DNA of 64,000 nucleotides. Origin: an uncultured bacterium. GTDB taxonomy: Bacteria; B130-G9. Both the position numbers and the translations under genes were made by a program. The stretch spans positions 4,298-68,297 of the forward strand of contig CBDVDH010000014.1 of the NCBI GenBank assembly GCA_965372715.1, in the 5' to 3' direction. Positions 1 through 64,000 of this stretch are shown here, in pieces. The stretch's first letter is position 1, and every line of letters begins with the position of its first letter. The notes beneath the pieces are model-generated. The model searched no databases. It worked only from the letters and a program-made list of their open reading frames with translations, and was not told the origin of the DNA.

Positions 1-2615
1 ATTGGAATGTCGTCGAGGCGACGATCGTTGACGGCGGCCACAACGACAGTGTCGTCAGGTTTGCCGGGACCGAGGATAAGACGTGTGAGCTTCGTGGTTT
101 CAAGATCACTCATGGTCGTGCGAGCTGGGGTGGCGGAATATGTGGGGGACCTGGTTTGTATGAGGCTCACGCGAGGGCGGTAATATCAAGCTGCATCATC
201 CGCAGCAACAGGGGATTCGAAGGTGGCGGGGTGGCTTTCTGTGACGGCGTAATCTCCAATTGCGAGGTTGCAGACAACACACCGGGAATCCCCAACTGGA
301 CGGGAGGCGGCTTATTTGGATGCAATGGAGAGATCACCGGATGCACCATCCGGGGCCACTCGTCTTATGGAGGCGCGGGACTCAGCATGTGCAATGCAAG
401 AATCTCCCATTGTGTCATTACCGGCAACTCTTCTGGTTTCGGCGCTGGCCTGGTCGGTGGTGGCGATTGGGCCGCCAAAGAACTTTTTGATTGCCTTATC
501 GCCGGCAATGATGGCCAGGGTGTGCGGTATTACAACGGTCCGATCACTAACTGCACGATCGTCGGCAACACCGGGGCCGGCCTGAGTTTGTGCCGTGGCA
601 CGATAAGCAATTGCGTTGTCTGGGATTGTACCCCCCCTGTGTTATGGTCCTCGACACCGTCCTATTCCTGCATACAGCTTTGGTCGGAAGGTGGCCAGGC
701 GAACATCGACGACGATCCGGTGTTCGTCGCGGGTCCCTTTGGAGAATACTACCTCGACCCTGATAGTCCCTGTATTGATGCAGGCAGCATGCCGGCAGAA
801 GAGGCAGGGCTTTCTGACCGCACGACACAGGCCGATGGCACGCCTGACACAGGCGTCGTTGACATGGGCTTTCATTATCCTGCGTTGGAGGCGCAGGTCG
901 AGGTCAGCTGTTCGCTCAACGCAGACGAGTTTGCGTCGGGCGATTTGATGCGGGGCTTCATGAGCGTTGAGAACCGAGGCGTGGATGTCATGGTGGACAT
1001 CTTCGCGGTAATCACAATGCAGGACGGCTCCATGATCTCGCTGACCGAGAATGGCTTCGCTGTCGGCATCTTGCCCTGGCTGTCGGACTTAACGCTGTCC
1101 TCTGGCTTCGTAGTGGAACCGGTGAAGATCTTCGAGCTGATCATTCCACCTGATGCTGCTGGCGGCCATTACACCTATCTCACGGCCGTCTCACGGCCCG
1201 ACATGGGCTCTTTGGGCATCCTGTCCGCGGACGAGTGCCCATTCCAGGTCACTGCCCCGGTGCTCTTCGACTACTACGTCAATGCGGAGCTGGGTGACGA
1301 CAGCAACGATGGCTCCGAAGACTCCCCTTGGAAGACGATCACACACGCGCTGGATTCGGTCGAAGGCTCGGAGGCGCATCCGATCACGATCCACGTTGCG
1401 GCCGGCACCTATGCAGCGAGCACCAACGGCGAGACGTTCCCGCTCAACTTGAAGAGCTGGGTCTCGCTCTCCGGGGAAGACCCAGAGACGACGGTGTTGG
1501 ATGTTGAGCAAGGCTTAAGAAGCGCAATCGACTGCCGCCATGTGGAGTCGGTGATGATTGAGGGATTTACCGTGACGGGTGCGCGCCCTTTCCAGCTCGG
1601 GGAGAGGAGCACGATCCACTGCTTCGAGACTAGCTCGGTGGTCATCCAGAACAACGTAATCGTCGATAATTCTGCCTATGAGGGCGGTGGGATATTCTTT
1701 CTCGATTCATCCGGTGCCGTTCGAAATAACACAATAAGTGCCAACAACGCATTCGAGGGCGGCGCGCTAGCCTGCTATAATAGCTCTCTCACCATCGAGG
1801 GTAATCTAATGCTTCAGAATGTGGCGGGCGCTGGCGGCGGAACACACATGTATCTCAGCAGCGCAAGCATTCGAAGTAACATCATTGTCGATAATTGGGC
1901 GATACGCGGCGGCGGGATAGAATGCTCTAATAGCTCGGGTAACATCGCAGATAACATGATCGTCGAGAACAGAGCCAGTCAGTGTGGCGGCGCAATATAT
2001 TCTTGGTATGCTTCGCCTACGATCTCGAACAACATGATCTCAGCCAACTCGACCGGCGGTTACGGCGGCGGGATAGACTGTCGCTACGGTTCGCCCAACA
2101 TCTTAAACAACACCATCACTGACAACGAGGCCGATAGCGACGGCGGTGCGGTATTCTGCAGGGAGAGTTCCCCGAATATCTCAAACAACACGATCACCGG
2201 CAACAAGGCCGGCTGGGGCGGCGGGATATCCTGCCATTACGAGGGCTCGCCGACGATCTCAAACAACACGATAGCCGACAACCAAGCGGAGTCGGAAGGC
2301 GGTGGGGTATTCAACTGGACTGGCTCCCCCAGTATCTTTGACTGCATCATCTGGGGCAACGGAGACGATCTCTTCAATTGCTCGGCAACCTATTCCTGCA
2401 TCGAAGACGGCGACCCGGGCGCGGGCAACATCCACAAGAACCCGATGTTTGTCGAAGGCCCGCTTGGCGATCACTACCTCGACCCGGACAGCCCGTGTAT
2501 AGACGCCGGCAGCATGTCGGCGGAGGAGGCGGGCCTGTCCGACCGAACGAGCCGAACCGATGGAGTGACCGACACCGGCACCGTGGATATGGGCTATCAC
2601 TACCCGTTGCCGTGA
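1..2615 (+). CDS. Secreted/surface right-handed parallel beta-helix repeat protein. It is 5'-truncated at the window edge, since the reading frame is open back to position 3. It has two beta-helix modules separated by a roughly 115-aa non-helix domain.
   Basis: Open frame continues upstream of the listed Met at 156. There are many ~22-25 aa repeats with GGGI/GGA cores and N-x-I/V-x-x-N rungs (NNTITDNEADSDGGAVFC...). The junction motif DPDSPCIDAGSM..EEAGLSDRT..DG.TDTG.VDMG[FY]HYP occurs twice (nt ~718-890 and ~2455-2613). Confidence 0.8.
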   Translation, partial: WNVVEATIVDGGHNDSVVRFAGTEDKTCELRGFKITHGRASWGGGICGGPGLYEAHARAVISSCIIRSNRGFEGGGVAFCDGVISNCEVADNTPGIPNWTGGGLFGCNGEITGCTIRGHSSYGGAGLSMCNARISHCVITGNSSGFGAGLVGGGDWAAKELFDCLIAGNDGQGVRYYNGPITNCTIVGNTGAGLSLCRGTISNCVVWDCTPPVLWSSTPSYSCIQLWSEGGQANIDDDPVFVAGPFGEYYLDPDSPCIDAGSMPAEEAGLSDRTTQADGTPDTGVVDMGFHYPALEAQVEVSCSLNADEFASGDLMRGFMSVENRGVDVMVDIFAVITMQDGSMISLTENGFAVGILPWLSDLTLSSGFVVEPVKIFELIIPPDAAGGHYTYLTAVSRPDMGSLGILSADECPFQVTAPVLFDYYVNAELGDDSNDGSEDSPWKTITHALDSVEGSEAHPITIHVAAGTYAASTNGETFPLNLKSWVSLSGEDPETTVLDVEQGLRSAIDCRHVESVMIEGFTVTGARPFQLGERSTIHCFETSSVVIQNNVIVDNSAYEGGGIFFLDSSGAVRNNTISANNAFEGGALACYNSSLTIEGNLMLQNVAGAGGGTHMYLSSASIRSNIIVDNWAIRGGGIECSNSSGNIADNMIVENRASQCGGAIYSWYASPTISNNMISANSTGGYGGGIDCRYGSPNILNNTITDNEADSDGGAVFCRESSPNISNNTITGNKAGWGGGISCHYEGSPTISNNTIADNQAESEGGGVFNWTGSPSIFDCIIWGNGDDLFNCSATYSCIEDGDPGAGNIHKNPMFVEGPLGDHYLDPDSPCIDAGSMSAEEAGLSDRTSRTDGVTDTGTVDMGYHYPLP

Positions 2616-2882
2616 GCTGGCTCTTCTAGCGCATCGAGCGCCTCGCGGATGTCGGGCCTGTTCGGGTTGAGGCGGGCGGCCTCGGTCAGGTGGCGCCTCG
2701 CCTGTTCAATCTCGCCCGACGCCGCCTCGAGCCGGCTGTCGCAACCGATGTGAGGCGCGCCATGAACGAATCGCTCGTCTGGATGGGATAGACAAGCCGT
2801 ATCAGAAGAGCGGCGAAAACGAAGGTTACGAATAATGCCCTGGTCCTGACTGTCGCCTTCATGGCCCTTCCAGGGAAATTCA

Positions 2883-2990
2883 TGTAGGGGCGGTGTCTCA
2901 GACCCGCCCGCCTACACGAATCCCTGCGGATACGAGGCATCTTATGCGACCATCAATTCGAAAGGGCGGGTCTGAGACACCGCCCCTACA
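2883..2990. repeat. Perfect 27-bp inverted repeat pair, tgtaggggcggtgtctcagacccgccc at 2883-2909 and gggcgggtctgagacaccgcccctaca at 2964-2990, separated by 54 bp. It is REP/MITE-like.
   Basis: The two arms are exact reverse complements read directly from the sequence. Each arm is itself an imperfect palindrome of the GTAGGGCGG..CCGCCC family found elsewhere in the window. Confidence 0.85.
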
Positions 2991-3047
2991 CAACCGCAAC
3001 GACTTATGACCCAGCCTCTTCTAGCCTGCCATCGCCCAAGCCGCTGG

Positions 3048-4226
3048 TCAGTTGGAGGTGCGTGGCTCGGCGTAGATGGATTGATGGACGTAGAACGTGG
3101 GCTGCGCGAGGTCTTCAGGCTCCAGCGATCTCATGCCGGCGGCGAGGCGCTCGTATAACCTAACCATGCTGTATGAGTGCTCTATCTCCTCCACGATGGG
3201 GAACGTCTCGATGTTGTAGCGGTCCGCGAATCCCGTCTCGTCGAAGTAAAGCGCCACGGCCTTGAGCGATTTGCTCTTGGTACCCACAGCCGCTACGATC
3301 GTCGTGCCGTGAATCAAATCCTCCCGGTTCTCGCGGTCAGAGAGAAGAATCAGGTCGATGCGCGGGACACGCTCCGCAAGTTCCAGAGCCTCGTCCAGGC
3401 CCATCTGAGCGAGCACGATGACGACGTTTGCGATGGTTGCGTGCGACGCCATAACCTGGCCAAGGGCGTCGGCCGGCTCCTCGAGCTCGATTGTCTGGTT
3501 CCCCTCGTCGTCCCTCGTCCAGTCAACGATGAGCTGCTCGTCGTCCCTGGAGATGACCCCAGCAACAAAGACAGTAGCCTGGGTCGTCCCCCTCAGCATG
3601 AAGGTGTCGAAGACGGGCTCTCGCGTCTCAACGTCAAGCACGTTGGCGCAGAGGAACGGGAACCGAGCCTTCCTTTCGAGCGCCATCAGATGGTCAAGCC
3701 CGAACGTGAAGTCTTTGAGGCCCAAACCGAGCGCATCGTAGGCCATCATGTTGAGCGCGGCTACTATGAACCACGACTTGAGCCTCTCACGCTCGCAGTT
3801 GCCGTTGAAGAGGTTGCCAGCGTCCAGAAGCAGGGCGTCGTCCCGGTTGGTCACGCAGTGCAGAATGAAAGTCCGGCGCCGCTCGAAGCCCCCGAGCTGA
3901 GGGTCCGAGCAGCTGGAGCGCCTCATCGTCCCATACGTGTTGCCTGTAACAAAAGCTACGACGCTAGGCGTCGCCTGGACCTCGAAAGCAACCTTGACGC
4001 TGACGGGTTCGTCCTGGGCGAGACAGGTGGAGGCTGCAAAACACGAGAGAATCACGGACAGAAGGACGGCTGTAAGGGTGAGGCGTGGAGGTTGGGCGAT
4101 GATTCGCCGTGCGTGTGTAGGGGCGGCGCTTGCCCCGCCCTTTATGGGTTCGGTGACATCAGAGAAGGGTGCAGCAAGCAGCACCCCTACGGGGCCATGC
4201 GTGCGGTGAGGTCTTCCCACGATCAT
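3048..4226 (-). CDS. Secreted metallophosphoesterase / 5'-nucleotidase-N-terminal-like protein. The N-terminal boundary is uncertain.
   Basis: There is a hydrophobic signal-like segment LTLTAVLLSVILSCFAASTCLA. It is paralogous to the N-terminal half of the 5957..8374 product (VAFVTGNTYGTM vs IAIVYTGETHAMIEP, shared D/H-rich phosphatase-like blocks). It ends 4 nt into the carbamoyltransferase gene. Confidence 0.5.
   Translation of the reverse strand: MIVGRPHRTHGPVGVLLAAPFSDVTEPIKGGASAAPTHARRIIAQPPRLTLTAVLLSVILSCFAASTCLAQDEPVSVKVAFEVQATPSVVAFVTGNTYGTMRRSSCSDPQLGGFERRRTFILHCVTNRDDALLLDAGNLFNGNCERERLKSWFIVAALNMMAYDALGLGLKDFTFGLDHLMALERKARFPFLCANVLDVETREPVFDTFMLRGTTQATVFVAGVISRDDEQLIVDWTRDDEGNQTIELEEPADALGQVMASHATIANVVIVLAQMGLDEALELAERVPRIDLILLSDRENREDLIHGTTIVAAVGTKSKSLKAVALYFDETGFADRYNIETFPIVEEIEHSYSMVRLYERLAAGMRSLEPEDLAQPTFYVHQSIYAEPRTSN
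4116..4145. repeat. REP-like GC-rich palindrome tgtaggggcggcgcttgccccgccc.
   Basis: Member of the GTAGGGGCGG-n-CCCCGCCC family; the same unit occurs at 8571-8600 and inverted at 42744-42773. Confidence 0.7.
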
Positions 4227-5941
4227 CCTCGGCCTTCGGTCTTGCTCAGCAGAAAATCGCCGATGATGAGGTCATCGATGCCGGTCGTGTAGAAGCACCG
4301 CAGCGCGTCCCTTGGCGTGCACACAATCGGCTCTCCTTCTATGCTGAACGACGTGTTTAGGACGACGGGCACGCCGGTCAGCTTCTCGAATTCGGCGATC
4401 AGATTGTAATAGAGCGGGTCCCTGTCGTTCTCAACGCTGTGAACGCGGCCCATGCCGTCAACGTGAGTAACCGACGGGATAACGTCCCGTTTCTCGGGCA
4501 CCACCTTATAGGCGAGCAGCATGAACGGCGAGGGGTATGAGAAATCGAAATACTCGGACACCTTCTCCGCGAGAATCGACAGCCCAAACGGCCTAAACGA
4601 CTTGCGGCGCTTGACAAGCTCGTTCACGACGTCTTTCATCTTGGGGTCGCGTGGGTCTGCCAAGATGCTCCGCTTGCCGAGTGCGTGGGGGCCAAACTCC
4701 ATCCTGCCCTGAAACCACCCGACGATGCGCCCTTGGGACACCAGCCTCGCGGCCTCAGCGGAGGGGTCCTTGACCTCCCGATACGGGACCTTCGAGAGCT
4801 TCAGGAACGCCTCGATCTCGTCGTGGCTGTATTCGGGGCCCCAGAAGGCGTGGTCCATCACGAAGTCGCGCTTGTTGCCCAGAAGACCGTTGTGGATGTA
4901 GAACGCCGCTCCAACCGCCGCCCCCGCGTCGTTGGCCGCCGGCTGGATGAACGTCTCCTCAAACCCGGTCTGCTTCAAGAGCATCCCGTTGGCGACGGAG
5001 TTAAGCGCTACGCCGCCGTTGAGGCAGATGTTCCTGCTGCCTGTTACCTTGTGCAGATAGTTGGCCATGTGAATCATGGCGTCCTCGAGCCGGCGCTGAC
5101 CCCCCCGGGCGACCTCCGCGTGGCGGTCGGTTACCTCTTGGCCCGGCTTTCTGTCGGCGCCAAATGTCAGGAGAAACTTGTCGGAGTAGTAAGGAATCTC
5201 GCCATACTGATAATTGAAGAACGACATGTCCATCTCAAATTCGCCGTCGGGGGGCGGCAGCCTTATCACGCGCTTGAACTCGTTGTAGTACTTGTCGGTC
5301 TTCCCATACGACGACAGGCCCATCACCTCGTGTTCGTCGGAGTTGCGGTTGAACCCGAGGAACATCGTCAGCGTGGCGTAGAACGCACCCAGCGAGAACG
5401 GAAAGTATATCTCCTTGAACTTGCTGATCTTGTTCCCGCGACCAGATGCAAGCAGCGTCGTCGTCCACTCGCCGATGCCATCTGCACTCAGTATCGCCGC
5501 CTCATCGAAGGGCGAAATCGTGAAACAGCTGTATGCGTGGGCGATGTGGTGCTCGACGAACTGGAACTTGAACCGCGCTTGCTGGGGCTCGTAGCCCGGC
5601 AGCTTCTTGAGATAGGACTTCGCGACCATCATCGACGGTATGCGGCTGGAGCACTCCGCCCGACCACGAAAGAAAGCGAGAGTCCTGGGGAAATGCCTCG
5701 CCAGGTGGAATATCTTGCGGTGTATATTCAGCCAGGGATTGACGCAGAAGCCGACCCAGGCCACGTCGTTGATCGAGGCGCCGATCTCGTTGAGGCAGTA
5801 GCTGATTGCGCCGTACGGAAAGCCGCCATCGCGCTTCTTGCGTGTGAATCGTTCTTCCTCCGCCGCCGCCATGAGCTTGCCATCGACGAGCACACAGGCC
5901 GCAGAATCGTGCTGGAACGCAGTAATCCCGAGTATGATCAT
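4223..5941 (-). CDS. Carbamoyltransferase of the NodU/CmcH family.
   Basis: The N-terminus MIILGITAFQHDSAACVLVDGKL..AAEEERFTRKK matches the Kae1/YgjD-like carbamoyltransferase N-domain. The length of 572 aa is typical and the GGVALNSVANG block is present. Confidence 0.85.
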   Translation of the reverse strand: MIILGITAFQHDSAACVLVDGKLMAAAEEERFTRKKRDGGFPYGAISYCLNEIGASINDVAWVGFCVNPWLNIHRKIFHLARHFPRTLAFFRGRAECSSRIPSMMVAKSYLKKLPGYEPQQARFKFQFVEHHIAHAYSCFTISPFDEAAILSADGIGEWTTTLLASGRGNKISKFKEIYFPFSLGAFYATLTMFLGFNRNSDEHEVMGLSSYGKTDKYYNEFKRVIRLPPPDGEFEMDMSFFNYQYGEIPYYSDKFLLTFGADRKPGQEVTDRHAEVARGGQRRLEDAMIHMANYLHKVTGSRNICLNGGVALNSVANGMLLKQTGFEETFIQPAANDAGAAVGAAFYIHNGLLGNKRDFVMDHAFWGPEYSHDEIEAFLKLSKVPYREVKDPSAEAARLVSQGRIVGWFQGRMEFGPHALGKRSILADPRDPKMKDVVNELVKRRKSFRPFGLSILAEKVSEYFDFSYPSPFMLLAYKVVPEKRDVIPSVTHVDGMGRVHSVENDRDPLYYNLIAEFEKLTGVPVVLNTSFSIEGEPIVCTPRDALRCFYTTGIDDLIIGDFLLSKTEGRG

Positions 5942-5956
5942 TGTGTAATTGTATCC

Positions 5957-8374
5957 TTACTTGCCGCGCTTGCCCAGCTTATCAAGTATATCACCCAACG
6001 TCTTGTTGCTCGCAATGGAAACCAGCTCGCGGTTGTCTATCAGGAGCAAGATCGCCCCTCCTATCCCAAGCTCCTCGCAGAGCTTAGCGTCCGACATCAG
6101 CTTCGATTGCACCGTCTCGGAAGTGGATAGCTGCTTTATCTTTGTTGGCTCAAAGCCCGCCTCCTCAATCGGCTCTTCCCAGTAGGAATTGTCAGGCTTC
6201 TTACCGCGAATCAAAATGTATTTGTCGAACTTGGGCCCGTCCTGCATTAGCATTGCGACTTGCCGCTGCGCCTCCTGAAGCTCCGAAAGCCCCGTCGCAG
6301 CTAGAAGCTCGCCCTTATCGTCCCGGTAGAGTATATGATGCACCTCAAAAGCATAGGAAAGCTTGCCCTCGTCGCGCTGCTTGATCATCTCGCCCAATCC
6401 CTCAAGGCCGGCCTTCGTGGTCGCAGAGAAAAACACGTCAACCTTGCCTCGTATCACGGGCCGAGAAGCCACGATCGTCGCGCCCGACAGCTCGGGCCGG
6501 AACACGAGTCTGTCCTTAACTTTCTTGAAGGCCGACTTCAGGCGCACGAAATTGCGAGCTCTTTTGGCCTCCGTCCCGAATATATATCCCGGCAAGTGCT
6601 CGATCTCGTAAGTCTCAAGCAGCCGCTTGCCCTCCTCGGTTGACGCCTCAACCTTCTCGACCTCAAGGCCGGGCATCATGACCTTGGTCGAGTTGATTAT
6701 TTTGTCCTCGTTAGTGGCGACGGAGTTCTCGTCGTAAACCACCCAAACGGGAACCTTGACCGCCTCGTCATAGACGCACTTGGCGTCCTTCGTGCCAGGA
6801 TTCACGCACCGCGCTATCATGCCTTCTTTCTGCGGGCAGTCGTAATCGTGCAGGCATTTCGGAAGGTCCTTGCAGATCGGTATCTGCTCTGCTCGCGGCC
6901 CCAAGACCGTGCAGATGCCTCGCAAGAGCAGCGTCCTGTCGAGGCGCTCGTTGAACCGGCGATTGTTGATGTATAGCGTGGGCGATGCGTTCACCCTGAG
7001 CCTGGCGACCCTCGCGGCCATGCTCTTCAGCTCGCGCGCAGGATAGCTGCTGTTCAGGCAAGCCGAAAGGGACTCCGTATCGATGCCGACGCTCGAGGCG
7101 CACTCCTCCCAGCTGGTCCCCGCGACCGACGAATCTCGGCACGCCACGTAAGACAGAAACTTATCCTGCTGCGTCCTGAGAATGCAGACGCGCCGCACGT
7201 CCTCCTCGACCTCGTCCTCGCCGTAAAGCGAGTCAAGCTCGCCGTCGTCGTTGAACCGCACGATGTAATAGAGGTGAGGATCGATCGTGTCGCCGAGCGC
7301 TTTCTTGAGCTCAAATAGCGTCCGAAACGCGGGTTTGGAGTGCGGGCAGAGGCTCATCATGTATAAGTCGAGCCGCACGGTTGGCGTGATGGCCCCGCCG
7401 TCCCTGAGCTTTGTGAACTCGGTCACGAGCGCTGCCACATCAGCAGCGTCTGGGACCTCGGCGCCAAGCGGAATCTCCTCGATTGTGATGCGCTCGGTGG
7501 CATCCTCAACTGCGGGCTTAATCCTCGCCAAAAGCAAGTTCTGGCCCTGATAGTCGAAGTTGACAAGATGAGTTTGTCCGACATCGAAAGAGCGCTTCGT
7601 TGAGGTCCGCCGGCCTGAGTTGAAGACCACATCGATTCCGGGGACTTCCTTTGCGAGCTTCTCCGATTCCTCTTCGCCCAGGTGCGAGAGAAGAACCACG
7701 AAATCAACTTTGTCCTTCTGCTCCCTCAATAGCTTTGCGACGGACTTCTGTGGATCGAGCACAGAAAGGCCCTCGAAGTGCTCCCAGTAGTCGCCCAGCG
7801 CGACCTCGGGGGTGCAGACGCCCGTGATCAGCACAGATTGCGTGCCGACTTTCTTTGCGATGTATGGCGAAACGAACGGCTTGCCCGCCTCGGTCTGAAC
7901 GTTGCAGGACACGAAGACGAGGTCGAGCTCCTTCTCTGCCCACTTGATGGCGCCCTGGCCGAAAGCGAACTCGTCATCGCCGAGGCAGACAGCGTCGCAT
8001 TTCATCTGAGCCATCGCCTTCAGCGCGACGAACGTTCGCTGCTTGTCAAGCTCGTCCCCCTGCGTGTATTCATCGTAAATGCCCTTTGCGAAGCAACCGC
8101 CGCCGTCCAGAACAAGCAGATTGCTAAACTCCTCGCGCAGAGCCCTGATCTGATGCGCACGACGCGCGACACCACCCAGCGGCTCGACAGGGCAGTTGCA
8201 GGGCTCGATCATCGCATGCGTCTCACCGGTATAGACAATCGCTATCTCCGTGGACACAGTTGAGGCACTGGCCTGTTGCTCCTGCGCCTGAACAGTCCCC
8301 AGGAAAGAGACGTGGCCTAGGATGAGTGCCAAAGCGATGATCAATAAACGCCGCCAATACATAGGTTTCCTCAA
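5957..8374 (-). CDS. Secreted multidomain protein with an N-terminal metallophosphoesterase/5'-nucleotidase-like domain fused to DsbA/thioredoxin-like modules.
   Basis: Signal peptide MRKPMYWRRLLIIALALILG. The block IAIVYTGETHAMIEPCNCP...LLSHLG is phosphoesterase-like. LYMMSLCPHS and the C-terminal GAILLLIDNRELVSIASNKTLGDILDKL resemble DsbA-type thiol oxidoreductase domains. Confidence 0.55.
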   Translation of the reverse strand: MRKPMYWRRLLIIALALILGHVSFLGTVQAQEQQASASTVSTEIAIVYTGETHAMIEPCNCPVEPLGGVARRAHQIRALREEFSNLLVLDGGGCFAKGIYDEYTQGDELDKQRTFVALKAMAQMKCDAVCLGDDEFAFGQGAIKWAEKELDLVFVSCNVQTEAGKPFVSPYIAKKVGTQSVLITGVCTPEVALGDYWEHFEGLSVLDPQKSVAKLLREQKDKVDFVVLLSHLGEEESEKLAKEVPGIDVVFNSGRRTSTKRSFDVGQTHLVNFDYQGQNLLLARIKPAVEDATERITIEEIPLGAEVPDAADVAALVTEFTKLRDGGAITPTVRLDLYMMSLCPHSKPAFRTLFELKKALGDTIDPHLYYIVRFNDDGELDSLYGEDEVEEDVRRVCILRTQQDKFLSYVACRDSSVAGTSWEECASSVGIDTESLSACLNSSYPARELKSMAARVARLRVNASPTLYINNRRFNERLDRTLLLRGICTVLGPRAEQIPICKDLPKCLHDYDCPQKEGMIARCVNPGTKDAKCVYDEAVKVPVWVVYDENSVATNEDKIINSTKVMMPGLEVEKVEASTEEGKRLLETYEIEHLPGYIFGTEAKRARNFVRLKSAFKKVKDRLVFRPELSGATIVASRPVIRGKVDVFFSATTKAGLEGLGEMIKQRDEGKLSYAFEVHHILYRDDKGELLAATGLSELQEAQRQVAMLMQDGPKFDKYILIRGKKPDNSYWEEPIEEAGFEPTKIKQLSTSETVQSKLMSDAKLCEELGIGGAILLLIDNRELVSIASNKTLGDILDKLGKRGK

Positions 8375-8570
8375 TAGATAATCTCCCGCTTCACGAAGCC
8401 GGCTCGCGACCGCCTGGCATCAGTTTTCAACGCCGCAATGGTGAGGCAATATAGGCAATACCAGCGCTTGCTGTCAACCTTGCCGGACGAGGAGCTTTCG
8501 CAGTCGCTGTGCTCCGGATTCTTACCCGGGCGGGGCTTAAGAGGCTGGGACATAATTCGGTATTGGCGTC

Positions 8571-8600
8571 GTAGGGGCGGTGCTTGCCCCGCCCTAAAGG
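8571..8600. repeat. REP-like palindrome gtaggggcggtgcttgccccgccc.
   Basis: Same unit as 4116-4145 and the reverse complement of 42744-42773. Confidence 0.7.
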
Positions 8601-8673
8601 CAGACGGGTGCAGTTCGCCGCGCGGCGAACACCCCTACAGGACCATTCGCCCTGCCGTGGCCAGCAGGTAGGC

Positions 8674-9456
8674 TTACGCTCTCTTCGTGCCGCAGAGAAC
8701 CATCCGAAAGCTATCTGAATCGAGCGGCTTGCCGGTAGAGTTGTCGGCGAAAGCCGAGGTAACGTCAAGCCCGAAACGAACAAGGATGCCGCTCATTTCA
8801 TCGCGAGTGTACAGCCGCACCCAACCGTGCGAACGATGGAACCGCCGCTCCTTCCAGCGAAAGGACCAGACCTTTGTGGTCAAGCGAGATTCACGCCGGT
8901 CATAGCGGAAACGATAGACTGCGGCGGCGCCGGTGTCGAGCTGAAACTTCGTGCAAGGACACTTCTTGATCGCCCATCCCGCGTTTATGACGCCAATCAC
9001 GAACTTGCCGTCGTGGGCTAGCACTCTGGCCAGCTCCGCCAGCATACGTTCATTAGCCGCGTCCGTCTCTTGATAGCCGATACCACCCTCCGCCATAGCT
9101 ATCACGCACTCAAAACTCTCGTCAACAAAAGGCAAGGCAGCCACATCCGCCGTCAGGAAATCGGTCTTGACGTCCCAGGACTCCGCCTGCCTCTTTGCGA
9201 GGCGCGGCAGAATGCGCGAAACATCGACACCCGCAACAAGAAAGCCTTCTTTGGACAACAGCAGGGCATGGCGGCCAAAGCCGCACCCAGCGTCCAGCAG
9301 CCGTCTTCCGTGTCCCGGCCCAAGGACATCAACTAAGAAATCAACTTCGCGTCTGGTTATCTTGGGCTTGGCCCACGGGGCGTAAACGACCCCTTCGCCT
9401 AGCCTGTCCAGCTCCTTCTTCCACCAGCCGGGTTCAATTCCCTTTGGTAAGCCCAT
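8674..9456 (-). CDS. Class I SAM-dependent methyltransferase.
   Basis: Motif I LLDAGCGFGRHALLLSKEGFLVAGVDVS, followed by acidic motif II and a GVIN motif. Confidence 0.75.
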   Translation of the reverse strand: MGLPKGIEPGWWKKELDRLGEGVVYAPWAKPKITRREVDFLVDVLGPGHGRRLLDAGCGFGRHALLLSKEGFLVAGVDVSRILPRLAKRQAESWDVKTDFLTADVAALPFVDESFECVIAMAEGGIGYQETDAANERMLAELARVLAHDGKFVIGVINAGWAIKKCPCTKFQLDTGAAAVYRFRYDRRESRLTTKVWSFRWKERRFHRSHGWVRLYTRDEMSGILVRFGLDVTSAFADNSTGKPLDSDSFRMVLCGTKRA

Positions 9457-9507
9457 TTCAGAGTAACGTAACCGAGGCTTCTCGACCTGAGTTCACGTGT
9501 CCGGGTT

Positions 9508-10104
9508 CTATTGCGATTCTGATGCGGTATAGTCCGCGTCATATTGGGCGATGCGCTCTTTGAGAGCCATGAAGATGATATGGTTGAGCATCGCGTGGAT
9601 GTCCTCAATCTGTTGCATGTGGTCGCTCGGGACGAGGACGTGCACTTCGGCAACCTCCTTCGCCTCGCCGCCGTTCCTGCCCGAAAAGAGGATAGATGTT
9701 GCGCCTGCCTCGTTCGCCGTTTTGAACGCGTTGATCACGTTTGGCGACATCCCGGAAAAGCTGAGGCCCAGGGCCACGTCGCCCTGCTGGACAAAGTTCT
9801 TGAGCTGCTCGCCGAACGTGTTCTTGTAGTCGGTGTCGTTGGCCCAGGCCGTGATTAGCGGCGCGTTGTCGGATAGGCACAGCGCCTTGAACCGACGCTT
9901 GTTGGGCGCCACCGTGCCTTTCGCCGCATCGCACGCGATATGTGATGCAGTGGCCGCGCTTCCACCATTACCGAAAACGAAGAGGCACTTGTTGTTCTTG
10001 TATGCCTCGAAGATTATGTCGAGGACCTCCTGGATCTTCACGACGGGTATGTTGCTTATCGTCTCCTTTATCTGCTCCAGGTAGGCGTTAATGAAATCAA
10101 GCAT
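9508..10104 (-). CDS. gmhA: SIS-domain phosphoheptose isomerase (D-sedoheptulose-7-phosphate isomerase).
   Basis: FVFGNGGSAATASHIACD and the rest of the protein are GmhA/DiaA-like; the 198 aa length fits. Confidence 0.8.
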   Translation of the reverse strand: MLDFINAYLEQIKETISNIPVVKIQEVLDIIFEAYKNNKCLFVFGNGGSAATASHIACDAAKGTVAPNKRRFKALCLSDNAPLITAWANDTDYKNTFGEQLKNFVQQGDVALGLSFSGMSPNVINAFKTANEAGATSILFSGRNGGEAKEVAEVHVLVPSDHMQQIEDIHAMLNHIIFMALKERIAQYDADYTASESQ

Positions 10105-10126
10105 GGCAATCTCCCGTTTCTTACCA

Positions 10127-11668
10127 TTATCCGTAACTGTGTAGGCCGCTCAGTATGTAATTGACGCCTATGAACGTGAATAATACCGCAATGAACCCAA
10201 CAATTGAAACAGCCACGAGTGTCGCGCGGTGCTTCTTTGCCGGAAGGCAAAGCCTCAAGTGCAAGAATATGCCATAGATGAGCCAAGTGATGAGGCTCCA
10301 GCTCTCCTTGGGGTCCCAGCCCCAGTATCTTCCCCAAGCCTTGTCAGCCCATATAGCGCCCGTGATTATGCCCAGGCCAAGCAGGAAGAACCCGAGCCGC
10401 ACGAGCGTGAGATTCGCCTCGTAGAGCCTGGAACGGAGCTCCGACCGCCGATCTTCCGGGAGAACCAAAAACGCGATGCAGACGCCAAGTGCAAGATACA
10501 AGACGCCATAACTGAGCGCCGCCGCGCCCACGTGATACGTCATCCAATCGCTCTTGAGGACCGGCGGCAGCTGCGAGACCGTCTCGGACAGCGGAGATAG
10601 AAAGGTCGCGGCCAGTCCGACGCCGCACAGCGTGCCGCCAATAAAGCCGAAGGTCGGCTCCTTGAAGCGGACCTTCAGGACAAGAGCCGTGATTGCCGCC
10701 ACCGCCATCATCACCAGTATGTACTCATACGTATTGCTCGCCATCGCCTTATTCGCGATGGTCCCTCTTAATGCAAGGGCAAGGACGTGAAATGCCGCGA
10801 CCGGATACAGCGCTGCGCTCGCTGCACGCACCATTTTGGCGCCGCTCGTGACGTAGCCAAATGAGTGGATGAGCGCAATTGCCAGATACATGACAGCAAG
10901 CAGCCAGAACGGGCCGACTCGGTTGTAGTGGAACTCGAGCACGAGGCGCCATCGCGGTGGAAAGAGACCTTCATCGGTTGAGGATACAATAGCGGCCAGC
11001 CGCGACGCGGCTTCATTGTATTGCCCTACGTCCAGCGTCTCAAGGGAGCTTGTCAGCGTCTGGTAGGCATCGCGCGCGCCGTCGATCTTAAGCGACGCCT
11101 CGGCGCCCAGCGCTATCCAACCCTGGGGGCCGCCTCGCGGAAAGAGCCTCAGCTCGCTGGCCAGCGCGCGGAACTGCATCAGCCTCTTCTGGAGCATTCG
11201 CCAGGCCCTTGACTTCTTCAGGTTGGTGGAAGCGCCCATCGCAGAACCAGCACGAGCATGGAGCCTCTCCCGCAGCTGCATAGGCGAGATGTGCGTCGCC
11301 CTGACGGCTCCCTCGGCGCCAAAGAGCTCGGCAGCGATGGTTGGCTCAATCTTAACTATGGGGTTGTCGGACCACCTGTCGGGGCAAAGCGCCCAGCTCA
11401 ACACGACGAGCGTGGGCTTAAGTCCTGCGTAAGTGCGCTCGCCGAAAATGTCAGACAGCCGTTCGCGGGCAAACGAATCGAGGGGCTTGAGCCTGCCCCC
11501 ATTCTGAACCGCCAGCTTACCAAGTATCTCCGTCGATGCGCGAACGTCGCGGTCGAAACGCTCAAGCGTAGCCTCCGCCTCGCCGCTCGAAGCAAACCTG
11601 GCCCAAAATAGCGCGATTATCAGCCCCAGGAGCCCTACTATCCACACCCAACAAATGCGTCTGCTCAT
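10127..11668 (-). CDS. ccsA: Cytochrome c-type biogenesis protein CcsA/ResC (system II), long form with an N-terminal extension.
   Basis: The C-terminal WWD-type motif WGRYWGWDPKESWSL is present, the protein is polytopic, and there is a 4-nt overlap (ATGA) with the upstream resB. Confidence 0.85.
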   Translation of the reverse strand: MSRRICWVWIVGLLGLIIALFWARFASSGEAEATLERFDRDVRASTEILGKLAVQNGGRLKPLDSFARERLSDIFGERTYAGLKPTLVVLSWALCPDRWSDNPIVKIEPTIAAELFGAEGAVRATHISPMQLRERLHARAGSAMGASTNLKKSRAWRMLQKRLMQFRALASELRLFPRGGPQGWIALGAEASLKIDGARDAYQTLTSSLETLDVGQYNEAASRLAAIVSSTDEGLFPPRWRLVLEFHYNRVGPFWLLAVMYLAIALIHSFGYVTSGAKMVRAASAALYPVAAFHVLALALRGTIANKAMASNTYEYILVMMAVAAITALVLKVRFKEPTFGFIGGTLCGVGLAATFLSPLSETVSQLPPVLKSDWMTYHVGAAALSYGVLYLALGVCIAFLVLPEDRRSELRSRLYEANLTLVRLGFFLLGLGIITGAIWADKAWGRYWGWDPKESWSLITWLIYGIFLHLRLCLPAKKHRATLVAVSIVGFIAVLFTFIGVNYILSGLHSYG

Positions 11669-13407
11669 GATGCCTCAATCGTTCGTTTTCGGTTAGAGCG
11701 GAAATGAAGCAACATTCCAGCAACGAGGCAGATTGAGCCGATATAAAACGCCGGGGTCCCGGGGTCGCGGCTCACGCCTAGTATCGACACCATCGCGCCG
11801 TCCTCCGCTTCATCGTAAGCGGATTGGTACAATTTGTGGCCGCCATAGTCGAGCGGGTTGTTTGGGCTGATCGTACAGGTGAAGGCCTCGCCGCCACGTT
11901 CCGTCACGACGACGGTGCTGATGTAGGCGGAGGGCATCATGCTGCCCGGATACGTGCGCGCCTCAAACTTCTCCAGAAACACCTCGAATCCGAGCGGCAC
12001 TCTAGGCCTTCTGAGGTCTAGCGTTAGCCTGCCCTCCGGCGTGGGCAGGATGACCGCCTCACCCAGCGGAACCCATTCCCGGTGCAGGGCTTTGCCCGAC
12101 GCATCTCGGACGCTCACCCGAACACACTCGGTTGTGGTCTCTCCCGACGCTGCGCCCTCGATGACCTCGTATCTTCTCGAGGCGCTGCCCCAGAAGTTCT
12201 CGACGGTTACGTGCACGCCGTCCGTGCCAGGGACCAGAAACGTGTCGCCGACCCCGGCCCTGGCCACGAGTTCGGCGCCTCTTACGAATGCAAAGGGCTG
12301 GCCGGGCCCGGCGAGGACAACGATCCTGCCTTTGTCTCGCGAAAGCTCCCCAGCATCAACGGCCTCAATCAGGTATTCAATCGACACGCCGGGCGGCAGG
12401 GACGGCGCGTGAAACCCGCGCGACTTCCCAAACAGCCACATCGTGCTCGTCTGGTTACCGAATTGCAGCTCGACCTGTATCGCGGGGTTGTTCGGCCTGC
12501 TAGACCGAGAACTCACCTGCATATCTTGGTCCATCACGAAGTCGGGCACGTATTTCAGTATCTTGAGGTGGCCTTTTCGGCCGGCGAAACTATGCGCGAG
12601 CCCCACTTTGGCTTCATCGGGCTTGAGGCTGATGGTTTGCCTGCCCAACTTGGTTGTGATCACGAGCTGTTCCTTTGGCGGCCTCAGTAACTTGACGGCG
12701 GACGTCGCGGCAGATTCGGTCAGCTCGGACAGGAATCCTGAATACTCGTCCCCATCCGCCGCGAAGATGAACTCGAAGTCAACAGCCCCGACGCCGCCCC
12801 GCGACTCGTCGGGAATGTTGGCGAACAGCTTGATGTCGCCACTCGCGTCCTTGTTGAAGACCGAGAGCGCAATCGCCGGCTCGCTGAATCCTTCGTCAAG
12901 CGGCAGAATTCTCGGCAGGACCTCCTGCGGGTCGGGCACGTATCTTTCGGCTAGGACCGCGATTCGTCCGCCGGCGAGGCCGATCTGCCCGGTGAGATCG
13001 GACCGCTTAGATTCGCTGGTTACGAGGCCACTTATAGAAACTGAACGGCTGTCAGAGCCAAGAGTTGCCGTGAGGAAAAGCTCTTCGAGTTCAAACGAAT
13101 CGCTTGAGCGCCCCTCCCGAAAAGTGAGCGTCCCTCTTACCGCCAGGCCCCAGGTGAGGAACCCGCCCGCGATAATAATGAGCACGCCGAGGTGGATCAG
13201 GAGAAGCCCAAACCGCCCGGCGCGGGGACGCCTGCGAACGACCTGGGCCACAAGCGCGGCCGCAAGGACTGCGAAAATGCCTGCGAACCACGCCCTCCCA
13301 TAGACAAGCGCCATTGCCCGCTCATAAGGCAGGAAAGTTGCGGCGTAAATGACAACCACAATGATGATGCAGAGGAGAATAACACCCAGCCAGGCGCCGG
13401 TTCTCAT
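11665..13407 (-). CDS. ccsB: Cytochrome c biogenesis protein ResB/Ccs1 (system II).
   Basis: N-terminal TM helices, a large soluble domain and a C-terminal TM segment; located immediately upstream of and overlapping ccsA. Confidence 0.8.
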   Translation of the reverse strand: MRTGAWLGVILLCIIIVVVIYAATFLPYERAMALVYGRAWFAGIFAVLAAALVAQVVRRRPRAGRFGLLLIHLGVLIIIAGGFLTWGLAVRGTLTFREGRSSDSFELEELFLTATLGSDSRSVSISGLVTSESKRSDLTGQIGLAGGRIAVLAERYVPDPQEVLPRILPLDEGFSEPAIALSVFNKDASGDIKLFANIPDESRGGVGAVDFEFIFAADGDEYSGFLSELTESAATSAVKLLRPPKEQLVITTKLGRQTISLKPDEAKVGLAHSFAGRKGHLKILKYVPDFVMDQDMQVSSRSSRPNNPAIQVELQFGNQTSTMWLFGKSRGFHAPSLPPGVSIEYLIEAVDAGELSRDKGRIVVLAGPGQPFAFVRGAELVARAGVGDTFLVPGTDGVHVTVENFWGSASRRYEVIEGAASGETTTECVRVSVRDASGKALHREWVPLGEAVILPTPEGRLTLDLRRPRVPLGFEVFLEKFEARTYPGSMMPSAYISTVVVTERGGEAFTCTISPNNPLDYGGHKLYQSAYDEAEDGAMVSILGVSRDPGTPAFYIGSICLVAGMLLHFRSNRKRTIEAS

Positions 13408-13500
13408 ATCTCGAGTATTCCAGCGATCAGGCAGGCACGGCGACCTGGCGTTACGCTATGAAGCAATCCTTGTATAGGCTGGCTAAAGAGGCAAAAGGGA

Positions 13501-14574
13501 CTATTCCTGCACAAGCTCCCAGACAGAGTTCATCAGCATCCGACCGGGCTGGATACCGCCAAAGAACAAGGCGCGATTCGCGGTCGAATCCCAGGTCGCG
13601 GCGGCGTCCGCGAGCTGAAGCGTAACTGGCAGTTTCGTCTTAATCCGCGACCAAGTATATGTCTCAAGGTCTAGAGCCTGCACATCAGAGATCTGTTTGT
13701 CTGCCATTGTCAAGCCGCCGAAGACGATCATCCGGTGCTTCGTGGGGTCGTAAACGGAGCAATGTGCGAATCGCACTTCGACCTCGATGCCCTTGACTTC
13801 GATTTTCTTCCAATCGAACTTTGCGAGGTCGAGCGCCCAAACATCATTGAAGAGCACCTCCTTGCCAGTCTTATCCATCCCAATGCCGCCGAAAACGACG
13901 AGTGAGTGCGTCTTGGGATCATAGATTTGCGTATGCTGGTTTCGCGGGAACGGCCCCTCACCCTTGGTCTCCAGCTTCTTCCACTTAAAGTCCTTCAGAG
14001 AGAGAGCATACGCATTGCCGTAATAAACGGTTCTGTACCGCGTGTTGTCAGGGTTCACCCACGCCGAGCCGCCCATGAAGACCATCGAATCAGCCTTGGG
14101 ATCGTAGATGGGCGTCGAGCTAGCCATCTCCTTGAGCGCGTCTCCGGCCGGCGCTACCTCGCTCCATTTGTTCTCTGCAAAGCTATACGAGCTGGTCTCG
14201 ATCTCCCCTGATATCTTGTACGCCATCACGACCAGTCGGTCCCGCTTCTTGTCGTAGATGCCGACCGCCGCGACAATCTTCTTCAAATCGCCATTTGCCG
14301 GCTTTATCTTCGACCACTCTTTGGTCTTGAGGTCGAGCGACCACAGATCTCCTGGGCAGTTAAACGTCTCGAGCCTGCCCGCGCAAATAATCATCTGGTT
14401 CTTCCGAAAGAACGCCGCGGACGCGACGCGCGGCTCGGGACCTACATTCTTAGTTGTCATCTCCGAGAATCTCGCGAGCTGAGCGTCTTTCTTCCCGGCC
14501 CACGCGAAGGAAAGACCCACGACAAGACACAAAACAACGAGCAAAGCCACCTTGCGCTTCAAGGACATAATCAC
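13501..14574 (-). CDS. Secreted Kelch-type beta-propeller repeat protein.
   Basis: Signal peptide MIMSLKRKVALLVVLCLVVGLSFAWA. There are repeated blades with (V/M)VFGG...W motifs (LVVFGGIG, MIVFGGL, MVFMGG). Confidence 0.6.
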   Translation of the reverse strand: MIMSLKRKVALLVVLCLVVGLSFAWAGKKDAQLARFSEMTTKNVGPEPRVASAAFFRKNQMIICAGRLETFNCPGDLWSLDLKTKEWSKIKPANGDLKKIVAAVGIYDKKRDRLVVMAYKISGEIETSSYSFAENKWSEVAPAGDALKEMASSTPIYDPKADSMVFMGGSAWVNPDNTRYRTVYYGNAYALSLKDFKWKKLETKGEGPFPRNQHTQIYDPKTHSLVVFGGIGMDKTGKEVLFNDVWALDLAKFDWKKIEVKGIEVEVRFAHCSVYDPTKHRMIVFGGLTMADKQISDVQALDLETYTWSRIKTKLPVTLQLADAAATWDSTANRALFFGGIQPGRMLMNSVWELVQE

Positions 14575-14798
14575 ACCTCCTGAGTAAACGTTCTCAGCTA
14601 CTAATACACCTATTAGAATCTAGACCCGCCCATTATGAAAGGCCACATTGTGCGTGTCAAGGTCTGCCGCGCTAATAGCTGCACCTTGCGACAGGAGGTC
14701 GCGGCACAAGCGGAACTGCTGCGCGCGGGCCGCTCGCTCCAGTTGACAAGGCAACGCTGGTCGCCTAACTTGAGTCTCCGACTTAAGAGGGCAACTTA

Positions 14799-16370
14799 AT
14801 GCGATGGGAGTCGTTTCAGAGCGACATTATGAGAACCTTTGTCTTCAGCATCAGAAGCTTGAAAGCTGGCCGACCGGTCCTCTGGCTCCTGCCGGCCTTT
14901 GCCCTCTCGCATCTTGCGGCGTATCTGTTGGGAATCGGCTTCTGTCGCGAGCCCGTCTGGGGGGCGGTGCAGCTGGTCAGTCCTGAACTTCTGAGACATA
15001 ACCTGGCGGAGAGCCTCTTCTATTTACACAGCCAGCCACCTCTATTCAACCTGTTCTTGGGGATAGTTCTCAAGCTCGCCTCTAGGCACTCCAGATTGAT
15101 CTTTTACGCCATTTATCTAGTCTGCGGCCTGTCACTCTACTGCTCTCTCTTCCTGCTTCAGGTGAGACTGGGTGTAAAAAGGTGGCTCGCCTTTGCACTA
15201 GCCACATGGTTCATAATGAGCCCCACGTTTATCTGGCATCAGCACGACGTGAGCTATCCGATAGTATTGGCAACCGTTCTTCTGGTTTCTGCTCTCTTGT
15301 TGCATCAGTACTTGGTGAGGCATGGTCGCGCGGTCGCCTTCTGCTTTTTCTTCTGTCTCTTTCTTCTAGCAGGCATTCGATCACTCTATCATTTGTCGTA
15401 TTTCGTTCTGGTAGTTATAGCACTGCTTGCGCCACGTTGGCCCAACCGGAAGAGAATAGTGCTGGCGGCCCTCGTGCCGTTCCTCTTGATCCTGTCGATT
15501 TACGTCAAGAATTTCGTCCTATTTGGCAAGTTCACGGCGAGCTCCCTGCTGGGGATGAACGTCTCTGTCGTGGCGACCGGCAGTGTCACAACAGAAGAGC
15601 GTCAACGATTGGTGCGCGAGGGGAAATTGTCCGAGTTGTCATTGATTGCGCGATTCTCAGATCTGGAGAGGTATCCTAAGAGATTTCAAGAGCTGAAAGG
15701 GTACGAGGGTATCCCTGTTCTGACGCAGGCCAGAAAGCCGAGCGGTGCTCTCAATCTTAATCATCTGGCCTACATCGCGGTTTCAGACCAATACCTAAGA
15801 GATTCTCTTTACATAGTGAAGAATCGCCCTAAGGCCTATGTCAAAGGCCTGATAAAGTCCTGGATGCTCTACCTCTTTCCGGGTAGAATCATGATGCCGC
15901 CTCCCTCTTTCTCAGAATATGACAAGGCCCGTCTCTATTCTAATGTTTTTCAGTCATTTTTCTTCTGCAAGATACCCTACGAGTTCTCCCAGACAGGCCT
16001 TCGCCCCTTCACCTTTATCCCCTCCTACCGGTTTCATCTCTTCTTGTTTTTGGGGCTACCGCTCCTGTTCATATACGGACTGACACTGTCTCTGAGAAAG
16101 CGTTCCGTAGCAAAAGACCGCGACCCAGCGATACTGGACCGCAGTCAGAGAATCGTCGTCGCTTACTTGTGCTTGACCATAGCCTACGTAGCAATCGTGG
16201 GGAACGCACTTGAGACAGGCGAGAACATGCGCTTTAGATTCCAGACGGATCCGTTCTACGTGGTGTTGCTGGGCCTCTTCATACAGTTCTTTCTGATACC
16301 TCGTCTGGCCAGGGCACTGAATAGAATACGTCGGTCTGATGCCGCCCGAAGGCCCGAACAACTGCAATGA
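14799..16370 (+). CDS. Polytopic integral membrane protein, possibly a GT-C-fold glycosyltransferase. The start may be the internal Met at 14829.
   Basis: At least ten hydrophobic helices with loop regions rich in R/K. The function is not recognisable from the sequence. Confidence 0.45.
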   Translation: MRWESFQSDIMRTFVFSIRSLKAGRPVLWLLPAFALSHLAAYLLGIGFCREPVWGAVQLVSPELLRHNLAESLFYLHSQPPLFNLFLGIVLKLASRHSRLIFYAIYLVCGLSLYCSLFLLQVRLGVKRWLAFALATWFIMSPTFIWHQHDVSYPIVLATVLLVSALLLHQYLVRHGRAVAFCFFFCLFLLAGIRSLYHLSYFVLVVIALLAPRWPNRKRIVLAALVPFLLILSIYVKNFVLFGKFTASSLLGMNVSVVATGSVTTEERQRLVREGKLSELSLIARFSDLERYPKRFQELKGYEGIPVLTQARKPSGALNLNHLAYIAVSDQYLRDSLYIVKNRPKAYVKGLIKSWMLYLFPGRIMMPPPSFSEYDKARLYSNVFQSFFFCKIPYEFSQTGLRPFTFIPSYRFHLFLFLGLPLLFIYGLTLSLRKRSVAKDRDPAILDRSQRIVVAYLCLTIAYVAIVGNALETGENMRFRFQTDPFYVVLLGLFIQFFLIPRLARALNRIRRSDAARRPEQLQ

Positions 16371-16750
16371 TGCTCTAGCGGCTCCGTGAGCCGCGCCTAC
16401 TCAGTCTCCTTCACCTTCTCCGCTTCGGCCCTTTCAAGCCCGGCACGGAACCGCTCGCTCTGGCCCCTGCTGATTAGCGCCATTGCTAGGGCCTGAAATA
16501 TAGGTCGACGGGCCATTATGCCCTAAATCGGGTCTTCACGCACCACAACCGGACCAAATCGACCATAACCGCCGCAACCGCTCCTCGAAAAACACTCTCT
16601 TGCCTACCCGATCACCAAAAACCTCAGGAATCTCACCACTTAAACCGCTTTCGACCCCACTTCAACCATCAATCTGATTACTCGGGAGCTATGTTCTCCC
16701 TTTCTCGAATCGTATGCAGCCGATCCGAGCTTCGGTACCCGTGCTCTTAT

Positions 16751-16925
16751 GATAGGCTCCTGTATACACGTGTTATGCTCTTCAAGAGAGCACGGGCAAG
16801 GAGAAATCGGCACTAGATGGGACAGTTGGGGAATTGGGTGTAACCCGCAGATGATCAGTCGATCCCCAACACACAAACGGTAGAGGGGCGCCTAAACGGC
16901 TGCTGGATATTGGTTGGGGGGCGGC
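16751..16925. repeat. Left copy of an approximately 170-bp direct repeat (about 80% identical to 20506-20675) bounding the low-GC islet.
   Basis: Shared core aggagaaatcggcactaRatggGRcagttgKggaattgggtgtaacccgcagatgatcagYcg..ccYcaacacacaaacgg, plus similar 40 bp upstream (tgtatRcac..ttatgc). Confidence 0.75.
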
Positions 16926-17097
16926 TCTTGTGGCGCCGTGAGAGCTTCCCCGCTTCGTCGGGATGCCCAGCTCAATTGCCGCAAACGTCCGGCAGGTACT
17001 ATGCGGTGGACTCTAGTTGCATTCATGAAATGGCCACTGTAGGGCTTAATGGGGAAGTTCTTCTTTCAAAGAGATTCTCTGAGCAATGAACGGATAA

Positions 17098-17712
17098 TTG
17101 CTCCGTATTGAGAGGTTGAACAAGACTTTCGACAGCGTGAAGGCCCTGTCCGGCTTTCTATGCTCGGTAGGAGAGGGCGAGATCATATTCAACGGCCAGA
17201 AGACCAATGGCGCAAGTCCGGCGAAAAACGTCGCTCGCGGCGTCACGTTCGCGCCTCAAGGCAATCGCGTCTTCGACGAATTGACTGTGATGGAGAAACT
17301 CGAGATCGGCGGCTTTCAACTCCCGTCCAAGGAGCTAAAGGGCCGTATCGGGCAGGTGCTTGAGATGTTTCCTGCCCTGAAAGAGCGAACACGGCGAGAG
17401 GCGGGGAGGCTGAGCGGCGGCGAGCAGCAGATGCTGGCTCTGGCACGGGCATTGGTTCCGAAGCCGAAACTGCTTATGCTCGACGAGCCGTCTCTCGGCT
17501 TGGCTCCGAATCTTCTGGACGATGTGTTCGAGACGATAGGCCAAATCAACCGTGAAACAGGCGTGGCCGTTCTTATTGTAGAGCAGAAGGTGCGTGAGAT
17601 TCTGAAGGTCTGCCAGCGCGTCTATTCGCTCAAGCTCGGTAAAGTCTCTTTCTCTGGCCCGCCGGATGAGCTGCAACAGGATAAGGAGACTCTTAAGCGG
17701 CTGTTTCTATAG
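17098..17712 (+). pseudogene. LivF-like branched-chain amino acid ABC transporter ATP-binding protein with an in-frame loss of the Walker A region and a disrupted start.
   Basis: Signature LSGGEQQMLALARAL, Walker B LLMLDEPSLGLAP and the H-loop are present. The sequence jumps from SVGEGEI directly to IFNGQKT, so the GxxGxGKT P-loop (about 28 aa) is missing. The upstream ATG runs into TAA after 3 codons. No permease or partner genes are nearby. Confidence 0.6.
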
Positions 17713-17730
17713 GCCTTCGGACGGCAGCTA

Positions 17731-18009
17731 ATGGAGGTCGCCCAACTCATGCCGAATCAGCAGTGGAGGCACGCTCGGGCGACCAATCCTGTTGAATCGC
17801 CCTTCGCGGGCGTTCGGTTGCGAACTGACGCGGCGACACGCTTCAAGAAGGTCGAGAATTCGACCGCTGTCTTATGGAAGATGTTGATGATAGTCGAGAG
17901 GAGCTTCAAAGGCGTGAAGGCCCCAGAACTTATGAAACGGGCCTCTGAAGGGGTAATCTATCTCGACGGGAGAGAAAAAGAGCCTGACAAAGAGGAACTA
18001 GCTGCCTAA
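17731..18009 (+). pseudogene. C-terminal fragment of an IS256/Mutator-family transposase.
   Basis: TNPVESPFAGVRLRTDAATRFKKVENSTAVLWKMLMIVERSF matches the conserved C-terminal TN.IESlN..iRrRTrvv.rFpnee.alrL block of this family; only about 90 aa remain. Confidence 0.5.
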
Positions 18010-18124
18010 CTTGAATTTACACACTTATTGAAGGGACCTCTGATAACGATTTAGTTAAGCTAACGTTTCAAATAACCGGCGGTAACAGAACGTAGTGGAA
18101 TTGCCGTCCATGTTGATTTGATGG

Positions 18125-19360
18125 TTAGGTATTGGTTTCGTCAAACTTCTTGATTATTTCACGCGCTGTTTTTCCAACATCTATTGACCAAAAAGATCCT
18201 GAGCCACCAGATAGCTTTGTAGAAACATCTACCGTCTCATCAAACTGCGCAAATGGTTCCACAACTTCAATACAGGCCGGTGTCCCGTGTGACTCTAACG
18301 CTCTCAAACACATTGCTACGACATATTTCGCAGACCCGCCTTTTCTTTCAAAAGCTTTTGCATATCTGGGTAATGATAAGGTCTTGATCAGAATTGTTTC
18401 AATTTCTGTTCGTTCATGTGAAGAAATAGACCTTACTATATAAGCCTTAAATAGGTCATCTAAATATTCCGACCTCCTACCCGTGTTAGTCAGAGCCTTA
18501 ATCAATGATTGAAACGACACATCTTGATTACGCTGCCCTAATTCTTCTATTGCTAATTTTGCAATCTTATCACTCGGGTCATTCAGCATGTTTATTGTTA
18601 TTTCGGTGGCTTCCGCTGTTTCGTAAAACAGGAGGCCTTTAAGGGCTTGATATCTAACATTTCCGACCAAGTCATTTGAGGCGATTACAAGGGAATTAAG
18701 CAACCTTGTGTCATTAGGAGAATCTTTGGAAAATTCAGATAGGCCCCATGTTGCTATCTCTCTAATTAGATCGTCTTCTTCTACAATTGCCATTGATATC
18801 AATTCAGATAGGATTACTGTGTAACGAGCATGAATCAGAGCAAATAATGAAATAGCTCGGACAGCCTGATTTTTAGAGTAAATCGCTCCAAGAAGCTTTT
18901 GAAGAGTTGTTTTCGGAATAACATTGTTTTCAATATAATCGTAGATTGGCAACAGTATCTCAATCAAATCATAATGTACTATTTGGTTGCCATTCACTAC
19001 ATCGTCGCCAAATGGAATATACTGGTCTTCTCCTGCAAGATCTACCCATGCTGCGTCGCTTGAGGGAAGGCTTTTCAAAAGTTCAATTGATGCTGATACA
19101 ATTGCATCGCTTTTATCGGTGATAAACTCCAATGAGATAGGGACCGCCATAGCCAGATTTTTAGACTCCTGTATCGCGGATATACGCACCGACTCATCAT
19201 TGCTCAGAAGTCGGTCGCGTTTCTTCTTGTTCCGTACCCATCCAAAGTCCCCTTCGCCGGTACCAGTTATGTATTGTGGAATTTCATGTGAAACTGCATC
19301 TGGCAGAACACGCCTTAATATATTCTGCAGGCCACTATCATACTCAGCATCTGATTCCAT
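18125..19360 (-). CDS. HEAT-like (PBS-lyase type) alpha-helical repeat protein.
   Basis: Recurrent D-x-s-x-VR-x-x-A-x-x-x-L units (NDESVRISAIQESKNL, NQAVRAISLFALIHA, DDLIREIATWGLSEF, NDLVGNVRYQALKGLLFY, NDPSDKIAKLAIEELGQ). The 5' end overlaps the TIR gene by 46 nt. GC is low, about 40%. Confidence 0.65.
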   Translation of the reverse strand: MESDAEYDSGLQNILRRVLPDAVSHEIPQYITGTGEGDFGWVRNKKKRDRLLSNDESVRISAIQESKNLAMAVPISLEFITDKSDAIVSASIELLKSLPSSDAAWVDLAGEDQYIPFGDDVVNGNQIVHYDLIEILLPIYDYIENNVIPKTTLQKLLGAIYSKNQAVRAISLFALIHARYTVILSELISMAIVEEDDLIREIATWGLSEFSKDSPNDTRLLNSLVIASNDLVGNVRYQALKGLLFYETAEATEITINMLNDPSDKIAKLAIEELGQRNQDVSFQSLIKALTNTGRRSEYLDDLFKAYIVRSISSHERTEIETILIKTLSLPRYAKAFERKGGSAKYVVAMCLRALESHGTPACIEVVEPFAQFDETVDVSTKLSGGSGSFWSIDVGKTAREIIKKFDETNT

Positions 19361-19692
19361 ACGTAGCCAATAGGTATCCTGTAAAAAAGCGGTACGCGAC
19401 AGTCTTGTGCAATTATTGGCAGGACTTTGATATCTCTGGCTTTAAGCTGCTGATTCATCGCTAACTCAAGCTCCTTCTGAACCCAAGATGATTCAACAGA
19501 GGCAGGAGTTAAGACAGCAATGAGATAATGCATTTCCTCGATTGCTAATGCAATTCTCTTTAAAAGGGAGTCGCCAACCAAGAGTTCGGCTTCATCAAGC
19601 CAAACACGAACCCCACGGACAACTAGATCTCGTGCCAGTTTTCGTGCGAAAGGCTTATCTAAAGAAGTGTGGCTGATAAAGACGGACGACAT
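19315..19692 (-). CDS. Stand-alone TIR-domain protein.
   Basis: N-terminal FISHTSLDKPFARKLARDL..GVRVWLDE (betaA-alphaA of TIR). The SSWVQKELELA block carries the conserved Glu that is catalytic in TIR NADases. The protein is 125 aa and its 3' end overlaps the HEAT-repeat gene. Confidence 0.75.
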   Translation of the reverse strand: MSSVFISHTSLDKPFARKLARDLVVRGVRVWLDEAELLVGDSLLKRIALAIEEMHYLIAVLTPASVESSWVQKELELAMNQQLKARDIKVLPIIAQDCRVPLFYRIPIGYVWNQMLSMIVACRIY

Positions 19693-20006
19693 ACATTCCC
19701 CAATAACTCTACAGTTTTATCTGTGATCATTTCATACCTAAAATAATTAGATGGGCCCGCATAAGATGCAGGCTTCTTCGTTTCTGCCCCCATAAGACGC
19801 CTTTGGATATCCTGCCAATGCCGCGATAAGCCTTGCTGTTTGAGAGATTTGTTGTTTGTCCTTCCATTTAGCTCGGTGGTTTATGCGGGTCAGCATAAGA
19901 ACATCCTTCTCATAGTCCGTCGAGCTTACCCCAAAAGGTGTGGAAATTAGGTTAGGCGGTGTTTACCTTGGTTGGGAAGTAAACAACCTAACATGAAAGA
20001 AAGGAG

Positions 20007-20357
20007 AACACCGCCATGAGCAAGAAGAGCACAGTCTGTGATTGGAAGTCAAGCCCGTGTCGGGAAGGCCTTGAGGCGTGGATTCGGGGGCGGATTCAAA
20101 GGTGCTTTCAGGACGTGTTGGAAGAGGACGTGAAGGAGTTTTTGGGTAGGACGAAACACGAGCGGTGAGAGCATATCGACAGCGCTGTTTGAAGTCGCAA
20201 CCGGTATGGTAAGCCTCGGAATGTAACGTTGAGTTGCGGGACGATAACGGTTCGACATCCAGTAGTGGCTGACCTTTAGCAGGATTCCGAGAGTCTGCTT
20301 CTGCCGTTCTTTGAGCATCGAGCAAAGGAAGGGAGTGAACTAGGGAAAACACGCCAT
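20007..20357 (+). pseudogene. N-terminal fragment of an IS256-family transposase, frameshifted.
   Basis: MSKKSTVCDW..LEAWIRGRIQRCFQDVLEEDVKEFLGRTKHER stops, then continues in another frame as GYGKPRNVTLSCGTITVRHP..LLPFFEHRAKEGSEL. These match the hallmark EFLG..YER and NGY..R.l.T..G.i.l.vPR blocks of IS256 transposases. Confidence 0.6.
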
Positions 20358-20505
20358 CACACCTGACAACGATCACGACGTCGTTCGACTCGGTAGACCA
20401 TTGTGTTACGGCTTGGGTGTTGCCTGACTTCGCCACTCTTCGCTTCCGCCATGATCGCGCAAGAATAGGAGGATGGGAACGTCAGCCTGATGGTCTTTTT
20501 CGGTG

Positions 20506-20675
20506 TGGATATTTGTATGCACTTATTATGCAGTTCACACAATCACGGAACAGGAGAAATCGGCACTAAATGGGGCAGTTGTGGAATTGGGTGTAACCCG
20601 CAGATGATCAGCCGTTCCTCAACACACAAACGGCGGAAAGGCGGCTGTGGGGCTCCTAAATAGTGGTCGGGGCGG
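20506..20675. repeat. Right copy of the approximately 170-bp direct repeat. It abuts and overlaps by about 13 nt the 3' end of tRNA-Pro.
   Basis: See 16751-16925. Both copies end in a tggtYgggg-gcgg stretch, which in this copy is the 3' terminus of tRNA-Pro. Confidence 0.75.
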
Positions 20676-20739
20676 GCGGATTTGAACCGCCGACCCCCGG
20701 TTCCCAAAACCGGTGCGCTACCGGGCTGCGCTACGCCCC
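20663..20739 (-). tRNA. tRNA-Pro (anticodon TGG).
   Basis: Reverse complement reads CGGGGCG-TA-GCGC-AGCCCGGTA-GCGC-A-CCGGT-TTTGGGA-ACCGG-GGGTC-GGCGG-TTCAAAT-CCGCC-CGCCCCG-A-CCA. The cloverleaf folds with 7/4/5/5-bp stems, U8, G37, TTCAAAT T-loop and an encoded CCA. Confidence 0.9.
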
Positions 20740-20779
20740 GGAAAGAGTGGATGAAGCCTGCCAGGTCAAGCGACCTGTG

Positions 20780-21685
20780 TCAGAAGGTGTAGGCCAGAGA
20801 AAACACGACGCCGGTCAGCTTGTCGTCGAAGACCGGGGCCTTCTTTGCCTTCTCCTCATCTGCCTTCGACCTCTGCAACCACCAGCCGACCTTGAACTCG
20901 AGCGGCGCCTCTTTGCAGACATAGGCCAGGCCTAGCTCGGTCTTGAAGCTCTTGAGCCTTCCAGAAAAGCAGAATGAGTCTTCGTTATCCTCAACGCCCG
21001 GGGTCTCATAGCGAAATCGCCAGTCGCTGGCATATTTGATGTTCATGTTAGGTAACATCATGCCAGTGGCCCACGCGTAGAACCCGGAGTACGATGGTGA
21101 CTCCAAGGCAAGGCCATACAGGAACCCGTGCATGCGGTTCCTTTCTTCGTGCCTCATATCGTATTCGTGAACTCCCACCGGGACGTCGAAGCCTCCGTCG
21201 TATTCTGTCCAAACCCCCTGGCCGCGCCGTTCGAAATTGTAATACTTCTGCCACTTGTAGCCAAAAAGCAGAGAGGCGTATCTAAAGTAGGGAGTCAGTC
21301 GCAAAACGATTTCAATATCCTCTCGTTTGACCTCAATTGTCCCGTTTTCGTCGGTCTCGTACCAGCCTTCATACCTGCTGTTTCTTAGGTGATAGTCGCC
21401 ATCGAACTTGCCGACTAAGTATTGGGCGCCAATGCCGATGTGGTCCTTTGCGAACGAGACCTCCATAAACGGGCCGAAGGGGCCAACTTGGGAGCTCATG
21501 TCGTATTCGCCTGTGATGTTCTTGTGCCACACCTCGCTGTTCTCGAAGTCCCAATGGCCATAAAAGCCCTTTAGCCCTACCTTGAACTTTATGGCTTTTT
21601 CGGCCTCTTCTTCTTCAGCCAGTGCAACGGCTGTGAACAGGGCGGTAATCAACAACAGAACAATCACGATCGAAATGCGCTTCAT
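20780..21685 (-). CDS. Outer-membrane beta-barrel (porin-like) protein.
   Basis: Signal peptide [23 protein letters not shown]. There are alternating aromatic/hydrophilic strands rich in Y/W/G and a C-terminal ...SLAYTF ending in Phe. Confidence 0.6.
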
Positions 21686-22425
21686 GCCTCTCTCCTCTCA
21701 AAAAATGCGATTAGGGGTCTTTACAATTGTGCGTCAAGATACTGGTCGGCATTGATCGAGTCAAGAGTTTTGAGGAGGAGTTTCGGCTCGCCGTCCGTCG
21801 AGTCTGCGATAAGGCGGAAACGGGAGAAAAGGAAAAGTAGACTTCGCCATAGTAGCCGTGGCTACGTCGGCTGAAAAGGTCTCGTGCGGCAATCGCACCG
21901 AGCGAGGGGCTCAGACGTGGGAGCTTCTGGCCAGCTCGGCGGCCACTTGCACACAAAGGGGACATTCCTTCTGCGAACTCATCGCCTTCGCCGCCCGCCT
22001 CCCTTCTCAACATGCACGCTGAACACATACGAGGCTGGAGCATGGAGTCAATGCAATTGTTGCCGACTGCTCAATCGCGCTGAAACGTGATGAGAAAACG
22101 CCAGGGCAGTCGTCCACCATCCGGAATCGCACCCCTTCACTCGGCGCACTTGACTTTGAGCTGCCGCAATTGCATTCTGTTTGACCGATTGATAGATTCG
22201 TTCTGGCCGGTGCGTGGCCGATTTCAGGGCTCTGAGATGTATCTTTACATTGCTGGGATTGCTGTTGGGCTTGTAGGTCTGTTTTGGGGCTTTTACGCTT
22301 GTCAGGTCAAGGCTTTTCCGACCAACGTTGTGGGCGGAGTCGTGTCAATTGGCTGCCTTTTGCTGACAATTGTGAGCGTAGTGCTGCTTTGCGTGCCGGG
22401 CTTTTTTGATTAGGAGACAGGTTGT

Positions 22426-23253
22426 ATGGCTAGATGCGTTATCTGCGAACAGCGAAAGGGCAAGAGGCATTGCGCTCTCAAGAGCGCAATGGTCTGCTCA
22501 CAGTGCTGCGGGTTGGTGCAAACTGAGGGCAACTGCCCGGGCGATTGCCCGTTCCTTCTGGAAAGCAAGAACTTTGCGTCCGAGAAGCAGGACGAGAGGG
22601 AGAATCAGCTCGGCGAGCGGTTCAAGCGTGATTTCGACGCCGAGAATGAGGAGGTCATGCAGACCTTCAACGCTGTCGCCACGCCATTGAATGACTTGTT
22701 CGTCGCAGCTGCGGAGGAGGACGAATATCTCGTGGACAAGGACCTGGTCGAGGCGCTGGATGACTTGATAAAGAACACGAAGGAGGGCGTTGGCCAGGTT
22801 GTTAGTCCTGAGGATGTGAAGCTTAACCGAGCGGGCAGTCTCGTGCCGCAGATGAAGGAGGCGCTTGAATCGTTCGATGCTGAGCCGCCGGTGGCAGACT
22901 ACTTGATTGTGCCGTGCCTGGAGATACTCAGGGGCCTTGTATCGCTATCAACGAAGGAGGAAGAGCCAAAAGCGTACGTTGACCAGCTGCTCAAGCAGAA
23001 GGAGGAAGAAGGGGCCGAGGAGGAAGAAGCGGTTGCGCCGGCCGGTGAGCCAGTCTTGGTTGACATAGACGCAGCCCAGGCCGAATTGCACCTAGAGGGT
23101 CCGGAGGCGCCCGAGCAACCCTCGGTTGCGGACCTGTTTGAGGAGGCGCCGGAGACGCCCACCACAGCTGACCTGTTTGAGGAGGCGCCGGAGATGCCCA
23201 CCGCAGCTGACCTGCTTGAGGAGGCGCCGGACGAATCAGACGAGAAGGAATAG
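22426..23253 (+). CDS. Acidic hypothetical protein with an N-terminal Cys-rich (zinc-ribbon-like) segment and C-terminal 13-aa tandem repeats.
   Basis: N-terminal CVICEQRKGKRHCALKSAMVCSQCCGLVQTEGNCPGDCPF; the C-terminus has ADLFEEAPE[TM]PT[TA] x2.6. The antisense ORF 22899..23384 is Ser/Ala-rich low complexity and was rejected. Confidence 0.5.
   Translation: MARCVICEQRKGKRHCALKSAMVCSQCCGLVQTEGNCPGDCPFLLESKNFASEKQDERENQLGERFKRDFDAENEEVMQTFNAVATPLNDLFVAAAEEDEYLVDKDLVEALDDLIKNTKEGVGQVVSPEDVKLNRAGSLVPQMKEALESFDAEPPVADYLIVPCLEILRGLVSLSTKEEEPKAYVDQLLKQKEEEGAEEEEAVAPAGEPVLVDIDAAQAELHLEGPEAPEQPSVADLFEEAPETPTTADLFEEAPEMPTAADLLEEAPDESDEKE
23121..23230. repeat. 39-bp in-frame tandem repeat (about 2.7 copies) encoding ADLFEEAPETPTT.
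   Basis: gcggacctgtttgaggaggcgccggagacgcccaccaca / gctgacctgtttgaggaggcgccggagatgcccaccgca / gctgacctgcttgaggaggcgccggac. Confidence 0.8.
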
Positions 23254-23365
23254 TGCATGCAACGTTTAGTATGTTGGGCGGCCATTCGCCGAACGTCGCG
23301 AGTTCCGAAAGAACGGCGATGAGCACCACAGAATAAACCATTCTTAAGGATCAAGAGGTAGGACG

Positions 23366-24370
23366 ATGTCTTTGAGAGTAGCAATTAACGGTTTCGGACG
23401 GATTGGCAGGCTTTACTTCCGGGCGGCCTATAAGAGCCCCGAGCTGGAGTTTGTGCAGATCAACGATCTAACAGATTCGAAGACGCTCGCCCATCTTCTG
23501 AAGTGGGATTCGGCTCACGGCCCATTCCCGGGCGATGTCTCCTATGGCAAGGATTCGATCATGATCGGGAATAGGATGATCAAGGTCTCGGCCGAGCGGG
23601 ACCCGGCCAATTTGCCGTGGGCCGAGGAGAGAATCGATATCGTCGTTGAATCGACTGGCATCTTCAGAGACAGGGCGGGAGCGACCAAGCACCTGAACGC
23701 AGGTGCTAAGAAGGTCATCATCAGCGCGCCGGCCAAGGAGCCTGACGTTACGATCGTCATGGGCGTGAACCACAAGGATTACGACCCACAGCGGCACAAC
23801 ATAATCTCCTGCGCCTCGTGCACGACCAACTGCCTGGCGCCCATCGCTAAGGTACTGCTTCGAACTTACGGGATCGAATACGGTTACATGACGACCATCC
23901 ACTCGTACACAAACGACCAGCGGACGCTCGATTTTCCGCACTCCGACTTGAGGCGAGCAAGGACAGCGGCTGTCTCGATGATCCCTACGACGACTGGCGC
24001 CGCGAAGGCCACGGCGCTCGTTATACCGGAGCTTCAAGGCAAGATGGACGGTATGTCGATTCGTGTGCCAACGCCGAACGTGTCGCTCGTAGATTTCGCG
24101 TGCGTAGTCGAGCAGAAGACGAACAAGGATGACGTCAACAAGGCTCTCGAAAACGCGGCCGAGAACGAACTGAAGGGCATACTGGACGTCTGCGACCAGC
24201 CCTTGGTCTCTATTGACTTCAACGGCAACCCATTCTCCTCGATCGTCGACGCGCTAAGCACTGCCGTCGTTAAGGGCAAGCTCGTCAACGTCATAGCGTG
24301 GTATGACAACGAATGGGGCTACTCCAACCGCCTGGTCGATATGACCAAGCTGGCGGGTGAGGCGCTGTGA
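23366..24370 (+). CDS. gap: Glyceraldehyde-3-phosphate dehydrogenase, type I.
   Basis: N-terminal MSLRVAINGFGRIGR (Rossmann); the catalytic ASCTTNCLAP and the WYDNEWGYS C-terminus are present. Confidence 0.95.
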   Translation: MSLRVAINGFGRIGRLYFRAAYKSPELEFVQINDLTDSKTLAHLLKWDSAHGPFPGDVSYGKDSIMIGNRMIKVSAERDPANLPWAEERIDIVVESTGIFRDRAGATKHLNAGAKKVIISAPAKEPDVTIVMGVNHKDYDPQRHNIISCASCTTNCLAPIAKVLLRTYGIEYGYMTTIHSYTNDQRTLDFPHSDLRRARTAAVSMIPTTTGAAKATALVIPELQGKMDGMSIRVPTPNVSLVDFACVVEQKTNKDDVNKALENAAENELKGILDVCDQPLVSIDFNGNPFSSIVDALSTAVVKGKLVNVIAWYDNEWGYSNRLVDMTKLAGEAL

Positions 24371-25574
24371 GATGATCGCGGGGCTGGGCAAAAAAACCGT
24401 CTCCGATGTTGAGATTTCCGGGAAGAAGGTCTTTCTGCGGGTCGATTTCAACGTGCCGATTGACTCGGACGGCAATATCCTAGACGACACGCGCATCATC
24501 GCTCATCTTGAGACCATCAATTACATCCTCTCAGAAAGGTGTGCGAAGCTGGTCGTAGCCTCGCACTTCGGAAGGCCCAAGGGCAAGGTCGTCCCGTCGA
24601 TGAGCCTCGCACCAGTCGCCAAGCGGCTCAATGAGCTCCTCAACGGAAAGGTGAAGTTCGTCAATGACTGCGTCGGCCCGGACGTCGATAGCGCAATTGC
24701 CCAGCTCAAGAAGGACGAGCTATTACTGCTTGAGAACACGAGGTTTAAGCCCGGAGAGACGGAAAACGATCCCGAACTCGCCAAGCAGCTCGCGATGCTC
24801 TGCGACGTTTATATTGACGATGCTTTCTCCGCGGCCCATCGCGCACACGCATCCGTGGCCGAAATCGCCAAGTATGTGCCGACCGCCGCGCAGGGCTTCT
24901 TGATGGAGAAGGAGATATTCAACCTCGGCAAACTTATCGAGGCGCCTCAGCAGCCGTTCGTCCTCGTATTGGGCGGCGCAAAGGTCAAGGAGAAGATTGG
25001 CCTGATCAAAAACCTCGTCGGCAAGGTTGACTCGATGCTGATCGGCGGCGGTATGTGTTTCACGGCCCTCAAGGCAAAGGGCCTGCCGATCGGCGACTCC
25101 CTGCTCGACGAGAAGAATCTCGAGAGCATAGCTAAGGTGCTTGATGAGGCAGAGTCAATGGGAACCACCATTCTCCTTCCGGTTGATGTGGTCGTGGCAA
25201 GGGAGATCACGGATGACGCCGAAACAACCATAGTCCCAGTGGATAAGATTCCGGATGGCCAGATGGGACTTGACATCGGGCCGGAAACCACCAAACTCTT
25301 CGCCTCCGCGATTGAGAATGCCGGGACAGTCTTTTGGAACGGCCCGATGGGGGTCTTTGAGAAACCCGCGTTTGCAGGTGGCACCATGGGAATCGCCCGC
25401 GCTGTCGCGGCGGTCAGCGCGACAACCGCCATAGGCGGCGGCGAGACGGTGGCGGCGGTGAAGATGGCGGGCGTTGCGGACTCCATTACTCATGTTTCGA
25501 CTGGGGGAGGCGCCTCGCTTGAGTTCCTTGCTGGCAAGACGCTCCCAGGCATCGCAGCGCTAGACGACTTGTAG
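24357..25574 (+). CDS. pgk: Phosphoglycerate kinase. The start is probably the Met at 24369.
   Basis: KKVFLRVDFNVP, GRPKG and the C-terminal GGGASLEFLAGKTLPG hallmarks. Confidence 0.95.
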   Translation: MRRCEMIAGLGKKTVSDVEISGKKVFLRVDFNVPIDSDGNILDDTRIIAHLETINYILSERCAKLVVASHFGRPKGKVVPSMSLAPVAKRLNELLNGKVKFVNDCVGPDVDSAIAQLKKDELLLLENTRFKPGETENDPELAKQLAMLCDVYIDDAFSAAHRAHASVAEIAKYVPTAAQGFLMEKEIFNLGKLIEAPQQPFVLVLGGAKVKEKIGLIKNLVGKVDSMLIGGGMCFTALKAKGLPIGDSLLDEKNLESIAKVLDEAESMGTTILLPVDVVVAREITDDAETTIVPVDKIPDGQMGLDIGPETTKLFASAIENAGTVFWNGPMGVFEKPAFAGGTMGIARAVAAVSATTAIGGGETVAAVKMAGVADSITHVSTGGGASLEFLAGKTLPGIAALDDL

Positions 25575-25586
25575 GGATTTACGAAG

Positions 25587-26363
25587 ATGACGAAAAACAG
25601 AAGGCCGCTCATAGCCGGCAACTGGAAGATGCACAAGACGATCATGGAATCGCTCGAGCTAGTGGGCGGGATCGTCAAGAAACTGGCTGAGTTGGGCGTG
25701 GCCGACGTTGATGTTCTGGTTTGCCCACCGTTCACGGCTCTCGAAAGCGTGTCAAACCGCCTTTCCCAGACGTGTGTCGCTCTGGGCGGCCAGAACTGCG
25801 CCCTTCTGAGGGAAGGCGCGCGCACGGGTGAGGTCTCGCCACTGATGCTGCTCGACGTTGGCTGCGAGTTCGTCATACTCGGACACTCAGAGCGACGGGC
25901 GCATTTCCACGAGACTGACGAGGTTGTCAACGGCAAGGTCAAGCTCGCGCTCGAGTGCGGTCTTCTCCCGATCGTCTGCGTCGGCGAGACGCTTGACGAG
26001 CAGGAACAAGGCAAGACACTCGAAGTGCTTAGGACGCAGGTTCAGGGGTGCCTGCGCGGGCTTTCGGCCGAGCAGATGGCCAAGCTTACGTTAGCGTACG
26101 AGCCGGTCTGGGCAATTGGCACAGGGCGCACCGCGACTCCTGAAACCGCCCAAGAGGCTCATCGGTTTATAAGAGGGCTGCTTGCCTCGCTCGCCAACGA
26201 CGAGGTGGCGGACGTGGTGCGGATACTGTATGGTGGCAGCGTCAAGCCGGAGAATGCGGCCGCTCTGCTGGCTCAGCCCGACCTAGATGGGGCGTTGGTC
26301 GGCGGCGCGAGCCTCAAGGCAGATGCTTTTTGTGATATTATCATCAGGGCGAGAAAGGTATAG
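25587..26363 (+). CDS. tpiA: Triosephosphate isomerase.
   Basis: PLIAGNWKMH, ILGHSERR, AYEPVWAIGTG and GGSV motifs. Confidence 0.95.
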   Translation: MTKNRRPLIAGNWKMHKTIMESLELVGGIVKKLAELGVADVDVLVCPPFTALESVSNRLSQTCVALGGQNCALLREGARTGEVSPLMLLDVGCEFVILGHSERRAHFHETDEVVNGKVKLALECGLLPIVCVGETLDEQEQGKTLEVLRTQVQGCLRGLSAEQMAKLTLAYEPVWAIGTGRTATPETAQEAHRFIRGLLASLANDEVADVVRILYGGSVKPENAAALLAQPDLDGALVGGASLKADAFCDIIIRARKV

Positions 26364-26366
26364 ACA

Positions 26367-26756
26367 ATGTTGGCAGTGCTCGTTGTTATCCATGTTTTCC
26401 TGTGTATCGCCCTTGTGGCTATCATCCTGTTTCAGGGCGGGAAGGGCGCCGATCTGGCGAGCGTTTTTGGCGGGGGCACTTCCGGGACAGCATTCGGCGT
26501 AACGGGCGCCGCGCCATTCATCGCCAAGGCGACCACGAGTGTTGCCGTCGGGTTCCTGGTGATGTGTGTCATTCTCTCGTATTTCTACACCCCGAGCGGC
26601 TCGGGTTCGGTGATACAGAAGCAAAGCGCAGCTCAAGAGAGCTCGCAGACGGCGCCGAGCTCTCCGGAAGAGGAACCAGCCGCGGCAGCTTCGGTCGGCA
26701 CCGTCGGGACCGGCGCAACTGTGGGGCAAGGCGAGGACTCTCCAGCAACGCCGTAG
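26367..26756 (+). CDS. secG: Preprotein translocase subunit SecG, with an Ala/Ser/Pro-rich C-terminal tail.
   Basis: Two TM helices with the FQGGKGADLASVFGGGTSGTAFG loop typical of SecG. Synteny gap-pgk-tpiA-secG-tRNA-Leu is conserved in many bacteria. Confidence 0.8.
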   Translation: MLAVLVVIHVFLCIALVAIILFQGGKGADLASVFGGGTSGTAFGVTGAAPFIAKATTSVAVGFLVMCVILSYFYTPSGSGSVIQKQSAAQESSQTAPSSPEEEPAAAASVGTVGTGATVGQGEDSPATP

Positions 26757-26763
26757 CTACCAT

Positions 26764-26868
26764 GTAGGGCGGGCTTTCTAGCCTGCCGGTGTAGGGCGGG
26801 CTTTCTAGCCTGCCGGTGTAGGGCGGGCTTTCTAGCCTGCCGGTGTAGGGCGGGCTTTCTAGCCTGCC
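26764..26868. repeat. Tandem array of about 3.9 copies of the 27-bp unit gtagggcgggctttctagcctgccggt. It belongs to the same REP-like family and starts 8 nt after the secG stop.
   Basis: Direct head-to-tail copies are visible in the sequence, with no intervening spacers. Confidence 0.9.
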
Positions 26869-27010
26869 AAACGTGAATCGCCTCGGGGATTTGAGGAGCG
26901 CGCACAGCGATCGGTAGCTGGATTAGTCTCCGCCCGTTGGAAAACCGGAGGCGCCGGGCACCGAGGTTAGACAGACCGGCGGCTTGAGCTGCCGCAAAGA
27001 ACTTATCAAT

Positions 27011-27095
27011 GCCGAGATGGTGGAACTTGGTAGACACGCTGTCTTGAGGGGGCAGTGGGCGAGAGCCTGTGGGGGTTCGAGTCCCCCTCTCGGCA
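27011..27095 (+). tRNA. tRNA-Leu (anticodon GAG), class II with a long variable arm. CCA is not encoded.
   Basis: GCCGAGA-TG-GTG-GAACTTGGTA-GAC-ACG-CTGTC-TTGAGGG-GGCAG-long variable arm-GGGGG-TTCGAGT-CCCCC-TCTCGGC-A. All stems pair, with one G-U wobble. Confidence 0.9.
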
Positions 27096-27128
27096 TTACC
27101 CCCTCCTATCCCGGCAATTGCGCCGCAA

Positions 27129-27818
27129 CTACGAAATCCTGCACACACAACCGCAGGACCGCCCAGCGCCGGCGCCCGTCACCGCCCAGGCCAAGTTCCG
27201 CGAGCAAAAGAGGCTATGGGAGCGGAGGCTCTCCGCCCGTTGTTGTCGTGGGCACCCGTGCGTGTATTCCTTCGTGACCGTGCTCCAGTTTGAGTCATAT
27301 TCTTGAATGACGTCATCGCCGTCGTAAAAGAACTTACGCGTGCCGGATGAATCCGTCAAGCTGAGGCGCTTGCTGTCGGGGCCGTAGGTCATTGACTGGA
27401 TTGAGGCCATCCCCTCGGTGACGGATGTCAGCCTATCAAATGCGTCATACGCATAGCTGCGTGTTACGCCGCCCGTCGTCTTGCCAGCTATGTTTCCATT
27501 GTCATCGTGCGTGTAGCTGGTGCCGATGGTGCCTTCGGTCGATTGCGTCAGCCCATCTGCGGCGTTGTAGATATAGGACACGGTGGCGTCAGAGCTGCGC
27601 GTCCAGAGCGTCCTGTTGCCGTTATCGTCATACGTGAACGTGTCGGTATTGCCGGCGGGATACTCGACCTCGGTCAGCTGCCCCTCTGCGTCGTAGGTGT
27701 ATTCCGTCTCGCCGACGTTGAACTCGTCCTTCTCGGTGACCTGCCCGCAGGCGTCGAACGTGTATTCGATGCTCGACACCGTCGTCCCGTCGGACTTCAG
27801 GTTGTCAATCGCCCACAT
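27129..27818 (-). pseudogene. Truncated orphan Rhs/YD-repeat fragment (YD repeats only), ending abruptly next to tRNA-Leu.
   Basis: YD-repeat units (YTYDAEGQLTEV, YTYDDNGNRT, YAYDAFDRLTSV, FFYDGDDVIQEY) run up to KEYTHG and then diverge into non-homologous sequence. Nt 27297-27440 is about 93% identical to 29283-29426. Confidence 0.7.
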
Positions 27819-27824
27819 ACGGCA

Positions 27825-28127
27825 CTATTCCTGACGCATGGCACGTCGCACCTTGACCCACATAACCAGTATATGGCCGAATACAACGAGCATTACGACT
27901 ATCGCAAATATATGCCAACCTCGATGGCCTTCTCTAGACGAGACGAGCACACCCGACCATCCTAATGTCGCTGAAACAATCGCCAGATACCATGCCCACT
28001 TGCGTTTGGGCCCTGAGAAGAAGCGTATTCGCTCCCTTAGGTCCATGCGAACGGTTGTAGCAATGAGAAATATCACGGTGGCGCAGCCCACAATGTCCAA
28101 TAAAATACTAGCCCAGAAACTCAGCAT
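27825..28127 (-). CDS. Small integral membrane protein; candidate immunity protein for the 28265..29773 toxin tip.
   Basis: Three predicted TM helices (LLDIVGCATVIFLIATTV, WYLAIVSATLGWSGVLV, IFAIVVMLVVFGHILVMWV). It lies immediately downstream of an Rhs C-terminal cassette on the same strand. Confidence 0.4.
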   Translation of the reverse strand: MLSFWASILLDIVGCATVIFLIATTVRMDLRERIRFFSGPKRKWAWYLAIVSATLGWSGVLVSSREGHRGWHIFAIVVMLVVFGHILVMWVKVRRAMRQE

Positions 28128-28264
28128 TGCTCAAATCCTCCCGACTGCCGATGCAGCTGACAAATCAAATCCTTCCCTAACCGTGGGCCATGCAGAGGGG
28201 ACGCCAACGATTGCCCCTCTCTGCATTGCCGCGGCGGATTCCTCTATTCCCTCAAATGTGACCC

Positions 28265-29773
28265 CTAGAGCAGCACGGGCCCCACAGATCTGTGCTGCCC
28301 AAATGGTTCCGCGAGCCCGCCAAAGTCCTTACTTCCTTGCTTGGGATGGCCTGACCAATCCTCAATACAGCTGCCCGTACTGGAACCGCTGGGGTCTGTC
28401 AACCCGGCAGGTCGGCCACCGGTGACGAGACGGCCGCCCGCTTCAAGTCCTATGTTGTCGACCTCTCGCTGTAAGCCAGCCATATCTGCTTCCAAACCTG
28501 CCATCACACCGCTAAGCGCATCCCCGAACACGTCGCCCTGGAACTGGAACGCCGTACCATACATCATCTCCCCTAACAATCCGGGAGGCATTGACATACC
28601 GCCGGCTGCTTTTATTCCACATAGGCCCGCACCGATGCCGCAAGCGCCTGCTCCGATCAAAAGCAAAGATCCTCCACTCCCCATAATCGCCAGACAGCCG
28701 CCGATACCGACCAAGCAACTGCCAGTGACGCCCCACTTATTGATCGGCTTGGAAGAACGTATGGTAATGGATATTCTGAATCCAGTGCAATACCATATCC
28801 ACACGAAAGGGAAGTAACCGCAAATGGTCCCTATATCGCCTGCATCGGCTTGAACTGAGTGACTCGCCATCCCCATCGCATCCGTGTAGTTTGCGGGAGA
28901 GTTGCCACAGTAGGCATAGAGGCTTTGGAGTGAGAAGATGGGGTCGCGGCTGAAGAAGCGGCCGAGGGATTGATTGTAGTAGCGGGCGCGGTAGAAGTAG
29001 TTGCCCATCGCGCCGTCATAGACGCGGCCGGTGAAGCGGTACATGCAGTCCACCTGCCCGGAGTGATAGGTCGTGGTGGGTTCGCCGAAGGCGTCGTAGC
29101 TGTAGGTTGTTTTGAGGGTTTCGTTCTCGTCGAGGATGTCGATTATGGAGCCCAGGCGATCTTTCATGAGGTAGTAGGTGTCGCCGGCCTGCTTCGCTGT
29201 CTTGTCCGTCATCGAGAGGGGTTCGTCTATCCAGGGGCCGTGCGTGTATTCCTTCCTAACGGTTGACCAGTTGCTGTCGTATTCTTGAATGACGTCATCG
29301 CCGTCGTAAAAGAACTTACGCGTGCCGGATGAATCCGTCAAGCTGAGGCGCTTGCTGTCGGGGCCGTAGGTCATCGACTGGATTGAGCTCATTCCCTCGG
29401 TGACGGATGTCAGCCGATCAAACGCGTCGAACGCATAGCTGCGAGTCACGCCGCCAGTCGTCTTCCCCGTCATGTTTCCGTTGTTATCGTGAGTGTAGCT
29501 GGTCCCGACAGTGCCCTCGGTCGATTGCGTAAGCTGATCGGCGGCGTTGTAGATGTAGGACACGGTAGCGTCCGAGCTGCGTGCCCACTCCGTTCTGTTG
29601 CCGTTATCGTCGAACGTGAACGTGTCCGTGTTGCCCGCCGGATACGAGACCTCGGTCAGCGGATACATACTTAGGGAGCGAAGGAGGCCACGACCGTTCC
29701 GTTGAACTTCTTGATGACGATCATGTCTGCTTTCTTGTCCCAATAGACTAGCTGCTCTCCGTCCAGATCCCAA
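28265..29773 (-). CDS. Orphan Rhs/YD-repeat C-terminal cassette with a glycine-zipper membrane-active-like tip. The N-terminal boundary is uncertain.
   Basis: YD repeats, then the Rhs core-end motif YDAFGEPTTTYHSGQVDCMYRFTGRVYDGAMGNYFYRARYYNQSLGRFFSRDPI. The variable tip contains GSCLVGIGGCLAIMGSGGSLLLIGAGACGIGAGLCGIKAAGG (GxxxG zipper) and a conserved tail MPPGLLGEMM...DWSGHP. Confidence 0.75.
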   Translation of the reverse strand: MGSGRRAASLLGQESRHDRHQEVQRNGRGLLRSLSMYPLTEVSYPAGNTDTFTFDDNGNRTEWARSSDATVSYIYNAADQLTQSTEGTVGTSYTHDNNGNMTGKTTGGVTRSYAFDAFDRLTSVTEGMSSIQSMTYGPDSKRLSLTDSSGTRKFFYDGDDVIQEYDSNWSTVRKEYTHGPWIDEPLSMTDKTAKQAGDTYYLMKDRLGSIIDILDENETLKTTYSYDAFGEPTTTYHSGQVDCMYRFTGRVYDGAMGNYFYRARYYNQSLGRFFSRDPIFSLQSLYAYCGNSPANYTDAMGMASHSVQADAGDIGTICGYFPFVWIWYCTGFRISITIRSSKPINKWGVTGSCLVGIGGCLAIMGSGGSLLLIGAGACGIGAGLCGIKAAGGMSMPPGLLGEMMYGTAFQFQGDVFGDALSGVMAGLEADMAGLQREVDNIGLEAGGRLVTGGRPAGLTDPSGSSTGSCIEDWSGHPKQGSKDFGGLAEPFGQHRSVGPVLL

Positions 29774-30996
29774 TCAAAAGGCGTGTAGCCTCGGGCGTCT
29801 TTGGGGAAATCGAGGATCATGACTGGCTCGGGCAAGGTCAGTCTCGAGAGTAGCGTCCCTTCAAGATCATAGACAGCATAGCCAGATATGGCCAATGCGT
29901 CCTCCTCCCACTCACCCTTCAGTAGCCCGAATCTTTTGTTGTCACGGGAACACCGGATTCTTAAGGCGTGCACCTCCTTCAGCACCAGTTTTTTGTGTCC
30001 GGTACCTGTTTCGAGGCGCCAGAGAGTGCAGGACCGACTTGACAGGTGTGCGCCTTCCCGCGCAACGTAGAACATGAACCTCAGGTCGGGCGTAACTCCC
30101 GAAAGACCACGCGTACCTGCAACCAGAGTCTTGCCGGCCTGGACGAAGTCCGCGGTAGCTTCAGGACCTAAGGGATTGCCTCGCACGACGCCCACAATTG
30201 GCTCGGCGTCCGGCGGCAAAACGCAGCTGTCAACCGATACTGTATCCTCTGGCAACGGAATAAGCTTTTCGAGCGAGCCATCTTCCAGAGAGTATATCGC
30301 CACGTTGATACGACTATTCGATACCTTGTCAGGGGGCGCGGAGTGAACGCGCTCGAACTGGCCAGCGCCAGGCCTCTTCGCCAGAGATCCGGGAATGTGT
30401 TTTCCTTGGATGATGACCGGAAGTACTCCTGGAGACACGCCAACCTTGTAAACACAAATCCCGACATCCTCGGTTCTGCAAAGCAAAGTATCCAACAACG
30501 CGTTCTCGCTATCCAAGCAATAGATACACGGAAGGATGGAACCACCGACATCCTCCCCCCGCAGGAGCCGCTCGCACTCGTCACCGCGAACCCCATTCAG
30601 AAGAAAAAAGCGTGGGAAACCCGCATTGGAGAAGAACGGGAAGCACGGCATCCGGCCCGACCCAGCGATTTCTTGAAACCTGTGCACCGCTACGTCTGGT
30701 CCCGACCAAAAACAGAGCTGACCAAGCTCAATGGGATGCGCGGTGTCCCCATTAACCACGATGGTCCGGGTCCTCTTGAGATACGCAACGGAAGAACTTT
30801 CAGCAACAAAGGCGAGGTCTCGAACTCCTTGGCACCGTTTCTCTTCAGCGCCGATTCTGCCTGATCCACCGAGATGGCAACCTGATATCAGAAGGGCGCA
30901 GACCACCAGAAGGGCTATGACCGGCAATCTAGGTTTGTGTCTTCCTCGGAAGACCCTGGTCCATGATCGATCTCTCTGCATACTGTTGTCTCCCAA
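29671..30996 (-). CDS. Lipoprotein of unknown function; candidate immunity or accessory protein of the upstream Rhs cassette.
   Basis: Lipobox-like LLVVCALLISGC after a basic N-terminus; there are no recognisable catalytic motifs. The annotated 5' end overlaps the start region of the 28265..29773 ORF, so one of the two starts is likely internal. Confidence 0.4.
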   Translation of the reverse strand: MGDNSMQRDRSWTRVFRGRHKPRLPVIALLVVCALLISGCHLGGSGRIGAEEKRCQGVRDLAFVAESSSVAYLKRTRTIVVNGDTAHPIELGQLCFWSGPDVAVHRFQEIAGSGRMPCFPFFSNAGFPRFFLLNGVRGDECERLLRGEDVGGSILPCIYCLDSENALLDTLLCRTEDVGICVYKVGVSPGVLPVIIQGKHIPGSLAKRPGAGQFERVHSAPPDKVSNSRINVAIYSLEDGSLEKLIPLPEDTVSVDSCVLPPDAEPIVGVVRGNPLGPEATADFVQAGKTLVAGTRGLSGVTPDLRFMFYVAREGAHLSSRSCTLWRLETGTGHKKLVLKEVHALRIRCSRDNKRFGLLKGEWEEDALAISGYAVYDLEGTLLSRLTLPEPVMILDFPKDARGYTPFDWDLDGEQLVYWDKKADMIVIKKFNGTVVASFAP

Positions 30997-31115
30997 TATT
31001 AAAAGTTTGACGCCTTCATTCCTGGTTCCCGCATGAGACCCGGCGCAAGGCCGGCAGTTTGGGTCAGCGACTCAGCATTAGGGGCATCAAATTCAATGCA
31101 ACACTCGTGATCCTG

Positions 31116-32732
31116 CTACAGTATCAGGGGGCCTTCTGGGTCAGAAGCAATCGGAGGTGGTTCGACTAGCTTTCGCTTGCCACCCCCCTGATCGGGATGA
31201 CCACTCCAGTCGTTGATGCGGCTGCATCCAGTGCGATCCCCCAAGCCAGGGTCAGTGAATCCCGGACGCTCACCGCCTGTAAGGAGCCGGGTGTTGTCGA
31301 TCTCTCGCTGCAGAAATCGCATTTGTGCCTCAATTCCTGCCATCAGGCCGCGAAACACATCCTGGCCCGGGTTGCTCTGGCCCCCTTGGAGCATCTGGCC
31401 TATCATCATCTCCCCTATCAACCCAGGAGGCATTCCCATTCCATTGCACAAGCCTTCCCCGATAGCCACGCCAATGGTGAAGGCACCTGCCGCAGCCTTA
31501 TGTGGCTTCTTCTTGATTATGCCTGTTGCGAGGTCGGATGCCCCTTTCGCGGCGCCCCGGCCCTTAGCCCAGCCATATGCCTTTCGCCAACCCCACTCGA
31601 TCGCATCTGCAACGGGATGTTTCGGGCCTGAGCAGGGAAGAATTATCCACCACCACCAAGGGCCTGGCACCGCGACTGGGATGCCACCGTCAATGTCTCC
31701 GCCTTGGCTTGACAAGTTCAGATCATTGGAGCCGATTGAGCTGCCGGCGAGCATGCCAAATGGGTCGGTGAAGTTTTGGGGGGAGTTGTTGCAGTAGGCG
31801 TAGAGGGAGGAGAGGGACATGATGGGGTCGCGGGAGAAGAAGCGCCCGAGGGATTGGTTGTAGTAGCGGGCGCGGTAGAAGTAGGCGCCCATCGCTCCGT
31901 CATAGACACGGCCAGTGAAGCGATACATGCAGTCCACCTGCCCTGAGTGATACGTCGCGGTTGGCTCGCCGAACGCGTCGTAGCTGTAAGTGGTTTTGAG
32001 GGTCTCGTTCTCGTCCAAGATATCTATTATCGAGCCGAGGCGGTCCTTCATCAGGTAGTAGGTGTCGTCCGCCTGCTTCGCCGTCTTGTCAGTCATTGAG
32101 AGAGGCTCGTCAACCCAGGGCCCGTGCGTGTATTCTTTTCTAACGGTTGACCAGTTGGAGTCATATTCCTGAATCACATCGTTTCCGTCATAGAAGAACT
32201 TACGCGTGCCGGACGAGTCTGTCAAGCTGAGGCGCTTGCTGTCAGGGCCGTAGGTCATCGACTGGAGCGTCGTTTGCCCCTGGACGACGGAGCTCATCCG
32301 GTCGAATGGGTCGTAGTTGAACGTCTTGGTGACGCCGCCGGTCGTCTCACCGGTGAGGTTCCCGTTGTTGTCGTGGGAGTAACTCGTGCCGATTGTGCCC
32401 TCGGTCGATTGTGTCAGCTGGTCGGCGGAGTTGTAGATGTAGGACACGGTGGCGTTCGAGCTGCGTGCCCACTCCGTCCTGTTGCCGTTGTTGTCATACG
32501 TGAACGTGTCGGTATTCCCCGCTGGATAGGAGACTTCGGTCAGCTGCCCCTCGGCGTCGTAGCTGTATTCCGTCTCGCCAACGTTGTACTCGTCCTTCTC
32601 GGTGACCTGCCCGCAGGCGTCGAACGTGTATTCGATGCTCGACACAGTCGTCCCGTCCGACTTCAGGTTGTCAATCGCCCACATCCGGCCTCTCCTCAGC
32701 AAGGGCGAGTGTGTCTCCAATGACTCGGCCAA
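31116..32732 (-). CDS. Orphan Rhs/YD-repeat C-terminal cassette with a Trp-rich/glycine-rich tip that differs from 28265..29773.
   Basis: It starts in YD repeats (MWAIDNLKSDGTTVSSIEYTFDACGQ...), has the core-end motif ...YFYRARYYNQSLGRFFSRDPI, then PGPWWWWIILPC...GAFTIGVAIGEGLCNGMG and the shared MPPGLIGEMM...DWSGHP tail. Confidence 0.75.
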   Translation of the reverse strand: MAESLETHSPLLRRGRMWAIDNLKSDGTTVSSIEYTFDACGQVTEKDEYNVGETEYSYDAEGQLTEVSYPAGNTDTFTYDNNGNRTEWARSSNATVSYIYNSADQLTQSTEGTIGTSYSHDNNGNLTGETTGGVTKTFNYDPFDRMSSVVQGQTTLQSMTYGPDSKRLSLTDSSGTRKFFYDGNDVIQEYDSNWSTVRKEYTHGPWVDEPLSMTDKTAKQADDTYYLMKDRLGSIIDILDENETLKTTYSYDAFGEPTATYHSGQVDCMYRFTGRVYDGAMGAYFYRARYYNQSLGRFFSRDPIMSLSSLYAYCNNSPQNFTDPFGMLAGSSIGSNDLNLSSQGGDIDGGIPVAVPGPWWWWIILPCSGPKHPVADAIEWGWRKAYGWAKGRGAAKGASDLATGIIKKKPHKAAAGAFTIGVAIGEGLCNGMGMPPGLIGEMMIGQMLQGGQSNPGQDVFRGLMAGIEAQMRFLQREIDNTRLLTGGERPGFTDPGLGDRTGCSRINDWSGHPDQGGGKRKLVEPPPIASDPEGPLIL

Positions 32733-32768
32733 ACCGATGCCATTCAGGAACTATCGCGCGCAACCCAA

Positions 32769-33065
32769 TCACTGGTTCTCTTCTTGAGATTCGTGTTTCT
32801 TGATTTCTTCGTTGTATTGACACAGCAGCAATCTCAGCATCATCAAATACAAGACTGGGAAACCGATTACACCCACTGCGACCACCACATACACGGCCAG
32901 ACCGAAGTCTCTCGGATGACCGCGGCTCATCATACTCACTAGAACCATAACTCCCAGCCCAAACACTATAGTAGCAATAACACTGGATGAAAATGCCGCG
33001 ACTGAGCCCACGGACCGTTGTACCCACGCCCGGGGGTTTCTAAATGGATTGATGAAGATTTTCAT
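32769..33065 (-). CDS. Small membrane protein; candidate immunity protein.
   Basis: Two or three TM helices (VAAFSSSVIATIVFGLGVMVLVSMM, LAVYVVVAVGVIGFPVLYLMML). It lies between two Rhs cassettes on the same strand. Confidence 0.4.
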   Translation of the reverse strand: MKIFINPFRNPRAWVQRSVGSVAAFSSSVIATIVFGLGVMVLVSMMSRGHPRDFGLAVYVVVAVGVIGFPVLYLMMLRLLLCQYNEEIKKHESQEENQ

Positions 33066-33128
33066 GCGCTCATTTCCTTGTAAGTCATGAATGTGATTCC
33101 CCGACGCGTCACCTGTTGTGTCATTCTG

Positions 33129-34175
33129 TTATGGCCATCTGGGGTTATGGGGATCGAATTCGGAGCCCTTGGGATCACCTTCGCCTGCATGATCTTCCTC
33201 ACCGCCAATAGGATTGTCCATAATGAGGACGGCAACACCAACCCCGGCGATGGCAATGCCGCCTGTCGTACTAATTCCCAAGATACCAGCCACGAAACCA
33301 GCTACGGTCAAGGCCGCCCCAAGAACACTCCAGGAGCTGGTTTCCTCTTCCGCCTCCTCTTCCTTCACCCATACCGTCTCCCCATCATCCGCTACGTATT
33401 TCTCGGCACCATCCTCGTCCTTCTCGCCGGTGCTTGTATAGGTTTTGCCATTGATCACTATCTTATCGCCTTTCTTCGAGCACGGCAGTCCCGTCATCCT
33501 GCGATGCCAAATTAGGCCAAACCCCATTTCGCTGGGGACGAACTCATCTCCGCCGATAGAGAGCCCTAACATCCCGAACGGGTCCTTGAAGTTCGTGGGG
33601 CTGTTGTTGCAGTAGGCATAGAGGGATTGGAGTGAGAAGATGGGATCGCGGGAGAAGAAGCGGCCGAGCGATTGGTTGTCGTAGCGGGCTCGGTAGAAGT
33701 AGGCGCCCATTGCGCCGTCATAGACGCGGCCGGTGAAGCGATACATGCAATCGACCTGGCCGCTGTGGTGGGTTGCGGTTGGCTCGCCGAACGCGTCGTA
33801 GCTATATGTTGTCTTGAGCGTCTCGTTCTCGTCGAGGATGTTGATTATGGAGCCGAGGCGATCTTTCATTAGGTAGTAGGTGTCGCCGGCCTCTCTTGCA
33901 GTCTTGTCGGTCATGGAGAGTGGCTCATCGATCCAGGGCCCGTGCGTGTATTCTTTGGTCACGGTGCTCCAGTTTGAGTCATATTCCTGAATCACGTCGT
34001 TTCCATCGTAGAAGAACTTGCGCGTGCCGGACGCGTCTGTCAAGCTGAGGCGCTTGCTGTCGGGGCCGTAGGTCATTGATTGGAGCGTCGATTGGCCCTG
34101 GACGACGGAGGTCATCCGGTTGAACGCGTCGTAGTTGAACGTCTTGGTTACGCCGCCGGTCGTCTGGGTTGTCAT
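33129..34175 (-). CDS. Orphan Rhs/YD-repeat C-terminal cassette with an acidic and glycine-zipper tip.
   Basis: Core-end motif ...YFYRARYDNQSLGRFFSRDPI, followed by the unique tip ...EEEAEEETSSWSVLGAALTVAGFVAGILGISTTGGIAIAGVGVAVLIMDNPIGGEEDHAGEGD. Confidence 0.75.
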   Translation of the reverse strand: MTTQTTGGVTKTFNYDAFNRMTSVVQGQSTLQSMTYGPDSKRLSLTDASGTRKFFYDGNDVIQEYDSNWSTVTKEYTHGPWIDEPLSMTDKTAREAGDTYYLMKDRLGSIINILDENETLKTTYSYDAFGEPTATHHSGQVDCMYRFTGRVYDGAMGAYFYRARYDNQSLGRFFSRDPIFSLQSLYAYCNNSPTNFKDPFGMLGLSIGGDEFVPSEMGFGLIWHRRMTGLPCSKKGDKIVINGKTYTSTGEKDEDGAEKYVADDGETVWVKEEEAEEETSSWSVLGAALTVAGFVAGILGISTTGGIAIAGVGVAVLIMDNPIGGEEDHAGEGDPKGSEFDPHNPRWP

Positions 34176-34277
34176 GTTGCCGTCCCTAGCCTGACGCGAA
34201 CCGGGAAATGAGATTTTTGCAGCGTATGGCTGCCTCCGCTTGATGGAGCCGTCCGAATGCGCGTAAACGACGGGCGC

Positions 34278-35537
34278 CTATTTGCCCGCCGTCGGTGGCG
34301 ATGGCTTCTTTGCGTCCTTGAGTATCTTCCCGACACCGTATGTCGCCTTCTTCAAGACCTTAGCCTTATTGGTCTTGAAGTCATACCTGATTATCCTCCA
34401 TGGTCTTGGTGGCGGGATGTGATAGATCAGGCAATCCTCATGATCGAAGTAATGCCAACAGTCAAGTGTTGTACACGGCGAAAGATCGCCGCTGGTAACG
34501 ACGGCCCTTCGTGCTACAACGTTCAGGGTCCGATCGGTTGTGGTAAGGTGCAGTGTCTCTCCGTTGCAGCTGGCGAAAACGAGGCGATCGCCGGGAACGG
34601 ACCAACCCATACGGGTCTGGTTCGATTTGCCTGGCATATCAGGTACGGCGGTCGGCCCAGCAATTTGGGCTATTCGGCCGCTCGAAAGAGCCCAAATCGA
34701 GACGAGGGACCGCTTGGCTCCCGGGGCCTTGTGAAACGCCGAGAAATAATTGCGGTCGCAGGAAAAAGCAAGAGTGTCGGCATCCAATGGGTCTTCGTCC
34801 GTTAGGTAATGACTGGCGGCTCCCTTTGAAAGGTCTGACAGGTTGAAGGTAACAGCATAGATGCGTGGCCCACCCTTGGGCTCGCTCCTGAACTCTCTCA
34901 TCAGAAGGCCAATGTGGCTATCGGAAGTGTCCAGCAATGTACCCACCAAGCTCGAGCCCCTGGGGACGGAATAAGGCGCCTCGGCTAAGATCCTCCCGTC
35001 CGGACGTGCAATCCTGAATAGCCAACGCTCAAAAGGGCCATCCTCCTCGGCAGAGCGCTCCTCTGCTTTGAATACGAACGCCCATCCCTCGAGAGAAGCA
35101 AGATAAGAGGAGACACACGCAGGAAAAGGCACGCTCGGGAGCTCTATTCTATACTTCGACACGGCCTCCCTTTTTCCTGTTTGCAGAACCTCAAACCAGA
35201 AGCGCGGTATGCGCTCCACTCGATAAATCATAACACCCAAGTCTCTCGGTGAAGCCTCCTCAATTATGGCCAGAAGGCTGTACTCGGGGACGATCTGCTC
35301 ATTTTCCCGGTCGAGCAAAACCACCCACTCATCGCATCCAACCAAATAGAGCTTCGCTTGAAATTCTACCTTCGCCTCCTCGGGATACTGTGATGGAGCA
35401 GGCCATTTCGTTTCCCAAATCACTAGATTGCCCGACTCTGTCGGGCTTGAGAAGATGAAAGACCCGGAATACTTCCGCTCCGCCGCCAAAACCTGGGGTA
35501 GAAGCAGCAACAGAATGAGTAAGCTACGACCAATCAT
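34278..35537 (-). CDS. Secreted protein of unknown function; candidate immunity or accessory protein.
   Basis: Signal peptide MIGRSLLILLLLLPQVLAAE; no recognisable catalytic motifs. It lies downstream of the 35600..36463 cassette. Confidence 0.4.
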   Translation of the reverse strand: MIGRSLLILLLLLPQVLAAERKYSGSFIFSSPTESGNLVIWETKWPAPSQYPEEAKVEFQAKLYLVGCDEWVVLLDRENEQIVPEYSLLAIIEEASPRDLGVMIYRVERIPRFWFEVLQTGKREAVSKYRIELPSVPFPACVSSYLASLEGWAFVFKAEERSAEEDGPFERWLFRIARPDGRILAEAPYSVPRGSSLVGTLLDTSDSHIGLLMREFRSEPKGGPRIYAVTFNLSDLSKGAASHYLTDEDPLDADTLAFSCDRNYFSAFHKAPGAKRSLVSIWALSSGRIAQIAGPTAVPDMPGKSNQTRMGWSVPGDRLVFASCNGETLHLTTTDRTLNVVARRAVVTSGDLSPCTTLDCWHYFDHEDCLIYHIPPPRPWRIIRYDFKTNKAKVLKKATYGVGKILKDAKKPSPPTAGK

Positions 35538-35599
35538 GTCTCTATATGCTCCTTTGCTGCAAAAGCGTGTTGTTCCACCAACAATCGGGAATTCTATCT

Positions 35600-36463
35600 T
35601 CAGCCCTCCGGAAATTCAAGATCGGGACGTCGAAAGGCTATCGCTGGGTCTGGCGGCGGCGGGAGGTCCCCATTGAGGGCCCAAAGCATGCAAGCCCCTG
35701 GACACCACAACCGCACTGCCCACCCGTAGTCCTCCGGGCTCAGATTGTCCCACGCGCAACTGGTGCAGCACCTCAGACAACAGGACAGCTTTTTCCCAAA
35801 ATCGGTGTGCTGCGCACATTTCTCGGCGAGGCATTTGATAACCCAAACATAGAACTTGCCCCAATCTGAGACCTTGCCAACAACTGCACGCATACGTTCG
35901 ACCTCAATGGGGCCGAAGAAGGCCTCGATTGGGTCCACCAAAGGCTCGTACTCGGGGCGGCCCGTCAGCGATTCGTCTGACAGCCCCGTCGGGTCGGTGA
36001 AGTTTGCCGGCGAGTTGTTGCAGTATGCGTAGAGGGATTGCAGCGAGAAGATGGGATCGCGGCAGAAGAAGCGGCCCAATGATTGGTTGTAATACCTCGC
36101 CCGATAGAAGTAGTTGCCCATCGCGCCATCATAGACGCGGCCTGTGAAGCGGTACATGCAATCAACTTGGCCGCTGTGGTGGGTGATTGTGGGGTCGCCG
36201 AAGGCGTCGTAGCTGTAGGTTGTTTTGAGGGTTTCGTTCTCGTCGAGGATGTCGATTATCGAGCCGAGGCGATCTTTCATTAGGTAGTAGGTGTCGCCGG
36301 CCTCCCTTGCAGTCTTGTCCGTCATCGGCGGAGAGCCTCCGCTCCCGAGACATGGGCCGAGGCGCCGCGTTCGCGTCGCTTCGGCTGTGGAGGCGAGCTC
36401 GGAACGTGCGAGCCGTCCGGTTTCATACGCAGGTAGAGAAAGGTATCCGAGTGCCGTGGGCAC
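35600..36463 (-). CDS. Orphan Rhs C-terminal cassette with a Cys-rich tip. It is degraded at the 5' end, where frame changes join it to fragment 36322..36594.
   Basis: ...MTDKTAREAGDTYYLMKDRLGS...YFYRARYYNQSLGRFFCRDPI, then the tip ...CLAEKCAQHTDFGKKLSCCLRCCTSCAWDN...LWCPGACMLW. Confidence 0.65.
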   Translation of the reverse strand: MPTALGYLSLPAYETGRLARSELASTAEATRTRRLGPCLGSGGSPPMTDKTAREAGDTYYLMKDRLGSIIDILDENETLKTTYSYDAFGDPTITHHSGQVDCMYRFTGRVYDGAMGNYFYRARYYNQSLGRFFCRDPIFSLQSLYAYCNNSPANFTDPTGLSDESLTGRPEYEPLVDPIEAFFGPIEVERMRAVVGKVSDWGKFYVWVIKCLAEKCAQHTDFGKKLSCCLRCCTSCAWDNLSPEDYGWAVRLWCPGACMLWALNGDLPPPPDPAIAFRRPDLEFPEG

Positions 36464-36594
36464 CTGTCGGGAACGTAGGTCATGGATTGGAGCGTCGATT
36501 GGCCCTGGACGACGGAGGTCATCCGGTCAAAGCAGTCGTAAGCGTAGCTGCGCATCGTCACGGCCTCCCTAAGGCTTGACGAGGGCCCATACAC
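36322..36594 (-). pseudogene. Short Rhs/YD fragment (SYAYDCFDRMTSVVQGQSTLQSMTY) in a different frame from the following cassette.
   Basis: Matches the YD-repeat region of the other cassettes, then runs out of frame. Confidence 0.5.
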
Positions 36595-36826
36595 AAAAAC
36601 AAAAAACCAGTATAATCTTATCGCGCTCGAGAAGGGATGTCAAATGTTTTTTGCACGCTTTTTTTGACGATTTCGCGGACACTGCTTTTTCTCGGGACAT
36701 TCAAGATTCGGATATGAATACGTTTCTGTGCAGCGGAACTGCGCCTGAATAGGATAAGGCCGCGCGTCAAGTCGCCTCGCGAGGAGGGGAGCCGCGCCCT
36801 GGATGGGACACGGCCCCGGAGTATCT

Positions 36827-38623
36827 TCAGCCCAGGTCGCGCATGTATTCGTGATAGAGCTTCGCGTATTCGCCGCCCAGGGCAAGGAGTTCTTTGTGCG
36901 TGCCTCTTTCCTTTATTAGGCCATCGCCGATTACGAGGACGAGGTCCGCGTGGCGAACCGTCGAGAGGCGGTGCGCGACGACGAACGACGTACGGCCCCG
37001 CATCAGTCGGCCCATCGCCTCCTGCAACGTCTGTTCGATTATCGTATCGACTGAGGAGGTGGCCTCGTCCAGGATGAGTATCCTGGGGTCCGCGATGAAC
37101 GCCCGCGTGAAGCATATCAGCTGCCGCTCGCCCTGCGAAAGCCCCGCGCCTCGTTCGTGGACTTCCGTCTGATAGCCGTCCGAGAGCTTCATTATCGACT
37201 CGTGGGCGCCGAGTGCCTTCGCCGCCTGAACGACCTGCTCCTCCGAGACGTCGGGATTCGCGAACCTCAAGTTCTCCATGACAGTCCCAGTGAATAGGAA
37301 GCTCTCCTGAAGCACGATTCCCATCTGTTCGTGCAGCGAATTGAGTGTAACGTCCTTTACGTCAAAACCGTCAATCGACACTCGGCCCTTCTGCGCTTCA
37401 TAAAACCTCGGTATGAGAGCGACAGTGGAGCTCTTGCCGCCGCCAGTAGGGCCTACGAGCGCGATCGTCTGGCCGGCCTCGGCCCTGAATGAGATGTCCT
37501 TCAGAATCCACTCCCGCTTGCCATCGACGTCATAGGTGAAATAGACATCCTTGAACTCGACCTTGCCCTTGATTTTGGGGATCGGTCTGGCGTTGTCGCG
37601 GTCCTTGACCTCCGGCTCAGTGTCGAGCAGCTGGAATATCCGCTCTGCCGCGGCCGTGGCCGACAGCGCGCTGTTGTATAGCCAAGTCAGTCCTTCAAGC
37701 GGCCAGAAGAATAGGCCCAAAAGGAGCATGAACTCCGGAAGCACACCTATCGTGAGCTCGCCTTGAACGATTAAGCTTGCCCCATAGAGCAGAATGATGC
37801 CCGTGGCTGTGGCGAACATCATGTCGATGAAGGGGAAGTACGAGTTCCACACTCTCGAGGCGCCCATCATGTTGCGAATGTATTGGTCATTTAGCTTACG
37901 GAAAGTCATCGCGTTTCTGGCCTCCCGCACGAATGCCTGGACGACTCGCACGCCGTTGATATTCTCGGCGAGGTTCGCTGTGATGCGCGAGATGCTCTCC
38001 CTCGTTCTTCGGTACGCAATCAGGCCGTATTTGTGGAACAAGATGCTCGCAACCACGAGAGGAGGCATAGTCACAACAATCGCAAGGAACAGCTTCGCGC
38101 TGCTAAGGCACATAAAAATCGTAACCCCTACGAGGCTCAGGATGCAGCTCGTGAATTCAAGCAGCCCCCACGTGACGATCTCGTCGAGTGATTCGATGTC
38201 CCTGTCGGCTCTTGCGATGATCCTTCCCGCCTTGGTCTTGTCGAAGTATTTCATCGACAGTTCTTGGACGTGTGTGAACACCGCATTCCTCATGTCGTTA
38301 AGCGCCCTCTGTCCCCTCGATGAGGCGAGCTTTATCTGGTAGAGCGCGTTCAGCCATCTGAAGAGCGAGGTCAGGGCGTACAGCCCCGCGATTAGCGCGA
38401 GGCCAGCGACGTCTCCTTTGACGATGTGGTCGTCTATACCTATCCTAACGAGTTTCGGGCCGACGAGCCCGCACGATACCCACAACACTTCCATCACCAG
38501 AACGGCGATAATTGCACGTTTATATGGCGCGAGGAATCCGAGCATACGTCTGAGCACCTTCTTCGAGAACGGCGCGCGCGCCAGCTCTTCCTGGAGTGCT
38601 ACGTCATCTATTGCCGTCGTCAT
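36827..38623 (-). CDS. ABC transporter permease/ATP-binding protein (type I exporter, MsbA-like), second half of a heterodimer.
   Basis: Six-TM N-domain, then Walker A GPTGGGKSS, signature LSQGERQ, Walker B ILILDEATSSVD and the H-loop. There is a 4-nt overlap with the upstream paralog. Confidence 0.85.
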   Translation of the reverse strand: MTTAIDDVALQEELARAPFSKKVLRRMLGFLAPYKRAIIAVLVMEVLWVSCGLVGPKLVRIGIDDHIVKGDVAGLALIAGLYALTSLFRWLNALYQIKLASSRGQRALNDMRNAVFTHVQELSMKYFDKTKAGRIIARADRDIESLDEIVTWGLLEFTSCILSLVGVTIFMCLSSAKLFLAIVVTMPPLVVASILFHKYGLIAYRRTRESISRITANLAENINGVRVVQAFVREARNAMTFRKLNDQYIRNMMGASRVWNSYFPFIDMMFATATGIILLYGASLIVQGELTIGVLPEFMLLLGLFFWPLEGLTWLYNSALSATAAAERIFQLLDTEPEVKDRDNARPIPKIKGKVEFKDVYFTYDVDGKREWILKDISFRAEAGQTIALVGPTGGGKSSTVALIPRFYEAQKGRVSIDGFDVKDVTLNSLHEQMGIVLQESFLFTGTVMENLRFANPDVSEEQVVQAAKALGAHESIMKLSDGYQTEVHERGAGLSQGERQLICFTRAFIADPRILILDEATSSVDTIIEQTLQEAMGRLMRGRTSFVVAHRLSTVRHADLVLVIGDGLIKERGTHKELLALGGEYAKLYHEYMRDLG

Positions 38624-40413
38624 GCGATCACATCCTCCGCGACCTGGTTATTCAGGCTCTGCCCGTCGTAAATCGTTCGGTAAATGCCTTCAGTTTGTAA
38701 TAGACCCTCATGCGTCCCGGTTTGCACGATCTTGCCTTCGTCCAGGACGATTATCTTGTCAGCGTGCTGAACCGTCGAGATGCGCTGCGAGATGATGAAG
38801 GTCGTCTTCTGTTTCGAAAGCTCCCGAAGCGCCTCGTGTATGCCGCGTTCGGTATAGGAGTCGACGCTTGCGGTGGCGTCATCAAGCACCAACAGCCGCG
38901 GGTCAGAGACGATGGCCCTGGCTATCGATACGCGTTGCTTCTGGCCGCCGCTGAGCGTAACGCCGCGCTCCCCGATTATCGTGTCGTAGCCGTTCTCAAG
39001 GTCCTCAACGAACGCGTGCGCGCCCGCGGCCTTCGCATACCTCATTATGTCTTCGCTGGACGCCTCAGGACTTCCGTAGCGAATGTTATCGGCCACCGAC
39101 GCGGAGAAGAGGAATGTATCCTGAAACACGACTCCAACCTCGCCCCTCAGCGACTTGAGCGTGACGCTGGTTATGTCTTGACCATCGATCAGGACGCGGC
39201 CCTCGCCCGGATCATGGAAACGCCCAAGAAGCGAGATCAGCGAGCTCTTACCGCACCCTGTTCTGCCAACAATCGCGACTGTCTGACCCGCACTAACAGA
39301 GAAGCTTATATCATTGAGCACTCTCTGTTCCCCAAGCGTGAGCGAGACGTTCTCGAAGGTTACCTGCCCCGGGCCATCGGGGAGAGGTTCGGCGTCTTCC
39401 GCGTCCATTATCCCTTCCTTCTCGTCCAGCAACTTGAATATCTTCTCGGCGCTCGCTGACGCCTGCTGCGTGAAATCGACCATTCGCCCGACCGCCCTCA
39501 TCCTGTCGGCGATGCTCCGGAGGTAGAGCAAACACGCCGCAATCGCGCCCAAGGACACCGCGCCTCTCATGACAAGCACGCCGCCGAAGAAAAGCGTCAG
39601 GGGGATGCTGAGTCTGAAAATGAACATCGCGAACGGGACACTCTCCGCCCAAACCGCGATCGCCTTGATCATCTGCCGCGTGAAGACCTGGGCGCGGCCG
39701 CCGAACTTCTCAATCTCTCGCCCTTCCTGCCCAAATGCACGGACGACCCTCGCGCCTGCAATGTTCTCTTGAAGGACGGTCGTAACGTCGTCATACTTGT
39801 CGCTGGCGTCCATGAACATCGGGCGGATTCTTCGCGCGAACTTGATCATCAGATACGCAGTCGGAATAATCATCGAAAGCGCCGCGGCGCCGAGCCTATA
39901 GTCCCAGATGAGAATGATCACTGAGGCGCCGATGACGTACGACAGGATCTCAGGTCCCATGAAGACGGCGGTCGCAAGGAACATCCTGATCTTGTCAACG
40001 TCTCTCGTCGATCGCGCGATCAGCTCGCCGGACGACGCATTGCCATGAAACTCCAGCGACAGCCGCTGCACCTTCTCGTACTCCCTGCACCTCAAATCCG
40101 AGATAACGCCGTGAACGATCGCGGTCTGCGTGAGGCCTCGACGGAAACGAAACAGGTCCCGCAGTAATGAGGCGCCGACGTACAGCAGGACGTAGGACAG
40201 CACAAGCGGTATGATCTGCGCCTCATCCGCCCCCGCCCTAACCATCCGCGTAACGTGGTTGATCGCCCAGGCAACAACGACCGGTCGCAATAGATCAAAC
40301 CCCAGACCGGTATAGAGTAGGACGTAGAGCTGCACCGCTTTGCCCTTATAGGGCTTGACATACTTCAGAAGCCGCCAGATGACCTTTAGTGACGGCTTTG
40401 CTTGCTCAACCAA
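38620..40413 (-). CDS. ABC transporter permease/ATP-binding protein (type I exporter), first half of a heterodimer.
   Basis: TM domain plus Walker A GRTGCGKSS, signature LSGGQKQR and Walker B LLVLDDATASVD. Confidence 0.85.
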   Translation of the reverse strand: MVEQAKPSLKVIWRLLKYVKPYKGKAVQLYVLLYTGLGFDLLRPVVVAWAINHVTRMVRAGADEAQIIPLVLSYVLLYVGASLLRDLFRFRRGLTQTAIVHGVISDLRCREYEKVQRLSLEFHGNASSGELIARSTRDVDKIRMFLATAVFMGPEILSYVIGASVIILIWDYRLGAAALSMIIPTAYLMIKFARRIRPMFMDASDKYDDVTTVLQENIAGARVVRAFGQEGREIEKFGGRAQVFTRQMIKAIAVWAESVPFAMFIFRLSIPLTLFFGGVLVMRGAVSLGAIAACLLYLRSIADRMRAVGRMVDFTQQASASAEKIFKLLDEKEGIMDAEDAEPLPDGPGQVTFENVSLTLGEQRVLNDISFSVSAGQTVAIVGRTGCGKSSLISLLGRFHDPGEGRVLIDGQDITSVTLKSLRGEVGVVFQDTFLFSASVADNIRYGSPEASSEDIMRYAKAAGAHAFVEDLENGYDTIIGERGVTLSGGQKQRVSIARAIVSDPRLLVLDDATASVDSYTERGIHEALRELSKQKTTFIISQRISTVQHADKIIVLDEGKIVQTGTHEGLLQTEGIYRTIYDGQSLNNQVAEDVIA

Positions 40414-40936
40414 CTGGACATCACCTCCGTTCGGGAGTTTCGGGAGTATGGATAAAACATAAAAGCCCTGAACTCACTGGGAGTCCAGGGCTTCAGAGAA
40501 GAGAAATTGTGTTCTCTAACTATCAATGAAATCCCTGGGTCCTCCCCGGCACGACACGTCGCCTGTGGGCAGCGCGAGCGGTCGATTCTGCGCATACCAC
40601 TCCCCGGCACAGACGCCCGCGGAGAATGTCACGATGTGCTTAACCATCCGAATCAGCCCTCCAGACAACCAATAAATGTATGAGACTCCAGTCCATCAAC
40701 CGATATTAAACTAATAGTTTATCAAAGTGATGAGGGGTTTGTCAAGCATTCTTTCGTGGGTAGTCTGCGCTCATCCTTCGTCGAACCTGCGATGGGACGA
40801 AAGCGACCCATTGGCAAGCAGTCAGAGCGACCTAATTAAGGTCTGTTCTTCTGAAGATGGCACTGGTGAACCGGTAGACACGCGATGAGGAGTCAGGCAA
40901 GAAATGCGCGGCGTGGATAATGAACATGCCGCGCAT

Positions 40937-41875
40937 CTAGGCGGCTTCCTCCCGTTTGGCTTCGGGCTTTGAGCAGAGCTCAAGGACAGCGAACTCCGGG
41001 GCGCATCTGAACCTGAACGGCGCGTATCGGACGATGCCGAGGCCTCTTGTGACAAAAACGAACATATCCCCCACCCTAAACAGCCCTGAGGCGAGGCCCC
41101 TGAAGACCCTTGACCGCGAGACGAATGAGCCGACGGCGGGCAGGCGCATCTGGCCGCCGTGGGTGTGGCCCGCCAGGACGAGATCGACCTTTCTTTTGAG
41201 TAGATACGAAACCACATCCGGCGAGTGGGTCAGGAAAAGAACCGTGTCGGTCGGTCGGACTTCCTCAAAACAGAACTGGATGCAGTGGCGTCCGCAGATG
41301 AAATCGTCGATGCCAATGACGACGAGCCGTTTGCCTTCACGTTCAATGATGCGACTCTGATTGCGCAAGACTCTCACATTCGCTTGCTCGAGAGTTGAAA
41401 CCAGGCCAGCCGTGTCGTTCTTTTGTTCCACAATGTATCTCTCGAGGAAGAGGTTGCTGAAAGGATAGTGGTTGTAGTCGTGGTTGCCGAGTACGGCGAC
41501 CGTTCCGTTTCTCGCGCCGACGCGATCCAGAGCTTCCATGAGGTTGCTGAGAAGCGGCAGGCCCGTGTCAGCCTCAATGAGATCGCCGGTCATACATATC
41601 AGGTCGATTTGGTCGTGGTTGAGTTGCTCGGCCAGAGAAGTAATCCCCTCGATCATCCTGGGCTTCGTCTCCCTTCGCAAGTGGAAATCCGATAGATGAA
41701 GAACCTTGAAGCCCTCAAATGGCGAGTTTGGCTCTAAGACCTCAACCCGAGTCCTCGAAATTGCGGGGGAGAACGGCTCCACCCAATACGCGTAGGCCAC
41801 GACAACGGCACTGACGGCAACCACCACAACCGCGAGAATCGTAAGAGCAATCATATCCAAGCCTCCAAGCCGCAA
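40937..41875 (-). CDS. Membrane-anchored calcineurin-like metallophosphoesterase.
   Basis: N-terminal TM helix; metal-binding motifs HLSDFH, GDLIEAD, GNHDYN and GHTHGGQ. Confidence 0.75.
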   Translation of the reverse strand: MRLGGLDMIALTILAVVVVAVSAVVVAYAYWVEPFSPAISRTRVEVLEPNSPFEGFKVLHLSDFHLRRETKPRMIEGITSLAEQLNHDQIDLICMTGDLIEADTGLPLLSNLMEALDRVGARNGTVAVLGNHDYNHYPFSNLFLERYIVEQKNDTAGLVSTLEQANVRVLRNQSRIIEREGKRLVVIGIDDFICGRHCIQFCFEEVRPTDTVLFLTHSPDVVSYLLKRKVDLVLAGHTHGGQMRLPAVGSFVSRSRVFRGLASGLFRVGDMFVFVTRGLGIVRYAPFRFRCAPEFAVLELCSKPEAKREEAA

Positions 41876-42140
41876 ATGTTAAGGGTTCCAAGTTCGGACT
41901 TCAAGGCCGAGGAGTGAGGAGTTTCCGTGAGAGAGGCTGTCCCGGTCACGGGGCCTTCTCTGAGACGCATATATCGCGCTTCGTGATCGCTGTAAGTATG
42001 GCTGCGCAACGAGTTGCTGGACGATCTAAGTCGCGATTCTACGGCGCTCCTGATCTTTGTGACAAGCCCGCTGTGACTCAAGGCTCGGAAGCCATCACAG
42101 CGTCGCCCGAAAACACTCTCAGGATCAATCGCAGGTCCCG

Positions 42141-42608
42141 TCACCCACCAAGCGCCGTCTCCTTGCCCGTAAGGCCATCCAGCACCGTTGTGGCCTTGCC
42201 TTCCCCTTCAGAAGGCCGAATATAGAAGACCTTATGCACAAACCGGCCCGGCGAAAGCTCGATCCGCGTCGGCGAGAAGCCGCGATACCTCGCCAGGGCG
42301 TAGGTTCGGAGCCTCTTCTCGGCAGACGCCGCCGCAAAAGCCTCATCTACATCCGCCGGAACAACCCTCGCCTCATCGATTTCTCTCGGATGCGGCCGCG
42401 GAACATCGCGATACAGCCGGGCCACGCCGTCAACGGCGTCCACAAGCACAACGAACTGCTTCTCCTTCTCGGCTCCCACGAGGGGCTTCACGAACAGCCT
42501 CGCAGCAAACAGCCAAGTGGGGTAATAGATGACCTCGCCCTCAGGGTCTGAAATCCCGATTGGTCCACTCAATTGAACCGGTGGAATGACCTCGATCGTC
42601 TTCATCAT
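42141..42608 (-). CDS. Hypothetical protein.
   Basis: Only codon usage and ORF length support it; no motifs were recognised. Confidence 0.35.
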   Translation of the reverse strand: MMKTIEVIPPVQLSGPIGISDPEGEVIYYPTWLFAARLFVKPLVGAEKEKQFVVLVDAVDGVARLYRDVPRPHPREIDEARVVPADVDEAFAAASAEKRLRTYALARYRGFSPTRIELSPGRFVHKVFYIRPSEGEGKATTVLDGLTGKETALGG

Positions 42609-42743
42609 GGTTCGACTCGCACAATAGTGATACGGGAGATCTGGCTGATTCTCAAGACCAATGAAGAGGCTCTTGATTATAGCATGATTGTCGGAATCGC
42701 CTGTAGGGGTGCTGCTTGCTGCACCCTTGATTACGTTCAGCCA

Positions 42744-42773
42744 GAGAAGGGCGGGGCAAGCACCGCCCCTACG
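42744..42773. repeat. REP-like palindrome (reverse orientation of the 8571-8600 unit).
   Basis: agaagggcggggcaagcaccgcccctacg is the reverse complement of cgtaggggcggtgcttgccccgccc. Confidence 0.7.
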
Positions 42774-42791
42774 ATGCCCGACACCGAATCA

Positions 42792-44471
42792 TTACCCAGC
42801 CGACTCAAGCCCAGGGATTTTGACGCCTTTCTCCTTCGCGGTGTCGATCGCAGCCTGGTAGCCCGCGTCCGCGTGGCGAGCTATGCCGCTGCCCGGGTCA
42901 CAGGTCAGTACCCGCTCGAGGCGCCTCGCCGCCTCGTCGGTTCCATCGGCCACTATGACCATGCCGGCATGGATTGAGAGGCCAATCCCGACGCCGCCGC
43001 CATGGTGGACGGATACCCAGCTCGCGCCTGAAACGGCGTTAAGCAACGCGTTGAGGATAGGCCAATCAGCGATAGCGTCGCTTTTGTCCTTCATGCCCTC
43101 CGTCTCGCGGTAAGGCGAGGCGACCGAGCCGCTGTCGAGGTGGTCCCTGCCGATCACAATCGGCGCCTTGACCCTCCCCTGTCGAACGAGGTCGTTGATC
43201 GCCAGGCCGAACTTCGCCCGCTCGCCGTAGCCAAGCCAGCAGATGCGACTTGGGTAGCCCTGGAACTTCACCCTCTCGCGAGCCGCCTTGATCCATCGGC
43301 ACAGAGGCTCGTCGTTCGGAAAGAGACTCAGCACGAGCTCATCCGTTTCATAGATGTCCTGCGGATCGCCCGACAGCGCGACCCAGCGGAAGGGCCCCTT
43401 TCCTACGCAGAACAGCGGCCTGATATAGGCCGGAACAAACCCCGGGAAGTCAAACGCGTTCTCCACGCCGGCCAACTTCGCCTGGCCACGGATGTTATTT
43501 CCGTAGTCGAAGACGACGGAGCCGTTTCTCTTCATGTCGAGCATCGCCTGAACGTGCTTTGCCACGGACTCGAACGCCAGCTTCTGGTATTTGTCGGGGT
43601 CGGCTTTCCTCAAGGCAAGCGCGTCCTTGTATGCTATCCCCGCCGGGACGTAGCCGTTTAGCATGTCGTGGGCGCTCGTCTGGTCGGTAACAAGCTCGAA
43701 GAAAATGCCCCGGCGAACGAGCTCAGGATACACATCCGCGGCGTTGGCGACCAGCCCCACTGACCTCGCGACTCTCTCCTTTCTCGCATCATCGATGGTC
43801 CTTAGCGCCGCATCCAATTCATTGGTTATCACGTCAACATAACCGGTTTTCAGGCGCCGATCCGCACGCATCACATCGACCTCAACGCCCAGAAACGAGG
43901 CGCCGTTGAGAGTCGCCGCGAGAGGCTGCGCGCCCCCCATGCCTCCGAGCCCTGCTGAGAGGATGGTCTTGCCCGACATGTCGCCGCCAAAATGTTTCTG
44001 AATCGCCGCGGCAAATGTCTCGTAGGTGCCCTGGAGTATCCCCTGCGTGCCGATGTATATCCAGCTCCCGGCGGTCATCTGACCGTACATCGTCAGGCCG
44101 AGGCGCTCCAGCTCGCGGAACTTCTCCCAGGTCGCCCACTGCGGCACTAGAAGCGAATTGGCAATGAGCACCCTGGGCGCGTCCGGCGTCGTCTTGAACA
44201 CGCCGACCGGCTTGCCGGACTGCACCAGCAGCGTCTCGTCGTTCTCGAGTTCCTTCAGCGCGGCCACGATATTGTGGAAAGCCTCCCAATTGCGTGCGGC
44301 CTTCCCCGTCCCGCCATAGACGATTAGCTCCTGCGGTTTTTCGGCGACGTCCTCGCTGACGTTGTGCATCAGCATCCGCATCGCCGCCTCCTGTAGCCAA
44401 CCCTTGCACGAGATCTCAGCGCCCAATGGCCGCTCAATCGGCTTGTATGCCGCCATATCCTTATCCTCCAC
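42792..44471 (-). CDS. hutU: Urocanate hydratase (urocanase).
   Basis: Full-length match by eye to the HutU family (N-terminal [28 protein letters not shown], the NAD-binding GGMGGAQP and internal blocks); length 559 aa. Confidence 0.9.
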
Positions 44472-44534
44472 ACTCAGGTTCCGCGTGTCATCTCAATGGA
44501 TTCACTCTGCCACGACGGCCTCAATGCGCCAAGC
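44281..44534. repeat. Copy 1 of a 254-bp direct duplication covering hutU codons 1-64 plus 63 nt upstream. It is about 97% identical to 47489-47742.
   Basis: Direct nucleotide comparison; the boundaries are sharp. Confidence 0.85.
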
Positions 44535-44706
44535 GGAGAAGACGGCCCAAATAGTCAGATTGAGCCGGCGAATGTTGCGGCGGCCTCGCCAAAGGGCCGA
44601 GCGTTTGATTTGGAGTGCGGCGGCTTGACGCCGCTTTCACACGCCGTAGCCTGATGCGGCGCTGTTTCTGCCGGTCAATCAATCCGCGGGGATAATAAAC
44701 GCATAG

Positions 44707-47010
44707 TCAATAAGCGATCGAAAACGGGAACGAGCTTGGCTGGCCGATGACCTCGAATCGGATCGGCTTGGACAGGGCGCTGGCGAAGAGGTAGTTGCCC
44801 ACGGGAAGCCCGCCCGGAACTAGTGTGCTTAGAAGAGTGGTTGGGTCCATACAATAGCCTCGCGGCAGAAGCAGACCCCTCATATAAGGGAATATCCCGA
44901 ACGCAATCCTATCCGGAGAGATACACAAAATGGCTCCGTCGGGGAAGACGAAGGCGAAATAGACATCCACAAAAACGTCCGAGCCCATGTTCTCAATCTC
45001 ATACGCGGCAACGAGCGTGTCGCCGAGCGCAAACTCTGTGTTGTTGAGCGAGCAGTCGATCGTTGGTTTCTCGGCAGCAGGTATGAGGACGCTGACGCCG
45101 CCGTGAGGCGTCCCGAACCACTTGCTCCCGTCGGGAGCTATGGCGATGGCCCAGACATTGTCGTAGCCCAAACCGCTGTTGCCGGTATTGTAAGTCGTCC
45201 AGCTGCCGTCGCCGTGCAGGACGCTCACGCCGCCCAAACGCGTCCCGAACCACTTGCTCCCGTCAGAATCTATGGCGATGGCATAGACCCAATCGTCGGC
45301 CAAACCGCTGTTGCCCGTGTTATAAGTCGTCCAGCTGCCGCCTGCGTGCAGGACGCTGACCCCGCCGCTCCGCGCCGTCCCGAACCACTTGCTCCCGTCG
45401 GGAGCTATGGCGATGGCATTGACATAGTCGTCGGCCAAACCGCTGTTGTCCGTTCTGTAAGTAGTCCAGCTGCCGTCGCCGTGCAGGACGCTGACCCCGT
45501 ATGACGTCCCGAACCACTTGTTCCCATCAGAATCTACGGCGATGGCATCGACCCAGTTCGAAGCCAAACCGCTGTTGCTCGTATTGTAACTCGTCCAGCT
45601 GCCGTCGGCGTGCAGAACGCTGCCTCCGCCGCCCCGCGTTACAAACCATTTGCTCCCTTCAGAAGCTATGGCGATGGCCCAGACCGAATCGTGGGCCAAA
45701 CCGCTGTTAGCTGCATTGTAGGTTGTCCAGCTGCCGGCTGGGTGCAGGACGCTGACGCCGCCCGACGTCCCGAACCACTTGCTCCCATCGGGAGCTATGG
45801 CGAGGGCATGGACATAGTTGTCGGCCAAACCGCTGTTGGCCGTATTGTAAGTCGTCCAGCTGGCGTCGGGGTTCAGCACGCTAACGCCGCCCCCCGTTAC
45901 AAACCACTTGCTCGCGTCGGAATCTATGGCGATGCCATGGACAATGTCGCTGGCTAAACCGCTGTTGCTCGTATCAGGAGTAGTCCAGCCGCCGTCGGGT
46001 TGCAGGACATTGACGCCGCCGCAATCCGTCCCGAACCACTTGCTCCCGTCGGGACCTATGGCGATGGCCTGAACATAGTTGTCGGCCAAACCGCTGTTGG
46101 CTGTATTGTAAGTCGTCCAGCTGCCGTCTGGGTGCAGGACGCTGACCCCACCGGGGTAGAATCTAGCGTCTCCGTACACGTAATGCGTGCACGTCCCGAA
46201 CCACTTGCTCCCGTCGGGACCTATGCCGATGGCCCGGACATAGTCGCTGGCCAAACCGCTGTTGGACATATTGTAAGTAGTCCAGCTGCCGTCTGGGTGC
46301 AGGACGTTGACCCCACCGGGGTATATTCCGCCAATAGAGCCTGCCCCGAACCACTTGCTCCCATCGGGAGCTATGGCGATAACATTGATCGGTAAGACCG
46401 CCAAACCGCTGTTGAACATACTGTAAGTAGTCCAACTGCCGTCGGTGTGCAGCACGCTGACGCCGCCCGACGTCCCGAACCACTTGCTCCCGTCAGAATC
46501 GATGGCGATGGCGCTAACCCTATCGCTGGCCAAACCGCTGTTGCCCATATTGTAAGTAGTCCAGCCGCCGTCGGCGTGCAGGACGCTGACGCCGCCTCCC
46601 CACGTCCCGAACCACATGCTCCCGTCAGAAGCTATGGCGACGGCCTGGACATAGTCGCTGGCCAAACCGCTGTTGGCTGTACTGTAGGTAGTCCAGCTAC
46701 CGTCAGCATGCAGGACGCTGACGCCGCCTCCCCAAGTCCCAAACCACTTGGTCCCGTCAGAAGCTATGGCGACGGCAAAAACGCGATTTGCGGCCAGGCC
46801 ATCGGCGCGGGTGTAAACCGTCTTATCGCCGGTTCGCAAATCGAATCGCACAACGCCCCCCGACCCTCCGCACCACACGTATTCGTCGCCCTCAAAAGCG
46901 ATGGCGCGAACCTCCGTACCGGCGGTGTAGTTGAGCCATGTGTCCCCGGCAAACGTCGTTGCCGCAATGAACACAAAAACCAGCGTGGTCACAGTCAGTC
47001 CCAAACGCAT
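44707..47010 (-). CDS. Secreted beta-propeller protein with about 15 two-component-regulator-propeller (Reg_prop, Y_Y_Y-type) repeats and a C-terminal roughly 115-aa domain shared with the first ORF of the window.
   Basis: Signal peptide. Iterated 45-aa units ...GSWTTYNT.NSGLA.DYV.AIAID.DGSKWFGT.GGVSVLH. The C-terminal IDCSLNNTEFALGDTLVAAYEIENMGSDVFVDVYFAFVFPDG resembles VSCSLNADEFASGDLMRGFMSVENRGVDVMVDIFAVITMQDG of ORF 1..2615. Confidence 0.75.
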   Translation of the reverse strand: MRLGLTVTTLVFVFIAATTFAGDTWLNYTAGTEVRAIAFEGDEYVWCGGSGGVVRFDLRTGDKTVYTRADGLAANRVFAVAIASDGTKWFGTWGGGVSVLHADGSWTTYSTANSGLASDYVQAVAIASDGSMWFGTWGGGVSVLHADGGWTTYNMGNSGLASDRVSAIAIDSDGSKWFGTSGGVSVLHTDGSWTTYSMFNSGLAVLPINVIAIAPDGSKWFGAGSIGGIYPGGVNVLHPDGSWTTYNMSNSGLASDYVRAIGIGPDGSKWFGTCTHYVYGDARFYPGGVSVLHPDGSWTTYNTANSGLADNYVQAIAIGPDGSKWFGTDCGGVNVLQPDGGWTTPDTSNSGLASDIVHGIAIDSDASKWFVTGGGVSVLNPDASWTTYNTANSGLADNYVHALAIAPDGSKWFGTSGGVSVLHPAGSWTTYNAANSGLAHDSVWAIAIASEGSKWFVTRGGGGSVLHADGSWTSYNTSNSGLASNWVDAIAVDSDGNKWFGTSYGVSVLHGDGSWTTYRTDNSGLADDYVNAIAIAPDGSKWFGTARSGGVSVLHAGGSWTTYNTGNSGLADDWVYAIAIDSDGSKWFGTRLGGVSVLHGDGSWTTYNTGNSGLGYDNVWAIAIAPDGSKWFGTPHGGVSVLIPAAEKPTIDCSLNNTEFALGDTLVAAYEIENMGSDVFVDVYFAFVFPDGAILCISPDRIAFGIFPYMRGLLLPRGYCMDPTTLLSTLVPGGLPVGNYLFASALSKPIRFEVIGQPSSFPFSIAY

Positions 47011-47445
47011 ATCGTGCCTCCTTTACTCTTGCTAGCATGGGGTGTCTGCAAAATGAATCAGAAATCATGTTAAAGAACCATAACACAAATAGCGAGGCGT
47101 TCAACACTTTCGGCGAATCGTTTGGAGTGCGGCGAGCTGTCTCCCGCACAATCAAATCGAGCTGGGGCATGTTGCGGCAGCTTCCGGAAGGGGCGCGCGA
47201 GCTTGTGCCCGAAAGGGCAGACCATGGGCAGCCGTTCGGCGCGCGGCGAAACGGTGCAATTGGTGGCACAATCCTGCCGTTTTGACCTCCCCGTTGCCTT
47301 TTGTGTACGGCTGCCCGTTGACCGTCAATCTGACTATCGAGGATCGCGCCGTTGAGAAGGGACCGCGTAAGGGCTGATTACAGACCGATATTTCACAATT
47401 TAACCCGAAGAGCAAAGCTGGCGGTCGTGACTGCTGAAGAGATCA

Positions 47446-47679
47446 TCAACAACCTAACGGAGCTCGAGAGCCCGTAAGGCTGTGGATGGCCTCCCAACTT
47501 CGGGCGGCCTTCCCCGTCCCGCCATAGACGATTAGCTCCTGCGGTTTTTCGGCGACGTCCTCGCTGACGTTGTGCATCAGCATCCGCATCGCCGCCTCCT
47601 CTAGCCAACCCTTGCACGAGATCTCACTGCCCAATGGCCGCTCAATCGGCTTGTATCCCGCCATATCCTTATCCTCCAC
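47446..47679 (-). pseudogene. Duplicated 5' fragment of hutU (first 64 codons), then out-of-frame read-through.
   Basis: [60 protein letters not shown] is nearly identical to the HutU N-terminus, and homology stops at the duplication boundary. Confidence 0.75.
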
Positions 47680-47742
47680 ACTCAGGTTCCGCGTGTCATC
47701 CCAATGGATTCACTCTGCCACGATGGCCTCAATGCGCCAAGC
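47489..47742. repeat. Copy 2 of the 254-bp hutU-5' duplication.
   Basis: See 44281-44534. Confidence 0.85.
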
Positions 47743-47896
47743 TCTCGACGCCGGAACCTGTTCAATCCATAAAGCGGGCGGGTCAAAGACCGCGCCCCTA
47801 CATCTCCAGAATCTGAATTACTGGAAAGCCTCCCACTCCGGTTGACAATCTGCTCGGTTTATATTACCCCACGACAAAGGGACATCAGAGGAAAAG

Positions 47897-48970
47897 ATGG
47901 ATAAGACGGCGAGGCTCCTGAAGATGCTAGTCGAGGCGGAGGGCATCTCCGGCTTTGAGCATGACGTCAGAAGCATTGTTCAGGACGAGCTAAGAGGTGT
48001 CGGGACGCTTCGGACCGACCGACTCGGCAGCGTCATCTGCGAGCATAAGGGCGCCTCGTTAACGCCCAGGATAATGATCGCAGGCCACATGGATGAGATA
48101 GGTCTTATCGTCCAGCAGGTCACCGACGAGGGCCTCGTCAAGTTCCTCCCGGTCGGGGGCTGGCAGACCCGAAACATGACTGCCCAGAAGGTCTCCATAA
48201 GAACCCGGAAGGGACCAGTCGTCGGCGTGGTCGGCTTCACCGATCCGTGGGACGCCGACAAGAAGAAGTGGGATAAGGTCCTCGAGATGAAGGAGCTCTT
48301 CATCGACGTGGGCGCCTCAGTTGGCTTCGACGTAAAGGAAGAGCTCGACATTCGCCCCGGCGACCCGATTACGCCGGTCTCCAAGTTTGAGATCATGAGC
48401 AACACAAAGATGTATATGGCGAAGGCTTGGGACGACAGGATCGGCGTTGCGGTGGGGATCGAGGCGATGAAGCGCCTCGCCAAGAGAAAGCATCCGAATA
48501 CGGTCTGCGGCGTCGGGACAGCTCAGGAGGAAGTGGGCTTACGAGGCGCGAAGACGAGCGGCGCGGAGGTGAGGCCGGACGTTGCCTTTGCCGTCGATGT
48601 CTGCGGCTCATTCGACACCCCCGGCCACGACAAGGGTCGCGCCGACAGGGTCGGCAATGGGGTAGGAATCATGGTCCACGGCGGCGCTGTCTTCCCCAAC
48701 CCGAAGCTGCGCGATTTTATGATAGACCTTGCCGAAACAAAGAGAATCAAGCACTTCCTCGGGAGCATCCCCAGGGGCGGGACCGATGCGGGTCGCATCC
48801 AGATCGGCGGCACAGGCGTCCTGGCAATGTACATTGGCATACCGACGCGATACGGCCACTCTCACAACAGCATCGTCCACCGGGGCGATTTCGATGCGGC
48901 CGTGAGGCTCATGGTCGAGGCGTGCATGGCCCTCGATAAGGAAACTGTGGAGCGGCTGAGGACGTTTTAA
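47897..48970 (+). CDS. M42-family glutamyl aminopeptidase / FrvX-like peptidase.
   Basis: N-terminal LLKMLVEAEGISGFE and IMIAGHMDEIGLIV..., plus the GVGTAQEEVGLRGA block typical of M42/CelM peptidases. Confidence 0.8.
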   Translation: MDKTARLLKMLVEAEGISGFEHDVRSIVQDELRGVGTLRTDRLGSVICEHKGASLTPRIMIAGHMDEIGLIVQQVTDEGLVKFLPVGGWQTRNMTAQKVSIRTRKGPVVGVVGFTDPWDADKKKWDKVLEMKELFIDVGASVGFDVKEELDIRPGDPITPVSKFEIMSNTKMYMAKAWDDRIGVAVGIEAMKRLAKRKHPNTVCGVGTAQEEVGLRGAKTSGAEVRPDVAFAVDVCGSFDTPGHDKGRADRVGNGVGIMVHGGAVFPNPKLRDFMIDLAETKRIKHFLGSIPRGGTDAGRIQIGGTGVLAMYIGIPTRYGHSHNSIVHRGDFDAAVRLMVEACMALDKETVERLRTF

Positions 48971-49407
48971 GCCAGCTTGTTCGGCATTGAGTCCTGTCCT
49001 GCCTGGGAATGATTCCCGCCGATGAAAACCGCGCGGCCAACGTTTCGCCCCGGTTTTCCTCCACGACGGGTGTGACTCTAGATTCTAGGTAGATGATTTG
49101 CTGTCATCTCGACCGCGTTTCAACGCGGTCATATAGATGGCTCTCATTATATTAGCACCCGACTTCGAGTCGGGTGAGTTGAGGACGTGAGGCACAGCCT
49201 CCTCCCTCCCCAGAATCCTCATCTGATGAGAACGTAAGGGAGCGTTTTCGGCTCTCCAGACCCCACAGCTGAAGCAGTGGGTTAATACATGATAGCCTTG
49301 TGCATCGCCTCGGCTGAAGCCGGGCGATGAGGGAACTAGCGCATGATGCGCCTCGGCCCCCTAACCCGCGAGCCAGCACCATTTATAGGGGGACAAAAGC
49401 CAAGACT

Positions 49408-49491
49408 CGACGTTACCTACAATCCAGGGTCAAACCCGGCACGACCTGTGCCTTGCTGCCTTTCTCGCTTTCTTCCTTACATAATCAGCAG
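49408..49491 (-). pseudogene. Possible decayed remnant of the conserved small Cys-peptide gene family, downstream of beta-helix gene 49492..51123.
   Basis: Minus-strand frame reads KEESEKGSKAQVVPGLTLDCR-stop, weakly resembling KKEGHGYEPPRVLTLDNE of the intact peptides. There is no start codon. Confidence 0.25.
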
Positions 49492-51123
49492 CTAACGGAG
49501 CCGCATCGCCGCACGGCCGAGAGGCAGTTCGATCAACTTGAAGCTTATTGGAAGCCTCGCCGAAACCGGCCCGTGGGCCGTCCACTTGCCGCTGGTCTCG
49601 ATGTCAACCAGCCAGTAGTTGTAGGTGACGCCCGGCGCAGCGTCCATATCCACGAAAATGTACGAGGCGCCGTAGGCTGGGCTGCCTTCCGCTCCGATCA
49701 GGTTGCTTATCCGGAGGTAGTCGCTCGTGTCTGCAACATTCCTGAAGAGCATGAAGCCGGCGTTTCTGATCTCGGTCCCCGTTTCCCAGGCCAGAATGAT
49801 AGAGCCGTCGTGGGGCTTGGCCTCGAACGACACCAGCTCGATATATGTGCAGCCCCATCTCTTGTAATGATAGCCCATATCGACCCTGTTGATGTCGATC
49901 AGCGGGTTTGAGTTGTTCCGGTGATCGGTCGAATACTCAGTGTTCGTCGTGGGGTCATTGAATGGGTTTTCAGCAGGGCCGCCCTCGCCCGTGTCGATGC
50001 ACGGGCTGGGTCCCGTATGGCTCGTGTGATACAGGAAATAGCCGTCATACGGCATGTTCTCGAGCCCTATCTGGTGAAACTGAGGAGGCGAACTGATGTT
50101 GCCCTCGCCGTCCCAGTCACCCTGGATACAAGAGTAAGTGATGACGATTGAGTTGCTCGACTCCCCGTCTCCACCTATCTCGTCCGGGGAATCGCCCCAG
50201 AAGATAGAGTTCACCACTGTTGGCTCGCACTCGGAGTTCATGAAAAGTGCCCCACCGAGACCGGTTGCAGTGTTCCCCGAAAACGTGCAGTTCGTGATGA
50301 CAGGCGAGGCGTTGTCGCAGTATATGCCCCCTCCATTGCCGTCACATAAGTTGTCGATGATCAAGCAGTTGGTGAGCCCTACCGACGTAGAGGCGTTGTC
50401 GCAGTAGATGCCCCCACCGTCATCACCATCACCATCACCAGTGGCCGAGTTCCCTGCGATCACGCAATCCGTGAAACTCGGCGAGGAAGCGGAGTTGGAA
50501 TAGACGCCGCCACCGCCATCACCAATATCACCACCAGTGGCCGAGTTCTCTGCGATCACGCAGTTTGAGACGTCTGGCGAGGCAGAATCGTCGCAGTAAA
50601 TGCCGCCGCCACGGTCTGCAGAGTTACCGGTAATGCGGCAGTTCGAAATGGTCGGGGAGGCGTCGTTGCAGTAGATACCGCCACCAGCGTAACCGGCCCA
50701 GTTTGAGACCCAGTGACCGCTCCCATTCGTGATCGTGAAGCCATCGATGGTCACGTCGGTGATGCCATTGCAACTGATCACCCCGTCCGTCTGATTCGCG
50801 TCAATGGTTGTGTCAGGATGGCCCGATCCGAGTAAGGAGACACCGTCCCTCATTACCAGGGGGAACTCTTCGCCGTTATTGTCAAAGTCGTAAAGGCCAG
50901 GGGCCACATGAATCGCATCACCGGCCGTAAGGTCAGTATCTGCTAAAGCATCGGTTATCCGTTTGTACGGGGCCCCAGCCGTGCCATCATACGATGGCCC
51001 GGTTGCATCGTCATCAACATAAATATCGTCTCCAAAGGCGCCGGCTACCATGATCGCGAACATCATGACCATGGTGGCGAGCGTCAATCTAATCTCTCGT
51101 CGTGAATACATCTCTCTCCTCAT
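49492..51123 (-). CDS. Surface/secreted right-handed parallel beta-helix protein with a conserved C-terminal roughly 115-aa domain; array member 1.
   Basis: N-terminal signal-anchor. Pectate-lyase-like cap YVDDDATGPSYDGTAGAPYKRITDAL. GGGIYC rungs are repeated about 8 times. DMGYHY junction, then the C-terminal AWETGTEIRNAGFMLFRN...YNYWLVDIETSGKWTAHGP. Confidence 0.8.
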   Translation of the reverse strand: MRREMYSRREIRLTLATMVMMFAIMVAGAFGDDIYVDDDATGPSYDGTAGAPYKRITDALADTDLTAGDAIHVAPGLYDFDNNGEEFPLVMRDGVSLLGSGHPDTTIDANQTDGVISCNGITDVTIDGFTITNGSGHWVSNWAGYAGGGIYCNDASPTISNCRITGNSADRGGGIYCDDSASPDVSNCVIAENSATGGDIGDGGGGVYSNSASSPSFTDCVIAGNSATGDGDGDDGGGIYCDNASTSVGLTNCLIIDNLCDGNGGGIYCDNASPVITNCTFSGNTATGLGGALFMNSECEPTVVNSIFWGDSPDEIGGDGESSNSIVITYSCIQGDWDGEGNISSPPQFHQIGLENMPYDGYFLYHTSHTGPSPCIDTGEGGPAENPFNDPTTNTEYSTDHRNNSNPLIDINRVDMGYHYKRWGCTYIELVSFEAKPHDGSIILAWETGTEIRNAGFMLFRNVADTSDYLRISNLIGAEGSPAYGASYIFVDMDAAPGVTYNYWLVDIETSGKWTAHGPVSARLPISFKLIELPLGRAAMRLR

Positions 51124-51284
51124 TCACGCTAAGCGTTCTGTTTCAGTTTCGCAGTCTGCTATCTATAAGCGCACTCTCCTATGCGCCTCCTTCCGTCTTT
51201 ACGCTTGAGTCAACCTCAATCCTTCATCCAACCATTGCAGCTTCGGCCGGCTGGAAGTTCGCCCGCGCGAATCTCCGAGAGCAG

Positions 51285-51381
51285 CCCTACACTGGCAGGC
51301 TAGAAAGCCTACCCTACGCTGACAGGCTAGAAAGCCCGCCCTACACGTTCACGGCCTGGGGCGGGGCGAAAGCCCCGCCCT
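51285..51381. repeat. Two reverse-orientation copies of the 27-bp unit (ggcaggctagaaagccYRccctac) followed by the hairpin ggggcggggcGAAAgccccgccc.
   Basis: Reverse complement of the 26764-26868 tandem unit; a perfect 10-bp stem hairpin at 51359-51381. Confidence 0.8.
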
Positions 51382-51440
51382 CAGCCGCATAGTTCATCTG
51401 CTCGCTGCCGAGCCAGCGATTTCAGTTGAACATTCTACCG

Positions 51441-51632
51441 TTAGCAATAACTAGTTACTGAGCCGCCGAAGCCCGTGCACGAAAGGCTAGGCGCAAGTGC
51501 CGCGAGCAAAGTCTCGTTGTCTAACGTCTGAACCTTCGGCGGTTCATAGACGCATCTATCGTTCATGCAATTACCTCCATGGCCTAACGAGTTTCCGCTC
51601 TCCAGCATCCCTTTACTATTCATCGCGCTCAT
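51441..51632 (-). CDS. Conserved 63-aa Cys-containing small protein, translationally coupled (ATGA overlap) to the upstream beta-helix gene.
   Basis: MSAMNSKGMLESGNSLGHGGNCMNDRCVYEPPKVQTLDNETLLAALAPSLSCTGFGGSVTSYC. The C-terminal 35 aa are conserved with the 53689..53880 paralog. The SLSCTGFGGS stretch differs at 4 synonymous and 0 nonsynonymous sites between the copies. Confidence 0.55.
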   Translation of the reverse strand: MSAMNSKGMLESGNSLGHGGNCMNDRCVYEPPKVQTLDNETLLAALAPSLSCTGFGGSVTSYC

Positions 51633-53353
51633 CGTACTAAGGCCTCCAACTTTGGGAGCCTTAAGATGGGCTCAACGATGTTCGGGATTCTGGCGAACGC
51701 CGGGCCGTGGGCCGTCCACTCACCACTGGTGTCAATGTCAACCAGATAGTAGTAGTAGCCCGCGCCCGCCGCCACGTTAGCGTCGGTGAACGAGTAGGTA
51801 GCGCCTCCGACCGCATCGCCATCCGCGGCAATGAAGTTGCTGACTTTGTGGCAGTCACTGGCCTCATTGTCGCACCGATACACTAAGAAGCCGGCGTTAT
51901 CGATCTCGGTCGCCGTCTCCCATTTCACAACCACCTTCCCGGCATGAACCTCCGCACACAGCGAATCGAGCTCGATGTAGGTGTTGCCAAGGCACCGATA
52001 GTGGTAACCCATATCGATCACGTCGCCACTAGTGGAGCCATCTATGACAGCTGCAACATCAGTCGAGAACTGGTTGGGGGTCTTGAGCTCGCTGTAGCGA
52101 TTCGTTGCGACCTCGTTCCCGCCATCAATCACTGTGCTCGGACCCGGCGAATCCCGGTCAAGAAAGTACCCGTTGCAGTACGGATCTACATCACCGCCAA
52201 TGGACTCGAAGTATGGGTCAACTTTGATGTTGTTGGCACCGCCCGGATAGACGCCACCTGCCGTACCGTCGATGTCCGAGTAGTCGATGGTGAGGGAACC
52301 AACGTTGACGTAAACATCCCAGGTCGTCGCCTCGGCGTCGTTGTCCCAGATGATGTTGTTCTCACCCGTCGTACAACATGTGTCCCCGGCAAACAGACCA
52401 TAGCCCGTGTTATCGGCAATGGTATTGCTGTATAACCTGAGATTGGCACATCTCCCAATATCCACAGCTACATGGACACCTCCGCCATCAGACCTAATTG
52501 CGGTGTTTTTGACAATCAGATTGTTGAACAGCTCTGTCCCGTCTCCGTCCTGCTTCTTTTCTTCCTCGCCGGTAGCTGTTCCGTTGTTGCCAATCAGATA
52601 GATGCCGCCACCGTGCGCAGTCGCATAACCACCAAAGAAGTTGCTGGTTATGCAGCAGTGCTCTATAATCAGAGCGTTGGGCGTCTTCTCATCATCGTCG
52701 AAGGCGTCGGCCTCACGGACATAGATGCCAGCACCGCTTCCATACATGCTCTTGTTCCCGTCGATGATGCACTCACAGATGGTGCCGCCGCACCGCTCGA
52801 GGTAGATGCCTCCGCCACCGGCACCGCTAGTGGTATTTGCCACGTTGTTCTTGATGGTGCACCATTCGATCGTCAGGTCCTCGCACCACTTCGCGTAGAT
52901 GCCTCCTCCGTCACCGGACGCCGTACCATCCTGGATGCACAGATTCTTCATCGTGAAGCCGATCACAGGAGTACTGTCATTGTCGCCAATGATCGAGAAG
53001 ACGCCACCGGTGCCGCTTGGCTTGACTATTTTCTGCAAGACGTTTGCACCCACGCCCTGAAGCGTCACGCCGTTATGTGTAGGCGTGATCAAGATCGGGT
53101 ACTGGCCACCGCTGAACGAGGTCTCATCATTGTAGATCCCGTGCTTGACGTTTATCACGTCACCCGAGGTGTGCGCAACCGACAGGGCCTTGGTTATGTG
53201 CTTAAAGGCCTTGGCCCAATCCGAGCCGTCCTCGTTGTCGTCACCGTCGGTCTTCACGTAGTACTCGGTTGCTGCGAAGGCGCCTACGACCATGACCGCG
53301 AACATCACGAGCACGGTCGCAATTGTTAAACGTAATTGTCGGCTAAGATACAT
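51629..53353 (-). CDS. Surface/secreted right-handed parallel beta-helix protein with a conserved C-terminal domain; array member 2.
   Basis: Signal-anchor MYLSRQLRLTIATVLVMFAVMVVGAFA; GGGIY rungs; DMGYHYRCLGNTYIEL..KWETATEIDNAGFLVYR..YYYYLVDIDTSGEWTAHGP. Confidence 0.8.
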   Translation of the reverse strand: MYLSRQLRLTIATVLVMFAVMVVGAFAATEYYVKTDGDDNEDGSDWAKAFKHITKALSVAHTSGDVINVKHGIYNDETSFSGGQYPILITPTHNGVTLQGVGANVLQKIVKPSGTGGVFSIIGDNDSTPVIGFTMKNLCIQDGTASGDGGGIYAKWCEDLTIEWCTIKNNVANTTSGAGGGGIYLERCGGTICECIIDGNKSMYGSGAGIYVREADAFDDDEKTPNALIIEHCCITSNFFGGYATAHGGGIYLIGNNGTATGEEEKKQDGDGTELFNNLIVKNTAIRSDGGGVHVAVDIGRCANLRLYSNTIADNTGYGLFAGDTCCTTGENNIIWDNDAEATTWDVYVNVGSLTIDYSDIDGTAGGVYPGGANNIKVDPYFESIGGDVDPYCNGYFLDRDSPGPSTVIDGGNEVATNRYSELKTPNQFSTDVAAVIDGSTSGDVIDMGYHYRCLGNTYIELDSLCAEVHAGKVVVKWETATEIDNAGFLVYRCDNEASDCHKVSNFIAADGDAVGGATYSFTDANVAAGAGYYYYLVDIDTSGEWTAHGPAFARIPNIVEPILRLPKLEALVR

Positions 53354-53688
53354 CTCTTTTTTTCCTCCTATTTTTCTCTCAGCCTACTAAAGTTAGTGTC
53401 CTTCTCACTCCTGCGGCGAGGCTTCCTCGCGCCAGGCATGCTCTGGGCGATGAACCGCCGCAGAGAGGACACGATTGTGAATTTCACTCCCTATGCTTCC
53501 TCCTTTCTTCGTTTTCTCGGCCATTTTGATGCAAGCAGAACACGTGCGGCGTTTTCAGCGCTTGCGTTCCTGAAAGCGCCAGGTTTTGAGTTTGCCCGTC
53601 TCATCGCCTCCCTAATCTCTAAGAACTTGCGTTAAGATGTTCTCAATGTCCCTAATAAGCCTAATAGAGAGTTCTCTGCGCTCAGCAG

Positions 53689-53880
53689 TTAGCACTTAAC
53701 AGAGCCGCCAAAACCCGTGCAGGACAAGCTGGGCCCAAGCACGGTTGTCAGCATCTCGTTATCCAGCGTCAGAACCCTGGGCGGCTCGTAGCCGTGCCCT
53801 TCTTTCTTCATAGAAGCGCCTCCTAAATGAAATGAATCCGTATTATTCAGACCTTGGTTGTCGGGTAGAATCATTCTCAT
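53689..53880 (-). CDS. Conserved 63-aa Cys-containing small protein (start at the Met giving an ATGA overlap with the upstream beta-helix gene). The longer ORF to 53895 is an alternative.
   Basis: MRMILPDNQGLNNTDSFHLGGASMKKEGHGYEPPRVLTLDNEMLTTVLGPSLSCTGFGGSVKC. It has the same length and the same coupling geometry as 51441..51632. Confidence 0.55.
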   Translation of the reverse strand: MRMILPDNQGLNNTDSFHLGGASMKKEGHGYEPPRVLTLDNEMLTTVLGPSLSCTGFGGSVKC

Positions 53881-55829
53881 CTGACCGCCCTCCAATGGAC
53901 GAGCTCGCGCTCAATCCTGATAGGCTCAACGAGAACCGGGACCCTCGCAAAGGCCGGCCCGTGCGCCGTCCACTTGCCGCTTGTGTCAATGTCAACCAAC
54001 CAATACTCGTAATGAGCTCCCTGCCCGACATCCTCATCGACGAAGCTGTAGGAGGCGCCGGACGCGGCCGTTCCTTCGGCGCCGATCAGGCCGCTTATGC
54101 AGCAATAGTCCTGAAGACCAGCGTCAGAGCGGTAGATCACGAACCCAGCGTTGTCTATCTCGGTCCCTGTCTCCCAGCTCAAGACAACGTCGCCTCTTGA
54201 GGCGCGAGCCGTGAACGACGCCAGCTGCACGTAGCTTGCCCCAAACGTGCGATAGTGGTAGCCCATGTCCATCTCATCACCACCGCAGGGATATTCGACG
54301 GAGGGCTTGTTAGACCCATCATAATAGCCTCGAACGTCGGTCGTGAAGGGATTCGTGTCCATGATCTCCGCTGGGTGATAGGTCTTCGCGCTGTCAGAAG
54401 TGCCAGAATCTATGGGGCTCACAGCTGCTGGGGGTCGCTCAAGGAAATAGCGCTGGCATATCACCTCATAGTCGCCGTAGTGCTCAAACAGAGGGTCTTC
54501 GCAGATGTTGTGGCTTTTCCCATCAGTGTCGTCCTGGCCCGGATAGGCACTCCCCTCATAGCAGATGTCGGAGTACATGACGTCGGCCTCACCCTCGTAG
54601 CCATCATCTCGGAAGGCCTCGCAGTCGTCCTCCACATCACCGTCTGGCCAGAAAATGTTATTTCTGCCTTTGAAGGTGATGTTCTTACAGTTCTGACTCA
54701 TATAGACTTCGTAGCCGGCGTTGTCCGTGACTGTCACGTTGTAGAAACTGAAAAGCGGGTAGCCCCAGCTGCACATATAGGCGCCGCCGCCCTCGTAGCC
54801 TTCGCCCCTCTCACGGTAGTAATTGCCGTCGTGGTCGTCGACTCCGCCAATGCTGTTCTCAACGATGAGATCGTTGAACACGATGTGTTCGATCTGGCCG
54901 CTAAGAGTATAGTCAAACATGTACAGCCCCGCGCCTCTACTGGCCGTGTTGGTGTGGATGCACGTGTGCTTAATCAGCGCCGGCGCGTAGTTTGAGCATA
55001 TTCCGCCGCCTCCCATGCCAGTTACGTTGTCGTGGATGAGGCAGTTGTCGATTGTAGTGATCGGCTCGATGCCGGTGTAACAATCACGAAGATAGATGCC
55101 GCCGCCCCCGGCCAAGCCAGGTGGATCCTGAGTGCCCCAGTCACACCAGGTTGGCGTATCTCCGTCCCGGGACGCATAGCTACCTTTGGCATCATTTCCG
55201 GTGATCTCGCAGTCCTTGATGAGCAGGTTGGTCGCTAGGTAACAGTAGATGCCGCCGCCATTTGCTTCCGCATAATCGCTGTCATCTGAGCCGGTGACAT
55301 AGCCGCCGGTGATCGTGAAGCCCTCAAGAACGAAGTCATCAAGAGTGCAGTCATCCTTAATGCCCGCAAGCGTGAGAACTCGCCTCTTGTTGCTGTCGCT
55401 GCCCTCTGCGTCGAGAATCGTCATACCCATTCCCGCTCCTAGCAGTTTAATCCCGTCGTGGGAGCAACCTATCGAGATCGGGAATGTCTCGTTTGTCGCG
55501 GTTGGGCTGTAGATCCCAGCCTTAATGTGGATAACATCTCCTGACGTGGCCTTGCCCAGAGCGTATTCGATCGTTCTCCAGGCTTTAGGCCAGCTCAGGC
55601 CGTCGAAGCTCACAAGGTCCTGGCCGTCCGTCTTGACGTGATAATCCTCCGCATAGGCGCCGACCACAGCTACGAGCAACATGGTCAATACCGTCGCGCC
55701 GGTTATCACTATCTCCATACGAATTCGCATACATCTCCTCCATTCGTATTGTTGCACAGCGCGGCTTAAAACAAGGTATCTTTCAGACATGATCTTTATT
55801 GTTAACCCACGACATCGCAAATCCCTCAT
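53877..55829 (-). CDS. Surface/secreted right-handed parallel beta-helix protein with a conserved C-terminal domain; array member 3.
   Basis: Signal-anchor; cap YHVKTDGQDLVSFDGLSWPKAWRTIEYAL; GGGIY/GGGIC rungs; DMGYHYRTFGASYVQL..SWETGTEIDNAGFVIYR..YEYWLVDIDTSGKWTAHGP. Confidence 0.8.
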   Translation of the reverse strand: MRDLRCRGLTIKIMSERYLVLSRAVQQYEWRRCMRIRMEIVITGATVLTMLLVAVVGAYAEDYHVKTDGQDLVSFDGLSWPKAWRTIEYALGKATSGDVIHIKAGIYSPTATNETFPISIGCSHDGIKLLGAGMGMTILDAEGSDSNKRRVLTLAGIKDDCTLDDFVLEGFTITGGYVTGSDDSDYAEANGGGIYCYLATNLLIKDCEITGNDAKGSYASRDGDTPTWCDWGTQDPPGLAGGGGIYLRDCYTGIEPITTIDNCLIHDNVTGMGGGGICSNYAPALIKHTCIHTNTASRGAGLYMFDYTLSGQIEHIVFNDLIVENSIGGVDDHDGNYYRERGEGYEGGGAYMCSWGYPLFSFYNVTVTDNAGYEVYMSQNCKNITFKGRNNIFWPDGDVEDDCEAFRDDGYEGEADVMYSDICYEGSAYPGQDDTDGKSHNICEDPLFEHYGDYEVICQRYFLERPPAAVSPIDSGTSDSAKTYHPAEIMDTNPFTTDVRGYYDGSNKPSVEYPCGGDEMDMGYHYRTFGASYVQLASFTARASRGDVVLSWETGTEIDNAGFVIYRSDAGLQDYCCISGLIGAEGTAASGASYSFVDEDVGQGAHYEYWLVDIDTSGKWTAHGPAFARVPVLVEPIRIERELVHWRAVR

Positions 55830-56655
55830 CCGTCATGGCGTTGAGACCTGCCACGCGTGCTCTGCGTTCAGTTATTATGTGAGAGCAAACTGGATGGTTT
55901 TCTCGATATCGCCTCCTTTCTCTTCAAAGATTCTTGCTATCAATACGAGGAGGCGCGTTTAGCCCGGCCACAGCGGCGCAGACCGTATCGAAATGACCTA
56001 ATCCGATGCAGTTGCCCTCGCCTCGAGTGGTGTGGACCTTCTGCCAGTCTCGCAGCATACGAAATCTTTGCTCCGCTAACATCCGGGAGACTCTTGCGGA
56101 GAGAATGGGGAATGACCGGTTGGCCAAACTGGAAAGGAGGTAGGAAACAACTAAATCAGTGAGTTCCTACTACCTTTCTAACCGCTTCTCCGCTTCTCCC
56201 AAGTTAAAGGGAAACTCTTTTAATATACTCTTACAAAGCAACCATAGTGCCTCGGGATCCATTTGTCAAGTGTTTTTTTCAAATTGTATCAAGAGACGCT
56301 CTACGAGTGAATCTGAATCGGCCGGAATCCGCCTTCCAGTAAGCACTTCGGAGCGAAAGTAAATCCTCAAAAAAAGATTCAATAATAGACCCATTGTTGA
56401 CAAATCGGACTGATCTGCTCGCCTAACAATTACACGCATTTTTCAAGTTGACCCGGTTTGCTTATCGGATTTCGTGTTGAATTGGCTGAAGGGGAATAAC
56501 AACAGTAGCCGTAGGCCCGGGCAAGAGGCCAAGCCTACGGATTAGCTGTTTCCGCAATGGGGAAACTCCTCCTTGCCGATCTTGACTAGGCCTTTGCCAA
56601 TCGCTACTGTAACCAATCTAATTCGACGCCGCAGACGGCGCCAATCTAGGAGGGT

Positions 56656-57291
56656 TTGCTTGTGATTGCAGTGCTGGGTAATGAATCTAATAGGTTGAGC
56701 GGCATCCGCTCCTTCATTTCGATTGAGATACCTCAACCGATCAGAGAGCAGATGGTGCTTGCGCCTGAGCCGCTCAAAAGCGTTAGAGGCAAGTTCAGCT
56801 GGTCGAGCACCAACAACCTACACATTACTCTCAAGTTCCTGGGCGACTGCACCAGAGGACGGCTCGAGGCGATCTCCAAAAAACTTGCCGAAATCGCGGC
56901 CAGCCACGCGCCGTTCGATTTGAGCTTCGACGGCGTCGGCGTGTTCCCCGGGCACTCCGCTCCGAGAATCGTGTGGCTTGGCGTGAAGGACGGCTGCGAA
57001 CGACTTGTCAAGCTTGCCAGAGATGTGGCTGACTCAATGGAACAGATCGGTTTCAAGAAAGAGTCGCGACCCTTCAGACCCCACATCACGCTCGCCAGAG
57101 TCAAATACCTAAGCTCAAGGGATCAACTCAGGACCGCTATCGAGAGAATGCCAAAGGTCCATATCGACCCGATGAGGGCGAGGCACATATTCTTGATGCG
57201 CAGCCAGCTCAACCCGAAGGGCGCCATCTACACAGTCATCGAACGGCTCTGTTTCTCTGGTCAGGACGCTTCAGAGGAGGCCGGGCCATAG
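56656..57291 (+). CDS. thpR: RNA 2',3'-cyclic phosphodiesterase (2H family, LigT/ThpR). The true start is probably internal, around 56700.
   Basis: Two H-x-T-x motifs, HITLKFLGD and HITLARV, at the expected spacing. Confidence 0.75.
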   Translation: MLVIAVLGNESNRLSGIRSFISIEIPQPIREQMVLAPEPLKSVRGKFSWSSTNNLHITLKFLGDCTRGRLEAISKKLAEIAASHAPFDLSFDGVGVFPGHSAPRIVWLGVKDGCERLVKLARDVADSMEQIGFKKESRPFRPHITLARVKYLSSRDQLRTAIERMPKVHIDPMRARHIFLMRSQLNPKGAIYTVIERLCFSGQDASEEAGP

Positions 57292-57456
57292 TGACGTGGT
57301 CTCAGAGCCGCCCTTTCTAAGGGAAGAGCCCGTCTTGAAAGCCACAAACTGTGCCTAGGACACCCAACACGCTCAGGCCCGTTCGGGCGCCTCGTGAGGC
57401 AGCCCGTGCCGCAAGACTATCATCAACCTGATGCCGGACCTCGGATGACGCTACGG

Positions 57457-58755
57457 CTATATGCCGAGCACCTTCCGATAGCCAAAGATGTCCAGGAAGC
57501 CATGTCCCGACATGTTGAAGGCGATGACCTTCGCCTCGCCTGTTTCACGGCACTTGATTGCCTGATCGATCGCATAAGCCAAGCCGTAGGCGGATTCTGG
57601 CGCGGGTATGAAGCCCTCGCAGGTCGTAAATAGCCTGGCTCGCTCGAAGACGTATTTCTCGTCCTGCGGATACGCGATCGTGTCGATATAGCCCTTGTGC
57701 CTCAGCAGGCTCAAGATTGGCGCGGCGCCGTGATAGCGCAGCCCGTCGGCGTATATCGGCAGCATATCGATCTTATGGCCGAGGGTGCACATCTTCAGAA
57801 GAGGCGTTATCTCAGCGTAGTCAGCGTGGTCATAGCGATACTCTCCCGTCAGGTTCGGTGAAACCTCGGTCTGGACTCCAACGAACTTGGTCTTTTTACC
57901 CTCTATGATAGCGTCGCGCAAGAAGGGTATCGCAAAGCCGCCGAAGTTGCTGCCGCCGCCCAGGCAGGAGATCACCATATCCGGATAGTCGCCAGCCATC
58001 TCAAACTGCTTCTTGGCCTCAAGGCCGATGATCGTCTGATGCAGGAGGACGTGGTTGAGAACCGAGCCGAGGCAATAGACCGCCTTGTCGTCCCGCTGCG
58101 AATCCTCGAGGCCCTCTGAGATGGCGATGCCCAGGGAACCCGGATGCTTGTTATTCTGCTCGTAGAGCTTTCTGCCGAATTCCGTCATAGGACTGGGTGA
58201 GGCGTGGACCTCGGCGCCGTACATCTTCATAAGGGCCAGACGGTCAACCTTCCAGTCGTGAACCGCCCGAACCCAGAAGACGGTGCATTTGAGTCCCGCA
58301 AGCGCCGCGGCATACGAGAGCGCGGTCCCCCACTGGCCGGCGCCTGTTTCAGTAGTTACACGTTCAAAGCCTTCCTTCTTGGCATAATACACCTGAGGCA
58401 ATGCTGTGTTGACTTTGTGGCTGCCTGTGGGACTGTAGAACTCGGCCTTATAGTAGATTCTGGCTGGTGTATTGAGGTGCTTTTCTAGATTGACGGCCCT
58501 GAAAAGCTGCCGAGGCCTGCCCGCCTTCCAGTAAAGCTCGAGCACCTCCGGTGGGATATCTATCCAGCGCTCCTGCGACATCTCCTGCTTGAGGCATTCG
58601 TTGACCAGGAGCTTCGGCAGCTGCTCAAGCCGCGATGGGCCCTCGTCAGGGTCCTTCGGCGGTGGCATCTGCTCCGGAAGGTCGGGGATGATGTTATACC
58701 ATCTCGTCGGCATGTCCTCTGGTCTAAGCGAAAACTGAACTTTGCACTGCGTCAT
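57457..58755 (-). CDS. trpB: TrpB2-type tryptophan synthase beta-like PLP enzyme (start at the Met preceded by GGAGG).
   Basis: N-terminal RPEDMPTRWYNIIPDLPEQMPPPKDP is characteristic of the TrpB2 subfamily. PLP-fold blocks GSHKVNTAL and GGGSNFGG are present. The ORF track start at 58803 lacks an RBS; the Met at 58755 has GGAGGAAGAG upstream. Confidence 0.8.
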   Translation of the reverse strand: MTQCKVQFSLRPEDMPTRWYNIIPDLPEQMPPPKDPDEGPSRLEQLPKLLVNECLKQEMSQERWIDIPPEVLELYWKAGRPRQLFRAVNLEKHLNTPARIYYKAEFYSPTGSHKVNTALPQVYYAKKEGFERVTTETGAGQWGTALSYAAALAGLKCTVFWVRAVHDWKVDRLALMKMYGAEVHASPSPMTEFGRKLYEQNNKHPGSLGIAISEGLEDSQRDDKAVYCLGSVLNHVLLHQTIIGLEAKKQFEMAGDYPDMVISCLGGGSNFGGFAIPFLRDAIIEGKKTKFVGVQTEVSPNLTGEYRYDHADYAEITPLLKMCTLGHKIDMLPIYADGLRYHGAAPILSLLRHKGYIDTIAYPQDEKYVFERARLFTTCEGFIPAPESAYGLAYAIDQAIKCRETGEAKVIAFNMSGHGFLDIFGYRKVLGI

Positions 58756-59202
58756 CTCTTCCTCCAATTGGATTGTTGTATTGGGAACAAGGAGCCTACA
58801 CAAGGTTCACGGTGCGCTATATCAATAATGCCTCAGACTGTCAACATGATTGGCTGAGCCCGAAAAATCAGATTGGGCCTAGCAAAGAGAGCCTTATGGA
58901 GTGCGGCGGCCTGACGCCGCTTTTCTTGGCGGTGACCCGGCGCCGCCTTCTCAAGACTGCGCTTGAGCTGGGCTCGCCGCGGCGCCTCAACTTGCCACCC
59001 CGCTAGGCGCAAAGAAGCCGCACTGGCGGCCCGCGAAAAGGATGAGTTCCGCTATGTGGGCCGACCGAAGGCCCGCCATTCTGCGTCCCATAGATACGTT
59101 CGAGAAAGCAGAAGAGACCTTCAAAGAGGCTCGGCTCTCCCAGTCAGCGGAGCTCGCTCGCGGTCTGCAAGAGGTGTTCGGGTGGTTAGGTACATCGCCC
59201 TG

Positions 59203-60048
59203 TTAAGCAGTGTAATCCTTTCGGTACGCGTAAATCAGAATATCTTGAATTCGTTGACGTTCAAGAGGTCGCTTCAGACGACTTTCGGTTTGATATCCAA
59301 ATCCCGCATCCTCCAATATCCGCAGAATCCGCGAAAACACATCAGCGTCTTTTGCAATGTGGTGGTGATATTCAATCACCATTTGCTTTATGTAACGCAA
59401 TTTTAATTTATTGCTAAGCTCTTCCACGATATTTAATTCGGCGCCCTCGACATCCATCTTAACGAAATCAACTTCTCTATCTATGTACTTCGACAAACAT
59501 CTGGCTTCAACCACCTGTCTTTGCTTTGGCATTCTCTCCCGTATGGTGCTCATCTTAAGTGAGCCTGGATTATCTTGGTCGAACCACAAGTCTATTTCTC
59601 CTTCTTTGTTTGAAATGGCCTTGTTGACTATCTCAACGGACTTAAGCCCATTTAGTCTTACGTTGGTTTCCAAACAAGAATATGCTTCTCTATCCGGCTC
59701 AAAAGCTAAGATTTCTGAATCTGGATATATCATCTTGAAGTAGAGAACCGACATCCCTATGTTGCTTCCACAATCAATGATGAATGGGTCCGTTTTGTCA
59801 GTAATGAAGTGATATGCTTGGCCAAGAAAAATCGCCGTGAAAAGGCGTGAAAAAGTCCGGTAGCTACAGAATTTCACTTTGTATCCTACGACGTTTACCA
59901 TTCTGTTCTGCGAATCGTATCTTTTTAGAAAGATCGCCATCAAATAGGATATGCGGATCTTGCGCTTCAGGTCCTTTGGCAGATCCAAAATGCCGAATTG
60001 CCTTAATGTGCTACACGAACGGCACATATTCTCGATTAACCGTTTCAT
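59203..60048 (-). CDS. FkbM-family SAM-dependent methyltransferase.
   Basis: FIIDCGSNIGMSVLYF...AFEPDREAYSCLETNV is the FkbM methyltransferase domain signature. GC is low (about 40%) relative to the flanks. Confidence 0.75.
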   Translation of the reverse strand: MKRLIENMCRSCSTLRQFGILDLPKDLKRKIRISYLMAIFLKRYDSQNRMVNVVGYKVKFCSYRTFSRLFTAIFLGQAYHFITDKTDPFIIDCGSNIGMSVLYFKMIYPDSEILAFEPDREAYSCLETNVRLNGLKSVEIVNKAISNKEGEIDLWFDQDNPGSLKMSTIRERMPKQRQVVEARCLSKYIDREVDFVKMDVEGAELNIVEELSNKLKLRYIKQMVIEYHHHIAKDADVFSRILRILEDAGFGYQTESRLKRPLERQRIQDILIYAYRKDYTA

Positions 60049-60266
60049 TCAAAGCCCTCTTGATAATGCACGACTGCCTACCAAGAATTGTACAGACAGC
60101 ATGAATCTGTAAAGACAGACTGTCGCCTTCTCTGTGAGACCTGCCCAGCGATTAGGTCGGTGGGCTGAAAGACAAGATGGAAAAAGGCGCTTTTGGTCAA
60201 GTGATAGCGCCGCTCCGAACGGAAACCCGGCAAGTAACGCCCGGACTACGACCGCAGAACCCGGCG

Positions 60267-60863
60267 CTAGGCCTGCCCGGCGCTTTGGCCCAGTTTGCGG
60301 CCCTCGTCGAAGGCCTTCAGATTCAGCTCGATGTGCTTCTTGGGTACACGGCTCTTGATCGCCTCTTTCCAGGTTTCCTCTGTGAAGTCCAGCTTAGAGG
60401 ACATTGCACCCAGCAGGACTACGTTCATGGCCCGGATGTTGCCCAGCCTCTCGGCTACCGATGCGGCGTCAATCGCCAGGACCCTCAGATTCTGCGCCCG
60501 CATCTTGTCGAGCACGTCGTGCGGGTATTGCTTGCCCATGACGTGAATGATCGGGGGAACTATCTCGGTCGTGGCGGTGACGATCTCACCGTCGGGCGAG
60601 AGGTATTCTGTCCACCTGCCGGCTTCGGCCTTCTCAAACGAAAGGATGATATCGGCTGAACCTTTCGATATGAGGGGCGAATAGACGCGCTCGGCGTATC
60701 GGACGTGGCTGGAGACGATGCCGCCTCTTTGGGCCATCCCGTGAACCTCGCTTTTCTTGACGTCAAAGCCCTGCATCATCGCCGCTTGGGAGATCACTTC
60801 CGAGGCGAGCAGTATCCCCTGGCCGCCTACGCCTACGAGTAACAGATTCTTGCCTTCGCTCAT
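60267..60863 (-). CDS. iorB: Indolepyruvate:ferredoxin oxidoreductase beta subunit.
   Basis: LLVGVGGQGILLASEVISQAAM; it overlaps the upstream iorA by 4 nt. Confidence 0.85.
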   Translation of the reverse strand: MSEGKNLLLVGVGGQGILLASEVISQAAMMQGFDVKKSEVHGMAQRGGIVSSHVRYAERVYSPLISKGSADIILSFEKAEAGRWTEYLSPDGEIVTATTEIVPPIIHVMGKQYPHDVLDKMRAQNLRVLAIDAASVAERLGNIRAMNVVLLGAMSSKLDFTEETWKEAIKSRVPKKHIELNLKAFDEGRKLGQSAGQA

Positions 60864-62710
60864 TTATCCTCTTCCTTTATGTGGATTGCGTCCACCGGAC
60901 AGACCTGGGCACAGACCGAGCATCCCGTGCAAAAGAACGCCTCAATTCGGGCCTTACTCTTGGTCTTGCCGTCAACCTCTTCCTGCATGGCGACTATCGC
61001 GGGGCAGCCAAGTTCCAGGCACTTGCGACAACCGATGCAGGCCTCCTCATCGACGCAATAGGGGATCACCTTCGGCCCAAAGCGGAGTCTGTCAAGGACG
61101 CACTCACGCCTCGTGATTATCACGGAGGGCTCGTTGGCAGCTATCTCCTCCGACATTACGCTTTCCAGTTCCGATAGGTCGTAGGGGTCAACTACGCGCA
61201 CCCGCCGCACACCGACGGCCCTGCATAAATCCTCTAAAATAAGCTTGGTGGTTGGCTCATCGCGAATGGTCCTGCCCATGGCCGGATTCTGCTGGCCGCC
61301 GGTCATCGCCGTCGTGCCGTTGTCCATGATAATCACCGTAACGCTGCCCTTATTATAGACGACGTCCACAAGCCCGGTAATCCCCGAATGCACGAACGTC
61401 GAATCGCCTATGATCGCCACCACCGGCTCGGCGTTGTCCGTTAAACCAAGCGCCTTGCTGACCCCCATCGCGTTGGTGATGCTCGCGCCCATGCAAATGC
61501 ACGAGTCCATCATCGAAAGCGGCGGCAGGACCCCGAGCGTGTAGCAGCCGATGTCTCCGAGTGCTATAGGCTTGAATTTCTTGAGGACGTAGAAGGGTCC
61601 TCTGTGCGGACATCCTGCGCAAAGCGTCGGCGGTCTGGGCAGGTCCTGGCCAGCATCCGTGGCTTGGGTCCGCTCGGAGACTCCCGAAGCCACGATCGGA
61701 TGATCGGCCGAGATGGCCACCAGCCCCTTCTTGACTCCCGTTTTGAGGCCCTCGCGCACCAGATCAGGCGAGAGCTCGCCCTCCCGCGGGAAGAGCTCCT
61801 TGCCCAGCACCTTGTGGCCAGCCGCCTGAAGCTGCTCCTCTAGAAACGGCTCAAGCTCCTCGACGACGATCAGCTGATCGACCGACTCGGCGAACTCTGC
61901 GATGCGCGTCAGCGGAAGTGGATACGTTAGGCCAAGCTTGAGATAGGAGGCGCTCGGGAATACCTCTCTTGCGTGTTCATAAGCGACCCCGGAGCTGATG
62001 ATTCCGATCCTGGCATCATCCCCCGACCCGCGCTCAACGTAGTTCAACGTGCATTCGTTACTGTATTCCTGGAGCTGCTCAAGCCTCTTGAGAACTGCCG
62101 ACCGCCTCTTCCTGGCGTTAGCGGGGACCATCACCCACTTGCCGGGGCTGCGCTCGAAGCCCTTGACCTCGTGCTCGACCCGCTCAGAGACCTCAACAAT
62201 ACCCTTAGAGTGGTTCACCCTGGTCGTCGTCCGAAGCATGACTGGCGTGTTGAAACGTTCGCTTAGCTCCAAGCCCACAGCGACCATCTCCTTCGCCTCA
62301 GCCGAATCGGACGGCTCCAACAGCGGGATAAGCATGAACTTCGCCAGGTAGCGGTTATCTTGCTCGTTCTGAGAACTGTGCATTGCTGGATCGTCCGCCG
62401 AGATAAACACGAAGCCGCCATTGACTCCTGCGCACGAGAAGGTTGACAACGGGTCCATCGCCACGTTCACACCTACGTGCTTCATAGCGGCTAAGGACCT
62501 TGCACCGGCCATCGAGGCGCCCTGAGCGACCTCTACCGCGACCTTCTCGTTCACCGACCATTCGCAATATATCTCCTTGTAATGCTTTACCGCCTCGAGT
62601 ATCTCAGTGCTCGGGGTGCCCGGATATGCCGTCGCAACGTGTACACCCGCCTCCCATGCGCCTCGCGCGATGGCCTCGTTTCCAGAAAGGAATAGTTTGT
62701 TCATTTGCAC
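60860..62710 (-). CDS. iorA: Indolepyruvate:ferredoxin oxidoreductase alpha subunit (TPP and 2x[4Fe-4S]).
   Basis: N-terminal MNKLFLSGNEAIARGAWEAGV, TPP block GDIGCY and C-terminal ferredoxin motifs CIGCRKC...CTGCSVCAQVCP; length 616 aa. Confidence 0.9.
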   Translation of the reverse strand: MQMNKLFLSGNEAIARGAWEAGVHVATAYPGTPSTEILEAVKHYKEIYCEWSVNEKVAVEVAQGASMAGARSLAAMKHVGVNVAMDPLSTFSCAGVNGGFVFISADDPAMHSSQNEQDNRYLAKFMLIPLLEPSDSAEAKEMVAVGLELSERFNTPVMLRTTTRVNHSKGIVEVSERVEHEVKGFERSPGKWVMVPANARKRRSAVLKRLEQLQEYSNECTLNYVERGSGDDARIGIISSGVAYEHAREVFPSASYLKLGLTYPLPLTRIAEFAESVDQLIVVEELEPFLEEQLQAAGHKVLGKELFPREGELSPDLVREGLKTGVKKGLVAISADHPIVASGVSERTQATDAGQDLPRPPTLCAGCPHRGPFYVLKKFKPIALGDIGCYTLGVLPPLSMMDSCICMGASITNAMGVSKALGLTDNAEPVVAIIGDSTFVHSGITGLVDVVYNKGSVTVIIMDNGTTAMTGGQQNPAMGRTIRDEPTTKLILEDLCRAVGVRRVRVVDPYDLSELESVMSEEIAANEPSVIITRRECVLDRLRFGPKVIPYCVDEEACIGCRKCLELGCPAIVAMQEEVDGKTKSKARIEAFFCTGCSVCAQVCPVDAIHIKEEDK

Positions 62711-62721
62711 CTCTATAAAGA

Positions 62722-63705
62722 TTATGAGTCGAACTTGATCTCTGACGTCAGAATACGCTCCAGCGCTGGCGGTGAAAGGGCAACCTTCTTGAGATGTTCG
62801 GAAAGTAAAACGCCCAACACTATCGAGTCGAGCTTGCTCTTCCGCGAGTCCGCCCTAGATACGATTAGGACCGGGCTGCTTGCCCCGACGATCAGACCCG
62901 CGAATCCCGCGTGTGCAAACATCGACAACGACTTGCTCAGCAGATTGCCCTCCTCGATGGAGTTGACGATGAGAACGTCGGCGTCCCCGGCAACGTCGCT
63001 TCTTGAGCCAAGCATGTCGCCGGCTTCGTGCGTTACGGCGGCGTCAAGCGTGAGCGGGCCATCCACGATACAGCCGCGTATCTGGCCCCGCTGCGACATC
63101 TTCGACAGAACCGCCGCCTCGACGGCCCTTGGCATCGCTGGATTGACCGTGTCCGCCGCGGAGAGGATCGCCACCTTGGGGTTCTTGATGCCCAAAGCGT
63201 TTGCCACGACGACCGCGTTGTCAATGATCTGTATCTTGTCCTCGAGCGTCGGAGCGATGTTCATCCCCGGGTCAGACATGATCAAGAGCTTTGGGTGCGT
63301 CGGAACCTCGTAAACTCCTACGTGGCTCAATATCCTCCTGGTCCGCAGGCCAATTGCTTTGTCGAGCACAGCGCGCAGCACTGTCGAGGTCTGCGCCTTG
63401 CCCTTCAGGACCATGTCCGCCTCACCAGATGAAACTAGGCGAACCGCCTCGCGCGCCGCCTGAGCAGCGTCGGGTGTATCGACGATGCGATAGTCCTTTT
63501 CACGCATCCCCAGCGCTTCCATCAACGGCAGTATCTTGGCCTTCTCGCCGGTCAGTATCCCGCGAACAAGTCCCTCCTCAAAAGCGTCGTGAACCGCCTG
63601 CAATACATGCTCGTCGGCTGCTTCCGCTACCGTGAGCCGTTTGGGGCCGGCCTTCGTCGCGAGCTCCCTCGCCCGCTGATACATCACCTCAAAATTGGGG
63701 ATCAC
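62722..63705 (-). CDS. ptb: Phosphate butyryl/acetyl-transferase (Pta/Ptb family).
   Basis: The 327 aa protein matches the Ptb family throughout (by eye), e.g. blocks ...LVSSGEADMVLKG... and the C-terminal AGDADVLIVNSIEEGN. Confidence 0.75.
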   Translation of the reverse strand: MIPNFEVMYQRARELATKAGPKRLTVAEAADEHVLQAVHDAFEEGLVRGILTGEKAKILPLMEALGMREKDYRIVDTPDAAQAAREAVRLVSSGEADMVLKGKAQTSTVLRAVLDKAIGLRTRRILSHVGVYEVPTHPKLLIMSDPGMNIAPTLEDKIQIIDNAVVVANALGIKNPKVAILSAADTVNPAMPRAVEAAVLSKMSQRGQIRGCIVDGPLTLDAAVTHEAGDMLGSRSDVAGDADVLIVNSIEEGNLLSKSLSMFAHAGFAGLIVGASSPVLIVSRADSRKSKLDSIVLGVLLSEHLKKVALSPPALERILTSEIKFDS

Positions 63706-64000
63706 AATAGTCGCTAACCTCGCTATCCAAGCGAATTGACAGGATCATCCCGTCTGCAAATACAACTCAGAACCTGCGGTCCTACGCGAGTTTGTTAAAA
63801 CTATCGCAAACCCACCGGCGGTTCAAGGTCAATATCCAGAGAAGCTTCCGAAAAACGGAAACCGGAGAAACTCCGCCCGACGTGTTGAAGTTGTGTGGCG
63901 CATCTTGTAGATTCTCTTGTCTTGATTGAGGGCCTCTGTGGGTTTGCATTACTAGCTCGAAAGCAATGAGTTCGACCAAAACGACAACGGGGACTAATTT

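Follow-up and report, generated by a model that had tools for sequence, protein, structure and literature searches.

[quoted passage not shown] In quinohemoprotein amine dehydrogenase, the small gamma subunit QhpC is a radical-SAM-crosslinked, leader-bearing peptide: a SPASM enzyme modifies it in the cytoplasm, and after export it becomes a one-to-one subunit of Sec-exported proteins. Lasso leaders that are bound by an RRE typically show the pattern Y-x-x-P-x-[LV]-x-x-[LF]-G. Two further systems, the SynChlorMet cassette and the HPr-rel-A system, have to our knowledge no characterised function, and we know of no partner peptide involved in type IX secretion (T9SS).

We analysed a 64,000-nucleotide stretch of DNA from an uncultured bacterium (the window), in which two short genes, pep1 and pep2, accompany secreted beta-helix proteins. 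With a probability of about 0.55, we consider that pep1 and pep2 belong to an undescribed family of RiPP-type precursors coupled one-to-one to secreted proteins that bear a common C-terminal domain (CTD), through a mechanism of pairing that we infer. We found this peptide-CTD pairing described nowhere in the literature searched; queries on the core motif, SynChlorMet, HprK-related proteins, PorU with radical SAM, peptidase C25 with RiPP, and Coatesbacteria returned nothing relevant.

Results

Three genes on the minus strand of the window, BH1 (49492-51123, 543 aa), BH2 (51629-53353, 574 aa) and BH3 (53877-55829, 650 aa), encode proteins composed of a signal peptide, a beta-helix passenger, the junction DMGYHY, an Fn3-like CTD and a tail. 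Their coordinates and paralogy agreed with the original prediction (33-36% identity over the full length), and so did the common junction and the conserved C-terminal domain, as DMGYHY is present in all three and the domains are 55-58% identical. The CTD-coding stretch is also the best-conserved DNA among the three genes (family D1). On their Pfam matches, the passengers are assigned to parallel, pectate-lyase-like beta-helices: that of BH1, with Chlam_PMP/NosD-type repeats, gave two Beta_helix/DUF1565 matches (E 1.5e-15 and 4.6e-16), that of BH2 matched Beta_helix (E 6.8e-12), and the right-handed helix of BH3 matched DUF1565 (E 8e-6), with Beta_helix just below the cut-off. The CTDs, all on the minus strand, lie at about 49549-49845 in BH1 (CTD HMM E 2e-49; tail ...AAMRLR), about 51683-51979 in BH2 (E 3e-48; tail ...LEALVR) and about 53937-54233 in BH3, where a 25-aa tail with Arg as the last residue follows. 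BH3 probably starts at the ATG at 55730 (MRIRMEIV...), and the exact BH2 protein was found in a public collection on a 70-kb contig. The proteins had been described as signal-anchored, but by eye their N-termini are better read as cleavable Sec-type signal peptides (AFA/AT, AFG/DD and AYA/ED). Another beta-helix paralogue in the window (156-2615) stops right after DMGYHY and has neither a CTD nor a peptide gene. No regulatory RNA was matched in the intergenic regions by the Rfam search, and scans for promoters and terminators gave background levels.

The small ORFs after BH2 and BH3, with the shared core YEPP[KR]V.TLDNE.L...L.PSLSCTGFGGSV..C, were confirmed, though in a shorter form than predicted. 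The gene pep2 occupies 53689-53811 on the minus strand and encodes 40 aa plus a stop, MKKEGHGYEPPRVLTLDNEMLTTVLGPSLSCTGFGGSVKC, in which a leader with the YExPxV motif is followed by the core LGPSLSCTGFGGS..C; AGGAGG at 53819-53824 stands 7 nt before its ATG. The gene pep1 (51441-51566, minus strand) encodes 41 aa plus a stop, MNDRCVYEPPKVQTLDNETLLAALAPSLSCTGFGGSVTSYC, and GGAGG at 51574-51578 is likewise placed 7 nt before the ATG. Both spacers between the partner stop and the peptide ATG carry these Shine-Dalgarno sites, at 53812-53876 after BH3 (65 nt) and at 51567-51628 after BH2 (62 nt), on the same strand; the 65-nt spacer differs from that of an orthologous locus (L009) at 4 of 65 positions. 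The predicted 63-aa products thus gave way to forms of 40-41 aa that begin at the internal ATGs 53811 and 51566, as is supported by the Shine-Dalgarno sites, which precede the short-form ATG in all 29 related genes tested, by database homologues that are mostly 38-43 aa long, and by in-frame stops directly upstream of the short form in several homologues. The 40-aa form of pep2 is also present exactly in a public collection. Because each peptide gene has its own Shine-Dalgarno site, the ATGA start/stop overlap that had been taken for coupling is incidental, and what had been regarded as divergent Asn/Ser/Gly-rich N-termini is most likely the untranslated spacer of 62-65 nt.

The two peptides are 64% identical. 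The differences between their cores are all synonymous, as claimed for SLSCTGFGGS, but affect 5 codons (6 nt) and not 4 sites. In 27 homologous genes, all synonymous codons are used for the invariant GPSLSCTGFGG, among them both codon families of Ser and of Leu. On this codon pattern, we regard it as secure that pep1 and pep2 are translated and under purifying selection, as the original prediction held. The peptides lack a signal peptide, and their genes are not linked to a dedicated exporter. A lipoprotein or signal-peptide reading of 'SLSC' was rejected by inspection, because Asp and Glu, not a hydrophobic stretch, precede the Cys, and the residues at -3 to -1 are unlike a lipobox.

BH1 has no intact peptide gene. 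The decayed remnant proposed there may correspond to the 5' half of a third copy at 49422-49475 on the minus strand (..KAQVVPGLTLDCR and a stop), seen in the translation and the DNA alignment. The gapped local DNA match to the pep2 region supports this, but its score of 24 is weak against shuffled sequences (mean 16.9, sd 2.6), 8 of 300 of which scored as high.

The proposed homology search returned 69 close homologues of pep2 (E 4e-21 to 1e-7). Among reference genomes, this close family occurs only in metagenome-assembled genomes of Candidatus Coatesbacteria, with several loci per genome, and all copies there keep an invariant core and an invariant leader motif Y..P.V.T. Two Cys are invariant (C30 and the C-terminal Cys) and could enclose a loop of 9-12 residues. 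An exhaustive profile search extended the family to relatives of the form YExPxVxTYxxEELLxxLGPAxAC plus a variable core. The new precursor family comprises at least 240 sequences. Subfamilies share the leader YExPxV..T..L...LGP and the first Cys but differ in the residues after this Cys. The family thus looks as RiPP precursors should: the ORFs are short and translated, and a conserved leader is distinct from the core. Neither the peptide nor the CTD was matched anywhere in Pfam, NCBIfam, PDB sequences or the literature searched.

Nearly all non-redundant peptide genes (30/31) lie beside a CTD gene in the same orientation. The idea of a dedicated partner therefore found genetic support, but this partner is the Fn3-like CTD and not the beta-helix. 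Among 41 CTD proteins, the passengers included Beta_helix (24), C25 (6), C1 (2) and Kelch (1), and the peptide accompanies gingipain-like, papain-like and Kelch proteins that bear the same CTD, which remains 45-71% identical across different passengers. A beta-helix paralogue without the CTD at another locus (L004, 10743-12452) is likewise without a peptide. Since the same peptide stands beside several types of passenger and is missing beside beta-helix proteins that lack the CTD, the CTD appears to be the partner. It had been asked whether homologues always follow a beta-helix gene with the same ATGA coupling; they do not, as passengers, gene order and spacers all vary. In 23 of 31 cases the peptide gene is downstream of its partner, and a long intergenic region or an unrelated gene comes next; in the C25 and C1 loci it is upstream. 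Spacers between partner stop and peptide ATG measured 2, 10, 11, 13, 16, 17, 28, 62, 65, 69, 72, 80, 88 and 135 nt, in all three frame relations. In a second lineage with the core SCSGYGG, the peptide gene precedes the CTD gene in 4/4 cases. A metagenome scan with a narrow peptide alignment gave only four loci. The loci examined contain 37 CTD genes and about 30 peptide genes, so that some CTD genes have no peptide.

The partner C-terminus comprises an Fn3-fold domain of about 100 aa and a tail of 17-33 aa that usually ends in Arg. The CTD is modelled as a complete fibronectin type III fold, a seven-strand beta-sandwich with no strand missing; accordingly, nothing structural in the CTD demands a peptide, and donor-strand complementation of an incomplete Ig fold was not supported. 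An obligatory disulfide between CTD and peptide is unlikely because no conserved Cys was found in the CTD. Tat 'hitch-hiker' export of a CTD-bound peptide was likewise not supported, since RR-x-hydrophobic occurs in only some signal peptides of the beta-helix-CTD proteins; close paralogues show RQ, GR or IR in place of RR, and the signals of C25 and C1 members look Sec-type. Redoxin genes, near only 3 of about 22 loci, were not accepted as a part of the system. Only short fragments came back when databases were searched with the CTD profile, so the sampling of its occurrence elsewhere is poor.

The distant relatives adjoin genes for PqqD, PqqD-fused radical SAM/SPASM enzymes, an HprK-like kinase and PorU-like C25 peptidases. 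Precursor genes stand beside maturase or RRE genes at five distant loci (L027, L030, L031, L032 and L039), and the radical SAM enzymes of four distant loci are orthologous, with 34-42% identity over the full length. At L030, the gene of a 597-aa CTD protein (HMM E 6e-20, Arg-terminal) stands 18 nt upstream of the precursor gene, with the radical SAM genes on its other side. No CTD gene occurs within 10 kb of the radical SAM clusters at L031 and L039, which indicates that the peptide can occur without a CTD partner. These neighbourhoods support the RiPP-like nature suggested originally. Modification enzymes, which were to be sought near the peptide in other genomes, were found beside the distant homologues but beside no Coatesbacteria copy: PqqD, radical SAM/SPASM and HprK-like genes were absent from the window and from about 280 kb of Coatesbacteria loci (about 26 loci, around 31 copies).

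Discussion

We propose that the N-terminal half of the peptide, M-x4-6-YExP+V-x-T-[LF]...L...LGP, would act as a leader of the type that PqqD-like recognition elements (RREs) bind, and that the C-terminal half, SLSCTGFGGS-x1-5-C, would be the core. Each peptide gene may be co-transcribed with the gene of a Sec-exported protein, whose constant feature is the Fn3-fold CTD with its tail, the beta-helix being one passenger among several that can be exchanged. A PqqD-dependent radical SAM/SPASM enzyme, which in Coatesbacteria would be encoded elsewhere in the genome, would modify the invariant first Cys, probably with a thioether-type link. The modified peptide may then be exported and act one-to-one with its cognate CTD; it could be a small subunit or ligand that is bound, or else a group that a C25 (PorU-like) peptidase attaches. 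Through many duplications the ratio has stayed at one peptide gene for each cargo gene, which suggests that the partner is consumed or bound and does not serve as a catalyst or regulator. A more specific version, a protein-tagging or protein-sorting system of a new kind, takes the modified peptide as the one-to-one acceptor or partner of cargo with the CTD and Arg tail, has a PorU-like C25 transpeptidase join or process them, and sees the Coatesbacteria as having expanded to one peptide gene per cargo; we find this RiPP-sortase system rather doubtful.

It is possible, although we think it unlikely, that the peptide ends as an independent RiPP product, for example a signal or an antimicrobial, and that the CTD proteins are merely co-regulated with it or process or export it, with no one-to-one complex or adduct. 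This would fit the distant relatives, which are found in ordinary-looking RiPP clusters, two of them without a CTD gene, and the cores that differ between subfamilies as they do in natural-product RiPPs; multi-copy precursors are also common in RiPP systems. However, 30 of 31 copies neighbour a CTD gene whatever the passenger is, the second lineage repeats this arrangement, the core never varies among the Coatesbacteria copies, and we know of no RiPP cluster in which single scattered precursors stand beside unrelated enzymes that share one domain. Quite improbable in our view is that the Coatesbacteria peptide is unmodified, or closes a disulfide between C30 and the C-terminal Cys, and acts as an accessory chaperone, inhibitor or stabiliser of the CTD proteins after the radical SAM machinery has been lost. 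The absence of a maturase from about 280 kb around 31 copies, the loop that two invariant Cys could close and the Redoxin/AhpC-TSA genes near the modules in 3 loci would agree with such a role. Nevertheless, it is difficult to see why the Y..P.V.T leader should be invariant if nothing recognises it, the peptide, unlike its exported partners, carries no export signal, and among about 22 loci the redoxin linkage is confined to these 3. A cognate inhibitor or immunity partner, one of the original options, is possible, although the data lend it no support.

Control of the neighbouring secreted-protein gene by a regulatory leader or ribosome-arrest peptide would fit the short length and the extremely conserved C-terminal motif, and in some loci the peptide gene does lie upstream of its partner. 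We consider this very improbable, because the gene is downstream in 23/31 and its homologues are precursors in radical SAM/PqqD clusters. Addition of the peptide to the beta-helix C-terminus by programmed frameshifting or readthrough had been raised because in the window the start ATG of both 63-aa frames shares bases with the TGA before it. We reject this extension almost with certainty: spacers of 2-135 nt keep no constant frame, the peptide gene is upstream of the partner in the C25 and C1 loci, every copy has its own Shine-Dalgarno site and ATG, and an in-frame stop stands just upstream in some.

In Coatesbacteria, a precursor-like family is multi-copy in each genome and every copy is tied to a secreted enzyme via one common CTD, and in a distant phylum the same peptide-CTD pair lies inside a cluster of radical SAM, PqqD and PorU-like peptidase genes. 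If the peptide binds or attaches to the CTD, this would be a new way to decorate, anchor or regulate secreted proteins and would give a function to a widespread, so far unmodelled Fn3-like domain. A conservative reading still provides a new precursor family, a new domain model and a system from an uncultured candidate phylum that lends itself to testing. It also corrects the starts of peptide genes, from 63 aa to 40 aa, where annotation now miscalls the genes or leaves them out.

Among known systems, lasso precursors resemble the peptide in their leader, which fits the RRE-bound pattern, and some lasso clusters likewise have HprK-like kinases and a nucleotidyltransferase. However, ...PSLSCTGFGGSVKC has no acidic residue for macrolactam closure, which takes an Asp or Glu at core position 7-9, so a lasso peptide was rejected; genes for a lasso cyclase (Asn-synthetase-like) and a transglutaminase-like/B2 protease were absent from the locus tables, and no NCBIfam lasso leader was matched.

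Type IX secretion, with its CTD sorting and its PorU sortase, is alike in that diverse secreted enzymes have a common C-terminal beta-sandwich domain. The best Foldseek match of our CTD was the Ig-like domain of the T9SS cargo PPAD, a fold match that is generic for Fn3. The C25 peptidases of the distant clusters matched the PorU model at E 1e-67 to 1e-86, with bit scores of 271 (L030), 289 (L031) and 226 (L032) against a cut-off of 420 for NF033707, and by these scores we class them as PorU-like and not as PorU. The Coatesbacteria C25-CTD proteins had no NCBIfam match and matched the PorU-like profile at E 1e-13 to 1e-15. Unlike the T9SS sorting domain, the CTD is followed by a tail of 17-33 aa, and no T9SS component was identified. 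In 41 proteins, the CTD matched no Pfam family at E <= 1e-3, PF18962 included, and no NCBIfam family, TIGR04183 included; a remote relative (P0221) was the only case of a PF18962 domain after a CTD-like domain.

QhpC is a precedent by analogy only, as the peptide has no sequence relationship to it. TIGR03906 was among the weak matches of the distant-locus radical SAM enzymes, and unlike QhpC, the peptide shows no linkage to dehydrogenase subunits, a subtilisin-like QhpE or an ABC exporter. Sactipeptides, ranthipeptides, mycofactocin and PQQ, the radical SAM/SPASM RiPPs with PqqD-type recognition, share with our family a short precursor, a conserved leader and a Cys core. The best NCBIfam matches of the distant-locus radical SAM enzymes were maturases of mycofactocin, StsB sactipeptide and PapB ranthipeptide, all below the family cut-offs. 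The peptide differs from these RiPPs in matching no precursor model and in having dispersed genes, each beside a secreted protein. In the SynChlorMet cassette (ScmC/D/E/F) and the HPr-rel-A system (HprK-related kinase A and a PqqD family chaperone), PqqD, one or two radical SAM/SPASM enzymes and an HPr-kinase-like protein come together as they do in the distant clusters. These clusters match TIGR04250/04251, TIGR04352 and TIGR04353, with scores below the NCBIfam cut-offs (ScmE 131 bits vs 400, HprK_rel_A 58 vs 200, PqqD_rel_X 30 vs 35). In contrast to both systems, the distant clusters additionally encode a C25 peptidase of the PorU-like kind and in some cases also a CTD protein.

Results

Three paralogous beta-helix genes, as had been proposed, are located on the minus strand at 49.4-55.9 kb: BH1 (49492-51123), BH2 (51629-53353) and BH3 (53877-55829), with ORFs of 543, 574 and 650 aa. 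All three match Beta_helix and/or DUF1565 in Pfam, BH1 additionally Chlam_PMP and NosD repeats, and their whole-length identity is 33-36%. The predicted DMGYHY junction and common C-terminal domain (CTD) were found in every copy; the domain, 55-58% identical between copies, is also the best-conserved DNA stretch among the genes (family D1). Each N-terminus carries a basic-hydrophobic-AxA segment that may be read as a cleavable Sec signal peptide. The annotated or longest ORF of BH3 probably begins 33 codons early, and its true start would be the ATG at 55730, because the orthologue on contig L009 starts with MRIRTEIV.

One small ORF lies downstream of each of BH2 and BH3. The 63-aa ORFs with an ATGA overlap described in the original prediction exist, and the public record calls them as unnamed 63-aa proteins, but the conserved unit is shorter. 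Inside these ORFs, the ATGs at 51566 and 53811 have GGAGG or AGGAGG upstream at the right distance, a Shine-Dalgarno sequence precedes the equivalent ATG in 29 of 29 related genes from other contigs, the database homologues (n=69) are mostly 38-43 aa long, and in some copies the short form is closely preceded by an in-frame stop. The small genes therefore encode MNDRCVYEPPKVQTLDNETLLAALAPSLSCTGFGGSVTSYC (41 aa; 51441-51566, minus strand) and MKKEGHGYEPPRVLTLDNEMLTTVLGPSLSCTGFGGSVKC (40 aa; 53689-53811, minus strand), and what had been taken for divergent N-termini are most likely spacers of 62-65 nt. The claimed purifying selection was borne out: the cores of the two copies differ at synonymous sites only, and across 27 genes the invariant GPSLSCTGFGG uses all synonymous codons, including AGY/TCN for Ser and CTN/TTR for Leu. 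Judged from this codon usage, translation of the small ORFs is not in doubt. The supposed remnant of a third peptide gene 3' of BH1 is only weakly identifiable as a decayed copy. A degenerate copy, MNNIYEVPRVITLDNTALTNLLGANVSHTVFGGAAIC, in which the first Cys is changed to His, lies between two CTD genes at L010 5622-5735 and is probably a decaying paralogue comparable to that remnant.

In other contigs, the peptide genes neighbour beta-helix proteins (L001, L004), a papain-like peptidase (L005) and gingipain-family proteins (L007), all of which end with the same domain of about 100 aa (blastp identity 45-71%, E 1e-23 to 1e-58). When one genome per species was scanned, members of the close peptide family turned up in Candidatus Coatesbacteria MAGs alone, at 18 loci spread over 5 genomes with several in each. 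Synteny between L009 and the window assigns the latter to this candidate phylum. Using HMMs for the peptide and for the CTD, we found a CTD-ending gene adjacent and co-oriented for 30 of 31 non-redundant peptide genes. Twenty-three of the 30 lie 2-135 nt 3' of the stop of the CTD gene, and the remainder just 5' of C25 or C1 peptidase-CTD genes; Coatesbacteria C25-CTD proteins always have a peptide gene before them. The passengers of the 41 CTD proteins were assigned by Pfam to Beta_helix (24), C25 (6), C1 (2) and Kelch (1), the rest being unassigned. A beta-helix paralogue that ends right after DMGYHY (L004 10743-12452) has no peptide, and a fourth beta-helix/DUF1565 ORF in the window (156-2615, plus strand; 819 aa as listed), which ends in VDMGYHYPLP, has neither CTD nor peptide gene and serves as a natural negative control. 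Except for Redoxin, in three loci, no gene family recurred beside the peptide-CTD modules. The true partner of the peptide is the C-terminal domain, not the beta-helix.

For the last 131 residues of BH3, AF2 (pLDDT 87) predicted a seven-strand sandwich at residues 14-110 with a low-confidence tail. The CTD sequence had no match among PDB chains, Pfam (41 proteins) or NCBIfam, and the peptide likewise is covered by no sequence in these three. The tail after the CTD is 17-33 aa long, and Arg is the very last residue in 29 of the 35 complete Coatesbacteria CTD proteins (window and L001-L026) as well as in the distant L030 protein; the L033 lineage ends with LF instead.

An exhaustive profile search revealed distant relatives of the peptide in other lineages, at least 171 after a second search, sharing [YF]ExP+V.T[YL]..[DE][DE][IL]L.ELGPA.AC with diverse residues following the Cys; after LGP, the first Cys is the only universally conserved residue. 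Their neighbourhoods are RiPP-like. The precursor adjoins a standalone PqqD in L027, and in L039 it lies between PqqD and a PqqD-fused radical SAM/SPASM gene. In L031, an Aminicenantes MAG, it is followed by radical SAM/SPASM, HPr-kinase-like, C25 peptidase and PqqD genes, a set that is more dispersed in L032. L030 has PqqD, two PqqD-radical SAM/SPASM genes, a 597-aa protein, the precursor, and HprK-like, C25 peptidase and signal-peptidase-like genes. Radical SAM enzymes from four of these loci are orthologues of one another, with 34-42% identity at full length, and have their best NCBIfam matches, all below cut-offs, to mycofactocin, StsB, ScmE/F and PapB peptide maturases. The kinases resemble HprK-related kinase A. 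Hits of the C25 peptidases to the PorU sortase model (E 1e-67 to 1e-86) likewise fall below its cut-off, and these PorU-like enzymes have distant homologues in the C25-CTD proteins of Coatesbacteria. The Aminicenantes-type precursors (L031 10001-10225; P0151, P0161, P0166, P0172, P0185, P0200) lack the second Cys and have a long Pro-rich C-terminal extension ending in PGYAPGLPPAFYEPPDKKKK(L).

The 597-aa protein of L030 ends with the same CTD (HMM E 6e-20) and an Arg-terminated tail, its stop lying 18 nt before the precursor, so that the peptide-CTD pairing is found inside a radical SAM cluster at least once. A frameshifted CTD copy is just 5' of the precursor in L032, and in a third, low-GC lineage (core SCSGYGG) the peptide precedes a CTD protein in 4 of 4 cases. 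These occurrences indicate that the pairing is old and spans lineages. There was no CTD gene within 10 kb of the L031 and L039 clusters. Genes for PqqD, radical SAM/SPASM or HprK-like proteins were absent from the window and from the roughly 280 kb of sequence at Coatesbacteria loci.

Several other features of the window were observed. A 27-nt tandem unit, TGTAGGGCGGGCTTTCTAGCCTGCCGG, with the palindrome CAGGCT-TTCT-AGCCTG, looks like a REP-like intergenic element; it is present in 2.3 copies at 51285-51346, just downstream of the BH2-linked peptide gene, and in 3.9 copies in another intergenic region (26763-26868), and its 14-nt core has 7 matches in the window against 0.01 expected. A 767-aa secreted protein (44707-47010, minus strand) consists of some 16 'two-component regulator propeller' (Reg_prop) repeats, which show up in the DNA as tandem repeats with a 132-nt period, and matches the PorZ model weakly, via the repeats only. 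Five ORFs with RHS repeats (229, 502, 538, 348 and 287 aa) and unassigned ORFs between them (27129-36463, minus strand) resemble an RHS/toxin locus that is either fragmented or modular. Kelch, ResB, CcsA (cytochrome c assembly) and SIS genes (9508-14574, minus strand) are syntenic with L004 14226-19331 on a JGI contig, where the block is directly downstream of a beta-helix-CTD and peptide module. An 805-aa protein (5957-8374, minus strand) that weakly matches GILT, DsbA and thioredoxin-like families and its 392-aa paralogue (3048-4226, minus strand) may be thiol-disulfide oxidoreductases; they are unlinked to the peptide modules.

Discussion

The peptide is built like an RRE-recognised precursor, and its strand motif, Y-x-x-P-x-V-x-T-[LF], is similar to that of lasso-type leaders. 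We suggest that its first Cys would be modified by a PqqD-dependent radical SAM/SPASM enzyme and that each modified peptide would then act with a single CTD, that of the protein encoded beside it. This one-to-one role is argued on genetic grounds: the ratio of one peptide gene to one cargo gene has persisted through many duplications, in either gene order.

It is unlikely that the peptide is instead a free RiPP product with the enzymes merely co-located, and improbable that it is an accessory peptide left unmodified or bearing only a disulfide. Both rivals keep some weight because no maturase gene lies in the roughly 280 kb around the Coatesbacteria copies and two radical SAM clusters are without a CTD gene within 10 kb; the preserved pairing, once within such a cluster, favours a modified partner of the CTD. 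The peptide ORF could also be a regulatory uORF, which we regard as very improbable, and its fusion to the neighbouring protein by frameshifting is hardly conceivable. A bolder version of the modified-partner reading, in which a PorU-like C25 enzyme ligates or processes cargo and peptide, is rather doubtful. Export of the peptide as a Tat hitch-hiker was considered and rejected, as RR motifs are inconsistent among CTD proteins.

The searched literature contained nothing on the peptide motif, the cluster type or the peptide-CTD pairing. What is unprecedented here is that RiPP-type precursors are hard-wired to a sorting-like domain on the secreted partners. For a SPASM-modified peptide as a subunit of exported proteins, QhpC provides the precedent.
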